This document shows, in pieces, positions 1 through 32,000 of a stretch of DNA of 32,000 nt. The translations under genes were made by a program, and so were the position numbers. Positions within the stretch are counted from its first letter, which is position 1. Each line of letters starts with the position of its first letter. This DNA is from Candidatus Scalindua sp. (lineage in GTDB: Bacteria; Planctomycetota; Brocadiia; Brocadiales; Scalinduaceae): contig JALDRA010000001.1 of assembly GCA_031316235.1 (NCBI GenBank), positions 480,001 through 512,000 on the forward strand, read 5' to 3'. The notes below the pieces were generated by a model. That model was not told the origin of the DNA, made no database searches, and saw nothing but the letters and a program-made list of their open reading frames with translations.

Positions 1-750
1 CAACTCCGGCCCACCTCCGTACAGCTGGCTGGTAATACCTCGATGCGCAGGGTAATTTGCTGCGTCGTTGCTATCCAGCAGATACAGTTTCACGCAGCCG
101 ACCTGAACCTGCCAGGCGCGTAGCCAGACCGAGTAACCGGGCAACACGACCTCTAATCGCAACCACTCTCCATTCGGCTTACGCAAGGGAGTAATCGGTA
201 ATTGTCCCGGATCGTTATACGGAAAGAGGGCTTGCTGCGCGCCATCCTTGTCGATCGCCTGGCGAAAATAGCCTTGCTGGTAGAGCAGTCCCATGCCGAT
301 CACCGGTACACCCAAATCACTGGCAGCTTTGAGTTGATCTCCTGCCACGTTACCCAGTCCACCCGAGTAGATGGGCAACGCTTCGCTCAACATGAATTCC
401 ATGCTGAAATACGCAACACAGTTCAGCGGAGATTGCGGGTAAGTTTGCTGAAACCACGCTGGCTCTTCCGCAGCATCCCGACTGGCTCGCACCAAATCTT
501 CAACGTTTTTATGGAAAGCGGGTTCGACCAATACACGCTTGATCTGTTCACGCGAGACCGTCTGCAGGACAACCCAGGGGTTATGCGTGATTTCCCACAG
601 TTCGGGATCAAGCTGCCGCCACACTTTGTCGGTAGCATGATTCCACGACCAGCGCATATCCAAGGCTAGTTCTACCAGAGAAGAGACTCCCTTGATTTCT
701 GTGGGCAGATGACTGTATATCGGGTGGCAGGAACGTGTTTGTTTGCTCAT
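1..750 (-). CDS. glgP: alpha-glucan (glycogen/maltodextrin) phosphorylase, N-terminal ~250 codons; gene continues beyond window start
   Basis: Absent from the ORF track because it is open to the window edge. My translation of the minus strand from ATG 750-748 gives MSKQTRSCHPIYSHLPTEIKGVSSLVELALDMRWSWNHATDKVWRQLDPELWE...YFSMEFMLSEALPIYSGGLGNVAGDQLKAASDLGVPVIGMGLLYQQGYFRQ. This is the characteristic N-terminus of GT35 alpha-glucan-family phosphorylases. The + strand ORFs 202..669 and 423..638(-) are out-of-frame artefacts inside it. Confidence 0.85.
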   Translation of the reverse strand, partial: MSKQTRSCHPIYSHLPTEIKGVSSLVELALDMRWSWNHATDKVWRQLDPELWEITHNPWVVLQTVSREQIKRVLVEPAFHKNVEDLVRASRDAAEEPAWFQQTYPQSPLNCVAYFSMEFMLSEALPIYSGGLGNVAGDQLKAASDLGVPVIGMGLLYQQGYFRQAIDKDGAQQALFPYNDPGQLPITPLRKPNGEWLRLEVVLPGYSVWLRAWQVQVGCVKLYLLDSNDAANYPAHRGITSQLYGGGPEL

Positions 751-1149
751 GACCTCTCCTTATATATTTGCCCCTCATGTAATCTACGGCTGAATTGACC
801 CAATTCTCATAACTGCGTCATAGATGCAGGGCTTCTTTCAAATATACAATTAGCAATACTCCATTTCTCCTTGCTGCGGCAGCGCCATGGTTTTGACTAT
901 GTCCCGAGTGATCAGCGACACTGCTAACCTCTTCAGGTGAGCACACAGACTATACAGTTACCTCACCAGCGTATACCAGATTCAGTGTAAATTCAAATCT
1001 ATTTTTGAACCTTTTTACGGCACAGCCCCACCGGGAGATTGTCTTTTCTTCCCCTCATCAATGTTTTTCTCGGCTGATCTTCTCTCCCGCTGCATTTCCT
1101 CAAGCGACATAAGAGAAAAACAAGAACAGAATGGCTTTGTACCATAATA

Positions 1150-2022
1150 CTATAGTGACCCGATTCCAACCTCACCATTTTCAGTAATTAAATGATCGAC
1201 AAGTTTAAGGTCTATCAGATCATGGGAGTGTGTGGTTAGATGATAGACACAATCGTCTTGTACCATATCTACCACTTTTAAATAGATATGCTGGCGTGAA
1301 CAGGGTTGGTGGGAAAATTTCAGAGATTTCACAAAGAGGTATACCGGTATATGGTTGATATGGCAGAAGGAGACAACATTTGCCGTTCCTACTACAGTCA
1401 CTGCATGCCTGTCATGGGTAACGGATACCGCACCGATGAACAGTTTAGTTGCTTTTTCAAGCTGCAGGCTCAGGGAATATTCCGGCACTATGATATGGTC
1501 TATACCGGCTTTTGTCAGCAAGGTGATCATCTGTTTTGTCCTCAAAAAATCCTGCTTGAGAACTATTGCTGAAAAATTACGACGCAGTTCTTTTTTGGCT
1601 TCGACTAAAATGCGTTCCACAACAGTACTGGCGGAATGGGTAATAACGATATCATTGTCCTGAACGTATTGCCGGCCGGCCAGGACGACTTTTTCCGTCA
1701 TGGACTCAAACAGTTTTATTTTCTGATTGAGGATCTTAACCGTATGGTCTATGATCTCATCATAACCTGCATCCGCATAGGCAGTTATTTCTGTTTCAAA
1801 CTGTTCGATGAGATGGATAAGGGGTACTATTCTCGGCTCAGTGTTTTTAATGGTTTCAATCAGTTCGGCATACTGGGCCAGAAGATATCCTCTCTTACAC
1901 CGTAACAATTTTACGGCATTTATAAAGGACTTCAATACCGTTATCGTAGTACGGTTAGTTCCAAGCGCTTCTCCATGGTCTCTGAAAAGGCTATATAATT
2001 TTTCACGTTCTGCTGTATTCAT
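1150..2022 (-). CDS. eIF-2B alpha/beta/delta-like protein (MtnA / ribose-1,5-bisphosphate isomerase superfamily), probably non-catalytic
   Basis: ORF 1150..2034. Motifs ITHSASTVVERIL, FIGAVSVT...VVGTANV and DLIDLKLVDHLITENGEV follow the IF-2B family layout (vLTH.nS / GAd.v..nG...NKiGT / D.tp..lI...iTE.G). I prefer ATG 2022 (MNTAEREK) because it forms an ATGA overlap with the upstream gene's stop (2019-2022). Confidence 0.65.
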   Translation of the reverse strand: MNTAEREKLYSLFRDHGEALGTNRTTITVLKSFINAVKLLRCKRGYLLAQYAELIETIKNTEPRIVPLIHLIEQFETEITAYADAGYDEIIDHTVKILNQKIKLFESMTEKVVLAGRQYVQDNDIVITHSASTVVERILVEAKKELRRNFSAIVLKQDFLRTKQMITLLTKAGIDHIIVPEYSLSLQLEKATKLFIGAVSVTHDRHAVTVVGTANVVSFCHINHIPVYLFVKSLKFSHQPCSRQHIYLKVVDMVQDDCVYHLTTHSHDLIDLKLVDHLITENGEVGIGSL

Positions 2023-3323
2023 AATGACAACCACAAATAAATGGAAAGATAGATCGAAGAAATTACCAATGTTATCAATGCAATCAGAGCGCTTGATCTC
2101 ATAAATTCAAAGAAGCTGACAGTATGCCTCAATTTTTTTGCAATGCCTACGGTAACTATATTAGCCGAGGCACCGACTACGGTCAGGTTACCTCCAAAAC
2201 AGGCCCCAAGGACTAACGCCCACCAGAGAATATTATTGGGAACGGGATTTGATTCCTGCATGAGGTTAACAACAGGTATCATGGCAATGGTAAAAGGAAC
2301 ATTATCCAAGAAACCGGAGACTATACCCGACACCCATAATACCATTAAGACCGTGAGGTAGGGATTGTTTCCCATGCGAAGGAACACATTATGTGCCAGC
2401 CACTCAATCACCCCTTTTGATTCCAGTACACCAACCAGAGCAAAGAGACCTGCAAAAAAAAGAAGGGTAGTCCATTCAATATCTTCCAGTATTTTCCCGA
2501 CATCGACCTTTGAAGTTACAAAGAGTAGCATGGCTACAAAAATAGACGCAACACCGGGTGTTATTCGGGTTATGGTTTGAGTAACAAACAGACCGATTAC
2601 TATCGTGAGACAGGCAAGGCTCTTGCAGACAAACATCTTATCAATCTTCATGTTCAAAAATTCATTTCGGATTTTTTCAAGGAGTAATTGAACAGAGAAT
2701 AATCTGGTAAGGTTTGTGTTAATGGGTTTAAATTTCTCTTTGTGGGTTATCCAGATAAATAGTAGTGTAGCACACATGGCAATAAAGACCGGAATGGCAA
2801 GGTTAAATATAAATTGATTAAAAGTCAACCCGACTTTGGAACCAATAATTATATTGGGTGGATCTCCGATCAGCGTCACTGTACCCCCGATATTTGAAAT
2901 AACCGCCTGGCTGATGACGTATAATTTCGGATCTAATCCCATACCGGCCGTTAATTGGATAACTATGGGAATAACAATAAGTACCGTAGTAACGTTATCA
3001 AGGAATGCCGACAAAAAGGCGGTAACAATGGAAAACAGGATCAGTATCTTCAGTGGGCTGCCCTGGGTAAGCTCAGCAATTTTTACCGACACAAATAAAA
3101 AGAGCATGGATCTTTTGAGAACGGCAACGATAGCCATCATCCCCAGCAGCAGCATGATAGTTTCAAAATCAATAAAACCAATGGCCGTATCTTCATCGAC
3201 CACTCGAAATACCAGCAGTACCATGACTCCAAGCAGTACGGCAACGGCTTTATTGATTATTTCAAGGCTGATAACAATGTAAACGGCTATAAAAACAACT
3301 ATCGGGAACCATACTCCGTACAT
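2019..3323 (-). CDS. ArsB/NhaD/CitMHS (SLC13-like) superfamily anion permease
   Basis: 434 aa polytopic membrane protein with many hydrophobic segments. The GDPPNIIIGS motif and the two-halves layout are typical of the ArsB/NhaD permease superfamily. The antisense ORFs in the track (2143.., 2365.., 2836..) are rejected. Confidence 0.7.
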   Translation of the reverse strand: MYGVWFPIVVFIAVYIVISLEIINKAVAVLLGVMVLLVFRVVDEDTAIGFIDFETIMLLLGMMAIVAVLKRSMLFLFVSVKIAELTQGSPLKILILFSIVTAFLSAFLDNVTTVLIVIPIVIQLTAGMGLDPKLYVISQAVISNIGGTVTLIGDPPNIIIGSKVGLTFNQFIFNLAIPVFIAMCATLLFIWITHKEKFKPINTNLTRLFSVQLLLEKIRNEFLNMKIDKMFVCKSLACLTIVIGLFVTQTITRITPGVASIFVAMLLFVTSKVDVGKILEDIEWTTLLFFAGLFALVGVLESKGVIEWLAHNVFLRMGNNPYLTVLMVLWVSGIVSGFLDNVPFTIAMIPVVNLMQESNPVPNNILWWALVLGACFGGNLTVVGASANIVTVGIAKKLRHTVSFFEFMRSSALIALITLVISSIYLSIYLWLSL

Positions 3324-3421
3324 AGTTAAACTCTATTCAGACTTTACTTAAAATAAAGTACTCTTTCATACATCCACGGCTATATTTTCATTCGTTACGA
3401 TTCCATCTGATATATTACTCT

Positions 3422-3820
3422 TTATCTACAACCAGGGGCTTTGCATTTATCTCTTTCACTATGAATATGAGAAGCATACTTACCTAATTGATTACTATAA
3501 GAGTCCCTATGAACAAAATAATCTGTATTTTTTAATACTACTCTATCCTTAAGATTGTACGTATCTCTCAACCTCTTCTCAAGCTCTATATTTCTCTCAT
3601 CATAGAACATCTTTAATGGAATATTTTCCTTACTCCTCCATCTCGACAGCCTTTTAGAAACCAGTGACGGTGAAACATTCAAATCATGGGCAATTTCCCT
3701 TTGCGTAACAAATCCGGGCCACCTGTCATAAATAACCCTGGCGGTCTTATTGTCCAATTCAGGGTCACTTACCGCAATCCTGTACCTGCTCTTATTGTTA
3801 CCATCTCTTTTTTCAGCCAT
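3422..3820 (-). CDS. SorC/DeoR-type HTH regulator, N-terminal domain only (lacks sugar-phosphate-binding domain)
   Basis: ARVIYDRWPGFVTQREIAHDLNVSPSLVSKRLSRWRSKENIPLKMFYDERNIELEKRLRDTYNLKDRVVL matches the SorC-family N-terminal pattern (aArLYY..g.tQ.eIA..L.vSr..VSRlL..Ar..g.V.I.i.d......Le..L...y.Lk...Vv). The ORF stops after 132 aa where about 315 aa is usual. Confidence 0.55.
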   Translation of the reverse strand: MAEKRDGNNKSRYRIAVSDPELDNKTARVIYDRWPGFVTQREIAHDLNVSPSLVSKRLSRWRSKENIPLKMFYDERNIELEKRLRDTYNLKDRVVLKNTDYFVHRDSYSNQLGKYASHIHSERDKCKAPGCR

Positions 3821-3841
3821 AATTTACTTCCTGAACAGGGA

Positions 3842-3923
3842 GTTTTAAACAATGCTCTTCCACCATAGTATGCTGTTTTTGAAATACAGACGGCTGACAA
3901 CGCTCTATGGTGTTGTTTAAAAC
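3842..3923. promoter_or_regulatory. large interrupted inverted repeat in the divergent promoter region (candidate operator)
   Basis: Left arm 3842-3868 is GTTTTAAACAA-tgctcttc-CACCATAG. Right arm 3905-3923 is CTATGGTGTTGTTTAAAAC, whose reverse complement is GTTTTAAACAACACCATAG. That gives 19 matching nt, with an 8-nt insert in the left arm and about 36 bp between the arms. Confidence 0.5.
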
Positions 3924-3940
3924 ACATTGTATAAAATATA

Positions 3941-3969
3941 TTGACACCTGTAATATATTTTCCTAATAT
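3941..3969 (+). promoter_or_regulatory. sigma70-like promoter for the Lrp/AsnC gene
   Basis: TTGACA (3941-3946), a 17-nt spacer, then TAATAT (3964-3969), about 54 nt upstream of ATG 4023. Confidence 0.4.
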
Positions 3970-4022
3970 AAACTCTTTTCGGAATTTAGTTCAATAATAA
4001 AACCAACAGGGCGGCATTACAA

Positions 4023-4616
4023 ATGGGAAGTTTCACAATGAAACTCACAAAGAACGAGATTCATGTACTTAAGCTGCTAGTCCAGAATCCACTAAGTACA
4101 AACCAGGCAATATCAAACAAGCTTGAGATAACCTCCCAGGGTGTCGGCAAGATACGGAAGCAGCTCACAGAGAAAGGGTTTATAAAAAACCAGAAATTAA
4201 GCCTGGATTATGAAAAATTAGGCGTAAACATACATACAATTGCTTTGATAAAGATATTACCCAGTGTTTTTAAAAATTTCAAGAACAACGAATTAGATAA
4301 GGTTTTAAAGCCGAATAATGCTATCAGATGTTATGCAATACCTGAGACAGACATAACCCACATAATAATTTATGCTTTCAGGAATATTAAGGAATATGAC
4401 TCATATTTCAGAAATATTTTAGAGGAATTCGGGGACTATGTGGAGATCAAACACTCCTTTGTCCTTTCATCAGGGAGCATACTGAAATCGTCATCCAAAC
4501 AGATGCTTCTGGAAGTACTCGATAGCTGGGAATTTAATAAAAAAAGAATCTACCGTCGAAACAAAGATGAATACGAAACAGGAGATATGCTGGATAACAG
4601 GAAAAATCGCTTATAA
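4023..4616 (+). CDS. Lrp/AsnC-family transcriptional regulator
   Basis: N-terminal wHTH (LTKNEIHVLKLLVQNPLSTNQAISNKLEITSQGVGKIRKQLTEKGFI) followed by a RAM/AsnC-type ligand domain pattern (LGVNIHTIALIKI...ITHIIIYAFRNIKEYDSYFRNIL). An alternative start is ATG 4038. Confidence 0.8.
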   Translation: MGSFTMKLTKNEIHVLKLLVQNPLSTNQAISNKLEITSQGVGKIRKQLTEKGFIKNQKLSLDYEKLGVNIHTIALIKILPSVFKNFKNNELDKVLKPNNAIRCYAIPETDITHIIIYAFRNIKEYDSYFRNILEEFGDYVEIKHSFVLSSGSILKSSSKQMLLEVLDSWEFNKKRIYRRNKDEYETGDMLDNRKNRL

Positions 4617-4722
4617 TGACAAATTCCGGCATTTTATACACCAGACAATTTGTACCGTACGGTTTTCAGGATTGTAAATAAAACCTTACTGTTAGAAAAA
4701 TCTCTCAATTAAATTGGATATT

Positions 4723-4749
4723 CCGGCAATTCAGATTAGAGATTGCCGG
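4723..4749 (+). promoter_or_regulatory. 8-bp perfect inverted repeat upstream of the CBS gene
   Basis: CCGGCAAT (4723-4730), an 11-nt loop, then ATTGCCGG (4742-4749), 40 nt before ATG 4789. The related word ATTCCGGCA occurs at 4623-4631 and 4720-4728. Confidence 0.3.
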
Positions 4750-4788
4750 CTGTTGAAGAATCATCATAAAAGGAGGCATAGAAATAGT

Positions 4789-5223
4789 ATGATTACGGTA
4801 AACCAAATGCTGAATGACAAAAAGGATGGGGTTTTTACTGTTACACCTGAGGACACTTTACATCATGCATTGAAAGTTATGGCAGATAAAAACATTGGAG
4901 CGGTGGTTGTAGTCAAACAGGGGAAAATCGTTGGAATGTTTTCAGAACGAGATTTTGTGCGAAATGCCGTAGCCGACAGGAAGATATCAATTGATATGAA
5001 GGTAAGTCAATTAATGACGACTGTGGTGTGCTATGTACGCCCGGAACAGGCAATAGATGAGTGCATGGCCTTGATGACAGAGAAACGTACTCGTCATTTG
5101 CCAGTACTGGACGGAGAGAAGCTGATTGGTATTATCAGCATTGGAGATGTATTAAAGCACACCATAGCTGAAAAAGAGTTTACAATTCAGAATCTTGAAA
5201 CTTTTATTTCAGGAGGTCTTTAA
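4789..5223 (+). CDS. CBS-domain pair protein
   Basis: MITVNQMLNDKKDGVFTVTPEDTLHHALKVMADKNIGAVVVV..GKIVGMFSERDFVR plus a second CBS repeat (VSQLMTTVVCYVRPEQAIDECMALMTEKRTRHLPVLDGEKLIGIISIGDVLKH). I prefer ATG 4789, with AAAGGAGG at 4769-4776, over the track start at 4714. Confidence 0.8.
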   Translation: MITVNQMLNDKKDGVFTVTPEDTLHHALKVMADKNIGAVVVVKQGKIVGMFSERDFVRNAVADRKISIDMKVSQLMTTVVCYVRPEQAIDECMALMTEKRTRHLPVLDGEKLIGIISIGDVLKHTIAEKEFTIQNLETFISGGL

Positions 5224-5501
5224 GAGATAAAACATTAAACTATGGGATCGAAATATCTGGCAAAGAGTGCGGATACAAAAACCGATTTGGTTTTAGCATA
5301 TTAACATTTTTTCATCTCTCCTTCATCATGTTTTCATGTTTGGTTGTTATATTTGTCGTTGAGAGACTGATTTGTTGCATATCAGGTGCAGCGGCCTTAT
5401 GAGTAGTTAATTTCTTCAGAAACGAAGAGGCTTATTTTTTTTACTTAATCACAGATGATGTCTTCTTCCGAATAACTGATTCTTAACAAGGAGATAGAAT
5501 T

Positions 5502-7484
5502 ATGTCAGACCTAAAAGCGGATTTGCAAGTTCCAAAGAGTGGCTTTGCGGGTCTAAAACAAAACTTTAAGCAAGACATTATTTCCGGTTTCCTGGTTTTC
5601 CTTATTGCGCTCCCATTATGTCTCGGGATATCCCTTGCCTGCGGTTACCCGGCAATAGCGGGCATATTTACGGCAATTATTGGCGCTATACTTGCCACCG
5701 TTATCAGCAACTCCGAACTGACGATCAAGGGGCCGGCTGCCGGACTTATTGTAATTGCCATCGGAGCGATAACTGAATTTGGATTTACCGGAGGTAAAGA
5801 TCCGGCATCTGATTTACAGGCATACAAGCTCGTCCTCGGAATCGGTGTTGCCGCTGGCTGCATCCAGATTCTTTTCGGTCTGTTTCGTATCGGATCTCTT
5901 AGTGATTTCTTTCCCCTGTCAGTAGTGCACGGGATGCTGGCTGCTATCGGCATAATCATCATACTCAAACAATTTCCTATCGCAATGGGTGGCCGGGCCG
6001 CGGGAGCTCCTCTTGATCTGCTCTTATCAATTCCTGCAAAGATCATACACATGAATCCGAAAATTGCTGCAATAGGTATAGGAAGCCTGGGAATTATGTT
6101 CGGAATACCGCTCATCAAGAACAAATACATCAAGATGGCACCTACTCCCATGTTAGTGCTGATATTTGCCGTACCGTTAGGATTGTATTTTGGCTTATCC
6201 CATGAGCACACATATTTTTTTGAAGGTCGCGAATACAAGGTTGGGGATGAGTTTCTGGTTAACGTTCCGGGAAATATGTTCAAGGCAATGACCTATCCTG
6301 ACTTTTCTGCGTTAAAGACGGTCTCGGGGTGGAAATGGGTGATCATGTTCTCCCTGATCGGCAGCCTGGAGTCCCTGCTCAGTGCAAATGCCATTGATCT
6401 GCTGGACCCCTGGAAACGGAAGACCAATATGAATCGGGACATGCTTGCTGTCGGGATCGGGAATACCGTTTCCGCGTTTATTGGAGGCCTTCCCATGATT
6501 TCTGAGATTGTGCGGAGCAAGGCAAATATTGACAATGGCGCACGAAGCCGTTTCTCAGATCTGTACCATGGGCTTTTTCTGCTTCTTTTTGTGGCATTAG
6601 CACCATTCTTGCTCCATAAGATACCGCTTGCCGCCCTGGCGGCAATGCTCGTATACACCGGTTTTCAATTGACTGCACCACGAAAGTTTACTCTCGTTAA
6701 ACGGATCGGGAGAGAGCAGTTAATCATGTTTGTGGTTACCGTTATAGCTGTACTGGCGACGGACCTGGTTATCGGTATTGCTATCGGGATAGGAACAAAA
6801 TTTATTTTTCATATTATTAATGGCGTTCCGATACGTTCCCTCTTTACGTCCTATCTTGAACTCAGAGAGTTAGACAATGAAACCTGCTTCATTAGAGTTA
6901 AAGAGTCGGCTGTCTTCAGTAACTGGATTCCGATCAAGAAACAGATAGAGCGTTTTGGATTAATTCGAAACAAAAACCTGATATTAGACTTGACAGATAC
7001 CGCTATGGTTGACCACAGTGTGATGGAAAAACTTCACGAAATGAAAGATACGTTCAGTCAGAACAACCTCATGCTGGAAATTGTTGGGTTGGGGGGTCGC
7101 CAGTCTCTGTCCAGCCACCCTCTTTCGACACGCAGAAAGGTAGTTGAGTTAATAAAACGTATTTTGGTCTTTACCGATTCAGTCCTTCAGCCTCTGCTTG
7201 AACAGGAATTAAACTACCATGGGGTAAAAGACTTCACAACTATCGGGTGTGGTGGTGCCGGAGTAGTAACCAGTCAGCGATTGCGTATAGAGATCATAAC
7301 CCCGCCCGACAAAGCCAAACACCTTCTGGATTTTATTCGCGGTGAGATCTTACCAAAATATGCGGAAAAATATTCAGTAAAAGCGTTTACTGAAAATGTG
7401 GAAGTAATCCTTCCCGATGAACCATATGTCACAAAATTAAGTCATAACTCTTTATCAAATCAAACCATAACCATTATGAGATGA
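5502..7484 (+). CDS. SulP-family inorganic anion transporter with C-terminal STAS domain and an additional ~110-aa extension
   Basis: 660 aa. The N-terminus (GLKQNFKQDIISGFLVFLIALPLCLGISLACGYPAIAGIFTAIIGAILATVI) and later motifs (SLESLLSANAIDLL, NTVSAFIGGLPMISEIVRSKANIDNGARSR) are typical of SulP. The STAS-like region is at about aa 455-532 (nt ~6864-7097). AAGGAG lies 7 nt upstream of the ATG. Confidence 0.9.
   Translation: MSDLKADLQVPKSGFAGLKQNFKQDIISGFLVFLIALPLCLGISLACGYPAIAGIFTAIIGAILATVISNSELTIKGPAAGLIVIAIGAITEFGFTGGKDPASDLQAYKLVLGIGVAAGCIQILFGLFRIGSLSDFFPLSVVHGMLAAIGIIIILKQFPIAMGGRAAGAPLDLLLSIPAKIIHMNPKIAAIGIGSLGIMFGIPLIKNKYIKMAPTPMLVLIFAVPLGLYFGLSHEHTYFFEGREYKVGDEFLVNVPGNMFKAMTYPDFSALKTVSGWKWVIMFSLIGSLESLLSANAIDLLDPWKRKTNMNRDMLAVGIGNTVSAFIGGLPMISEIVRSKANIDNGARSRFSDLYHGLFLLLFVALAPFLLHKIPLAALAAMLVYTGFQLTAPRKFTLVKRIGREQLIMFVVTVIAVLATDLVIGIAIGIGTKFIFHIINGVPIRSLFTSYLELRELDNETCFIRVKESAVFSNWIPIKKQIERFGLIRNKNLILDLTDTAMVDHSVMEKLHEMKDTFSQNNLMLEIVGLGGRQSLSSHPLSTRRKVVELIKRILVFTDSVLQPLLEQELNYHGVKDFTTIGCGGAGVVTSQRLRIEIITPPDKAKHLLDFIRGEILPKYAEKYSVKAFTENVEVILPDEPYVTKLSHNSLSNQTITIMR
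7149..7412 (+). other. PII-like (ferredoxin-fold beta-alpha-beta x2) domain at the C-terminus of the SulP protein
   Basis: aa ~550-637 read as KRILVFTD / SVLQPLLEQELNYHGV / KDFTTIGCGGAG / RLRIEIITPPD / KAKHLLDFIRGEILPKY / SVKAFTENVEVI. This has the same segment order as GlnB-type PII proteins (KIEAII.. / ..GITGMTVTEVKGFG / KVKIEIVVPDD.. / GKIFV). The assignment is an inference from pattern, not a search result. Confidence 0.4.
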
Positions 7485-7509
7485 GTAAAAATGGTTAAAG
7501 AGACGTAAA

Positions 7510-8034
7510 ATGGATATATTTTTGAAACTCTTTTCTACACCGAAAACGCTTATTCGACGTCATTCATTAATCGGTGATTCAGGGGTCTTAACTATCGGAA
7601 AAAAGATAGAAAAGAAAGTGAATCGGCTGTTTTCCGGTTCCCTTGCCATCAGAGAAATTGATACAGGTTCAACAAATGCATGTGAACAGGAGATTACCGC
7701 TCTTACCAATACATTTTATGATATTGAGCGGTTTGGTGTCCATTTTGTTGCATCTCCCCGGCACGCCGACATGCTCATGGTTACCGGTCCGGTAACCAGA
7801 AACATGCGTGAAGCCCTGGTAAAAACGTATGAGGCAACCCCGGAACCGAAGATAGTTGTTGCGGTTGGCGATGACGCTATTAATGGCGGAATCTTCAGAG
7901 GGTCGTATGCAGTCCTGGACGGAGTTGACAGGGTTATACCGGTAAATTACTACATACACGGAGACCCGCCTTCACCAATGAAAATCCTTCTCTCCCTTTT
8001 AAATATCCTTGAAATTATAGAGAGTAAATCCTGA
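7510..8034 (+). CDS. NuoB/HycG/HyfI-family small subunit homologue lacking 3 of 4 FeS-cluster cysteines
   Basis: FGVHFVASPRHADMLMVTGPVTRNM...PEPKIVVAVG..INGGIF...VIPVNYYIHGDPPSP aligns by hand with HycG/NuoB (SPRHAD.l.vTG.VT / PKv.ia.GaCa.sGGiF / vPVDvyiPGCPP.P). The ligand positions read T55, C58, D122 and D152. Confidence 0.85.
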   Translation: MDIFLKLFSTPKTLIRRHSLIGDSGVLTIGKKIEKKVNRLFSGSLAIREIDTGSTNACEQEITALTNTFYDIERFGVHFVASPRHADMLMVTGPVTRNMREALVKTYEATPEPKIVVAVGDDAINGGIFRGSYAVLDGVDRVIPVNYYIHGDPPSPMKILLSLLNILEIIESKS

Positions 8035-8057
8035 TATAAGGAAAACGGACAATAGTT

Positions 8058-10106
8058 ATGTTGAATGTCATTACCGCTCAAATCTGTTTTTTCATCATGC
8101 TGTTATCTTTTGCAACCGGAGCAGCAGGCTCACTCCTCTTCATGAAAGATGACACACGTTCAAACTTGTGGGCTAATATCTCCGCAATTATTGGATCGAC
8201 GTTCGGTATCATTTCTTCGCTGATCGTCCTGGTATCAGGGAGCGGCTTTTCCTGTAACCTGAAATCATCGTTCCCTCTTCTTTCCTTTTCAATACAGGTA
8301 GACTGCCTCTGCGCTTTTTTCCTCTTCCTCATCTCAGTAATCTCCCTTTTGTGCTCTCTGTACGCAATAGGGTACACCAGACAGTACTATAAACACTACA
8401 ATATCGGTTCGCTGGGATTTTTCTATAACACTTTTCTTACCGGCATGGTATTTGTGGTTTCTGCGCACAACGGGCTGTTTTTTCTTGTGGTCTGGGAAGT
8501 AATGTCTCTCTCATCTTATTTCCTTGTTATTTTTGAACACAAAGAAGAAAAAAATATTGCGGCGGGATCGTTATATTTTGTTATGACGCATATTGGCACG
8601 GCCTTTATCATACTTGCGTTTCTGCTTCTTTACAAATCAACAGGTTCTCTCGATTTTACCATAATAAAAGACAGCATCGGTGAAATCTCACCTGTTACAA
8701 AAAATGCGGTCTTTATCCTTGCACTTATCGGGTTCGGGACAAAGGCGGGTATCATTCCGCTTCATACGTGGCTCCCAAGTGCTCACCCTGCGGCACCCTC
8801 ACATGTTTCCGCTTTAATGTCAGGGGTCATGATCAAGACAGCCATCTACATGTTAATCAGGATCTTTATGGAATTTATGCCTGATACACCTTTATGGTGG
8901 GGAGTTGTAATTCTCTTTGTCGGTTCTATATCTTCCCTCTTTGGCGTTCTCTATGCACTCTCGGAAAATGATCTTAAAAGATTACTGGCATTCAGCAGCA
9001 TTGAAAACATAGGCATTATTTTGCTCGGGCTTGGTGCTTCGCTGGTTTTCCTGGCCCTGGGTATGAAGCCATATGCAATGATGGCACTGATAGCGTCTTT
9101 ATTTCACACCCTAAACCATGCAACATTCAAGGCTTTACTCTTTTTGGGGGCAGGCTCAGTTATATCGAAAACAGGCACGCGTAATATCGAAGAATATGGC
9201 GGTATCATAAAATTTTTACCGTATACCGCATTTTTCTTTTTAATAGGTTCGATGGCAATTTCAGCACTCCCTCCGTTTAATGGTTTTTTCAGTGAATGGC
9301 TTACGTTTCAATCACTTTTCTCCGGAATTAAAACTACGCATATTTTTATCAAATTGATCTTTATCTCTGCGGCAGGTTCGCTGGCGTTAACGGGTGGCCT
9401 TGCCGCTGCCTGTTTTGTAAGGGCATTTGGTCTTGTATTCCTGGCACGTCCCAGGAGCGAGAGAACAATTTGTGCAAAAGAATCTTCAGTTTCATTACTG
9501 TCTGGTATGGGGGTTCTTGCAGCACTCACATTGCTGTTTGGGTTTTTTTCAGGATATATTTCAGCACTACTTTCAAAGGTTACAAAGAGTATTGTTGTTT
9601 TTCAGGGATCAGAACCAGCGGTTTCATCAAATTTTGAAACTGTCAGATTGCAGGATGGAACAGCCACCGTTTCCATGCCCGGCATCCTCATCTCCCTGGT
9701 CCTTGCTCTTCTGGCCATAACCGTTTTTGTCTATTTCCTGACACGCAGGCAAAAGGTTAAAAAGGGTATCACCTGGGATTGCGGAACACCTTTTACCGGA
9801 AGGATGGAGATAACGGCTACAGGCTTTTCGAGGTCATTGGTAACGATATTCAAGGGTATCCTGAAACCAACCAAACAAACTGATATTGAATACCATGATT
9901 CGAACCTTAAATATTTCACAAAATTTAACATAACGACACTGGGAACAGGGCACGACATTTACAATGAATATTTATATGCTCCTTTAAACAAATTAATCAC
10001 CAGGATTGCGAAATATCTCAGCGTGATTCAAAGCGGAAACATAAACGCTTATGTACTCTATATTATCATTGCCTTAATTACCCTGATACTACTCTTGGTA
10101 GTTTAA
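8058..10106 (+). CDS. HyfB/HycC/NuoL-type antiporter-like membrane subunit
   Basis: 682 aa, close to the size of E. coli HyfB. Contains VVWEVMSLSSYFLV (TM5 Glu, E147), GFGTKAGIIPLHTWLPSAHPAAPSHVSALMSGVMIKTAIY (K229) and FHTLNHATFKALLFLGAGSV. Confidence 0.85.
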   Translation: MLNVITAQICFFIMLLSFATGAAGSLLFMKDDTRSNLWANISAIIGSTFGIISSLIVLVSGSGFSCNLKSSFPLLSFSIQVDCLCAFFLFLISVISLLCSLYAIGYTRQYYKHYNIGSLGFFYNTFLTGMVFVVSAHNGLFFLVVWEVMSLSSYFLVIFEHKEEKNIAAGSLYFVMTHIGTAFIILAFLLLYKSTGSLDFTIIKDSIGEISPVTKNAVFILALIGFGTKAGIIPLHTWLPSAHPAAPSHVSALMSGVMIKTAIYMLIRIFMEFMPDTPLWWGVVILFVGSISSLFGVLYALSENDLKRLLAFSSIENIGIILLGLGASLVFLALGMKPYAMMALIASLFHTLNHATFKALLFLGAGSVISKTGTRNIEEYGGIIKFLPYTAFFFLIGSMAISALPPFNGFFSEWLTFQSLFSGIKTTHIFIKLIFISAAGSLALTGGLAAACFVRAFGLVFLARPRSERTICAKESSVSLLSGMGVLAALTLLFGFFSGYISALLSKVTKSIVVFQGSEPAVSSNFETVRLQDGTATVSMPGILISLVLALLAITVFVYFLTRRQKVKKGITWDCGTPFTGRMEITATGFSRSLVTIFKGILKPTKQTDIEYHDSNLKYFTKFNITTLGTGHDIYNEYLYAPLNKLITRIAKYLSVIQSGNINAYVLYIIIALITLILLLVV

Positions 10107-10112
10107 ACAGAC

Positions 10113-11051
10113 ATGGTTACCATACTTATCTGGACAATTCAGTTATTGCTTGTTCCTGCACTTTCACCGCTTCTTATCGGTGTGGTTAGAAAGATGAAGG
10201 CCAGACTGCAGAATCGAAAAGGGGCAGATATTTTTCAGCCTTACAGAGATCTCTGGAAACTGATGCACAAGGATGAAGTCATCAGCGAAGATGCTTCCTG
10301 GGTTTTTCGTACTGCCCCTTATATTATTTTCGGGATTACCATGATTGTCGGCGCCAGTATCCCACTGTTTACGACACTGATCCCGGATATCCTATTACAT
10401 GATTTTCTTGTAATTGTGTACCTTCTTGCGATAGGAACTTTTTTTCTGGCTCTTGCAGGCCTTGACACAGGGAATGCCTTTGGAGGTTTTGGATCGAGTC
10501 GAGAAATGGTTGTGGCCGCTTTAGCAGAAGGAGGCTTTATCTTCTCTTTTCTCGTACTCGCCTTACTATCAAATTCCACAAATCTGTTTTCCATAGCAGA
10601 ACATGTAGAAACTTTGCGCTTACACTCAAATGTTGAATTTGTGTCAATTGGTTTTGCTTTCTTCGGTTTTTTTATTGTCCTTCTTGCTGAAACCGGGCGT
10701 TACCCATTTGATAATCCCTCCACACACCTGGAACTTACGATGATTCACGAAGCAATGATTCTGGAGTACTCTGGCAAAAGACTTGCCCTTGTTGAATGGG
10801 CCGCTGCCAACAAATTCATGATTTTTCTCGCACTGGGTGTGAACCTGTTTTTCCCCTGGGGTATGGCGAATTCATCAGATTTCACCGATATCATTGTTTC
10901 CCTCGCCTTGTTTCTATCAAAGATGCTGGGTTTTTGCCTTACGATTGCAACGCTTGAATCACGGGTTGCCAAGATCAGATTTTTTAGAATACCAGACATT
11001 TTATTTACCTCTTTTATCCTTTGTGTGATTGCCATTGTAATAATTATTTAG
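10113..11051 (+). CDS. HyfC/HycD/NuoH-type membrane subunit
   Basis: 312 aa. The N-terminus (SPLLIGVVRKMKARLQNRKGADIFQPYRDLWKLMHKDE) and THLELTMIHEAMILEYSGKRLAL match the HycD/NuoH family pattern. Confidence 0.85.
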   Translation: MVTILIWTIQLLLVPALSPLLIGVVRKMKARLQNRKGADIFQPYRDLWKLMHKDEVISEDASWVFRTAPYIIFGITMIVGASIPLFTTLIPDILLHDFLVIVYLLAIGTFFLALAGLDTGNAFGGFGSSREMVVAALAEGGFIFSFLVLALLSNSTNLFSIAEHVETLRLHSNVEFVSIGFAFFGFFIVLLAETGRYPFDNPSTHLELTMIHEAMILEYSGKRLALVEWAAANKFMIFLALGVNLFFPWGMANSSDFTDIIVSLALFLSKMLGFCLTIATLESRVAKIRFFRIPDILFTSFILCVIAIVIII

Positions 11052-11059
11052 GAAAATTC

Positions 11060-11719
11060 ATGATTGAGATCTCATCACAAATTCTGTTTTATCTGGAAGT
11101 ATTAATCTATCTATCAGCAACGTTAATGCATCTGACAAAAAAAAATAGATCCATAATTTTTCTTTACCTGTTCCAATCACTCATTACAACGGTTTTGCTG
11201 GTAATTTTTTCGATCGAAAAGTTCAGTGAATCCCTGGTCTTTGTCATTTTCCTCACATTTTTAGTTAAAGTTATACTTGCCCCGCTTTTCTTTATGAAAC
11301 TGGTCAAACGGCATCAATTACAAATCGCCGTAAGCACGTATCTCAATATACCAATGACTCTTTTAGTTTTAACAATACTGACGGCAGTCACCCATTATCA
11401 CTTTCTTGAACCGCTTACTTCGCTTTCCCCCGGAGAAGAGAAGCTTTTGCTGCTTTCTGTCGCGACTATATTAATATCTCTCTTCCTGATAATAAACCGA
11501 AAGGGGGCTTTGTCACAGATGATCGGAATTTTGTCCCTTGAAAATGCAATAGTATCTTTTGCCTCGTTTGCGAGACTCGAGCACAACCCCGGACTTCAAA
11601 TCGGCATTATTTTTGATCTGCTTGTATGGACCATTATTGCCACAGTATTTGTTTCAATGATTTTCAGGAAATTCGGCACCTTAAATATTACCTCGATAAA
11701 AAAAACCCTGGAAGAATAA
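11060..11719 (+). CDS. HyfE-type small membrane subunit
   Basis: From ATG 11060 (MIEISSQ...) the protein is 219 aa. The C-terminal half (GALSQMIGILSLENAIVSFASFARLEHNPGLQIGIIFDLLVWTIIATVFVSMIFRKFGTLNITSIKKTLEE) parallels E. coli HyfE (..ILRQIFGYCLMENGSHLV...EIGIATDAIFAVIVMVLLARKIWRTHGTLDVNNLTALKG, recalled from memory). Confidence 0.7.
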   Translation: MIEISSQILFYLEVLIYLSATLMHLTKKNRSIIFLYLFQSLITTVLLVIFSIEKFSESLVFVIFLTFLVKVILAPLFFMKLVKRHQLQIAVSTYLNIPMTLLVLTILTAVTHYHFLEPLTSLSPGEEKLLLLSVATILISLFLIINRKGALSQMIGILSLENAIVSFASFARLEHNPGLQIGIIFDLLVWTIIATVFVSMIFRKFGTLNITSIKKTLEE

Positions 11720-11722
11720 AGC

Positions 11723-13171
11723 ATGTTAATATTTTTTCTCATTTTACCGCCCTGTCTGGCAGCGATGTTTTCTGTTTTTGTTCAAAAGAGAACCGGACTT
11801 ATTGAAAGATTTACTTTCATAGCTTCTGTTATTGAACTCTCAGCAGGTTTAAGCATAGTAACGTTTGTTCAACCGGGCAAACCGTATTCGCTCACTTCCT
11901 GTTTTTCTGTTGACGCCCTTGGTGCAATCCTGATACTCATGATAACCGTCATCGGACTTTTTGTCTCGTGGTATTCAATCAGCTATTTAAGATATGAAGT
12001 GACAGGACAGGTAATAGGTTTCAGCAGGGTTCGACAGTACTATATTTTCCTGAACCTGTTTCTGATGGCAATGCTTCTGGCGGTAACCACAACAAGCCCG
12101 ATAATAATGTGGATTGCCATTGAAGGTACAACGCTTTCGACAGCCTTCCTCATAAGCTTTTATAATGATCCATCGGCCGTAGATGCAGCCTGGAAATATT
12201 TGATTGTTAATTCAGTTGGACTACTCCTGGGCTTTATGGGAACACTTCTTTTCTTTTCACCCGTCATAAGCAGCACGAGTCATCAGGGTTTTGTATTCTG
12301 GGATACAATTTTTGCAAACGCACAGAATTCCAACCCCTTTATCGCAAAGATTGCCTTTGTCTTCGTCCTGATAGGGTATGGAACAAAGATGGGGCTGGTA
12401 CCTATGCATACGTGGCTGCCCGATGCCCACAGTAAAGCCCCGGTCCCGATAAGCAGCCTCCTTTCAGGCGTTCTTTTAAGTGTTGCCTTTTTTGCTATTC
12501 TTCACTTCAAAAAAGTTACTGATGCAATGTTAGGCCCTGGCTTTGCGCAGAATTTGTTGATGGTTTTTGGTACGATTTCTGTTTTTATGGCCTCCTTCTT
12601 TATCTATAATCAAAAGAGTTATAAACGCCTGCTCGCTTACTCCAGCATAGAGCACATGGGAATTATTGCCCTGGGTTATGGATTTGGCGGTATCGGTGCA
12701 TTCGCAGCGCTCCTTCACATGATCTTTCATGCTCTAGCAAAATCCTTGCTTTTTCTGTCTGCGGGTAACGTCTATTTAAGATTTAAATCAACTAAAATTC
12801 TTGATGTGAAAGGTGCACTTTCTGCCTTACCCATAACCAGCGTTCTCCTTCTGATTGGGTTTCTGGCTATAACCGGTGTCCCACCGTTCGGTATTTTTTT
12901 TACCGAACTATATATTCTGGCAAGCGGCATCACGAATCATCCTGTTATTACGATTATCGTGTTATTCTCACTTGTTCTTATTTTTGCCGGATTCTTACGT
13001 CATTTTACCTCCATGGTGTTCGGAAAAACCCCGGATACTATTTCAAGAGGAGAATCAAACATGGAGACTATCTTACCTTTAATTGTCATGACTATTCTCT
13101 TTATCATTATCAGCATCTATCTGCCGTCTCACATCAAGAGTTTGATTGATGCTGCCGTTTCAACGTACTAA
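11723..13171 (+). CDS. HyfF/NuoN/NuoM-type antiporter-like membrane subunit
   Basis: 482 aa. Contains IIMWIAIEGTTLSTAFLI (E134), GYGTKMGLVPMHTWLPDAHSKAPVPISSLLSGVLL (K222), YSSIEHMGIIALG and IFHALAKSLLFLSAGNV. Confidence 0.85.
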   Translation: MLIFFLILPPCLAAMFSVFVQKRTGLIERFTFIASVIELSAGLSIVTFVQPGKPYSLTSCFSVDALGAILILMITVIGLFVSWYSISYLRYEVTGQVIGFSRVRQYYIFLNLFLMAMLLAVTTTSPIIMWIAIEGTTLSTAFLISFYNDPSAVDAAWKYLIVNSVGLLLGFMGTLLFFSPVISSTSHQGFVFWDTIFANAQNSNPFIAKIAFVFVLIGYGTKMGLVPMHTWLPDAHSKAPVPISSLLSGVLLSVAFFAILHFKKVTDAMLGPGFAQNLLMVFGTISVFMASFFIYNQKSYKRLLAYSSIEHMGIIALGYGFGGIGAFAALLHMIFHALAKSLLFLSAGNVYLRFKSTKILDVKGALSALPITSVLLLIGFLAITGVPPFGIFFTELYILASGITNHPVITIIVLFSLVLIFAGFLRHFTSMVFGKTPDTISRGESNMETILPLIVMTILFIIISIYLPSHIKSLIDAAVSTY

Positions 13172-13173
13172 TT

Positions 13174-14748
13174 ATGAATACGGATCAGATTGTAGAAAAA
13201 TATGTCCCGGGGAACATGAAAGTAGAGATTTACGGCAATATCATAACCTACAAAATATATAAAAAAAATATTTCCCGGGTCTTTTACACCCTTTATCATA
13301 CGCTGAAACTCCCGCTCAAGACAATAACCGTTACTGACGAGAGGGAGGAAAATGATTCTTTCAAGATTTTTTATCTTTTCGGAGTCCCGGGGGAAAAAGT
13401 GTTTCTTGCCCCCTATATACTGCTGTCAAAAGAATACAAATTCCCTTCTCTCGCAAGTATGAATCACGTAACCACTGAGTATGAAAAGAAGATCAAGTCT
13501 CTTTTCGGTCTAGACCCAACTGGCCATTTAAACCCGAAAAAAATTATCCTTCACGAAAACTGGCCGGACAATGTGTTTCCCTTAAGAAGGGAATTTGACT
13601 GGAAGTCCAGGCCTGATATTGCGCATACTCCGTTTCATTTCGAAAAGGTTGAAGGAGATGGTATTTACGAAATCCCCGTAGGTCCCGTTCACGCGGGCAT
13701 TATTGAACCCGGTCACTTTCGCTTCAGTGTTGCTGGTGAAGAGATACTCTTGCTGGAACCGAGGCTGGGATATACACACAAAGGAAGCGAGAAGCTCTTT
13801 GAAGTCCTCTCTTCCATGGATGAGAAGATTACATTGTCAGAAAGGGTATCCGGCGACAGTTCATTCAGCCATTCACTTGCCTTTTGCCAGGCAATTGAAT
13901 CGTTATGTGAATATGAGGTGACAGAAAGATCAAAGTATCTTCGGGTTATTTATTCGGAACTTGAGAGATTGGCGAATCATTTTGGAGACATTGGAGCCAT
14001 AATGCTGGACACTGGTTTCAGTTTTGGAGGAAGCAATGGCGGCCGTTTACGGGAAATTGTCATGCAGCTGAACGAGCTGTTAACAGGCAGCCGTTTTCTC
14101 CGGGGCGTAAATACAGTAGGCGGTGTAACCAAAGACATATCAGCCCCTCTTATTGACAAGATCTTAAATGAGCTGGAAGATATAAGAAAAGACTTTGAAG
14201 AAGTTATTCATATAGCAGAAAATTGTAATTCTCTGTTGAATCGACTCAAGGGTACCGGAGTGTTAGAAACTCGTATTGCCAGGGACCACGGAGTGGTCGG
14301 TATCGTGGCAAGGTCAATGGGTTTTGCAGCAGATGCCAGAATTGACTACCCATATGCTGCTTATGACAGGTTCTCTTTTGCAGCAGCGACAGAGAATGAA
14401 GGAGATGTATACGCACGATTTTGTGTCCGTGTAAAAGAGAGCTATACCTCCATCCAGATCCTTAAAGAAGCATTAGCGACTCTTCCTGGGGGACCTTGTC
14501 TGGTTTCACCAAAACCCGTCTCCTTGAATAAAGCCAGCTATGGACTTGGAATAACCGAGGGATGGCGTGGCGACATCATTTACTTTGTGGCGACAAATTC
14601 CCGGGGACAGATTATCAGGGTTGATGTGAGAGACCCATCATTTCTAAACTGGCCGGTTCTCAGACATGCCGGGAAAGGCAACGTTGTCCCGGACTTCCCT
14701 CTCATCAACAAAAGTTTCAATCTCTCTTATTCAGGATTCGATTTGTAG
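13174..14748 (+). CDS. HyfG/HycE-type large subunit homologue (NuoC-NuoD fusion) lacking all four NiFe cysteine ligands
   Basis: GPVHAGIIEPGHFRFSVAGEEILLLEPRLGYTHKGSEKL is the group-4 large-subunit signature. The L1 motif reads ERVSGDSSFSH where ERvCGiC..aH is expected. The C-terminus reads DFPLINKSFNLSYSGFDL-stop where D.PLi..S.DPCySCtDR is expected. Confidence 0.85.
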   Translation: MNTDQIVEKYVPGNMKVEIYGNIITYKIYKKNISRVFYTLYHTLKLPLKTITVTDEREENDSFKIFYLFGVPGEKVFLAPYILLSKEYKFPSLASMNHVTTEYEKKIKSLFGLDPTGHLNPKKIILHENWPDNVFPLRREFDWKSRPDIAHTPFHFEKVEGDGIYEIPVGPVHAGIIEPGHFRFSVAGEEILLLEPRLGYTHKGSEKLFEVLSSMDEKITLSERVSGDSSFSHSLAFCQAIESLCEYEVTERSKYLRVIYSELERLANHFGDIGAIMLDTGFSFGGSNGGRLREIVMQLNELLTGSRFLRGVNTVGGVTKDISAPLIDKILNELEDIRKDFEEVIHIAENCNSLLNRLKGTGVLETRIARDHGVVGIVARSMGFAADARIDYPYAAYDRFSFAAATENEGDVYARFCVRVKESYTSIQILKEALATLPGGPCLVSPKPVSLNKASYGLGITEGWRGDIIYFVATNSRGQIIRVDVRDPSFLNWPVLRHAGKGNVVPDFPLINKSFNLSYSGFDL

Positions 14749-14884
14749 TCACTCCCTGCCCTATGTTCCCGTGTTGATTATATAGTGCGTGAACGAAAAC
14801 TGTCCGGGTGCAAGACGCGCAATAATTGCGTAACCGGGGCATACTCAAGTACGTCCTGAAGAACCTGTTTAGCAGGAGAGCTTT

Positions 14885-14903
14885 TATACTCATCTCATAA
14901 CTG
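14885..14903 (+). repeat. 5'-end fragment of the TA-flanked MITE-like repeat family
   Basis: TA|TACTCATCTCATAACTG matches the first 13 nt of the family 5' end exactly. No matching 3' end was found downstream. Confidence 0.5.
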
Positions 14904-15190
14904 TTTTTCCTTGATTTACAAAGTTCTTACCGTTATCCTAAGCTCTTTATCTGGCCCCTTGCCGCCTTCACGGTATTAAACAGTGCTTAGACACAATCCC
15001 TGTGTCTGCCCCGGAACTGCCGGGATGCAGGGCGGCCAGAAATTCAGTAACCTGTTTCTGGATAAACACTTGAAGATTGCTGAACTATTGCAGCGACGCA
15101 GGAGATGGGTAGTTCAATCCCAACCGCTGAATAAATACGGTAAATTAATCGTAAGGCTCCGGTAGCAATACTTATACCCGGCTATGGAAC

Positions 15191-16936
15191 ATGCAGAACG
15201 GTACAATACCAACCAAAGTAAAAAAGAATGGAATTGAATGGACGGTACGTAAAGGGTATGAGGATCTTCAAGACAGGTTTAATCTTACCTGTCTCCATTC
15301 AGCATTACAGAAAATCCCGCATACGATAATAAAAGATACAAAGGTGAGATCTGTTTTTTTTATACCGGACTCAGACACTAATATGAGAGGTATATATGTC
15401 AAGTGTTTCAAGGAGAGAGATTCCAGAGACTTTAACAAATATCTCGATTGCGTCAAGCATCTCTTTGTCAGGACGAAAGCCGAAACAGAATGGAATGTGG
15501 GAAACAGACTGTTAAGCAAGGAGATTAACACTGCACTCCCCCTGGCAATAGCTGAAAACAGGTCGTGGTTTTTCCGGAAAAACAGCATGCTGATTACAGG
15601 GGCCATACCAGATAGTAAATCCCTGATAGATTTTTGTCAATCGAGCTTTCACGACACCCAATCCGAAGAGGCATCCATCAGAAAAAAGAACCTCATCAAT
15701 ACTCTGGCAGAATTTGTCAGAGATATCCACAGTAAGGGGTTCTTTCACAGCGACTTCCATGCAGGTAATATTTTAATACAATTCCACCATGATCATACCG
15801 GGCAGGACCAGCCGTATTCGTTTTATCTGATAGACCTCCACCACGTAAAGATACTGAAGACATTATCAAAACGGAAGATCCTGTACAACCTCGCACAATT
15901 ATTTAATTCACTCTCTTCATCCTTGACACAATATGACAGGAGACAGTTTTTCCAATCGTATGGAAAAGATAGTTTTGGCAAACAGAAAGAGAGGCAGAAA
16001 CTTGTGGACCAGATAGATACAATATCCTGCAGGTTAAGGTTCACCCATTATAAAAGCCGGCTGAAGAGATGTCTGAAAAGAAGCAGTCTCTTTTCAAAGA
16101 GAAAGTTTGACGGTTTCACGATATTTTTCAGAAAGGGCTATGATACGGAATTTTTTTTTGACCTCTTGGAAAAACATGATACGGCTCTGGCACATAAGCT
16201 GTGCGACACAATCCTGAAACAAGACAGAAAGACCATCTTAACCCGGCACCCTTTTCAGGATAAAGAGATCCAGACCGTTGTAGTAAAGCACTATAAATCT
16301 CCTCCCGGGTTTGGTCTCATAAAAAACAGCTTCCGGAAGTCACCGGGAAAGAAAGCCTGGATTTCCGGAAATGGTTTATTACTATATGGATTTGATGCTC
16401 CTCTGCCGCTCACCTTAATAGAAAAAAGGGTACTCGGAGTTGTCACGGACAGCTACCTGATCATGGAAGCAGTCTCTCACTCGCTTGAGATGGACAGATA
16501 TATCGTAAAGAATTTCCACGACCAGGAGGAATCCAGATTACCCGTAATTGTAAAGATGAAAAGAAGTTTTATAGACCAGTTCGCGCAAATCATTGCGAAA
16601 ATGCATAATAAGAGGGTTTTTCATCACGACCTGAAGACCTGTAATATAATGGTAAAGGCCAATTCAGCGTTCGATTTCACTTTCCTCGATTTTGATAAAG
16701 TGACATTCGGGAAAAACGTGCGTATCCGGGAAAGGATAAGGAATTTAACACAGATCAATCTCTCAACTCCAGGGTGTATCACCCTGAAGGATCGACTGAG
16801 ATTTTTAGGGGAATACCTCAGGCAATGTAACTTACAAGAGGCAAAAAGAACCATACGCAATGAAATTTCCGCTATGAGTAAGAGAGAAAAAATACTCTAT
16901 GTTACCGGTAAAGGAGATGTGACGGAAGATTGGTAG
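15191..16936 (+). CDS. protein with two tandem lipopolysaccharide-kinase (Kdo/WaaP/InaA-type) domains
   Basis: Domain 1 has IYVKCFKER..., GFFHSDFHAGNILI and FYLIDLHHV. Domain 2 has VVVKHYKSP..., VFHHDLKTCNIMV and FTFLDFDKV. Both have the catalytic-loop H.D....N and D-[FL]-x metal-loop patterns of this kinase fold. Confidence 0.7.
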   Translation: MQNGTIPTKVKKNGIEWTVRKGYEDLQDRFNLTCLHSALQKIPHTIIKDTKVRSVFFIPDSDTNMRGIYVKCFKERDSRDFNKYLDCVKHLFVRTKAETEWNVGNRLLSKEINTALPLAIAENRSWFFRKNSMLITGAIPDSKSLIDFCQSSFHDTQSEEASIRKKNLINTLAEFVRDIHSKGFFHSDFHAGNILIQFHHDHTGQDQPYSFYLIDLHHVKILKTLSKRKILYNLAQLFNSLSSSLTQYDRRQFFQSYGKDSFGKQKERQKLVDQIDTISCRLRFTHYKSRLKRCLKRSSLFSKRKFDGFTIFFRKGYDTEFFFDLLEKHDTALAHKLCDTILKQDRKTILTRHPFQDKEIQTVVVKHYKSPPGFGLIKNSFRKSPGKKAWISGNGLLLYGFDAPLPLTLIEKRVLGVVTDSYLIMEAVSHSLEMDRYIVKNFHDQEESRLPVIVKMKRSFIDQFAQIIAKMHNKRVFHHDLKTCNIMVKANSAFDFTFLDFDKVTFGKNVRIRERIRNLTQINLSTPGCITLKDRLRFLGEYLRQCNLQEAKRTIRNEISAMSKREKILYVTGKGDVTEDW

Positions 16937-17871
16937 ATATCTCTTTTATAATCGTAAATTGGAATACCCGGGATATCTTGATAAATTGTCTGCATTCAAT
17001 TTATCATACTGCCAAGGATATCGATTTTGAGATCTGTGTTGTCGACAATAACTCGCATGACGGAAGTCAGGAAGCAGTACGCAAACACTTCCCGGATATC
17101 ACCTTAATCGAAAACAGATCAAACACCGGCTTTGCCTATGCAAACAACCAGGCTCTCAGAATTATGGAGGGGAGATTCGCCGTACTCCTCAACAGTGATA
17201 CTGTCCTCAAGGAAGGGGCAATAACTACCCTCCACTCGTTTATGAAAGAGTCACCAGAGACAGGAGTGGCAGGTGTACAGCTCCTGAACGAGGATGGCTC
17301 TAAACAGAATTCAATCGATAATTTCCCCGCCCTGGAGACAGAACTCCTTAACAAAAGTTTCCTCCGTCTCCTGTTCCCGCGCAAATACCCGAGTAAGATC
17401 AGGAACCTTGACAAACCAACAGAGGTGAATTCAGTAATCGGGGCGTGCATAATGGTGCGAAAAGAGGCGATAGATGAGGTTGGAATCCTTGACGATGATT
17501 ACTTTTTCTTTCTTGAAGAGACCGACTGGTGTTTTCGGATGCTCAGGAAAGGATGGAAGGTGCACCATGTCCCATCTGTCAGAGTTCTTCATCTTGCAGG
17601 ACACAGCAAAAAAAAGGTTCCCTGGCAGGCACAGATAGAGTATTATCGTTCTCTCTATCTGTTTTTCAGGAAAAACAGAGGTTTTGGCTCATACATGATC
17701 CTCCGGGTACTTAAACCTTTTAAGGTCTTCATAAACCTTGCCCTGATCTTTCTTGGAAACCTGATATTACTGTTTCAAAACGAAGGGCAAAGAAACAAAC
17801 TGGTAAGATACTATAAATTATTCATATGGCATTTACTTTTCTGCCCTGAGAGCATGGGTATTCGGAGGTAA
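16930..17871 (+). CDS. family 2 glycosyltransferase
   Basis: ISFIIVNWNTRDILINCLHSI...ICVVDNNSHDGSQEAV...ENRSNTGFAYANNQAL...LLNSDT is a classic GT2 N-terminus. The only plausible start is TTG 16930, with AAGGAG at 16910-16915. It overlaps the upstream stop (16934-16936) by 7 nt. Confidence 0.85.
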   Translation: MVDISFIIVNWNTRDILINCLHSIYHTAKDIDFEICVVDNNSHDGSQEAVRKHFPDITLIENRSNTGFAYANNQALRIMEGRFAVLLNSDTVLKEGAITTLHSFMKESPETGVAGVQLLNEDGSKQNSIDNFPALETELLNKSFLRLLFPRKYPSKIRNLDKPTEVNSVIGACIMVRKEAIDEVGILDDDYFFFLEETDWCFRMLRKGWKVHHVPSVRVLHLAGHSKKKVPWQAQIEYYRSLYLFFRKNRGFGSYMILRVLKPFKVFINLALIFLGNLILLFQNEGQRNKLVRYYKLFIWHLLFCPESMGIRR

Positions 17872-17982
17872 TATACTCACCTTATACTGGATTTCGGATA
17901 AAATCCGGGAAAAAACTGGGCGGGAAAGTCCTCGGCGTTTTCTGTCCGGGGATACCAGCAACCAGGCTTTGGTTTTAGAATA
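17872..17982 (+). mobile_element. MITE-like repeat, diverged copy A
   Basis: TA|TACTCACCTTATACTGGATTTCGGATAAAATCCGGGAAAAAACTGGGCGGG...ACCAGGCTTTGGTTTTAGAA|TA. It shares both ends and the TCGGAT-aaa-ATCCG palindrome with copies B and E, and starts 1 nt after the GT2 stop codon. ORF 17877..18143(-) across it is rejected. Confidence 0.6.
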
Positions 17983-17993
17983 GCAGAAAGACT

Positions 17994-18911
17994 ATGGGAC
18001 AGATGGATACTATCAAAAAATATATCCTGGGCACATCGCCCTTTGGTGCCTTCAAATATGGTTATAAAGACGAGGCGGAGGCATATGCAGAATCGAGGGT
18101 CGTCGTTGTCGGTGTACCCTACGACGGAACAACAACCTTTCAACCAGGTACCAGAAACGGACCAAGCTGTATCTTACACGCATCCCCAAACCTTGAGCAC
18201 TACGATAAAGACCTGGGGAACATCTTTGAAATAGGAATATATACTGCAGGAATCGTAGATATTGAAGACATACACGTAAATCCCGAAGATGTCATTAACA
18301 GGGTTTATGAAGTCAGCAGAAAGTATATTTCAGATGACAAATTCCTGGTTACCATAGGAGGTGAACACTCTGTGACACAGGGGTGCGTAAGGGCGTACAG
18401 AGAAAAATATGAAAATCTGTCAGTTCTCCAACTCGATGCACATCACGATCTCATGGAAAAATACGGAGGTTCGAGATACAGCCATGCCAGTGTGGCCAGG
18501 AGACTCATCGATATGGGGTGCAGCCTGACACAGTTTGGTATACGTGTTACGTCTGAGGAAGAGCATCATTATATAAACAACAAAGCTGAGGGTCTCATGA
18601 TATTTTACGCTCAGGAGATCTACAATAATACCCGCTGGCACGAAGAGGCGATCGATTCATTAAAAGACAACGTTTACCTGACACTGGACCTTGACGGACT
18701 TGACCCCTCCATAATGCCTTCGACAGGTACACCTGTTCCGGGCGGACTTGGCTGGTACGAAACCCTCAATTTTCTCAGAAAGGTATATGAAGCCAGAAAA
18801 GTCGTCGGCCTTGACGTTATGGAGCTCCAGCCAATCCCGGGAAATGAGTCGCCGAATTTCCTCGCAGCCGATCTGATCTACAAGAATATAGGGTTTTTAA
18901 AGAAATATTAA
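17994..18911 (+). CDS. speB: agmatinase (arginase/ureohydrolase family)
   Basis: VVVGVPYDGTTTFQPGTRNGP, TIGGEHSVT, LQLDAHHDL, YLTLDLDGLDPSIMPSTGTPVPGGL and VGLDVMEL are the full set of ureohydrolase Mn-binding motifs in agmatinase-like spacing. An alternative start is ATG 18003. Confidence 0.85.
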   Translation: MGQMDTIKKYILGTSPFGAFKYGYKDEAEAYAESRVVVVGVPYDGTTTFQPGTRNGPSCILHASPNLEHYDKDLGNIFEIGIYTAGIVDIEDIHVNPEDVINRVYEVSRKYISDDKFLVTIGGEHSVTQGCVRAYREKYENLSVLQLDAHHDLMEKYGGSRYSHASVARRLIDMGCSLTQFGIRVTSEEEHHYINNKAEGLMIFYAQEIYNNTRWHEEAIDSLKDNVYLTLDLDGLDPSIMPSTGTPVPGGLGWYETLNFLRKVYEARKVVGLDVMELQPIPGNESPNFLAADLIYKNIGFLKKY

Positions 18912-18983
18912 GTACTGTGGAATACTCTGAAATAACGGCGCTCACCCTGAGACACTGCGGAAATCATTTTAGCAGATACATGG

Positions 18984-19433
18984 TTACCCTGCGTCTGCCT
19001 TTAGTTGATCAGCAACTGACTTATTCAATATCTTTTGCGCTTCGATAAGCTTTTTATATTTAGATTCAATTTTTGCAAGATTTTTTGACCGCACTGCGGC
19101 AAGCAGGTCACCTTCGATTTCCGCGACTTCAATTCTTTTGTAATAATCCATAGTTTCCTTAAGATGCGCCAGGACAATCTTCCCCGTCAGGACAGGATGG
19201 TTGTTGGTAACATTTGCTTCTTCATACCGCGTACCGTGCTCCAATTCAACTTCCAGTCCCTGTCTAAAATCCTCAAGAGCGATATCCATATTTGAGATAT
19301 TCACCGATTTTAAGATTACCGCAGATTCTTCTTCGGTAACTACCGGATCAGTTATTGCAGTCCAATCTCTCAAACCAAGTTCCCTGCATACTCTTTGCAC
19401 CTCTTCAGTTGATACATATTCAGTCTTGGGCAT
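18984..19433 (-). CDS. small conserved protein of unknown function (LEVELEHG...AHLKE..DYY motif; resembles what I recall as DUF5661)
   Basis: I prefer ATG 19433, with AAGGAG 6 nt upstream, over the TTG 19439 of the track. The motif GLEVELEHGTRYEEANVTNNHPVLTGKIVLAHLKETMDYYKRI is followed by a coiled-coil-like tail. The family name is from memory and unverified. Confidence 0.55.
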   Translation of the reverse strand: MPKTEYVSTEEVQRVCRELGLRDWTAITDPVVTEEESAVILKSVNISNMDIALEDFRQGLEVELEHGTRYEEANVTNNHPVLTGKIVLAHLKETMDYYKRIEVAEIEGDLLAAVRSKNLAKIESKYKKLIEAQKILNKSVADQLKADAG

Positions 19434-19655
19434 TATCAACTCCTTTCTTGTTCATTGAACGATAAGATTTAAGAGGCTTTCTCTGCAGTAAACCTCTTTC
19501 TTAACAACTGCCTTTTACCGGAATATACTTCCTCAGAATCAAAGCTCATGAAAAAATGACATCCGTACATTCCACTCACCTGAGCGTAATAAAATACATT
19601 TTAGAAAGCAAGGTAAAATTCTCCGCAACCGATATCTATTCTGTAATATATACTC

Positions 19656-19684
19656 TTGACTAATGTATCTATATTACCTATGAT
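19656..19684 (+). promoter_or_regulatory. sigma70-like promoter upstream of the cytochrome c peroxidase gene
   Basis: TTGACT (19656-19661), a 17-nt spacer, then TATGAT (19679-19684), about 95 nt upstream of ATG 19780. Confidence 0.4.
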
Positions 19685-19779
19685 CAATATTGAGGTTCCG
19701 GGTGAAAGTGACAACCATTTTTTACGGCAGTATTTTGAAAGGACATAAGTTACTTATTAATCTTTTTAAGGAGTACAGT

Positions 19780-20895
19780 ATGAGCAGAGTTAAATTTGGT
19801 ACTATTTTCGGTGTTGTGGCGTTTGCCACTATCACCCTTACCGTAAACCCATATAGTATGGTTAGAGCATCGGAGGCCCAGAAAAGTCTTAAAGAGAATC
19901 AGATTGGTTACGGGAGAGGCGGAAGGGTTCAGGCCGGATCCCCATCTAAAAATTCAGAGGAACCTATCCAGCCAATACCACTCAGCTTTGACTATGACAG
20001 GGACAAGGTTGAATTAGGCAAGAAGCTGTTTTTTGATCCCAGGCTGTCAAAATCCGGCTGGATCTCCTGTAACTCCTGCCATAATATTGGAACAGGCGGT
20101 GCCGACAATCTGCCAACCTCGATTGGACATAAATGGTTTTTCGGCCCCATAAACTCTCCGACCGTTCTTAACTCGAAGTTTAATCTTGCCCAGTTCTGGG
20201 ACGGCCGTGCAAAGGACCTGCAGGAGCAGGCAGGGGGACCGATAGCAAACCCTCTTGAAATGGCTTCAAACCATGAGCTTGCGATTGAAATATTACAGTC
20301 AATACCACAATATGTGCAATGGTTTGAGGAGGTATACGGAGCGAAAGAGCTGTATGGAAACGGTAAAATAGACATTCTTAACGTGACTGATGCAATTGCA
20401 GCATTTGAGGAGACACTAACCACACCTGGATCCAGCTTTGATCATTGGCTAAACGGTTACGATAACGCTATCTCAGACTCTGAAAAGGAGGGATACCGCT
20501 TATTTAAGGAAAAGGGCTGTATCACCTGCCATAACGGTGTAGGGGTAGGCGGTAACTCTTACCAGAAATTCGGTCTCGCCAGGCCCTATGATAAAGACAC
20601 GCACACACTGGGTAGATATAATGTAACAAAAGACGAGAAAGACAAGTACGTATTCAAGGTTCCGCTGCTCAGAAATATCGAACTCACGGCTCCCTATTTT
20701 CATGACGCGAGCACATGGGATTTAAGCGAGGCGGTAAAGGTCATGTCTGAATATCAACTCGGAAGTTCGTTATCTGATGATGAAACAGGCAAGATTGTTG
20801 CGTTCTTGAAGACCTTGACGGGAGAACAGCCTGAAATCGTTTTTCCCATTCTCCCCCCTTCAACTATCGCAACTCCACAACCAAACAGAAATTAA
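19780..20895 (+). CDS. ccp: di-haem cytochrome c peroxidase (CCP/MauG family), secreted
   Basis: I prefer ATG 19780 (AAGGAG 6 nt upstream), which gives the signal peptide MSRVKFGTIFGVVAFATITLTV. There are two CxxCH haem motifs (CNSCHNIG, CITCHNG), and GKKLFFDPRLS, FWDGRA..L..QA.GP..NP.EM, FKVPLLRNIELTAPYFHD fit the family. Confidence 0.9.
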   Translation: MSRVKFGTIFGVVAFATITLTVNPYSMVRASEAQKSLKENQIGYGRGGRVQAGSPSKNSEEPIQPIPLSFDYDRDKVELGKKLFFDPRLSKSGWISCNSCHNIGTGGADNLPTSIGHKWFFGPINSPTVLNSKFNLAQFWDGRAKDLQEQAGGPIANPLEMASNHELAIEILQSIPQYVQWFEEVYGAKELYGNGKIDILNVTDAIAAFEETLTTPGSSFDHWLNGYDNAISDSEKEGYRLFKEKGCITCHNGVGVGGNSYQKFGLARPYDKDTHTLGRYNVTKDEKDKYVFKVPLLRNIELTAPYFHDASTWDLSEAVKVMSEYQLGSSLSDDETGKIVAFLKTLTGEQPEIVFPILPPSTIATPQPNRN

Positions 20896-20932
20896 CCACA
20901 TGCTGTGCGCATCGTGTGTTGAGATCCAGTGA

Positions 20933-20967
20933 AATGGGTACTGTTGATTACTCAACAAGTACCCATT
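20933..20967 (+). terminator. long hairpin downstream of ccp (no U-tract)
   Basis: AATGGGTACTGTTGA-ttac-TCAACAAGTACCCATT forms a 15-bp stem with one bulged A. It is not followed by a T-run, so terminator function is uncertain. Confidence 0.3.
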
Positions 20968-20990
20968 CAGATGAACAGGTTTAATTACCG

Positions 20991-21019
20991 GGCAATCCTG
21001 ACCGCTGGTCAGGGTTGCC
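20991..21019 (+). terminator. second GC-rich hairpin downstream of ccp (no U-tract)
   Basis: GGCAATCCTGACC-gct-GGTCAGGGTTGCC forms a 13-bp stem with one G-T pair. Confidence 0.3.
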
Positions 21020-21181
21020 GTAAGTAAACCTGACCAAAATTACCTGATTCTCAAATGAAACTGGCAAAGTACCGCATGAACAAATGATGCAGATCTGAAT
21101 AACTTCCCATGGCACTGCAAAAACAGTCTGTTTGTTTATTCCCGGAAAGATCATACTCCTTGAACGGAAAAGGAAATTTTA

Positions 21182-22183
21182 TTGAGAACCATACACAAAT
21201 CAATAGCAGGTAAGAACAAACCGGAGAATCAGGACTCTTTTCTCGTAGATGAAAAGGAGGGCATTTTCATTATTGCTGACGGAATGAGCGGCTGGAATGG
21301 CAGGAATGCCAGTACTACAGCCATACACTCTATTTTCAAATCGTTACCGTTACTGCTGAACAGTCGCATGAAGAGTGATGCAATGAGTGCCGCCCTGAAA
21401 ATATCATTAAAAGAAGCAGACAAAGAGGTAACTTCATTACAGGAAAGATCGGGAACTACTATTGATATCGGCATTATACGGGATGAAGTCTTTCACCTGG
21501 CACATATTGGTGATAGCCGCGTTTATCTCCTGTATGAAAATCTCAATTTTGAGCAGGTCACCAACGATATGGCAAGACCTCAATCTTTATACCACGGGAG
21601 AGAACCGCAGGATGAGATAGAAAAAAAGATCCTTTCGCTCACCAAGAGCTATATGCCGTCCAATTGGATCGGAGATCACGATTCCGGGCACGAAAAACTT
21701 TTTCAATTTGAAAGCATACCCCTCCTGGACGTAAGAAGGATATTGATGACAACTGACGGCCTGACAGACCTCACCCTCGACAATGAGATCAGGGAGGCCT
21801 TACTCACGAGGAACCTGCAGGATGCCTCAGACAAATTAGAGTCATACATCGGGTATCCAAATAAAATAAGTGAGACATTTATCACCCATCTTGAATTCTT
21901 TCTTGAAAACCACCTCAAAGAGCAGAGTATTTTATCCATGCTCGATCCCATTTTTAATCAGTTCAGTAATAACGCCAATATGAGAAAAATGAGGGAGCAT
22001 TATAAAAACAGTCTCATCACCGATGAAAGGCACAGAGAGTTCATTCTTGGTTATTTCAAAAAATTTCCAGAGACAAAAGACTGCTTCCTCGGCTACCTGA
22101 ATAATCTGCTGAGTTTTAGTGATGATACTACTTTTATTATCATTGAACCGAATGGAGAAAATTTCAGACAAAGCCTGAAATGA
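21182..22183 (+). CDS. PP2C-family (PPM) Ser/Thr phosphatase with an uncharacterised ~120-aa C-terminal extension
   Basis: KPENQDSFLVDEKEGIFIIADGMSGWNG, HLAHIGDSRVYLL and ILMTTDGLTDL are PPM motifs. It uses a TTG start at 21182. I do not recognise the C-terminal part (from ~aa 210). Confidence 0.7.
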   Translation: MRTIHKSIAGKNKPENQDSFLVDEKEGIFIIADGMSGWNGRNASTTAIHSIFKSLPLLLNSRMKSDAMSAALKISLKEADKEVTSLQERSGTTIDIGIIRDEVFHLAHIGDSRVYLLYENLNFEQVTNDMARPQSLYHGREPQDEIEKKILSLTKSYMPSNWIGDHDSGHEKLFQFESIPLLDVRRILMTTDGLTDLTLDNEIREALLTRNLQDASDKLESYIGYPNKISETFITHLEFFLENHLKEQSILSMLDPIFNQFSNNANMRKMREHYKNSLITDERHREFILGYFKKFPETKDCFLGYLNNLLSFSDDTTFIIIEPNGENFRQSLK

Positions 22184-22188
22184 GTTCA

Positions 22189-22330
22189 TATACTCATCTC
22201 ATACTGGATTTCGGATACAATCCGAGATAAAATTGAGCGAGTATACCTTCACCAGGATTTGGTTTCCAGCCCGCCCAGCCTGTCAGCCGTTCGGACGGGT
22301 AAAACCGGAAACCAAATCGGTTTTAGTATA
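22189..22330 (+). mobile_element. MITE-like repeat, copy B (long form)
   Basis: TA|TACTCATCTCATACTGGATTTCGGATACAATCCGAGATAAAATTGAGCGAGTATACCTTCACCAGGATTTGGTTTCC[30-nt insert]GGTAAAACCGGAAACCAAATCGGTTTTAGTA|TA. It starts 6 nt after the PP2C stop. ORF 22249..22461(-) across it is rejected. Confidence 0.75.
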
Positions 22331-22457
22331 TCTACCCATTGTAAAATGATCTTTGGAATTTGAGGGCATGTGTCTTCGTGAAATACAGATTTTCCGATTG
22401 AACAAAACCGCAGGCTCAGTAATAGCCCGGTAGCGTAAGAAAAAGAGTCAGCAAAAA

Positions 22458-24203
22458 TCACAAAATAGACTTCTCTCTCTTCTCACTCTTTTGCACCTTT
22501 GCCCAGGTATCACGGAGTGTTACCGTTCGATTAAAAACAAGTGAAGCATCTTTAGTATCGGGATCCACACAAAAATAGCCAAGCCTTTCAAATTGAAACC
22601 TCTCAAGTGGTTTTGCTTCTCCCAAACTCGGTTCTACCATGCAGCCGGAAAGAACTTTGAGCGAATTCAAATCCAGATTTGATGTGAAATCACTTCCTTC
22701 TGCAACGTCTTCTGGTCGTTCCCGGGTAAAAAGATGTTCATATAATCTGACTTCAGCCTTTTTTGCCCGGGCGGCAGATACCCAGTGAAGTGTCGATTTG
22801 ACCTTACGTCCGTCAGGAGCATTACCTCCACGTGTAGCCGGGTCATAGGTGCAGTGCAGTTCAACAATCTGTCCATGTTCATCCTTAACGACATCAGTAC
22901 AGGTAACAAAATATGCATAACGCAATCTAACTTCACTGCCAGGTGACAGACGAAAAAACTTCCGGGGAGGATCTTCCATGAAATCATCCTGCTCGATATA
23001 CAACACCTTTGAAAACGGCACCCTCCTCATACCAGCACTAGCGTCACCTGGATTATTAACGGCGTCCATCCACTCAACCTCGTTTTCCGGAAAGTTGTCT
23101 ATAACAACTTTTAATGGACATAACACTGCCATTACCCGGCGAGATGTGCTGTTGAGATCCTCCCTCAAACAGTGTTCCAGCAAGGCAATATCAATCGTGC
23201 TGTTAAATTTGTTAACACCAATGCGTCTACAGAATGTACGAATGGACTCAGGAGTATAACCCCGTCTCCGCATGCCGCAAATAGTCGGCATTCGAGGATC
23301 ATCCCACCCTTTCACGTGCCCCTCCTCTACCAACTGCAAAAGTTTCCGTTTACTCATAATGGTATAAGTAAGTTCCAGACGGGCGAATTCGATCTGTTGG
23401 GGATGATGAACTTCAAGCTGATCGAGATACCAGTCGTATAATGGCCGGTGATTCTCAAATTCTAAGGTACAGATTGAATGGGTAACACCTTCGAGAGAGT
23501 CCTCCAGACCATGGGCCCAATCATATGTGGGATAGATGCACCATTTACTACCGGTTCGAAAATGGACAGCATGGATAATACGGTACATAACAGGATCTCG
23601 CATATTGAGATTGGGTGATTTCATATCGATCTTTGCCCGAAGGACCCGGGACCCTTCTTCAAACTCACCATTCCTCATTCTCCCCAGAAGATCCAGGTTC
23701 TCCTCAACACTGCGGCTGCGAAAAGGACTCTCTCTGCCAGGTGTTGTCAATGTTCCTCGGTACTCACTGAATTGTTCAAAAGTTAAATCACAGACATATG
23801 CACGGCCCTTTTTTACCAGAATCACTGCGTATTCGTACATCTTCTCAAAATAGTCAGACGCGTAAAAGAGATTTTCACCCCAATCCCAACCCAACCACCG
23901 GATATCTTCCTGGATCGAGTCCGCATACCTTGCTTCCTCCGTAACAGGGTTGGTATCGTCAAACCTCAGATGGCAGCGGCCTCCGCTGTTTTCCGCTGCA
24001 ATACCAAAACTGAGACAGATTGCCTTACCATGACCGATATGGAGATAGCCATTCGGCTCCGGAGGAAACCTCGTTATTACCTTACCCCCCCATCTGCCTG
24101 TTTTTATATCGTCGGCAACCTTTGTCCTGATAAAGTCCACAGAGGGTCCTTTACCTTTACCATTTCCACTGTCACTCTCCTGTTTGTTGTTTTCAGATTT
24201 CAT
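22458..24203 (-). CDS. glnS: glutaminyl-tRNA synthetase
   Basis: [46 protein letters not shown]...HLRFDDTNP (HIGH motif), TIMSKRKL (KMSKS-type motif), and full-length class I GlnRS architecture at 581 aa. Confidence 0.95.
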
Positions 24204-24258
24204 TTATTTCTCCTTTATACTTAACCCAGCGAATTGGGCAACTACACTATCGTTCTTA

Positions 24259-24287
24259 TATACTCATTTCATATTGGTTTTAGTATA
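24259..24287 (+). mobile_element. MITE-like repeat, minimal copy C (ends only)
   Basis: TA|TACTCATTTCATATTGGTTTTAGTA|TA is the family 5' end joined directly to the 3' end. It lies 56-84 nt upstream of the glnS start codon. Confidence 0.55.
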
Positions 24288-24445
24288 ACCACATCTACAT
24301 TTCTGCCATTAATTCTCACCATATTGTGGCCACATGAATGGATAACGCTTTGCATGCACCAGTTTCTACCCCAGCCTGTACCAGTACGCGGGGAAAACGG
24401 TTACATTCGGACGGGAGGATGGAAACTGAGTTCAGCTTAATGTGC

Positions 24446-24826
24446 TTACACACGAAACTGTTTGATTTCTAAATCTGGTATAATTCTATAATGCTTTGTA
24501 TTTCCTGTATATAATATTTCATTGGTCTCTACTGTTGATGCAGCAATTAAGACATCAGATAAACATACATCGACCTTAAGGCCATATTGTTCCATATATA
24601 TAATTGCTCTATGGCCAATATTTTCACTTAGAGGTATTACTTCAAATGAATAGTCAGATATGAAGTGGCGTATCTGTTTACTCTCTTGTTTGCTTTTTAC
24701 ACCTTGAAACAATTCTAAATAGGTAATTGTTGAAATCTTTCTTAAATCTTCATTTTCAATTACATGAGCAGCTTTCTCATTACCTCTCAGAAACCATATC
24801 AATATGTCTGTATCAAAGATCATCAA
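24446..24826 (-). CDS. vapC: PIN-domain toxin, type II TA system
   Basis: MMIFDTDILIWFLRGNEKA...TYLELFQG...DVLIAASTVETNEILYTGNTKHY shows the PIN acidic residues (D5/D7, E, D, N-T-K-H tail) typical of VapC. It overlaps the upstream antitoxin gene by 11-14 nt. Confidence 0.85.
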   Translation of the reverse strand: MMIFDTDILIWFLRGNEKAAHVIENEDLRKISTITYLELFQGVKSKQESKQIRHFISDYSFEVIPLSENIGHRAIIYMEQYGLKVDVCLSDVLIAASTVETNEILYTGNTKHYRIIPDLEIKQFRV

Positions 24827-25064
24827 TCCTTCCTTTTCGTAACTTCCTTACATACTCATCAACATTTTTGATATCATCACGATTTTTCCAAATACCGTAT
24901 GCAGGATGTTCTTTGATTGGTTTTTCTTTATTGGCTCTTTTCTTTATTGGAACGAGAACCCCCTTCTTTTTCCCCCGGTAAAGAATAGTTACTGATTCAT
25001 TTCGATCCAGAGCTTTTATCACTTCACTCATTTTTCGTCTCAAATCTACTATAGATGCCTCCAT
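24813..25064 (-). CDS. Phd/YefM-type antitoxin partner of VapC
   Basis: I prefer ATG 25064 (AAGGGGG 8 nt upstream), which gives the 83-aa MEASIVDLRRKMSEVIKALDRNESVTILYRGKKKGVLVP...AYGIWKNRDDIKNVDEYVRKLRKGR. The upstream 42 codons of the track ORF have no support. Confidence 0.75.
   Translation of the reverse strand: MEASIVDLRRKMSEVIKALDRNESVTILYRGKKKGVLVPIKKRANKEKPIKEHPAYGIWKNRDDIKNVDEYVRKLRKGRIDDL

Positions 25065-32000: not shown

Follow-up and report, generated by a model that had tools for sequence, protein, structure and literature searches.

In Ehr complexes, which have no assigned function, a relative of the group 4 large subunit without NiFe cysteines is combined with subunits resembling NuoB, NuoH and antiporters (PMC7304191). 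The six genes at positions 7510-14748 of the DNA analysed here, a stretch of 32,000 nucleotides (the window), encode such a complex, which belongs to the CPR-type clade of this known family without published function. The unit has the same subunit set and the same loss of NiFe cysteines as the published CPR-type Ehr (PMC7304191), and the term 'Ehr-type' used in the initial annotation fits the literature definition. It differs from published Ehr in its host, the marine anammox planctomycete Candidatus Scalindua, and in having also lost the FeS ligands of NuoB, a feature that we did not find stated in the Ehr literature. It differs further in being tied to a gene for a SulP transporter with a fused PII domain and, in relatives, to genes for DabA and carbonic anhydrase as well. 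No published description of the SulP-Ehr linkage was found in the literature, as the initial annotation had supposed.

The best solved relative of the large and small subunits is E. coli hydrogenase 4/formate hydrogenlyase (Hyf, Hyc; PDB 7z0s), which shares the membrane subunit set HyfB, HyfC, HyfE and HyfF with the window unit. Unlike Hyf/Hyc, the window unit has no NiFe site, FeS cluster, HyfA/HyfH/HycB/HycF, HyfD, FdhF, hyp or hycI. Mrp/Mnh antiporters resemble Ehr in combining MrpD/NuoL-like and NuoK-like subunits for redox-independent ion translocation, but the window unit lacks MrpE, MrpF, MrpG and MrpB homologues and has NuoB, NuoCD and NuoH homologues. The DAB systems (DabAB/DabABC), which are vectorial CO2-hydrating pumps, likewise employ antiporter-like subunits of complex-I type and dispense with redox chemistry, and their genes lie beside the same SulP clade; the window, however, has neither DabA (PF10070) nor its beta-CA-like Zn site, and Ehr has NuoB, NuoCD and NuoH homologues instead. 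CPII, which is encoded beside DAB genes in chemoautotrophs, is PII-like and falls into one structural group with the domain fused to SulP. Ehr can also be likened to cyanobacterial NDH-1MS/MS' (CupA/CupB), a complex-I-derived machine that functions in inorganic carbon (DIC) uptake with BicA and SbtA/SbtB. NDH-1MS is redox-driven, from ferredoxin to plastoquinone, and carries Cup proteins, whereas the window complex lacks cofactor sites and Pfam scans of the window gave no Cup homologue. The SulP-fused domain resembles SbtB, the regulator of SbtA; SbtB is a separate partner of SbtA, whereas the PII-like regulator in the window is fused in cis and, in the Scalindua clade, has a shortened T-loop.

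The locus comprises seven + strand genes at 5502-14748, separated by gaps of 25, 23, 6, 8, 3 and 2 bp. The ORF coordinates are identical to those of the initial annotation, and Pfam and NCBIfam agree with its identification of every gene. The SulP/SLC26 transporter with C-terminal STAS and PII-like domains (5502..7484, 660 aa; PF00916, E=2e-51) is followed by a NuoB/HycG-like subunit without an FeS site (7510..8034, 174 aa; PF01058 and alignment), a HyfB-like antiporter-like subunit (8058..10106, 682 aa; NF005086, PF00361), a HyfC/NuoH-like subunit (10113..11051, 312 aa; PF00146, E=3e-44), a HyfE-like (NuoJ/K-like) subunit (11060..11719, 219 aa; NF008556, weak PF00420), a HyfF-like antiporter-like subunit (11723..13171, 482 aa; PF00361), and a HyfG-like NuoC+NuoD fusion without NiFe ligands (13174..14748, 524 aa; PF00329 and PF00346). 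The HyfE-like gene has an ATG start at 11060, with an alternative overlapping TTG start possible at 11021. The short gaps contain no terminator-like sites, as initially reported, and across the region such sites are about as frequent as chance predicts. The initially reported lack of ferredoxin-subunit, formate dehydrogenase (FDH) and hyp/hycI genes in the window was borne out by a domain scan of its other non-overlapped ORFs of at least 120 aa, 26901-27281 excepted. A CBS-pair protein encoded upstream of SulP (4714..5223, + strand; PF00571) is a possible regulator, although the link is weak. A CBS-pair gene also precedes SulP-PII in two Brocadiaceae loci, ~2.3 kb upstream and past two Pro_CA_2 genes in L171 and ~0.6 kb upstream in L172, with proteins only 25% identical to that of the window. 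A gene for a CitMHS-family transporter lies nearby on the opposite strand.

The four NiFe cysteines of E. coli HycE (7z0s_E) correspond to S, S, S and G in the HyfG-like subunit (match 2.5e-75). In the NuoB-like subunit, aligned to HycG, MbhJ and PSST, the four N2-cluster cysteines correspond to T, C, D and D. The initial claim that the metal ligands were lost therefore holds for all four NiFe cysteines and for three of the four FeS cysteines, but one NuoB cysteine is kept. The HyfG-like ligand-site motifs are invariant in 17 homologues at ~60% identity, and the NuoB-like motifs GS[T/D]NACEQ, VGDDA and PGDPP are common across clade A. Because the losses in both subunits are clade-wide (more than 20 homologues), they do not represent recent decay. 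With neither a NiFe site nor an FeS cluster, the window Ehr cannot be electron-driven, and the conserved absence of all NiFe and three of four FeS ligands bears out the earlier statement that the complex cannot be a hydrogenase. Clade B Ehr retains the N2 cysteines in NuoB; clade C retains the NuoB FeS cysteines and has a 2x[4Fe-4S] domain fused to NuoB. Among the membrane subunits, the HyfB-like protein exceeds the cut-off of NF005086 ('hydrogenase 4 subunit B') with 684 bits and, on reading its sequence, carries the TM5 Glu, TM7 and TM8 Lys and TM12 Glu. The HyfF-like protein has MbhH and MbsH as its best solved relatives and matches them at the TM5 Glu, TM7 Lys, TM11 His/Lys and TM12 Glu, but has Ser in place of the TM8 Lys. 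The HyfE-like protein matches NF008556 ('hydrogenase 4 membrane subunit') at 1e-14, under the cut-off. The window Ehr proteins are ~60% identical to proteins labelled Patescibacteria, Wildermuthbacteria and Uhrbacteria, identity staying near 60% across phyla, and the window Ehr nests among CPR-type sequences in an NJ tree.

An annotated protein 100% identical to SulP exists from Candidatus Scalindua sp. Its best solved relative and top PDB match is the SulP-type Na+/bicarbonate symporter BicA (6ki1, 2e-21), with which it has the SLC26 fold and the STAS domain in common. The BicA Na+ ligands D258 and T262 align with E290 and S294 of SulP, both invariant, and T302 aligns with Ile. SulP is nevertheless not a BicA orthologue, as it scores 120 bits against the NCBIfam BicA model, far short of the cut-off of 880, and DauA and generic sulP models match it as strongly. 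The STAS domain (aa 458-532; 6873..7097, + strand) gives a weak Pfam match to a C-terminal fragment (E=0.002), and the TIGR00815 alignment extends to aa 534. The PII-like domain (aa 546-641; 7137..7424, + strand) has a shortened T-loop, the deletion being seen in the alignment of the Scalindua clade. The Pfam PII match for the protein alone is weak (E=0.014); the earlier assignment of a PII domain is sustained by precomputed PF00543 matches in most homologues and by agreement of the PDB profile with AlphaFold and Foldseek. Against the PDB, the domain profile matched TTHA0516 at 3e-19, SbtB at 7.6e-9 and canonical PII at 7e-4 or worse. The AlphaFold model (pLDDT 87.5) has a predicted beta-alpha-beta-beta-alpha-beta fold, and the best 50 Foldseek matches were all TTHA0516, SbtB or CPII. 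Profile and predicted fold thus confirm the domain as SbtB/CPII-like.

The SulP clade of the window is DIC-associated and overwhelmingly DAB-linked. DAB genes (DabA, DabB or a third antiporter-like gene, X481) lie within 10 kb in 48 of 80 metagenomic relatives, and of the 24 SulP loci flanked on each side by 5 kb or more, 17 are DAB-linked. Carbonic-anhydrase genes flank SulP or Ehr in L171 (two Pro_CA_2), L141, L144, L081 and L170, and lie farther off in L094 (~1.4 kb) and L172 (~6 kb). DabA and carbonic anhydrase are encoded alongside Ehr in L093, L144, L170 and L174. Mrp, SulP-PII, type A Ehr, a beta-CA remnant and DabA are contiguous in L170. In L093 there are overlaps of 4 and 8 bp along the series DabB, third antiporter-like gene and HyfB, and SulP-PII comes after NuoB.

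The link between Ehr and SulP is not a general property of Ehr but recurs with this SulP clade. When the SulP-Ehr neighbourhood frequency called for by the initial annotation was determined, SulP adjoined only two of 80 Ehr loci in species-representative genomes, whereas Ehr clusters adjoin SulP in 8 of the 80 metagenomic relatives. A SulP clade different from that of the window is adjacent to Ehr in L011 and L063. With tblastn (one beta-CA and two DabA queries), no DabA or beta-CA was found within 10 kb of the 80 genome Ehr loci. In CPR genomes the Ehr clade of the window adjoins F-ATP synthase genes. The SulP-linked Ehrs span at least four clades in a rough NJ tree; clade C is linked in L093, L104, L113, L131, L144, L157 and L174, and of two clade C loci chosen without regard to SulP, one has neither DAB nor SulP in its neighbourhood. 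In Scalindua relatives, the syntenic position following SulP is occupied by type A Ehr (window, L170), occupied by type B Ehr (L083/L084 and L168/L169, at the syntenic IF-2B/CitMHS locus), or empty. SulP-Ehr synteny in related genomes, the lack of which the initial annotation would have counted against its reading, is found in these loci but is absent in the closest relatives by SulP identity, L166/L167. There, a kinase gene matching the one that starts at 15191 in the window comes immediately after SulP (83% identical). The window spacer at ~14900-15190 aligns with the SulP-kinase spacer of L167, the mean column identity being 76% over the whole alignment and higher in the spacer. This comparison shows the Ehr block (7485..14890, + strand, 3' boundary approximate) to be a clean indel beside SulP, present or absent as a cassette-like unit. 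Since L166/L167, L085, L171 and L172 carry SulP without Ehr, Ehr is dispensable for SulP.

With moderate confidence, we favour the reading that the seven genes form an accessory DIC uptake unit within a carbon-uptake island, in which Ehr is gradient-coupled, not redox-driven. SulP would be a cation-coupled, BicA-like transporter with bicarbonate as its putative substrate, gated through both its STAS domain and the fused SbtB/CPII-type domain, which may sense adenine-nucleotide/carbon status. Ehr is most likely an ion translocator coupled to the gradient through its NuoH-like, NuoJ/K-like and two antiporter-like subunits. By recycling the coupling cation or protons and buffering pH it would sustain bicarbonate import by SulP and, where DAB is present, DAB-type CO2 hydration; cation recycling and DAB-like CO2 hydration are both candidate mechanisms. 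Co-transcription of the genes, which ion Ehr moves and in which direction, and any binding of SulP to Ehr are inferences. Ion-path residues are conserved in the window Ehr while redox ligands are lost, and the F-ATP synthase neighbours in CPR genomes fit a role in membrane ion energetics. An ion-gradient-coupled anion or inorganic-carbon uptake device, a guess in the initial annotation, is now backed by the DAB linkage (48/80), the SbtB/CPII domain, the carbonic-anhydrase neighbours and the Ehr adjacency. Against the DIC unit, Ehr has none of the MrpE/F/G/B-type subunits that Mrp and MBH are thought to require for handling Na+, and its composition therefore gives no sign of Na+/H+ exchange. 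Nor would a plain antiporter need so strongly conserved a peripheral arm. In addition, 78 of the 80 genome Ehr loci have no adjacent SulP, and the shortfall of SulP from the BicA cut-off, the T302 to Ile replacement, the relatives that carry SulP without Ehr, the clade C locus with neither DAB nor SulP, and the negative tblastn scan of the genome Ehr loci for DabA and beta-CA also weigh against it. Because the clades differ in redox equipment (N2 cysteines in B, 2x[4Fe-4S] in C), a single mechanism for SulP-linked Ehrs is uncertain.

Ehr might itself be a vectorial machine that hydrates or traps CO2, adding a third type to NDH-1MS/Cup and DAB. CO2 would then be converted to bicarbonate in the remodelled former NiFe/quinone pocket of the NuoB/NuoCD arm, driven by ions flowing through the antiporter-like subunits, with SulP handling bicarbonate alongside. 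Ehr takes the genomic place of DabAB beside the same SulP clade, and DAB sets a precedent for coupling a NuoL-like subunit to a carbonic-anhydrase site. The arm is conserved beyond the level of a vestige, including the pocket motifs RVSGDSSFSHSLAFCQA and NKSFNLSYSG, and the clade A replacements of FeS cysteines by Thr/Asp, Asp and Asp, with an invariant Asp between the former NiFe cysteines, could form a new polar or metal site. We nonetheless regard this as unlikely: clades A, B and C share no conserved ligand set of Zn type (Cys/His/Asp as in beta-CA), several loci with Ehr also encode DabA and carbonic anhydrase (L093, L144, L170, L174) and would have little use for another CO2 hydratase, and the CPR hosts, where Ehr adjoins ATP synthase, are not autotrophs. 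It is highly improbable that Ehr is still a redox enzyme, pumping ions with electrons supplied by a partner whose gene lies elsewhere (ferredoxin, formate dehydrogenase, NuoEF-like) in the manner of FDH-Ehr or Mbx/MBS-type complexes, with SulP a mere neighbour or supplier of a sulfur substrate. The window clade has no cluster-binding site (one of four cysteines in NuoB, none in HyfG; more than 20 homologues) and hence no electron path, no partner gene lies within the 32-kb window, and the genes that recur nearby concern DIC rather than sulfur or formate. In favour of a redox enzyme are the FDH-Ehr complexes proposed in the literature, the FeS cysteines retained in clades B and C with the added 2x[4Fe-4S] domain of C, and the Scalindua profunda paper, which took its 'two hydrogenase gene clusters' as electron-transport.

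The adjacency might also carry no functional meaning, the site after SulP being a permissive integration spot for mobile Ehr cassettes, the genes independent, and Ehr a general Mrp-like device for pH/Na+ homeostasis. The clean indel missing from the nearest relative, the alternation of types A and B at one site and the many Ehr loci without SulP all suit such an account. We consider it quite unlikely, as the juxtapositions arose independently in unrelated lineages and in varied orders (SulP before Ehr, after Ehr, or Ehr flanked by DAB genes and SulP, with start codons overlapping stop codons). By our estimate, which assumes a few SulP genes per ~3000-gene genome, ~0.1-0.2 chance adjacencies are expected per 80-locus sample, whereas the Ehr-centred sample showed two and the SulP-centred sample seven distinct adjacencies; a cursory look noticed no integrase or repeat at the ends of the Ehr block. 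Finally, SulP may carry another anion (sulfate, a C4-dicarboxylate as in DauA, or molybdate), whose uptake the unit would serve. SulP substrates are unreadable from sequence, the DauA and generic models score like BicA, BicA T302 is not kept, and the CitMHS-family transporter is encoded close by on the other strand. Nevertheless, the dominance of DabA, DabB and carbonic-anhydrase genes in the neighbourhoods, and a fused domain that belongs to the carbon-regulatory SbtB/CPII group and to no other PII type, make this very unlikely. Under the favoured reading of an accessory DIC uptake unit, the orphan Ehr family gains, through this carbon-uptake context, its first testable role.

Seven open reading frames on the forward strand fill positions 5502-14748 of the window with intergenic gaps of 25, 23, 6, 8, 3 and 2 bp, and the layout and gap sizes proposed in the initial annotation agree exactly with these coordinates. 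The window derives from the marine anammox planctomycete Candidatus Scalindua sp., whose annotated proteins its SulP and HyfG-like products match at 100% identity; these matches rejected the archaeal source at which TrmB-like, IF-2B and RIO-like Pfam hits had hinted. Pfam and NCBIfam searches assigned them, in order, to a SulP transporter (5502-7484, PF00916), a NuoB-like subunit (7510-8034, PF01058), a HyfB-like subunit (8058-10106, NF005086, over its cut-off), a NuoH/HyfC-like subunit (10113-11051, PF00146), a HyfE-like subunit (11060-11719, PF00420-like), a HyfF-like subunit (11723-13171, PF00361) and a HyfG-like fusion of NuoC and NuoD (13174-14748, PF00329 and PF00346). Beyond SulP, these were the only Pfam families in the cluster, and MrpE, MrpF, MrpG and MrpB, which belong to the seven-subunit set of an Mrp antiporter, were absent from it. 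No intrinsic-terminator-like site was found in its short gaps; the promoter and terminator scans were uninformative, with terminator counts at chance expectation. Across the 32-kb window, where all ORFs of at least 120 aa without overlap with a larger ORF were scanned (26901-27281 was left out), Pfam found neither a formate dehydrogenase nor a subunit of ferredoxin type, and no hyp or hycI gene, in line with the absences noted initially. DabA (PF10070), which carries a Zn site like that of beta-carbonic anhydrases and pairs with the NuoL-like DabB in the DabA/DabB CO2 pump (DAB), was absent from the window by Pfam and tblastn, and Rfam and tRNA scans found no RNA genes.

Metal ligands of both 'catalytic' subunits had been reported as lost, and alignments to HycE, HycG, MbhJ and mitochondrial PSST bore this out. 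Against the solved E. coli HycE (7z0s_E, E=2.5e-75), the NiFe cysteines of HyfG (L1 RxCGxC, L2 DPCxxC) are replaced by S, S, S and G, a Cys-less state common to 17 homologues. HyfG also has an invariant Asp that lies between the positions of the missing NiFe cysteines. In the NuoB-like subunit the proximal/N2 [4Fe-4S] cysteines align, against HycG, MbhJ and PSST, with T, C, D and D, so that one of four is kept, and this loss holds across the whole clade, where Thr/Asp, Asp and Asp stand at the three lost FeS positions of this subunit (7510-8034). The Cys-less motifs RVSGDSSFSHSLAFCQA, NKSFNLSYSG, GS[T/D]NACEQ, VGDDA and PGDPP, with many invariant residues, are kept in homologues of ~60% identity from many phyla. 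Because such distant homologues retain identical Cys-less motifs, the ligand loss does not reflect decay. The antiporter-like subunits keep the TM5 Glu, TM7 Lys, TM11 His/Lys and TM12 Glu, as judged by alignment for HyfF and, for the canonical set in HyfB, from the sequence read by eye.

The cluster differs from a group 4 [NiFe]-hydrogenase of the Hyf, Hyc, Ech or Mbh kind in lacking the NiFe cysteines, the proximal cluster cysteines and, within the 32-kb window, ferredoxin and maturation genes. Ehr complexes are defined by a group-4-type large subunit without NiFe cysteines that is encoded with NuoB-, NuoH- and antiporter-like subunits, and the family has no function assigned in the literature (PMC6349859, PMC10284858). 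The window complex is an Ehr because its features match this definition exactly, and the Pfam and NCBIfam content together with the HycE alignment uphold the 'Ehr-type' label it first received. The nearest homologues, at 56-63% identity, are labelled as CPR phyla, and a rough NJ tree without support values puts the window Ehr within the CPR-type clade. CPR Ehr sequences are monophyletic (Jaffe et al.), and, judged by sequence, the window Ehr belongs to this clade.

The window SulP has the SulP/SLC26 architecture (PF00916 E=2e-51, STAS weak at 0.002), and TIGR00815 aligns to residues 20-534, below its cut-off. Among solved structures BicA, a bicarbonate transporter of cyanobacteria, comes nearest to it (6ki1, 2e-21). 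The BicA Na+ ligands D258 and T262 correspond to E290 and S294, both invariant and of like chemistry, and T302 to Ile; scoring 120 bits against a cut-off of 880 for the BicA equivalog NF050096, SulP is not a BicA orthologue by that threshold. The C-terminal 95 residues form a PII-like domain of the carbon-regulatory kind by both profile and fold. A profile search of the PDB returned TTHA0516 (3e-19), SbtB (7.6e-9) and canonical PII (7e-4 or worse), and the best 50 Foldseek matches to the AlphaFold model of the domain (pLDDT 87.5) were all TTHA0516, SbtB or CPII, with TM 0.70-0.77. The domain has the ferredoxin-like fold of PII proteins and lies nearer to SbtB/CPII than to GlnB/GlnK. The SulP-STAS-PII architecture (SulP-PII) is that of a large family, mainly of Planctomycetota. 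The T-loop of SbtB is the part touching the transporter; that of the PII-like domain (7137-7424) is ~9 residues shorter in the Scalindua clade than in Pirellulales homologues. The genome of the window also encodes a SulP paralogue, P0127.

We took 80 metagenomic relatives of the window SulP, at 50-63% identity, with 10-kb flanks. DAB genes lay next to SulP in 48 of these 80, as DabA (PF10070, E down to 1e-261), DabB or X481, a third antiporter-like DAB gene; a full Ehr cluster adjoined SulP in eight (seven distinct), and DAB and Ehr were both present in three. Where the flanks reached at least 5 kb on each side (24 loci), DAB was found in 17, Ehr in three and neither in six. Ehr, a beta-carbonic anhydrase (CA), SulP and DabA stand all together in L144. 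In L093, SulP-PII comes after NuoB, and overlaps of 4 and 8 bp join DabB, the third antiporter-like gene and HyfB; such overlaps point to translational coupling of Ehr to DAB genes in this one locus. Ehr has come to stand beside this SulP clade several times independently and in different gene orders, and we estimate that samples of such size would contain ~0.1-0.2 chance adjacencies, assuming a few SulP genes per ~3000-gene genome.

Two further arrangements were seen at DAB loci. A PII-less SulP followed by DabA and a full Mrp-like set (MrpE, MbhD/E, MnhB, NuoK-like, MrpD-like and a 700-aa NuoL-like protein) occurs in L133 (3598-14287) and in L117, L134, L138, L149, L156, L159 and L161; its gene content suggests a 'DabA-Mrp' form of the DAB pump, of which we met no description in the literature. 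In planctomycete DAB operons a third full-length antiporter-like subunit of ~480-514 aa lies between DabB and SulP-PII (L105:8505-9950; L174:17592-19136). It is far larger than the DabC of DAB1, which is half-NuoM-sized (2026 preprint).

An Ehr-centred sample was obtained by scanning a HyfG alignment over species-representative genomes, which gave 80 loci (L001-L080). The six-gene unit is kept among them in two orders, type A with NuoB first, as in the window's closest relatives, and type B with NuoB last. SulP was adjacent in only two of the 80 (L011 and L063), both of a SulP clade other than the window's, and SulP as a standard Ehr partner is therefore rejected. The synteny on which the initial annotation had hinged thus fails as a general property of Ehr but recurs with the window's own SulP clade, in the eight metagenomic loci (seven distinct) of 80. 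Within 10 kb of these genomic Ehrs, tblastn with one beta-CA and two DabA queries, which divergent CAs would escape, found none of these inorganic carbon (DIC) genes. Outside the anammox lineage, F-type ATP synthase genes are the only neighbours that recur at type A loci. In the CPR/Patescibacteria-labelled loci L001, L002, L009, L013 and L078 the Cys-less type A operon lies directly beside the alpha, gamma, beta and epsilon genes of that enzyme (e.g. L009:1948-4344).

The rough NJ tree distributes SulP-linked Ehrs over at least four separate clades. Two Ehrs of clade C, a further SulP-linked group, were chosen independently of SulP: in L174 (Planctomycetaceae) the cluster runs on past Ehr into DabA, DabB, a NuoM-like gene and SulP-PII, and in L173 no such gene lies within 10 kb. 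The clade-C Ehr of Planctomycetota (L174:9178-21161, L173:1756-12329) is arranged divergently, its HyfBCEF genes lying on one strand and HyfG and NuoB on the other, and in both loci its NuoB carries a fused N-terminal 2x[4Fe-4S] ferredoxin domain. An HTH_17+PTS_EIIA_2 gene lies just upstream of clade-C HyfG and is fused to it in P0336.

Close relatives of the window do without Ehr, and we therefore regard the complex as accessory. The closest SulP (83%) occurs in L166/L167, the same locus as in the window, where the gene immediately after SulP is the kinase gene found behind Ehr in the window. The non-coding spacer before this Kdo/RIO-like kinase gene (~14900-15190, ~290 nt) aligns with that of L167, with 76% mean column identity over the whole alignment and higher identity in the spacer; it has no Rfam match. 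The spacer match and the SulP-kinase adjacency therefore identify the Ehr block (7485 to ~14890) as a clean insertion or deletion. No Ehr was found with three other SulPs: within 10 kb of that in L085 (73%) Ehr, DAB and CA genes are all absent, L171 of Brocadiaceae (63%) has two Pro_CA_2 genes immediately upstream, and L172 (63%) has an alpha-CA ~6 kb downstream. L170 (SulP 71%) carries SulP-PII and then a type A Ehr with subunits 64-74% identical and an equally Cys-less NuoB; a beta-CA remnant and a convergent DabA adjoin this orthologous cluster after Ehr, and a full Mrp operon lies upstream. The contig of L081, with the closest HyfG (72%), ends before SulP and has a beta-CA directly after HyfG; in the window, no match to the beta-CA remnant present after HyfG in L081 and L170 was found. 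L083/L084 (Scalindua rubra) and L168/L169 (SulP 72-77%) share the IF-2B/CitMHS locus of the window and carry a type B Ehr whose HyfG is 42-43% identical and whose NuoB keeps all four cysteines. Immediately upstream of SulP-PII and the type B Ehr in L083 (5998-9909) are genes for an ammonium transporter, a canonical GlnK-type PII and an alginate-export-family porin.

Between CitMHS and SulP in the window (3422-5223) lie an HTH gene on the reverse strand, a TrmB/MarR-like HTH gene and a CBS-pair gene; these three small genes are missing from L166, which is syntenic elsewhere. The TrmB-like gene is not common to Brocadiaceae loci, and CBS-pair genes likewise stand upstream of SulP-PII in Brocadiaceae. 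Orthology of the window CBS-pair gene with the Brocadiaceae one was set aside as a weak link, the identity being only 25%. Downstream of the cluster, 15191-16936 encodes a 581-aa protein with two Kdo/RIO-like kinase domains and, further on, 19690-20895 a di-haem cytochrome c peroxidase of the MauG/CCP family, both apparently unrelated to the cluster. A PIN-domain toxin and a Phd/YefM-type antitoxin form a pair on the reverse strand (24446-25190).

Since this SulP clade has DAB and CA neighbours, an SbtB/CPII-like domain and kinship to BicA, its sequence context argues that it is a component of DIC-uptake loci. We propose that the window Ehr may be a gradient-coupled, non-redox ion translocator serving the DIC system, which would recycle the coupling cation or protons and balance pH for SulP and DAB activity; this overall reading seems to us about evenly poised between right and wrong, and the specific ion and direction of transport are what we infer. 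Given no redox-cofactor ligand set and intact ion-path residues, a non-redox gradient-coupled translocator is the best-supported reading, and a part in membrane ion energetics would agree with the ATP synthase genes beside Ehr in CPR genomes. The SulP-linked clades are not alike in their redox equipment, since clade B keeps the N2 cysteines and clade C has NuoI fused to NuoB and two additional [4Fe-4S] motifs, which suggests that their common denominator is probably ion translocation rather than one particular chemistry. Subunits of MrpE/F/G/B type, associated with Na+ handling, are missing from Ehr, which sits uneasily with this reading. The initial idea of ion-gradient-coupled anion or DIC uptake thus gains from the DIC context of the SulP clade, with its DAB linkage and SbtB/CPII-like domain, but Ehr is not required, as close relatives lack it.

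A peripheral arm kept at ~60% identity is more than a plain antiporter should require, and this conservation, the invariant Asp between the lost NiFe ligands and the Asp at two former FeS positions would suit a more ambitious role, at least for Ehr beside the SulP-PII clade, as a third class of complex-I-derived DIC machine after NDH-1MS/Cup and DAB. Its cofactor-less NuoB/NuoCD/NuoH module would use ion flow through the antiporter-like subunits, and the arm would perform or gate CO2/bicarbonate chemistry, driving CO2 capture or gating the SulP-SbtB-like transporter as one supercomplex. However, the Ehr clades have no Zn-type ligand set in common, DabA plus carbonic anhydrase are already present in several loci, and we consider such a machine unlikely.

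Ehr complexes, SulP-type bicarbonate transporters, SbtB/CPII proteins and DAB pumps are already known. The initial impression that the SulP-Ehr linkage was undescribed stood: the searchable literature, which did not take in papers behind subscription (among them the first Ehr paper, Marreiros et al. 2013), yielded no description of SulP-Ehr linkage, SulP fused to an SbtB/CPII-like domain, the dominant DAB association of the SulP-PII clade, the recurrent placement of Ehr beside it or the complete loss of NuoB cluster ligands in the CPR-type clade. Ehr complexes are widespread in CPR/Patescibacteria, anammox bacteria, comammox Nitrospira, ammonia-oxidising archaea, Planctomycetota, Acidobacteriota and others, and are repeatedly entered as 'function unknown' in genome papers. 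An Ehr clade devoid of redox ligands yet ~60% identical across phyla, the repeated position of Ehrs of several clades beside a DAB-associated SulP-SbtB-like transporter, and their apparent translational coupling to DAB genes together give this orphan a testable hypothesis, that of gradient-coupled support of DIC uptake. These observations bear on the reuse of the complex-I module for non-redox work and on carbon acquisition by slow-growing autotrophs such as marine anammox bacteria. Should Ehr prove to be a third class of DIC machine, a family spread over CPR, anammox bacteria, nitrifiers, Planctomycetota and many soil phyla would gain its first function.

Follow-up and report, generated by a model that had tools for sequence, protein, structure and literature searches.

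A PII-like domain with a shortened T-loop at the C-terminus of a SulP/SLC26-family transporter from Candidatus Scalindua

RESULTS AND DISCUSSION

A SulP transporter gene with an appended domain

The 32-kb window, the whole stretch of Candidatus Scalindua DNA that was analysed, contains a SulP/SLC26-family transporter gene followed on the same strand by a hydrogenase-4-like operon (Table 1). The transporter has the usual layout of its family, with a Sulfate_transp membrane domain (Pfam, amino acids 22-412, E = 2.4e-51) and then a cytoplasmic STAS domain; the solved structure closest to it in sequence is the BicA membrane domain (6ki1, E = 5.8e-21), and its full-length AlphaFold model (pLDDT 85) matches SLC26 structures in Foldseek searches. 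The Pfam match to the STAS domain is weak (amino acids 460-532, E = 0.012). The solved SLC26Dg structure aligns as far as amino acid 534, and AlphaFold predicts a compact domain with a beta-beta-alpha-beta-beta-alpha-beta order and a pLDDT of 82-93.

The STAS domain and the PII-like domain that follows it are joined by a linker of about 14 residues that is flexible yet conserved in sequence. In particular, amino acids 534-547 have a pLDDT below 50 in the full-length AlphaFold model, while S537, H539 and R544 are conserved in at least 90% of 74 full-length homologues, and R544 is present in all of the best 80 of 513 related loci. Natural SulP relatives without the PII-like domain stop just past the linker motif.

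Table 1. Features of the SulP-PII locus, in positions of the window.
Feature	Position	Strand	Description and evidence
Winged-helix regulator, upstream	4023..4616	+	Pfam HTH_24, TrmB, MarR
CBS-pair protein, upstream	4714..5223	+	Pfam CBS, E 5.7e-26
SulP/SLC26-family transporter gene with C-terminal PII-like domain	5502..7484	+	660 aa; ORF, Pfam, AlphaFold, Foldseek
STAS domain	6852..7085	+	aa 451-528; weak Pfam, SLC26Dg alignment, AlphaFold
Linker between STAS and PII-like domain	7098..7151	+	aa 533-550; predicted disordered; conserved S-x-H-P...R-[RK] motif
PII-like domain, SbtB/CPII/TTHA0516 type	7143..7412	+	aa 548-637; profile, AlphaFold, Foldseek, Pfam
Shortened T-loop	7251..7283	+	aa 584-594, GGAGVVTSQRL; loop-length comparison
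Four-residue insert AEKY, helix 2 to strand 4	7362..7373	+	connector-length comparison
Six-gene Ehr-type operon, hydrogenase-4-like, no NiFe site	7510..14748	+	Pfam, NCBIfam

The tail belongs to the SbtB/CPII branch of PII-like proteins

The first-pass annotation had proposed that an extra PII-like domain follows the STAS domain at positions 7149-7412. These positions are codons 550-637 of the forward-strand reading frame, every peptide quoted for the segment is present in the translation, and the proposed fold is borne out by a family profile, the AlphaFold topology and Foldseek matches. Taken alone, the window domain scores 15.7 bits against the Pfam P-II family (PF00543, E = 0.019; cut-off 25 bits), and a phmmer search of the PDB finds the PII-like protein TTHA0516 (2cz4) at an E of 0.005. 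A profile built from 42 homologous C-terminal domains matches 2cz4 at 1.2e-19 and SbtB at 3e-10 and 1e-6; its matches to canonical PII proteins lie at about 1e-4 (range 1e-4 to 1e-2). Moreover, 30 of the 42 positionally homologous domains match PF00543 at E <= 0.01, with values down to 5.7e-15, and the same family is precomputed on most SulP homologues of 55-62% identity.

The predicted structure is that of the PII superfamily, a ferredoxin-like beta-alpha-beta-beta-alpha-beta core of about 100 residues. The AlphaFold model of amino acids 541-645 (pLDDT 87.7) has the order E-H-E-E-H-E, with elements at model residues E8-19, H20-32, E38-42, E53-60, H62-80 and E87-96, and the full-length model shows the same elements. 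When this model was searched with Foldseek, the top 50 matches were all PII-like proteins (TTHA0516, SbtB or CPII), the best being 2cz4 (E = 8e-9, TM 0.72-0.80, rmsd 2.1-2.5 A). The last roughly 90 folded residues of the transporter thus constitute a true PII-like domain that belongs to the carbon-regulatory branch, with SbtB, CPII and TTHA0516 and not GlnB as its nearest neighbours in both sequence and structure. A chance resemblance, in which a generic ferredoxin-like beta-alpha-beta unit has no kinship to PII, would accord with the modest scores of the window sequence alone, but the profile match to a solved PII-like protein, the PF00543 matches of the homologous domains and the uniformly PII-like Foldseek results leave it virtually no probability.

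The fusion defines a large family, mainly in Planctomycetota

The extension also occurs in other genomes: scanning GTDB species genomes for the motif yielded 513 related loci confirmed by tblastn. The best 80 of these loci are nearly all from Planctomycetota; the scan used an alignment that included the STAS motif VDHSVME, which skews the set of 80 towards this SulP subfamily. On the evidence of these gene sequences, the SulP-PII architecture defines a large family that lies mainly in Planctomycetota, whose members are annotated at source as sulfate permeases.

A word-indexed search with the 128-residue tail alone found a single relative (P0001), as if the domain were rare; the full-length search shows it to be common and simply quick to diverge. 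Further, an exhaustive HMMER search with a two-sequence profile gave 16 matches, mostly C-terminal SulP fragments starting at internal Met codons, together with two proteins of about 100 residues that look stand-alone and one spurious repeat protein. A search of the contigs for the gene of P0008, a probable in-genome paralogue, found none.

The window copy is a derived form

The claim of a very short T-loop also held. Counted from the GxG glycine to the RxE arginine, the T-loop has 7 residues in the window, 14 in TTHA0516, 15 in 55 of the best 80 of the 513 relatives, 19 in SbtB and 22 in GlnB, so that the long loop typical of PII proteins (about 18-22 residues in GlnB and SbtB) is absent from the window domain. 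The residue after GxG is V in the window and R in 66 of these best 80 relatives, and the GASGYT motif has become GVKDFT, with D in place of a second glycine that 70 of the best 80 keep. The window domain has GVKDFT and GAGVV where SbtB/CPII-type proteins carry GAxGYT and GxG[SR]R. Aligned with E. coli GlnB, it also lacks the canonical B-loop TGxxGDGKIF, and the GlnB T-loop base R38/Q39 is not found, V replacing R after GxG. Residues C583, R553, R595, E597 and E631 are kept. Moreover, helix 2 and strand 4 are joined by a connector of 7 residues in the window, in L001 and in L002-L004; at 75 of the best 80 of the 513 loci this connector has 3. Within the Scalindua subclade of the window copy, identity is 53-68% for the PII domain, 51-83% for STAS and 77-88% for the membrane domain. 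Judged from these comparisons, the window domain is a rare derived form of one Scalindua subclade.

In PII proteins, contact with partners and the binding of phosphate depend on the T-loop and on the basic residue that follows GxG. Because this loop and this residue are missing from the window copy, nucleotide sensing in the canonical mode is doubtful for this protein, and it appears plausible for the wider fusion family. With loop and arginine gone, the window domain may no longer sense anything. It may be a vestigial or purely structural remnant that has lost signalling in the Scalindua subclade and is kept only to help STAS fold or to stabilise it as a cap, as might be expected from the shortened loop, the lost arginine, the altered GASGYT motif, a score below the Pfam P-II threshold, an evolution faster than that of the membrane domain and the existence of natural SulP relatives without the domain. 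We consider this unlikely, although it is the alternative that fares best: the domain is intact, confidently folded in the AlphaFold model and conserved about like STAS, the family-specific C583, R553, R595, E597 and E631 are retained, and the fixed new four-residue insert common to the subclade looks like remodelling and not decay.

The neighbouring Ehr operon

The operon begins 25 nt past the SulP stop codon, with no terminator-like site in that gap, and encodes NuoB-like, HyfB-like, NuoH/HyfC-like, HyfE-like, HyfF-like and NuoC-D-like proteins in that order. The HyfB protein passes its NCBIfam equivalog cut-off (683.8 versus 667). The large subunit reads RVSGDSSFSH at the place of the N-terminal NiFe cysteines and lacks a cysteine motif at its C-terminus; the whole NuoB-like protein contains a single Cys, whereas other NuoB-like proteins carry cluster cysteines. 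Subunits resembling group-4 hydrogenases and complex I, with a large subunit devoid of NiFe-binding cysteines, place the operon in the Ehr class. On the other side of the transporter gene, the CBS-pair protein is possibly a separate adenosyl-ligand sensor; L004 has a copy of 79% identity upstream of its fusion, and the closest relative has none. The winged-helix regulator has copies of 77-78% identity close to the fusions of L001 and L003-L005.

The first-pass annotation had also raised the possibility that the PII-like domain is a docking element that couples SulP to the complex encoded downstream. On such a reading, ion or proton movement by the Ehr complex would drive or gate anion transport by SulP. 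Gene position lends this some appeal. Apart from the 25-nt gap without a terminator-like site, an Ehr operon lies directly 3' of the fusion in five of eight examined short-loop Scalindua loci (the window, L003, L004, L161/L162 and L165), and two different Ehr types take that position within the short-loop subclade. Ehr genes also lie directly upstream of SulP-PII or dabA at four other Planctomycetota loci, and at L149, an unrelated locus, an Ehr-like cluster is followed some 650 nt on by a stand-alone PII-like gene.

The expectation that such fusions always neighbour Ehr-type genes failed, however: Ehr genes are found at 7 of the best 80 of the 513 loci, with none within 10 kb at the other 73, compared with DabA/DabB at 57. 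Conversely, SulP is nearby in none of 79 loci with relatives of the window's Ehr operon, which lie next to genes for ATP synthase or a Na/H exchanger or next to unrelated ones; a normal linkage of this operon type to SulP is thereby rejected. Most directly, a relative of 86% nucleotide identity keeps the short-loop fusion while the whole 7.4-kb Ehr operon is missing at the site, as judged between the SulP stop codon and the next shared gene, which makes it unlikely that the domain is dedicated to docking the Ehr complex encoded next to it. Nor does the short T-loop track Ehr adjacency. The fusions at L020, L032, L045 and L066 are Ehr-adjacent with full-length T-loops, so that loop loss is not tied to Ehr, and short loops occur at L002, L163/L164 and L166/L167 in the absence of Ehr. 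Overall, we regard docking as improbable, and the position of the genes in the window does not indicate a fixed SulP-Ehr machine; a SulP-PII gene before an Ehr operon is in keeping with modules for inorganic carbon and for ion handling that group together loosely and repeatedly.

Gene neighbourhoods point to inorganic carbon

The pair dabA-dabB encodes an energy-coupled pump that converts CO2 to bicarbonate. DabA/DabB genes adjoin the fusion at the 57 loci counted above, where a carbonic anhydrase is frequently present too, and the fusion gene usually stands in one row with dabA-dabB. Of the best 80 loci, 49 have DabA within 10 kb, and 8 more are on truncated contigs with DabB only. About a quarter of the best 80 loci have no Dab or Ehr neighbour. 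The gene order in Thalassoglobus neptunius is beta-CA, DabA, DabB, DabB' and SulP-PII, in Scalindua OFTM1 it is SulP-PII, DabB, DabA and then Ehr, and L165 holds SulP-PII, Ehr and an alpha-CA. The association with inorganic-carbon genes is found at the level of the family: the 32-kb window itself contains the SulP fusion and the Ehr operon, and DabA and beta-CA were searched for there and not found.

The window SulP is not a BicA equivalog (NF050096, 120.4 bits versus a cut-off of 880), and it falls below the cut-offs of the NCBIfam DauA and sulP models, the generic sulP model scoring best. As a separate observation, L001, the sole close relative returned by the domain-only query, adjoins a PAPS-reductase-like gene, a hint of sulfur; this copy is broken, with about 160 internal residues lost.

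Taken together, the sequence matches and family neighbourhoods indicate that the window SulP most probably carries bicarbonate or a related inorganic-carbon species. That it instead carries sulfate or another anion, with the PII-like domain reporting nitrogen or energy status as GlnB/GlnK do, has in its favour the sulfate permease annotations, the generic sulP score, the PAPS-reductase neighbour and the profile matches to canonical PII. Such a carbon-unrelated regulator is nonetheless very improbable, as the best matches are to SbtB, CPII and TTHA0516 and not to GlnB/GlnK, the GlnB B-loop is absent, the recurrent neighbours are DabA/DabB, at several loci with carbonic anhydrases, and the PAPS-adjacent copy is the broken one.

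Comparison with known systems

To our knowledge, the SulP-PII fusion has no prior characterisation, and we know of PII-like regulators of bicarbonate uptake, such as SbtB and CPII, only as separate proteins. SbtB shares with the window domain its fold and sequence family (Foldseek E of about 1e-7 to 1e-6, TM 0.6-0.8) and a tie to an inorganic-carbon transporter, and its GAxGYT and GxG[SR]R motifs are common to typical fusion members. SbtB binds trimeric SbtA through its T-loop. It differs in being a separate protein with a 19-residue loop, whereas the window domain is fused to a transporter of another family that is normally dimeric, and has the 7-residue loop and no arginine; the C-terminal CGPxGC extension of SbtB is not in the window domain.

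The carboxysome-associated CPII of Thiomonas intermedia is likewise similar in structure (Foldseek E of about 1e-6, TM 0.67-0.79) but stand-alone, and it is not matched by the 42-domain sequence profile at E <= 1. Its gene adjoins DabA/DabB-type genes of carboxysome operons, much as the fusion family lies beside dabA-dabB. Bicarbonate-enhanced binding of ADP and AMP is known for CPII only. TTHA0516 of Thermus thermophilus, a putative PII-like signalling protein, is the best match in both sequence and structure and has a T-loop of nearly the same length as typical fusion members (14 versus 15 residues), but it is stand-alone, of unknown function and without the fusion-specific Cys at the base of the loop.

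GlnB and GlnK share the superfamily with the window domain, and the GlnK-AmtB pair follows the same principle, with a membrane transporter under the control of a PII protein. Here the profile matches are weak, and the window domain differs in its missing B-loop, much shorter T-loop and unconserved K58; nothing ties the locus to nitrogen. SulP-carbonic anhydrase fusions, reportedly described by Felce and Saier in 2004, and BicA share the SulP core and STAS, with an extra domain or a context pointing to bicarbonate. BicA is the nearest solved sequence, although the window SulP is far below its equivalog cut-off, and the domain added in the carbonic anhydrase fusions is an enzyme, whereas that of the window protein is a signalling PII-like module.

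Proposed role

Since the nearest characterised relatives, SbtB and CPII, are regulators tied to inorganic-carbon uptake, a built-in regulator is the natural reading of the domain. The earlier proposal of a built-in nucleotide- or metabolite-sensing regulator thus finds support as far as regulation is concerned, while canonical nucleotide sensing is doubtful in the window copy. We think it reasonably probable, on homology and gene context, that the PII-like domain is a built-in regulator of a probable bicarbonate-type SulP, operating in the window without a T-loop plug.

The fused domain would most probably be a tethered equivalent of SbtB on SbtA that regulates its own transporter. In typical fusion members, it would sense adenine nucleotides, possibly together with bicarbonate, and the T-loop would shut or open the transporter. 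In the window copy, where the T-loop is cut to a short hairpin, there would be no such plug; the domain would stay a regulatory or assembly module acting through its body, oligomerisation or the conserved linker, and adenylate sensing may have been handed to other proteins. Against this reading stands a mismatch of assembly: an SLC26 transporter is dimeric, whereas a PII protein forms a trimer with its ligand sites between subunits.

A broader and rather speculative reading, to which we give little weight, treats SulP-PII, DabA/DabB, carbonic anhydrases and NiFe-less Ehr complexes as interchangeable parts with which Planctomycetota, anammox bacteria among them, would acquire inorganic carbon in an energy-coupled way. 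The PII domain of the Scalindua subclade would then be a former plug that now serves as an assembly element, either clustering SulP dimers, which would resolve the mismatch between dimer and trimer, or linking them to an Ehr or ion-pumping partner. If so, Ehr complexes would serve carbon or ion handling and not redox chemistry.

For the preferred reading of a built-in regulator, the gain would be modest if the domain acts by ordinary autoinhibition: an annotation of sulfate permease would change to that of a regulated, probably bicarbonate-type transporter. More broadly, hundreds of species carry a PII-type domain joined covalently to another family of transporters, beside DAB carbon pumps, and the fusion family offers a simple one-polypeptide system for studying the gating of transporters by such domains. 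A trimer-forming domain on a dimer-forming transporter is also a puzzle of structure, and in the Scalindua form without a T-loop, nature has run an experiment on what a PII domain can do once its main effector loop is gone. The family points to a so far unstudied module for inorganic-carbon uptake in Planctomycetota, among them the CO2-fixing anammox bacteria.

Domain layout of the SulP-PII protein

The segment at 7149-7412 does encode the peptides quoted for it in the first-pass annotation. Upstream of it, Pfam assigns aa 22-412 to a SulP membrane domain (E = 2.4e-51) and gives a weak STAS match at aa 460-532. Among solved sequences, the BicA membrane domain (6ki1, E = 5.8e-21) and SLC26Dg are the nearest, the SLC26Dg alignment reaching aa 534. 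The full-length AlphaFold model, built from 74 homologues (pLDDT 85), predicts the membrane domain, then a compact STAS domain at 451-528, a linker that is disordered over 534-547, a final domain modelled with confidence at 548-636 and a tail, again disordered, at 639-660. Foldseek matches to SLC26 structures end at the STAS domain. The linker motif is retained even by relatives without a PII domain, which suggests that it may be an interaction or modification site.

Coordinates of the SulP-PII fusion and other features in the window
Feature	Coordinates	Strand	Remarks
SulP-PII ORF	5502-7484	+	660 aa; PII-like domain at 7149-7412 (codons 550-637)
Linker, aa 533-550	7098-7151	+	Predicted disordered; S537, H539 and R544 nearly invariant
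Winged-helix regulator and CBS-pair protein	within 4023-5223	same as fusion	Just upstream of fusion
Ehr-type operon	7510-14748	+	Six genes: NuoB-like, HyfB-like, NuoH-like, HyfE-like, HyfF-like, NuoC-D-like
581-aa protein	15191-16936		Two kinase-like regions: N-terminal half Kdo/WaaP-type, C-terminal half protein-kinase-type
PIN-domain toxin and Phd/YefM-type antitoxin pair	24446-25190	-

Identity and distribution of the final domain

By itself, the window domain gives weak evidence of its origin: its match to the Pfam P-II family (E = 0.019) is under threshold, and its phmmer match in the PDB is to the PII-like protein TTHA0516 (E = 0.005). Many SulP proteins, however, have a C-terminus that is homologous to it in position, and among homologues with 55-62% overall identity most come with a PF00543 match already computed. 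In particular, 30 of 42 aligned homologous domains match PF00543 (best E = 5.7e-15), and a profile of these 42 domains matches TTHA0516 at 1.2e-19, the SbtB proteins of Cyanobium and Synechocystis at 3e-10 and 1e-6, and the canonical PII family with E-values starting at 1e-4. The AlphaFold model of aa 541-645 (pLDDT 87.7) has a strand-helix-strand-strand-helix-strand topology, and TTHA0516, SbtB and CPII account for all of its best 50 PDB matches by Foldseek (E from 8e-9 to 3e-6, TM up to 0.8). The family profile, the PF00543 matches, the predicted topology and the Foldseek results together bear out the first reading of a PII-like domain after STAS and, as judged from sequence profiles and predicted structure, confirm its place among the PII-like proteins of the carbon-regulatory branch, not with GlnB/GlnK. 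A chance resemblance to PII is refuted.

Scanning a STAS-PII alignment against one genome per GTDB species returned 513 confirmed loci; in this sample, which is biased to one SulP subfamily, the best 80 of the 513 are almost all from Planctomycetota, namely Scalinduaceae, Brocadiaceae (with Kuenenia), Pirellulaceae and Planctomycetaceae (with the cultured Thalassoglobus neptunius). The source annotations label these proteins as sulfate permeases or SulP transporters, without any reference to the PII domain. Automatic Pfam annotation does show the architecture, but we know of no study of it. Because some natural relatives stop just after the conserved linker, the PII domain is a module that can be gained or lost. 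One contig (L168, 923-5037) carries a tandem pair of SulP-PII genes. The 71% identical protein P0008 is probably a paralogue from the window's genome, which would then have at least two copies. The sole close relative retrieved with the domain alone as query, L001, holds a broken SulP gene (8983-10474) missing about 160 internal membrane-domain residues, downstream of a PAPS-reductase-like gene and with no Ehr or Dab neighbours.

A derived T-loop in the window copy

When the domains from the window, from 81 related loci and from four reference proteins are aligned, typical fusions carry GA[ST]G[YF]T, followed by GxGR and the T-loop; the connector before the last strand has 3 residues in 75 of 80 related loci. 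In the window, L001 and three genomes of the Scalindua group (L002-L004), the first motif is GVKDFT-like, GxG is not followed by arginine, the loop is 7 residues long, and so is the connector (AEKY insert). The very short T-loop described at first pass is therefore real, at 7 residues versus 15 in 55 of 80 relatives, and it is derived, since every outgroup has long loops, stand-alone TTHA0516 and SbtB among them.

Within the short-loop subclade, identity is 53-68% in the PII-like domain, 51-83% in STAS and 77-88% in the membrane domain, and the family-wide residues R553, C583, R595, E597 and E631 are kept in the window domain. By these comparisons the window-type domain is not decaying, and that it is now, with its shortened loop, a vestigial cap is unlikely. 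C583 (window 7248-7250), at the T-loop base, occurs in 78 of 80 fusions; unlike them, stand-alone TTHA0516, SbtB and GlnB have no cysteine at this position. A redox role for the fusion cysteines is conceivable. The last strand carries a further cysteine in 57 of 80 fusions, where the window has Phe.

Relation to the Ehr operon

The Ehr operon begins 25 nt downstream of the SulP stop codon, with no terminator-like site in this gap. Its large subunit is without the NiFe cysteines, its NuoB-like subunit has one Cys in total where other NuoB-like proteins have cluster cysteines, and no NuoI/HycF-type ferredoxin gene occurs in it; from its sequence, the operon seems to be without two of the redox centres usual for its type.

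The first-pass annotation proposed, as one possibility, that the PII-like domain docks the transporter to the Ehr complex. An Ehr operon does lie directly 3' of the fusion in 5 of 8 short-loop subclade loci (in 4 of these 5, of a different type with NuoB cluster cysteines kept), yet it is absent from the closest relative (L166/L167) despite 86% nucleotide identity. There, where both flanks are collinear with the window, the SulP stop is followed almost directly by the Kdo-type kinase gene that follows the Ehr operon in the window; window 7457-14899 has no counterpart, and the breakpoint falls 9 codons before the SulP stop. Moreover, a reverse test of 79 metagenome loci with relatives of the Ehr large subunit (most 51-63% identical with the window's gene order, a minority only 33-43% identical) found no SulP gene near any of them; sampled neighbours were ATP synthase genes, a Na/H exchanger and unrelated genes. 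Docking through the PII-like domain is thus very doubtful. Since Ehr recurs after fusions yet is missing in the closest relative, the adjacency is recurrent but labile, and loosely cooperating modules fit it better than a fixed complex.

The closest relative retains the 581-aa kinase-like protein immediately behind SulP-PII. The HTH and CBS genes (compared with window 3343-5488) are also absent there, save a 77-nt remnant of the HTH gene 3' end; in other loci of the Scalindua group, both of these winged-helix and CBS-pair genes are again found near the fusion. On a high-GC metagenome contig (L149, 3918-7014), the gene for a stand-alone PII-like protein of 97 aa (PF00543, E = 3e-17) follows an Ehr-like cluster with NuoB cysteines kept, at a distance of about 650 nt; Mrp-like genes are found further downstream.

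Gene neighbourhoods and proposed mechanism

Neighbours in the 80 loci were counted by tblastn with a few queries, namely the window Ehr proteins and DabA, DabB and beta-CA from one related locus (L027). By these counts, DabA lies within 10 kb of the fusion in 49 of 80 loci, DabB alone on 8 further loci (contigs truncated), and Ehr genes (NuoB-like or NuoC-D-like) in 7 of 80, 3 of them also with DabA; the remaining loci have unrelated neighbours. For example, the genes in Thalassoglobus run beta-CA (on the divergent strand), DabA, DabB, DabB', SulP-PII; two loci (L045 and L066) have Ehr, DabA, DabB, DabB', SulP-PII on a single strand; in Scalindua OFTM1, SulP-PII, DabB and DabA are followed by an Ehr operon in convergent orientation with 72% identity to that of the window; and L165 (638-10893) has SulP-PII, Ehr, alpha-carbonic anhydrase. 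These counts and gene rows tie the family to inorganic-carbon uptake and not specifically to Ehr; the fusion does not always neighbour Ehr-type genes. A regulator unrelated to carbon is highly improbable.

The SulP protein is probably a transporter of the bicarbonate type, and its fused domain may, in typical members, act as a tethered SbtB-like switch that would read adenine nucleotides, perhaps with bicarbonate, and gate transport through the T-loop. SLC26 transporters form dimers, whereas the ligand sites of PII proteins require trimers. Adenosyl ligands are the usual partners of CBS pairs; the upstream CBS-pair protein and the basic linker, conserved although predicted to be disordered (S537, H539, R544), are candidates for the missing interaction and sensing functions in the window copy, which would have a regulatory or assembly role with the T-loop plug no longer used. 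Overall, we rate SulP-PII as a SulP transporter that carries a putative carbon regulator of the PII-like kind, together with a T-loop-less sub-variant.

What the first reader, a model, noticed from the sequence alone, without database searches (positions are those of the whole stretch)
7510..8034. NuoB/HycG-like small subunit keeps only one of four FeS-cluster cysteines (T/C/D/D)
Seen in sequence: where HycG/NuoB-type proteins have ..D-C-G-G-C-N-G-C-E.., ..G-A-C-x-x-S-G-G-I-F.. and ..P-G-C-P-P-x-P.., this protein has D-T-G-S-T55-N-A-C58-E-Q-E (7660-7692), V-G-D-D122-A-I-N-G-G-I-F (D122 at 7873-7875) and H-G-D152-P-P-S-P (D152 at 7963-7965). The flanking signature SPRHADMLMVTGPVT is intact.

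Established: these four Cys bind the proximal [4Fe-4S] cluster (N2 in complex I), the last electron relay before the catalytic site.

Inference: with Thr/Asp/Asp replacements and no other FeS subunit in the operon, electron transfer is very unlikely. Two carboxylates at former ligand positions could instead bind a cation or simply fill the site.
Basis: partly seen in the sequence, partly recalled or inferred. Interest (0 to 1): 0.7.

Follow-up and report, generated by a model that had tools for sequence, protein, structure and literature searches.

The report
Cofactor-free hydrogenase-like membrane complex subunit
This gene encodes the small subunit of a hydrogenase/complex-I-like membrane machine that has lost its iron-sulfur cluster, in an operon with no recognisable site for a redox metal centre; because the machine is strongly conserved in many bacteria, it most likely moves ions rather than electrons and is wrongly annotated as NuoB or formate hydrogenlyase.

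Summary
ORF 7510-8034 (174 aa, Ca. Scalindua) is a HycG/MbhJ/NuoB-type small subunit. Its cluster-ligand positions read T55/C58/D122/D152, and C58 is its only cysteine.

It is the first gene of a six-gene Ehr-type operon ("energy-converting hydrogenase-related"). The large subunit lacks all four NiFe cysteines. No ferredoxin-type motif occurs anywhere in the 32 kb window.

The pattern is a conserved trait, not decay. D122 and D152 are invariant and C58 is 119/120 in the 120 nearest protein clusters.

In 80 genome loci, every large subunit in the matched operons lacks the NiFe cysteines. 46 small subunits keep CCCC and 34 do not. The cluster-less operons form a clade nested among the CCCC ones (100/100 bootstrap without one long branch). 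Nine of their small subunits have no cysteine at all. The former pocket usually holds three or four carboxylates.

The proton/ion-channel residues of the membrane subunits are intact. Neighbouring genes are ion-related: F1Fo ATP synthase operons in CPR bacteria (once with the cassette inserted between atpG and atpD), Na+/H+ exchangers, and here a SulP transporter.

Best reading: a redox-independent ion translocator whose cluster site was rebuilt as an acidic, probably cation-binding, structural site. It is a new variant of a known kind.

The parts
5502..7484 (+). SulP-family anion transporter (660 aa). It ends 25 nt before the small-subunit gene and is probably co-transcribed. It carries a weak STAS match plus about 100 extra C-terminal residues.
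   Evidence: Pfam Sulfate_transp 2.4e-51. Weak STAS match 0.0019 on residues 441-660. NCBIfam sulP subfamily match is below cut-off, and BicA scores 120 bits against a cut-off of 880. The best solved relative is 6ki1_A at 5.8e-21. The same SulP-small subunit arrangement occurs in L081, but SulP is absent from 79 of 80 genome loci.
7510..8034 (+). Small subunit of HycG/MbhJ/NuoB type without Fe-S ligands (T55/C58/D122/D152). This is the finding.
7660..7692 (+). Loop 1, D51-T-G-S-T55-N-A-C58-E-Q-E61. It replaces the CxxC of hydrogenases and the CC of complex I.
   Evidence: Alignment to HycG, MbhJ and NDUFS7. G53, S54, E59 and E61 are invariant, and C58 is 119/120.
7750..7797 (+). Intact family signature ASPRHADMLMVTGPVT (residues 81-96).
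   Evidence: S82, P83, H85, A86, D87, M88, V91, T92 and G93 invariant
7870..7875 (+). D121-D122. D122 sits at the third cluster-ligand position.
   Evidence: D122 120/120 and D121 118/120. D121 is D in all 34 cluster-less loci but in only 45% of the CCCC relatives.
7963..7965 (+). D152 at the fourth cluster-ligand position (H-G-D-P-P-S-P).
   Evidence: D152 120/120. H150 is peculiar to this sequence: 111 of the 120 have P.
8058..10106 (+). NuoL/HyfB/HycC/MbhH-like antiporter-type subunit (682 aa).
   Evidence: Pfam Proton_antipo_M 1.6e-58. HycC 7z0s_C 4.5e-78 and MbhH 1.3e-59. E147, K229, K260, H350, H354 and K358 are conserved in both the cluster-less and CCCC groups.
10113..11051 (+). NuoH/HycD/MbhM-like subunit (312 aa).
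   Evidence: Pfam NADHdh 3.3e-44. HycD 7z0s_D 5.8e-46. E131, E139, E193, E207, E213, E218 and E228 are conserved.
11060..11719 (+). HyfE-like membrane subunit with a NuoK-like C-terminal half. The probable start is ATG 11060; the listed TTG 11021 overlaps the end of the NuoH-like gene.
   Evidence: Pfam Oxidored_q2 1e-4. NCBIfam 'hydrogenase 4 membrane subunit' 1e-14, below cut-off. E174 conserved.
11723..13171 (+). HyfF/NuoN-like antiporter-type subunit (482 aa).
   Evidence: Pfam Proton_antipo_M 6.8e-52. E134, K222, H332, H336 and K340 conserved.
13174..14748 (+). Large subunit, a NuoC-NuoD fusion like HycE (524 aa), without NiFe cysteines.
   Evidence: Pfam Complex1_30kDa plus Complex1_49kDa. 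The four NiFe Cys positions read S226, S229, S489 and N492.
13849..13872 (+). S226-G-D228-S229-S-F-S-H233, in place of the hydrogenase motif C-G-x-C-x-x-x-H.
   Evidence: D228 at least 95% conserved in the cluster-less group and at least 90% in the CCCC group
14632..14652 (+). D487-P-S489-F-L-N492-W493, in place of the hydrogenase motif D-P-C-x-x-C.
   Evidence: D487, S489 and W493 at least 95% conserved in the cluster-less group and at least 90% in the CCCC group

Best explanation
The gene is the small subunit of an Ehr-type ('energy-converting hydrogenase-related') six-subunit membrane complex. It belongs to a sub-clade that has lost the last redox centre.

Shown:
- The complex has the FHL/Hyf/Mbh core architecture: small subunit, NuoC-D-like large subunit, NuoH-like subunit, HyfE, and two antiporter-like subunits.
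- It has no NiFe ligands, no ligands for the proximal [4Fe-4S] cluster and no ferredoxin subunit.
- The channel residues of the membrane arm are fully conserved.

Inferred:
- The complex cannot relay electrons. It works as a redox-independent, ion-gradient-driven cation/proton translocator. That makes it an Mrp-like antiporter built on a hydrogenase chassis, serving ion and pH homeostasis alongside ATP synthase and secondary transporters such as the adjacent SulP.
- The soluble small/large-subunit cap is kept because it closes and gates the NuoH-like channel.
- The cavity that held the cubane was rebuilt as an acidic pocket: D121, D122 and D152 plus T55/C58 here, and E58/D121/D152 or D55/D121/D122 in sister lineages.
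- This pocket most likely binds a cation, or pairs with basic residues of the large subunit. Either way it staples together the same three loops that the cluster used to hold.
For: - Identity and loss of ligands.
- Purifying selection on the replacement residues.
- Nine clade members have no cysteine at all.
- The cluster-less operons form a clade among CCCC Ehr operons. It is monophyletic in NJ trees of the small subunit and of four concatenated other subunits. Bootstrap support is 100/100 once the long branch L035 is left out.
- The gene order is always small-NuoL-NuoH-HyfE-HyfF-large, with no ferredoxin ORF in the operon.
- The canonical Glu/Lys/His residues of the antiporter-like subunits, the Glu chain of the NuoH-like subunit and the HyfE Glu are conserved in both the cluster-less and CCCC groups (alignments).
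- All six subunits stay 45-73% identical between Planctomycetota and five of the six Patescibacteria loci checked. In the sixth, L021, HyfE drops to 33%.
- Neighbours are ion-related, not redox-related. F1Fo ATP synthase genes lie next to the cassette in 7 CPR loci. In L024 the cassette sits between atpG and atpD with 11- and 21-nt gaps, and in L010 and L023 atpC abuts the small-subunit gene.
- A Na+/H+ exchanger plus a DedA protein lie upstream in L026 and L028-L031.
- SulP lies upstream here and in L081, where an Mrp operon and DabA also flank the cassette.
- 3-4 carboxylates occur at positions 55/58/121/122/152 in 154 of 160 cluster-less sequences. Almost every residue pattern leaves an O- or S-ligand on each of the three loops.
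Against: - There is no functional evidence of any kind. Ion transport, the transported ion and cation binding are all inferred.
- The large-subunit pocket that replaced the NiFe site is almost identical in the cluster-less and cluster-containing Ehr groups. It may therefore carry an unknown chemistry that this model ignores.
- The test for charge compensation in the pocket was not significant (0.12, and not corrected for phylogeny).
- One variant has a single carboxylate (TCDGN) and two have two (TEDGN, TCNDD).
- Mrp antiporters work without any NuoB/NuoD/NuoH-like module, so why a pure antiporter would keep that module so well conserved is unexplained.
- Bootstrap support for monophyly is weak when only the small subunit is used (54/100) or when L035 is included (36-38/100).
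Confidence: 0.5

Rival explanations
1. The complex couples the ion gradient to a non-redox reaction in the conserved pocket of the large subunit. One example is CO2/HCO3- interconversion, as in DabAB or the CupA-containing NDH-1MS. Another is an exergonic acid-base or hydrolytic reaction that makes it a primary pump. In this reading the acidic pocket of the small subunit is part of a proton or cation relay to that site.
For: - The residues that replace the NiFe site (S-G-D228-S...H233; D487-P-S489-x-x-N-W493), and about 40 other polar residues of the large subunit, are conserved in all Ehr groups. That argues for a working pocket.
- In the Scalindua lineage the operon follows a SulP gene whose best solved relative is 6ki1_A. 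From memory, that entry is the bicarbonate transporter BicA.
- In L081 a DabA gene lies just downstream.
- ATP synthase linkage in CPR bacteria, which lack respiratory chains, would fit a primary pump.
Against: - No carbonic-anhydrase-like or other catalytic domain is present, and no His/Cys metal-binding triad is evident.
- SulP is absent from 79 of 80 loci, and DabA was seen once, on the opposite strand.
- The SulP protein scores far below the BicA equivalog cut-off (120 against 880 bits).
- Most hosts (CPR, Bdellovibrionales-labelled MAGs) are, to my knowledge, not autotrophs.
Confidence: 0.2
2. The complex is still a redox enzyme. In this reading the pocket binds another metal centre: a mononuclear Fe, Zn or Ni site on Cys58/Asp122/Asp152, or a cluster with O-ligands. 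Alternatively, electrons enter through a partner encoded elsewhere.
For: - C58 is retained in 119 of 120 close relatives.
- From general knowledge, Asp can ligate Fe-S clusters in some proteins.
- The CCCC sister groups keep a lone proximal cluster without a ferredoxin subunit in the operon.
Against: - The protein has only one Cys.
- Sister lineages replace C58 by A, E, P or V, and nine proteins have no Cys at all.
- The large subunit has no NiFe ligands, and there is no Fe-S motif in 32 kb.
- No redox partner recurs in the flanks of the 34 loci.
Confidence: 0.07
3. The complex is a regulator or accessory of the membrane energy machinery rather than a transporter. For example, it could be a gated proton leak or a sensor that tunes the ATP synthase, with the acidic pocket sensing a cation or pH.
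For: - The cassette is inserted inside or abuts the atp operon in CPR loci.
- A CBS-domain protein and an HTH regulator lie upstream in the window.
Against: - About 2,400 residues of a six-subunit complex with all channel residues conserved is expensive for a regulator, especially in tiny CPR genomes.
- Linkage to atp genes is seen in only 7 of 34 loci.
Confidence: 0.1
4. The operon is a decaying relic of a hydrogenase with no function.
For: All known catalytic ligands are gone.
Against: - All six ORFs are intact and tightly spaced.
- Identity across phyla is 45-73% in five of the six Patescibacteria loci checked.
- The replacement residues are invariant.
- At least 120 distinct 90%-identity clusters carry it.
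- The cassette is retained in streamlined CPR genomes.
Confidence: 0.02

Closest known systems
Ehr complexes (energy-converting hydrogenase-related; named for Geobacter sulfurreducens EhrA-D/L/S; Marreiros et al. 2013)
   Same: - Same subunit set as a group 4 hydrogenase core.
- The large subunit lacks the CxxC NiFe ligands.
- Function is unknown, and ion translocation is suspected (PMC6349859, PMC10284858, PMC7894505).
- HydDB excludes them as non-hydrogenases (PMC5037454).
   Different: - The Ehr operons nearest to Geobacter (e.g. the Desulfuromonas locus L069) and 45 other loci keep all four cluster cysteines in the small subunit.
- Some have a fused or adjacent 2x[4Fe-4S] NuoI-like module (PMC6349859 Supplementary Note 4).
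- The present sub-clade has none, puts the small-subunit gene first, and has carboxylates in the cluster site.
Hyq cluster of alphaproteobacterial diazotrophs (Sprecher et al. 2012, as cited in PMC4758237)
   Same: Hydrogenase-4-like operon without canonical NiFe ligands. The Bradyrhizobium and Ensifer loci L054, L056 and L079 are among the relatives found.
   Different: - The small subunit is CCCC.
- The gene order is NuoL-NuoH-(HyfE)-HyfF-large-small.
- The large-subunit positions read SSSQ.
E. coli formate hydrogenlyase (Hyc, PDB 7z0s) and Hyf; P. furiosus Mbh (PDB 6cfw)
   Same: - They are the best solved relatives of the three subunits searched: HycG 3e-30, HycC 4.5e-78 and HycD 5.8e-46.
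- The small subunit has the same fold (MbhJ, TM 0.74/0.89).
   Different: Those enzymes have a NiFe site, a proximal [4Fe-4S] cluster and ferredoxin-type subunits (HycB/HycF, MbhN), and they make H2. None of these ligand sets is present here.
Mrp (Mnh/Pha) multisubunit cation/proton antiporters
   Same: - Redox-independent.
- Built from NuoL/M/N-like and NuoK-like subunits with the same Glu/Lys channel residues. MrpA and MrpD are among the PDB hits of the NuoL-like subunit (7qru_A 5.4e-46).
- This is the proposed functional analogue.
   Different: Mrp has no NuoH-, NuoB- or NuoD-like subunits and has MrpB/E/F/G, which are absent here.
Respiratory complex I subunit NuoB/Nqo6/NDUFS7 (cluster N2)
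   Same: Same fold and family (PF01058). NCBI's NuoB subfamily model is just passed (118.2 bits against a cut-off of 116), hence the database name 'NuoB'.
   Different: - There is no tandem-Cys motif and no N2 cluster.
- There are no NuoE/F/G/I/A/J partners, and no quinone chemistry can be expected.
DabAB and cyanobacterial NDH-1MS (CupA)
   Same: They are precedents for complex-I-type membrane modules that drive non-redox chemistry (CO2 hydration). A DabA gene lies next to the cassette in L081.
   Different: Those systems have a dedicated Zn-containing catalytic subunit. None is present in this operon.

Membership tests
NuoB/HycG/MbhJ small-subunit family (Pfam PF01058 Oxidored_q6) | Sequence match to the family model above the curated threshold | tested here: met
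   86.3 bits against a cut-off of 27. PDB relatives from 3e-30 to 8e-17.
NuoB/HycG/MbhJ small-subunit family (Pfam PF01058 Oxidored_q6) | Flavodoxin-like fold of the small subunit | tested here: met
   AF2 model with pLDDT 88.2. Foldseek best match MbhJ 6cfw_J, E 1e-15, TM 0.74/0.89, rmsd 1.9 A.
NuoB/HycG/MbhJ small-subunit family (Pfam PF01058 Oxidored_q6) | Four cysteines ligating the proximal [4Fe-4S] cluster (N2) | tested here: not met
   T55/C58/D122/D152, and the protein has a single Cys.
Group 4 [NiFe]-hydrogenase / formate hydrogenlyase (Hyc, Hyf, Ech, Mbh) | Two CxxC motifs (L1, L2) in the large subunit that bind Ni-Fe | tested here: not met
   S226, S229, S489 and N492 occupy those positions.
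Group 4 [NiFe]-hydrogenase / formate hydrogenlyase (Hyc, Hyf, Ech, Mbh) | Ferredoxin-type 2x[4Fe-4S] subunit (HycF/HycB/EchF/MbhN) and, for FHL, a formate dehydrogenase | tested here: not met
   No CxxCxxCxxxC motif in any frame of the 32 kb window. The 22 longer ORFs annotated with Pfam show no such genes; the other ORFs were covered only by the motif scan.
Group 4 [NiFe]-hydrogenase / formate hydrogenlyase (Hyc, Hyf, Ech, Mbh) | Core membrane and soluble subunit set (HycC/D/E/G-like, HyfE/F-like) | tested here: met
[quoted passage not shown] | Large subunit related to group 4 hydrogenases but lacking the Ni-Fe-coordinating residues (definition in PMC6349859, PMC10284858) | tested here: met
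[quoted passage not shown] | Encoded with Mrp/NuoL-type antiporter-like subunits and a NuoH-like subunit | tested here: met
[quoted passage not shown] | Small subunit with a proximal Fe-S cluster. This is typical of described Ehr/Hyq operons; I do not know whether it is part of the formal definition. | tested here: not met
   46 related loci are CCCC. This one and 34 loci are not.
Respiratory complex I (Nuo/Nqo) | NuoA, J, I and E-F-G subunits, and the tandem-Cys N2 motif | tested here: not met
   Only NuoB/CD/H/K/L/N-like genes are present. A57-C58 replaces CC.
Mrp cation/proton antiporter | Seven-subunit MrpA-G set | tested here: not met
   Only MrpA/D-like and MrpC/NuoK-like elements are present. 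A true Mrp operon lies separately in L081.
Mrp cation/proton antiporter | Redox-independent cation/proton exchange activity | not testable with these tools
   It needs transport assays.

The most novel reading that the evidence does not exclude
A complex-I/hydrogenase-type machine that works with no redox cofactor at all. It would be either a primary ion pump driven by an unknown non-redox reaction in the conserved ex-NiFe pocket, or an obligate partner of the F1Fo ATP synthase. The tri-carboxylate site that replaced cluster N2 would act as the charge switch that the Fe-S cluster provides in complex I. If it were a primary pump, it would give Candidate Phyla Radiation bacteria, which lack respiratory chains, a chemiosmotic energy source. 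It would also provide a natural 'redox-free' model of the complex I coupling mechanism.
Probability: 0.12. Interest if true: 0.9.

Novelty: new variant of a known kind. Interest (0 to 1): 0.62.

Why it matters
1. Annotation. Pipelines name these genes NuoB, hydrogenase-4 or formate hydrogenlyase. A 2026 comparative study of hadal Scalinduaceae reads 'FHL' genes as evidence for formate use (PMC12998229). If those genes are this cluster, which is my inference, that metabolic claim is unfounded. CPR 'NADH dehydrogenase' calls may have the same problem.

2. Evolution. The loci form a graded series:
- NiFe hydrogenase.
- Ehr with a ferredoxin module and proximal cluster.
- Ehr/Hyq with a lone proximal cluster.
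- Ehr with no cofactor.

The last step happened in essentially one clade, which then spread across Patescibacteria, Actinomycetota, Desulfobacterota, Bdellovibrionales-labelled MAGs and Planctomycetota.

3. Mechanism. This is a highly conserved complex-I-like assembly with intact ion channels, no electron input and carboxylates where cluster N2 sat. It is a natural test case for how the soluble cap controls the membrane arm.

4. Physiology. The cassette is physically linked to ATP synthase operons in CPR bacteria. That points to an unrecognised element of their membrane energetics.

Tried and rejected
- Hydrogenase/FHL or complex I reading: rejected. All NiFe and Fe-S ligands and the ferredoxin subunits are absent.
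- A cluster held by non-Cys ligands: rejected as unlikely. Nine clade members have no Cys, and C58 is replaced by A, E, P or V in sister lineages.
- SulP as a general partner: rejected. It occurs only in the window and L081 (same orientation) and in L078 (opposite strand, CCCC type).
There is no simple co-variation, because the large subunits of all matched operons are Cys-less whether or not the small subunit keeps CCCC.
- Search for large-subunit residues that changed together with cluster loss: only four columns differ, all towards bulkier hydrophobic residues (A46L, A212L, L297M, L308F). No new basic residues appear.
- Charge-compensation test on the pocket: not significant (0.12).
- Phylogeny with the small subunit alone: weak support (54/100). 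Concatenating four other subunits gave 100/100 only after setting aside the long branch L035.
- Promoter/terminator scan of 3800-15300: uninformative. No terminator-like site falls between SulP and the small-subunit gene.
- Literature: nine full-text searches found Ehr described only as lacking NiFe ligands. No paper in the held library mentions an Fe-S-less small subunit. The two key papers (Coppi 2005; Marreiros et al. 2013) are not held, so prior description cannot be excluded.
- The first flank-clustering attempt was dominated by shadow ORFs of the operon and was redone with filtering.
Full report
**1. The observation**

The ORF at 7510-8034 (+ strand, ATG start, 174 aa) is a member of the NuoB/HycG/MbhJ small-subunit family. 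It matches Pfam PF01058 at 1.8e-24. A phmmer search of all PDB chains gives these best relatives:
- E. coli HycG (7z0s_G, 3e-30).
- P. furiosus MbhJ (6cfw_J, 1.1e-29).
- Mitochondrial NDUFS7/PSST (about 1e-24).
- T. thermophilus Nqo6 (1.7e-19).
- E. coli NuoB (7.6e-17).

The printed alignments have no gaps around the three ligand motifs:
- 'idtgsTnaCeqei' against HycG 'vdcggCngCeiei' and MbhJ 'vnsgsCngCdiei'.
- 'avgdDainggif' against 'sygaCgnsggif'.
- 'ihgDppsp' against 'ipgCpptp'.
- The tandem Cys-Cys of complex I aligns with A57-C58.

The four ligand positions are therefore T55, C58, D122 and D152.

The protein contains one cysteine in total, so no re-alignment can restore a four-Cys site. 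An AlphaFold2 model built on 120 homologues is confident (pLDDT 88.2). It superposes best on MbhJ (TM 0.74/0.89, rmsd 1.9 A).

**2. It is selected, not decayed**

The 120 nearest 90%-identity clusters are 67-76% identical to the query. They come largely from Patescibacteria/CPR metagenome bins; the exact sequence is from a Candidatus Scalindua MAG.

| Position | Conservation in the 120 clusters |
|---|---|
| D122 | 120/120 |
| D152 | 120/120 |
| C58 | 119/120 |
| D121 | 118/120 |
| T55 | 105/120, the rest S or D |
| Mean column identity | 64% |

**3. The operon**

The gene is the first of six tightly spaced genes (gaps of 2-23 nt):
- Small subunit, 7510-8034.
- NuoL/HyfB/HycC-like subunit, 8058-10106.
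- NuoH/HycD-like subunit, 10113-11051.
- HyfE-like subunit, about 11060-11719.
- HyfF/NuoN-like subunit, 11723-13171.
- NuoC-NuoD/HycE-like large subunit, 13174-14748.

The large subunit has S226, S229, S489 and N492 where group 4 hydrogenases have the four Ni-Fe cysteines. The motifs read R-V-S-G-D-S-S-F-S-H and D-P-S-F-L-N-W.

No CxxCxxCxxxC motif occurs in any frame of the whole window. The 22 longer ORFs that I annotated with Pfam include no formate dehydrogenase or NuoE/F/G/I-like gene.

By the published definition, this is an Ehr ('energy-converting hydrogenase-related') complex. [quoted passage not shown] HydDB deliberately excludes them (PMC5037454).

**4. Comparative genomics**

A scan of one genome per GTDB species with the family alignment returned 80 loci. 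For each locus I tabulated the residues at the four small-subunit positions and the four large-subunit positions.

*Large subunits.* Every large subunit of the matched operons lacks the NiFe cysteines (SSSN, STSN, SNSN or SSSQ). The single exception is a second, separate gene cluster in L038 (CCAN).

*Small subunits.* They split into two groups.
- 46 loci keep CCCC. These come from Alphaproteobacteria (including Bradyrhizobium and Ensifer, which is the 'Hyq' type), Acidobacteriota, Methylomirabilota, methanogen-related archaea, Desulfuromonas and others.
- 34 loci do not. These come from many Patescibacteria lineages, Thermoleophilia/Actinomycetes, Syntrophus, Desulfobacterales and Bdellovibrionales-labelled MAGs.

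*The cluster-less group.*
- The patterns are TCDD (14 loci plus the window), DCDD, DADD, TADD, DPDD, DCDN, DADN, DAEN, SEDD, SEGD (7), TEGN and TEGE.
- The operon always starts with the small-subunit gene.
- It never contains a ferredoxin-type ORF.

*The CCCC group.* Ten loci have a 2x[4Fe-4S] ORF, or a fusion, directly upstream of the small subunit. The rest have only the lone proximal cluster.

Loss of the NiFe site is general to all of these relatives, and loss of the Fe-S cluster is a later, nested event.

*Phylogeny.*
- NJ trees place the cluster-less sequences in one clade inside the CCCC sequences (small subunit).
- Support from the small subunit alone, with the ligand columns removed, is modest (54/100).
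- With four other subunits concatenated (1,967 columns), the clade has 100/100 support once the single long branch L035 is set aside. With L035 included, support is 36-38/100.
- L021 did not meet the length filters of the concatenated set.
- So there was one main loss, and a second loss cannot be excluded.

*Breadth.* An exhaustive HMMER search of 1.84 billion representative proteins found 5,894 family members at E <= 1e-3. Among the top 150 there are further non-Cys patterns: NEGD, DVEG, DAAD, SAES, ECED, DVDD, TDES and others.

**5. What replaced the cluster**

Nine of the 34 cluster-less small subunits have no cysteine anywhere. That excludes any Fe-S cluster for them. By homology it makes an unusual cluster on C58 unlikely here.

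Across 160 cluster-less sequences, positions 55, 58, 121, 122 and 152 carry three or four carboxylates in 154 sequences (16 of 19 distinct patterns):
- TCDD lineages use D121, D122 and D152.
- SEGD lineages use E58, D121 and D152.
- DAEN uses D55, D121 and E122.

Almost every pattern leaves at least one O- or S-donor on each of the three loops that used to hold the cubane.

A column-shuffle test for compensation was not significant (fraction 0.12, not corrected for phylogeny). I therefore claim a conserved acidic pocket, not proven compensation.

Three buried carboxylates need a counter-charge. That could be a bound cation, or basic side chains of the large subunit. This step is inference.

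**6. The rest of the machine is intact**

*Antiporter-like subunits.* In the two antiporter-like subunits the canonical residues are at least 93% conserved in the cluster-less group and at least 90% in the CCCC group (register checked against HycC and MbhH):

| Element | NuoL-like | HyfF-like |
|---|---|---|
| TM5 Glu | E147 | E134 |
| TM7 Lys | K229 | K222 |
| TM8 Lys | K260 | not conserved |
| TM12 Lys | K358 | K340 |
| Connecting His | H350, H354 | H332, H336 |

*Other membrane subunits.* The same level of conservation holds for the Glu chain of the NuoH-like subunit (E131, E139, E193, E207, E213, E218, E228; alignment to HycD) and for E174 of HyfE.

*Large subunit.* It hardly differs between the two groups. 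Only four columns are clade-specific, all towards bulkier hydrophobic residues. About 40 polar residues, including D228, D487, S489 and W493, are conserved in both groups.

*Cross-phylum identity.* All six proteins remain 45-73% identical between Scalindua and five of the six Patescibacteria loci checked. In the sixth, L021, HyfE is 33% identical.

**7. Genomic context**

After removing shadow ORFs, the recurrent neighbours of the cluster-less operons are ion-related.
- F1Fo ATP synthase genes flank the cassette in seven CPR loci.
- In the Saccharibacteria locus L024 the six-gene cassette (10001-17202) lies between atpG (9096-9989) and atpD-atpC (17224-19019). All are on the same strand, with gaps of 11 and 21 nt.
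- In L010 and L023 atpC abuts the small-subunit gene.
- In L026 and L028-L031 a Na+/H+ exchanger (PF00999) and a DedA/VTT protein lie upstream.
- No redox partner recurs.

In the window the upstream gene is a SulP transporter, 25 nt away and with no terminator-like site between. It is preceded by a CBS-domain protein and an HTH regulator.

The relative L081 (small subunit 74% identical) has the same SulP-cassette arrangement. It also has a divergent Mrp operon and a convergent DabA gene. SulP is absent from 79 of the 80 genome loci, so this link is lineage-specific.

**8. Mechanism**

*Shown:*
- The fold and family of the small subunit.
- Absence of every known ligand set for Ni-Fe and Fe-S.
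- Purifying selection on the replacement residues.
- Intact channel residues in the membrane arm.
- Ion-related gene neighbourhoods.

*Inferred:*
- The complex does not transfer electrons.
- It acts as a redox-independent cation/proton translocator, functionally like Mrp. It would serve ion and pH homeostasis next to the ATP synthase. In Scalindua it perhaps maintains the ion gradient used by the SulP symporter.
- The acidic pocket is a structural, probably cation-binding, replacement for the cluster. It would preserve the interface between the small subunit, the large subunit and the NuoH-like subunit.

I put about 0.5 on this package. The 'no Fe-S, no electron relay' part stands near 0.9, and the 'secondary antiporter' part near 0.4.

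*Main rival (0.2):* an unknown non-redox reaction in the conserved large-subunit pocket is coupled to the ion gradient. The invariance of that pocket, with or without the neighbouring cluster, is the observation my preferred model explains least well.

*Other rivals:* residual redox chemistry (0.07), a regulatory role (0.1) and a dead relic (0.02).

**9. Comparison and novelty**

The family (Ehr) is known, and so is its lack of NiFe ligands. I could not find the following in nine full-text searches:
- Any mention of a sub-clade whose small subunit has also lost the Fe-S cluster.
- Any mention of the conserved carboxylates in its place.
- Any mention of its linkage to ATP synthase operons in CPR bacteria.

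The two founding papers are not held, so prior mention cannot be excluded. I rate it a new variant of a known kind.

There is a practical consequence. NCBI's models name the proteins 'NuoB' (118.2 bits against a cut-off of 116) and 'hydrogenase 4 subunit B' (683.8 against 667). A 2026 paper takes 'FHL' genes unique to Scalinduaceae as evidence for formate use (PMC12998229). If those are these genes, which is my inference, the conclusion does not follow.

Noticed in passing
L024:9096-19019 (Saccharibacteria MAG CAYHUB010000003.1); also L010, L023, L005, L013, L003, L021: The six-gene cluster-less Ehr cassette sits inside the F1Fo ATP synthase operon, between atpG and atpD-atpC. All genes are on the same strand, with gaps of 11 and 21 nt. 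In L010 and L023 atpC abuts the small-subunit gene, and four more CPR loci have atp genes within 0.3-4.2 kb.
   Followed up: partly
window 5502-7484; L081:7681-9633: The SulP transporter directly upstream has a weak STAS match and about 100 further C-terminal residues with no Pfam match. Both the domain and the SulP-Ehr arrangement recur in L081. The best solved relative is 6ki1_A (5.8e-21), which from memory is the BicA transmembrane domain, but the protein scores far below NCBI's BicA cut-off. The substrate is unknown.
   Followed up: partly
L081:402-6513 (- strand) and 17938-20508 (- strand): In a close relative of the window's locus, the SulP-Ehr operon is flanked by a complete Mrp (MnhA-G-like) antiporter operon and by a DabA (PF10070) gene. 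Together they look like an ion and inorganic-carbon transport island. The organism of GCA_021776915.1 was not identified.
   Followed up: partly
L026, L028-L031 (Bdellovibrionales-labelled MAGs and a Moranbacteria MAG): The SEGD-type operons have a 712-aa Na+/H+ exchanger (PF00999) and a DedA/VTT protein just upstream. In L027-L030 a ferric-reductase-like transmembrane protein (PF01794) lies convergently downstream.
   Followed up: partly
L034, L036, L037, L040, L044, L053, L054, L064, L066 and others: Many Ehr/Hyq operons keep the four cluster cysteines in the small subunit but have neither NiFe ligands nor any ferredoxin-type ORF. They therefore have a lone proximal [4Fe-4S] with no obvious electron wire. 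What that cluster does is unexplained.
   Followed up: no
window 13849-13872 and 14632-14652 (large subunit): The motifs that replaced the NiFe site (S-G-D228-S/T-x-x-x-H and D-P-S-x-x-N/Q-W) are conserved in all Ehr groups examined. The only columns specific to the cluster-less clade change to bulkier hydrophobic residues (A46L, A212L, L297M, L308F), which may fill a cavity.
   Followed up: partly
window 7510-7560 (residues 1-17 of the small subunit): The N-terminal motif K-I-F-S-T-P-K-T-V-I is conserved in the cluster-less clade. K6 is 100% conserved there but occurs in only 26% of the CCCC relatives. H150 (H-G-D) is peculiar to this Scalindua sequence; 111 of the 120 relatives have P.
   Followed up: no
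window 11021-11060: The listed HyfE ORF starts at TTG 11021, giving 'MCDCHCNNYLGKF', and overlaps the end of the NuoH-like gene. ATG 11060 ('MIEISS...') is the more likely start, so the three cysteines are probably not translated.
   Followed up: partly
window 7669-7959 (- strand): A 96-aa GTG ORF lies antisense to the small-subunit gene. I treated it as a shadow ORF.
   Followed up: no
L013:2736-2972, L023:4042-4266, L024:6356-6622, L021:13219-13455: The ATP synthase c subunits encoded next to the cassettes read A-E-A or V/T-E-A at the ion-binding Glu. From my memory of the Ilyobacter tartaricus motif, they lack the Gln and Ser/Thr of Na+-binding c-rings. That suggests H+-coupled enzymes.
   Followed up: partly
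window 15191-16936: Downstream of the operon lies a 581-aa protein with two Kdo/WaaP-type lipopolysaccharide kinase-like domains. Three further ORFs follow that I did not annotate. The window also holds a di-haem cytochrome c peroxidase (19690-20895) and a CitMHS transporter (2019-3323, - strand).
   Followed up: no
literature: PMC12998229: A 2026 study reports formate hydrogenlyase genes as unique to Ca. Scalinduaceae and infers formate use. The cluster analysed here would be annotated that way by KEGG/NCBI models but cannot be an FHL.
   Followed up: partly

Follow-up and report, generated by a model that had tools for sequence, protein, structure and literature searches.

A predicted Ehr complex lacking [NiFe] and most proximal-cluster ligands, encoded next to a SulP transporter in Candidatus Scalindua

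Ehr complexes and their relatives

Complexes of the energy-converting hydrogenase-related (Ehr) type were reportedly defined by Coppi in 2005 and by Marreiros et al. in 2013. They are homologous to group 4 hydrogenases but do not have the Ni/Fe-binding cysteines (PMC6349859, PMC10284858); the family is also treated in PMC10432482 and in PMC7304191, and published reviews still call its function unknown. Loss of the Ni/Fe cysteines is thus an already published, defining property of Ehr large subunits. We describe here a module of six contiguous genes (7510-14748) in the window, that is, the whole 32-kb stretch of Candidatus Scalindua DNA that was analysed, encoding in order a small subunit, HyfB-, HyfC-, HyfE-, and HyfF-like membrane subunits, and a large subunit (Table 1). 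Judged by its sequence, 13174-14748 encodes an Ehr large subunit, a pseudo-hydrogenase derived from the Hyf/Hyc-type group 4 [NiFe] hydrogenases: it is a ligand-free group 4 homologue whose operon also contains NuoL-type antiporter-like, NuoH-like, and NuoB-like genes.

The module has the same NuoL/M/N-like, NuoH-like, and small subunits as other Ehr complexes, such as that of Geobacter sulfurreducens (EhrA-D, L, S), and its large subunit shares with other Ehr clades, at 40-46% identity, the signature S-G-D / N-x-S-Y-S-G-x-D; in the form S-G-D ... S-Y-[SA]-G-x-D, it runs through every Ehr clade sampled. The nearest true hydrogenases instead have C-G-A-C / C-Y-S-C where the Ehr clades have S-G-D / S-Y-S-G. 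The other Ehr loci that we sampled come from Nitrospira, Rokubacteria, Acidobacteria, Verrucomicrobia, Firmicutes, Thaumarchaeota, and Ca. Scalindua rubra; in other Ehr modules the small-subunit gene usually takes the final place and its product frequently carries a fused Cys-rich extension, whereas in the clade of the Scalindua protein it comes first and has no ferredoxin-like domain. The nearest named homologues of the large subunit (59-63% identity) are proteins of Patescibacteria, Wildermuthbacteria, Uhrbacteria, Daviesbacteria, and Saccharibacteria, and the Scalindua protein is nested among CPR proteins in a rough neighbor-joining tree without support values, a placement made against named database proteins. 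Jaffe et al. (2020, PMC7304191) describe a CPR-type Ehr clade with missing cysteines, for which interaction with H2 is considered unlikely and to which the Scalindua protein probably belongs. It is a distinct subclade whose gene order is fixed, and CPR loci have the same order as the Scalindua module. The CPR-type module follows an ATP synthase operon, whereas the one described here belongs to an anammox planctomycete and is probably operonic with a SulP gene. A literature search returned nothing on Ehr in connection with Scalindua, nor on the structure of such a complex; the confinement of small-subunit cysteine loss to this clade, the lack of a ferredoxin-like subunit alongside invariant ion-translocation residues, the adjacency to ATP synthase, and the anammox SulP context were likewise not found stated in the literature examined.

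Hydrogenase-4/formate hydrogenlyase of Escherichia coli (HyfB, C, E, F, G, I; HycE, HycG; PDB 7Z0S) has the same fused NuoC-NuoD architecture; the Scalindua membrane subunits match Hyf models, and HycE is the best match of the large subunit in both sequence and fold. Unlike that system, the Scalindua module has no [NiFe] site, proximal cluster, HycF/HyfH, or HyfA, and it lacks a C-terminal maturation peptide and a formate dehydrogenase. It resembles the Mrp antiporters in having two MrpA/MrpD-type subunits in which TM5 Glu, TM7 Lys, and TM12 Glu/Lys do not vary, in the absence of redox cofactors, and in the gradient-driven working that we propose for it. Unlike Mrp, however, it lacks MrpB, C, E, F, and G (Pfam) and has NuoH-, NuoB-, and NuoCD-like subunits; the likeness extends at most to its way of working, and the module falls outside the Mrp family. 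DabAB and the cyanobacterial NDH-1MS with CupA also employ complex I/Mrp-type membrane subunits in a non-respiratory task, and the module, in its anammox subgroup only, has SulP/BicA-like, carbonic anhydrase, and DabA genes as neighbors. Yet neither DabA nor CupA is among the subunits of the Scalindua module, and the CPR members, which make up most of the clade, lack these neighbors.

Table 1. Features of the SulP-Ehr region, in window coordinates
Feature	Position	Strand	Length	Description
CBS-domain protein	4714..5223	+		Pfam CBS; upstream of SulP
SulP-family anion transporter	5502..7484	+	660 aa	Pfam Sulfate_transp; 25 nt upstream of small subunit
Predicted Ehr small subunit	7510..8034	+	174 aa	NuoB/HycG-like; Pfam Oxidored_q6
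HyfB/NuoL-like antiporter-like subunit	8058..10106	+	682 aa	NCBIfam hydrogenase-4 subunit B, 2.6e-205
HyfC/NuoH-like membrane subunit	10113..11051	+	312 aa	Pfam NADHdh
HyfE-like membrane subunit (NuoK-like C-terminus)	11021..11719	+		NCBIfam hydrogenase-4 membrane subunit, 1.2e-14
HyfF/NuoM/N-like antiporter-like subunit	11723..13171	+	482 aa	NCBIfam hydrogenase-4 subunit F, 2.1e-133
Predicted Ehr large subunit	13174..14748	+	524 aa	Fused NuoC-like (~30-145) and NuoD/HycE-like (~165-524), without [NiFe] ligands
Former L1 ligand motif	13840..13872	+		E223-R-V-S226-G-D228-S229-S-F-S-H233; CxxC replaced by S-G-D-S
Former L2 motif and C-terminus	14692..14748	+		D507-F-P-L-I-N-K-S-F-N-L-S518-Y-S-G521-F-D-L-stop

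Ligand loss in the large subunit

The large subunit matches the Pfam families Complex1_30kDa and Complex1_49kDa, and a protein identical to it is present in a Candidatus Scalindua sp. MAG. Its best sequence match among PDB chains is HycE (7z0s_E, 2.5e-75; phmmer), which is also the top Foldseek match (TM 0.82) of its AF2 monomer model (pTM 0.84). A first-pass annotation of this DNA had claimed that all four [NiFe] cysteines are lost, and this is borne out by alignment with HycE, with MbhL, and with the nearest true hydrogenase that we found, from a Thermincola MAG (L023; 44% identity in a gapless BLASTP alignment). Against PDB chains (phmmer), ERVSGDSSFSH pairs with DRVCGICGFAH of HycE and ERMCGICSFSH of MbhL, and the L2 region PLINKSFNLSYSG pairs with PLIIGSLDPCYSC of HycE; in the BLASTP alignment, ERICGACSLSH of L023 lies opposite ERVSGDSSFSH, and NKSFELCYSCFDR-stop lies opposite NKSFNLSYSGFDL-stop. 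The ligand positions have changed from Cys to Ser at residues 226, 229, and 518 and from Cys to Gly at 521; the codons had been read correctly (tcc, 13849-13851, for S226; agt, 13858-13860, for S229), and the stop is TAG (14746-14748). Both cysteine pairs that characterize functional group 4 [NiFe] hydrogenases, in L1 R-x-C-G-x-C-x3-H and in L2 D-P-C-x-x-C, are absent.

The replacement residues are conserved among the 120 best database homologues of the large subunit (59-72% identity): residue 226 is Ser in 119 of 120, residue 229 is Ser or Thr in 119 of 120, residues 518 (Ser) and 521 (Gly) are the same in all 120, and G227 and D228 vary little or not at all; S-Y-S-G-x-D-L as a whole is almost invariant. 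The relatives at 72% came only from a protein index; a metagenome scan gave no relative above 62% identity. D228 stands where the nearest true hydrogenases have Ala or Ile, and three Asp of the pocket have been gained relative to true hydrogenases. The fold signature that had been described as kept, GPVHAGIIEPGHFRF and LGYxHKGxEKL, is essentially invariant in the same 120 proteins, all of which stop at the same residue, with nothing past L524.

The first-pass annotation also held that the reading frame ends exactly where a maturation peptide would begin. As to position this is right, the stop falling three residues past the last ligand position, at the mature C-terminus site of HycE-type enzymes; a tie to ligand loss does not hold, because the closest Cys-bearing hydrogenases (L023, L037, L061, L062, and L082) also terminate there, at C-x-D-R, as do all Ehr clades. 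A stop at the "cleavage" position is ancestral, being shared with the nearest true hydrogenases. In the AF2 model, pLDDT is <50 at residues 146-204 and 501-524, the elements that build the former active site, and the model therefore says nothing on the content of the cavity.

The small subunit, the membrane arm, and the gene neighborhood

In the small subunit, the positions of the proximal [4Fe-4S] ligands are occupied by T55, C58, D122, and D152, so that one cysteine is kept and three of the four are lost, whereas HycG, MbhJ, and PSST align cysteines with all four; C58 is the only cysteine in the protein. The pattern across the clade is [DT]-C-D-[DN], as compared to C-C-C-C in other Ehr loci, bar alignment gaps or deviations at one position in a few of them. 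Among the Ehr clades sampled, loss of three of the four cluster cysteines is, in these alignments, restricted to the clade of the Scalindua protein. The first-pass account of ligand loss, sound for the large subunit, had missed this stripping of the small subunit, which is the more unusual feature. Neither ORFs with CxxCxxCxxxC nor hyp/maturation genes occur anywhere in the 32-kb window, a search by Pfam and Cys-motif scan found no NuoI/HycF-like (ferredoxin-like) subunit in the module or window, and no redox genes recur among the neighbors of the clade. With the ligands of both the [NiFe] site and the proximal cluster lost and no ferredoxin-like subunit, there is no visible electron path, which excludes both a hydrogenase and an oxidoreductase of the conventional kind. 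C58, D122, and D152 could conceivably hold a non-standard metal site, which counts against a cofactor-less reading.

The canonical Glu, Lys, and His residues of ion translocation are kept in both antiporter-like subunits and in the NuoH-like and HyfE-like subunits, as scored over 46 to 53 unique sequences per subunit. Invariant residues are E147, K229, K260, H350, H354, K358, and E413 of the HyfB-like subunit (46/46 clade members), R130, E131, E193, D200, E207, and E213 of the HyfC-like subunit (with E218 in 48/49), E174 of the HyfE-like subunit (52/52), and E134, K222, and K340 of the HyfF-like subunit, whose TM12 position is Lys or Glu. The peripheral arm is conserved at least as strongly as the membrane arm; this exceeds the need of a mere plug, a hint that the arm truly has a ligand or catalytic site.

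The SulP gene is probably co-transcribed with the six-gene module. The gaps from SulP through the large subunit are 25, 23, 6, -31, 3, and 2 nt, and the true start of the HyfE-like gene is probably ATG 11060; begun there, the gene no longer overlaps the preceding one by 31 nt. The best PDB match of the SulP protein is chain 6ki1_A, the entry for BicA; all its NCBIfam matches are far below cut-off. The CBS-domain protein is a possible regulator, although it is uncertain whether it belongs to the system; in a Brocadiaceae genome (L169), the SulP orthologue likewise has a CBS protein before it. The window has no matches to Rfam families. The arrangement of SulP followed by the module recurs in L170 (71-72% identity), where the cluster is flanked by DabA and by a separate Mrp operon; in Ca. 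Scalindua rubra (L167), SulP is followed by an Ehr module of another subtype, and SulP also adjoins Ehr in L014 and L070. SulP adjacency is nevertheless confined to a minority of loci. F-type ATP synthase genes lie ≤5 kb from the module in 13 of 41 non-redundant clade loci, and they adjoin it in 12 of 47 long clade loci as compared to 0 of 58 long loci of other Ehr/hydrogenase clades. The small size of CPR genomes means that taxonomy confounds this association. The one recoverable ATP synthase c subunit (L124) looks to be of the H+ type, without the Q/E-S-T Na+ signature, and gives no support for Na+.

What the module may do

The best reading, to which we assign a probability of about 0.5, is that of a redox-independent, ion-translocating Ehr complex, which in Scalindua would be tied to SulP anion uptake. 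Such a module, powered as Mrp is by an ion gradient, would translocate ions without redox chemistry, exchanging or shuttling H+ and probably a second cation; the conserved but remodeled polar pocket of the peripheral arm may serve as a structural plug or as a ligand-sensing gate on the NuoH-like channel. In Scalindua, it would most likely supply or balance the ion gradient for anion uptake by the BicA-like SulP, the anion probably being bicarbonate. It is possible, though doubtful, that SulP and the module form one unit, in which a cofactor-free complex-I-like machine would use an ion gradient to power or gate bicarbonate/anion uptake in this autotrophic anammox bacterium, and that the same machine would be, beside ATP synthase, the only gradient-converting device of CPR bacteria. 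CPR bacteria are without respiratory chains.

Alternatively, the peripheral arm might hold a CO2/HCO3- site in what was once the [NiFe] pocket reached by gas, which Ser, Asp, Arg, and the free C-terminus now line, with the membrane arm driving vectorial hydration or release; we consider this unlikely, but if true it would add a third complex-I-type carbon pump to NDH-1MS/CupA and DabAB. The genes flanking anammox modules point this way, namely those for BicA-like SulP (the Scalindua window and L170), DabA (L170), and beta-carbonic anhydrase (downstream of the module in L084 and L171), as do the two carbonic-anhydrase-like genes adjoining the Brocadiaceae SulP orthologue, the P-II-like domain in many SulP homologues, and the invariance of the pocket residues together with the gained Asp. 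However, the DabA and beta-carbonic anhydrase genes of these relatives sit on the opposite strand, and most clade members are CPR bacteria whose module lies beside ATP synthase, without carbon-uptake genes. When the carbonic anhydrase of L084 and the DabA of L170 were searched (phmmer) against the ORFs of 166 loci, a set that excluded L170 and L171, only L084's own gene matched, which limits the link to carbon-uptake genes to the anammox subgroup; the 32-kb window contains no Zn-binding carbonic-anhydrase-like subunit of the DabA/CupA type. The conserved pocket residues, moreover, include no clade-specific Cys/His combination like the Zn site of carbonic anhydrases, the conserved His 173, 202, and 233 of the large subunit aligning with His in HycE.

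By analogy with other Ehr types, the complex might still be part of a redox enzyme, with a partner such as a formate dehydrogenase, a ferredoxin, or a flavoprotein docking to its peripheral arm: an FDH-Ehr has been proposed for Margulisbacteria and Saganbacteria (PMC6349859), and in Geobacter the abundance of Ehr subunits is higher on formate (PMC7894505). We find this quite improbable here. In those Ehr types all four cysteines of the small subunit are still present, unlike in the Scalindua clade, and the loss of these cysteines together with the lack of a NuoI/HycF-like subunit leaves no relay to the membrane interface; the absence of recurrent redox neighbors also speaks against it.

An ordinary complex I NuoC/NuoD subunit, suggested by the NCBI name of the identical protein ("NADH-quinone oxidoreductase subunit C") and by sub-threshold NCBIfam NuoD matches, is refuted by NuoD model scores that are all far below cut-offs (220 vs 360 bits), by a far better match to HycE than to Nqo4 (2.5e-75 vs 6.3e-46), by an operon without NuoA, E, F, G, I, and J, by missing N2 cluster ligands, and by the presence of G227 and I177 opposite Tyr87 and His38 of Thermus thermophilus Nqo4 (alignment counted by eye), its quinone-site residues; the first-pass annotation had pointed, with low confidence, to the lack of the Tyr. 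Nor, despite the loss of all catalytic ligands, is a decaying pseudogene or a relic under relaxed constraint at all credible, given an intact ORF of family length, replacements invariant in 120 homologues, dN/dS of ~0.13-0.25 in the clade, and a six-gene order kept in 79 loci, all of which agree with the initial view of a maintained protein. Purifying selection in the clade (median dN/dS 0.155 over 94 closer pairs) emerged from the very comparison that had been suggested for that view; these figures describe closer pairs elsewhere in the clade and give only a bound for the Scalindua gene, since dS is saturated against its nearest relative (L084; dN 0.18).

Ehr complexes are widespread, and the Scalindua clade is the one whose sequences allow a redox explanation to be put aside, while its peripheral arm and all its ion-translocation residues are strongly constrained despite the absence of redox-cofactor ligands. 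A clade of this cofactor-less kind disentangles the function of the membrane arm from what the Q-site/active-site module contributes apart from electrons. For annotation, public records name the protein as a NADH-quinone oxidoreductase subunit, and hydrogenase screens may miscount it as a hydrogenase. Simple complementation assays are suggested by the recurrent neighbors, which in CPR bacteria are ATP synthase genes and in anammox relatives those for SulP, carbonic anhydrase, and DabA. Should SulP and the module indeed act as one unit, the entire complex I core, with its peripheral arm, would be in use independently of redox chemistry, and the 20-year-old Ehr question would have a testable answer.

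The large subunit and its former active site

The large subunit was first described as lacking all four [NiFe] cysteine ligands, and that observation is confirmed in full. Translation gives E223-R-V-S226-G-D-S229-S-F-S-H233 at the former L1 motif and ...N-L-S518-Y-S-G521-F-D-L-TAG at the C-terminal end, with the ligand-position codons exactly where they had been placed. Pfam assigns Complex1_30kDa (residues 30-145) and Complex1_49kDa domains, the fused NuoC-NuoD architecture of HycE. In a phmmer search of all PDB chains the top match is E. coli HycE (7z0s_E, 2.5e-75); Nqo4 of T. thermophilus (6.3e-46) and MbhL of P. furiosus (2e-40) match less well. In these alignments the L1 cysteine pair of both HycE and MbhL corresponds to S226 and S229, and the L2 pair of HycE to S518 and G521. 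The closest cysteine-bearing relative found, a Thermincola MAG protein (44% identity), aligns locally without gaps at both motifs: ERICGACSLSH versus ERVSGDSSFSH, and NKSFELCYSCFDR-stop versus NKSFNLSYSGFDL-stop.

Compared with the nearest true hydrogenases, Ehr large subunits show the changes C226S, A228D, G279D, S487D, E516N, C518S, C521G, and R203K. R465, the counterpart of the Arg in the HycE P-R-G motif, is invariant in a 28-sequence family alignment. To judge from sequence, the former active site seems to have been deliberately remodelled into a polar pocket. The AF2 model (pTM 0.84) matches HycE with a TM score of 0.82, but is unreliable exactly at the pocket, where pLDDT falls below 50 (residues 146-204 and 501-524).

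The accompanying interpretation, that the protein is maintained rather than decaying, is supported. In the 120 best database clusters (59-72% identity) the replacement residues are themselves kept: S226 in 119/120, G227 and D228 in 120/120, S or T at position 229 in 119/120, and S518, Y519, G521, and D523 in 120/120. These homologues are 516-562 aa long, the sole exception being a 477-aa fragment, and none has a residue beyond the last position of the window protein; an identical protein is encoded in a Candidatus Scalindua sp. MAG (4.15-Mb contig). Comparison with the nearest relative (anammox locus L084, 72% identity) gives a dN of 0.18 and a saturated dS; for 94 closer pairs within the clade, median dN/dS is 0.155 (maximum 0.25), as expected under purifying selection, and a pseudogene is hardly credible.

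The first-pass annotation also remarked that the ORF ends where the maturation peptide would begin. The position is correct, but it is not a consequence of metal-site loss: tails of true hydrogenases end at C-x-D-R in 5/5 checked (L023, L037, L061, L062, L082), and every Ehr clade sampled stops at the equivalent residue, so that the short C-terminus is ancestral to the branch. Ech- and Coo-type enzymes are likewise not known to carry a C-terminal extension. The five hydrogenases are the nearest cysteine-bearing ones (40-44% identity to the large subunit; motifs C-G-A-C / C-Y-S-C; no C-terminal maturation extension), and their small subunits have 238-262 aa and 12-15 Cys; four carry Firmicutes names, and L061 bears no label beyond Clostridiales.

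An Ehr module with a depleted small subunit

The six module genes are tightly packed, with gaps of 23, 6, -31, 3, and 2 nt, in order. The overlap of 31 nt arises when the HyfE-like ORF is read from a TTG at 11021, as listed; initiation at the ATG at 11060 (MIEISSQ...) is more probable.

The Ehr module and the adjoining SulP gene (window coordinates)
Feature	Coordinates	Strand	Remarks
SulP transporter	5502-7484	+	660 aa, 25 nt upstream of module
NuoB/HycG-like small subunit	7510-8034	+	module gene 1
HyfB-like subunit	8058-10106	+	module gene 2
HyfC/NuoH-like subunit	10113-11051	+	module gene 3
HyfE-like subunit	about 11060-11719	+	module gene 4
HyfF-like subunit	11723-13171	+	module gene 5
Ehr large subunit	13174-14748	+	524 aa, last gene of module

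This composition is that of Ehr complexes, group 4 hydrogenase relatives of unknown function that lack the Ni/Fe-binding cysteines (PMC6349859, PMC10284858, PMC10432482, bioRxiv 10.1101/765248). Jaffe et al. (PMC7304191) describe Ehr large subunits of CPR bacteria that form a monophyletic set and likewise lack the cysteines. The nearest named homologues of the large subunit are from CPR bacteria, and a rough NJ tree nests it among CPR proteins. Ligand loss is thus a known Ehr hallmark, and the finding as first written rediscovers a known family's defining property in a new host phylum; an ordinary NuoCD is scarcely plausible.

The first-pass annotation missed the state of the small subunit, which contains a single cysteine. 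Aligned with HycG, MbhJ, and mitochondrial PSST, it has T55, C58, D122, and D152 at the [4Fe-4S] ligand positions, so that three of the four cysteines are lost and C58 is kept. In 38 unique clade sequences the positions read, in order, D/T/S, C (33/38), D (35/38), and D/N (37/38). We fetched 165 related loci and scored ligand positions jointly where both subunits were present. Other Ehr lineages, including Nitrospira, Rokubacteria, Acidobacteria, Verrucomicrobia, Firmicutes, and Thaumarchaeota, resemble the window in the large subunit (S-G-D / S-Y-S-G) and keep C-C-C-C in the small subunit, with a few single-position exceptions or alignment gaps. Among the Ehr loci sampled, cluster-ligand loss is limited to one outlier, L077, and the window's clade, where the small-subunit gene comes first without exception (79 loci in strict gene order). 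The module operon has no NuoI/HycF-type ferredoxin subunit, no ORF of the 32-kb window contains a CxxCxxCxxxC motif, and neither hyp nor other hydrogenase genes occur in the window. Judged by sequence, the module therefore has no electron path.

The membrane arm is fully constrained across the clade: E147, K229, K260, H350, H354, K358, and E413 of the HyfB-like subunit are each 46/46; E134, K222, and K340 of the HyfF-like subunit 53/53, its TM12 residue being K or E; R130, E131, E193, D200, E207, and E213 of the NuoH-like subunit 49/49; and E174 of the HyfE-like subunit 52/52. Against the anammox locus L170, the peripheral arm is at least as conserved (small subunit 74%, large subunit 72%) as the membrane subunits (64-71%).

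Genomic neighbourhood

F-type ATP synthase genes are the commonest neighbours in the clade, lying within 5 kb in 13/41 non-redundant groups; they occur in 12/47 clade loci versus 0/58 loci of other Ehr and hydrogenase clades (all at least 12 kb). In several CPR contigs the module begins a few nt after atpC of the F-type ATP synthase operon (1-4355 in L002 and L003).

The best solved relative of the window SulP is chain 6ki1_A, from BicA, a bicarbonate transporter of cyanobacteria. In most SulP homologues of 55-65% identity a C-terminal P-II domain (PF00543) is clearly recognised after the STAS region; there the window SulP (6750-7481) has a weak P-II-like match (E = 0.07). In L170, SulP (71%) precedes the same six genes with the same dead motifs (10001-19888), flanked on the opposite strand (-) by a complete Mrp operon upstream (1-8818) and DabA downstream (20243-21938). 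A beta-carbonic anhydrase lies downstream in two anammox contigs of the same 90% cluster (L084 7139-7771, L171 9856-10065, both -). Ca. Scalindua rubra (L167, 10001-19313) keeps the synteny IF-2B, CitMHS ... SulP; the Ehr genes that come after its SulP belong to another subtype (42% identity, small subunit last, C-C-C-C kept), which suggests in-place module replacement. A Brocadiaceae SulP orthologue is accompanied by a CBS protein and two carbonic-anhydrase-like genes, with no Ehr, and one more close homologue stands alone. SulP also directly adjoins Ehr in an Endomicrobiales and a Terriglobia locus, so that the link recurs across Ehr subtypes; its carbon-uptake flavour is limited to the anammox subgroup.

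Between its small-subunit and HyfB-like genes, L170 has a ∼260-nt stretch with short GC-rich inverted repeats (12831-13090), a REP- or MITE-like element absent from the window. Upstream of the L171 module, where SulP is expected, lies a transposase-like ORF without a Pfam match (497-1567). The 581-aa protein with two Kdo/WaaP-like or protein-kinase-like regions encoded at window 15191-16936, beginning 442 nt past the large-subunit gene, probably has no connection with the module. Genes for a GT2 glycosyltransferase and an arginase-family protein follow it. The window also encodes a PIN-domain toxin and Phd/YefM-type antitoxin pair (24446-25190, -).

Proposed function

From the absence of canonical ligands at either metal centre and of an electron-input subunit, the intact ion-translocation residues, purifying selection, and neighbours that use or make gradients, we infer a redox-independent, gradient-driven ion translocator that would support SulP uptake in Scalindua (probability about 0.5). 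An alternative in which the module itself acts as the carbon pump, as its SulP and carbonic anhydrase company might invite, is unlikely; ATP synthase genes are the clade's commonest neighbours. That it works as a redox enzyme together with some additional partner is more doubtful still given the missing electron path.

Clade-specific loss of small-subunit ligands, clade-specific association with ATP synthase, and a conserved SulP operon in anammox bacteria are what the analysis adds; none was found stated in the accessible literature, a scope outside which two primary Ehr papers fall. As a translocator, the module would move ions, driven by a gradient, without redox chemistry, working like Mrp but not as a member of the Mrp family, and its peripheral arm would serve the NuoH-like channel as a plug, a gate, or a sensor of ligands. 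The module's role in Scalindua would be to sustain ion-coupled import by the SulP partner, probably of bicarbonate.
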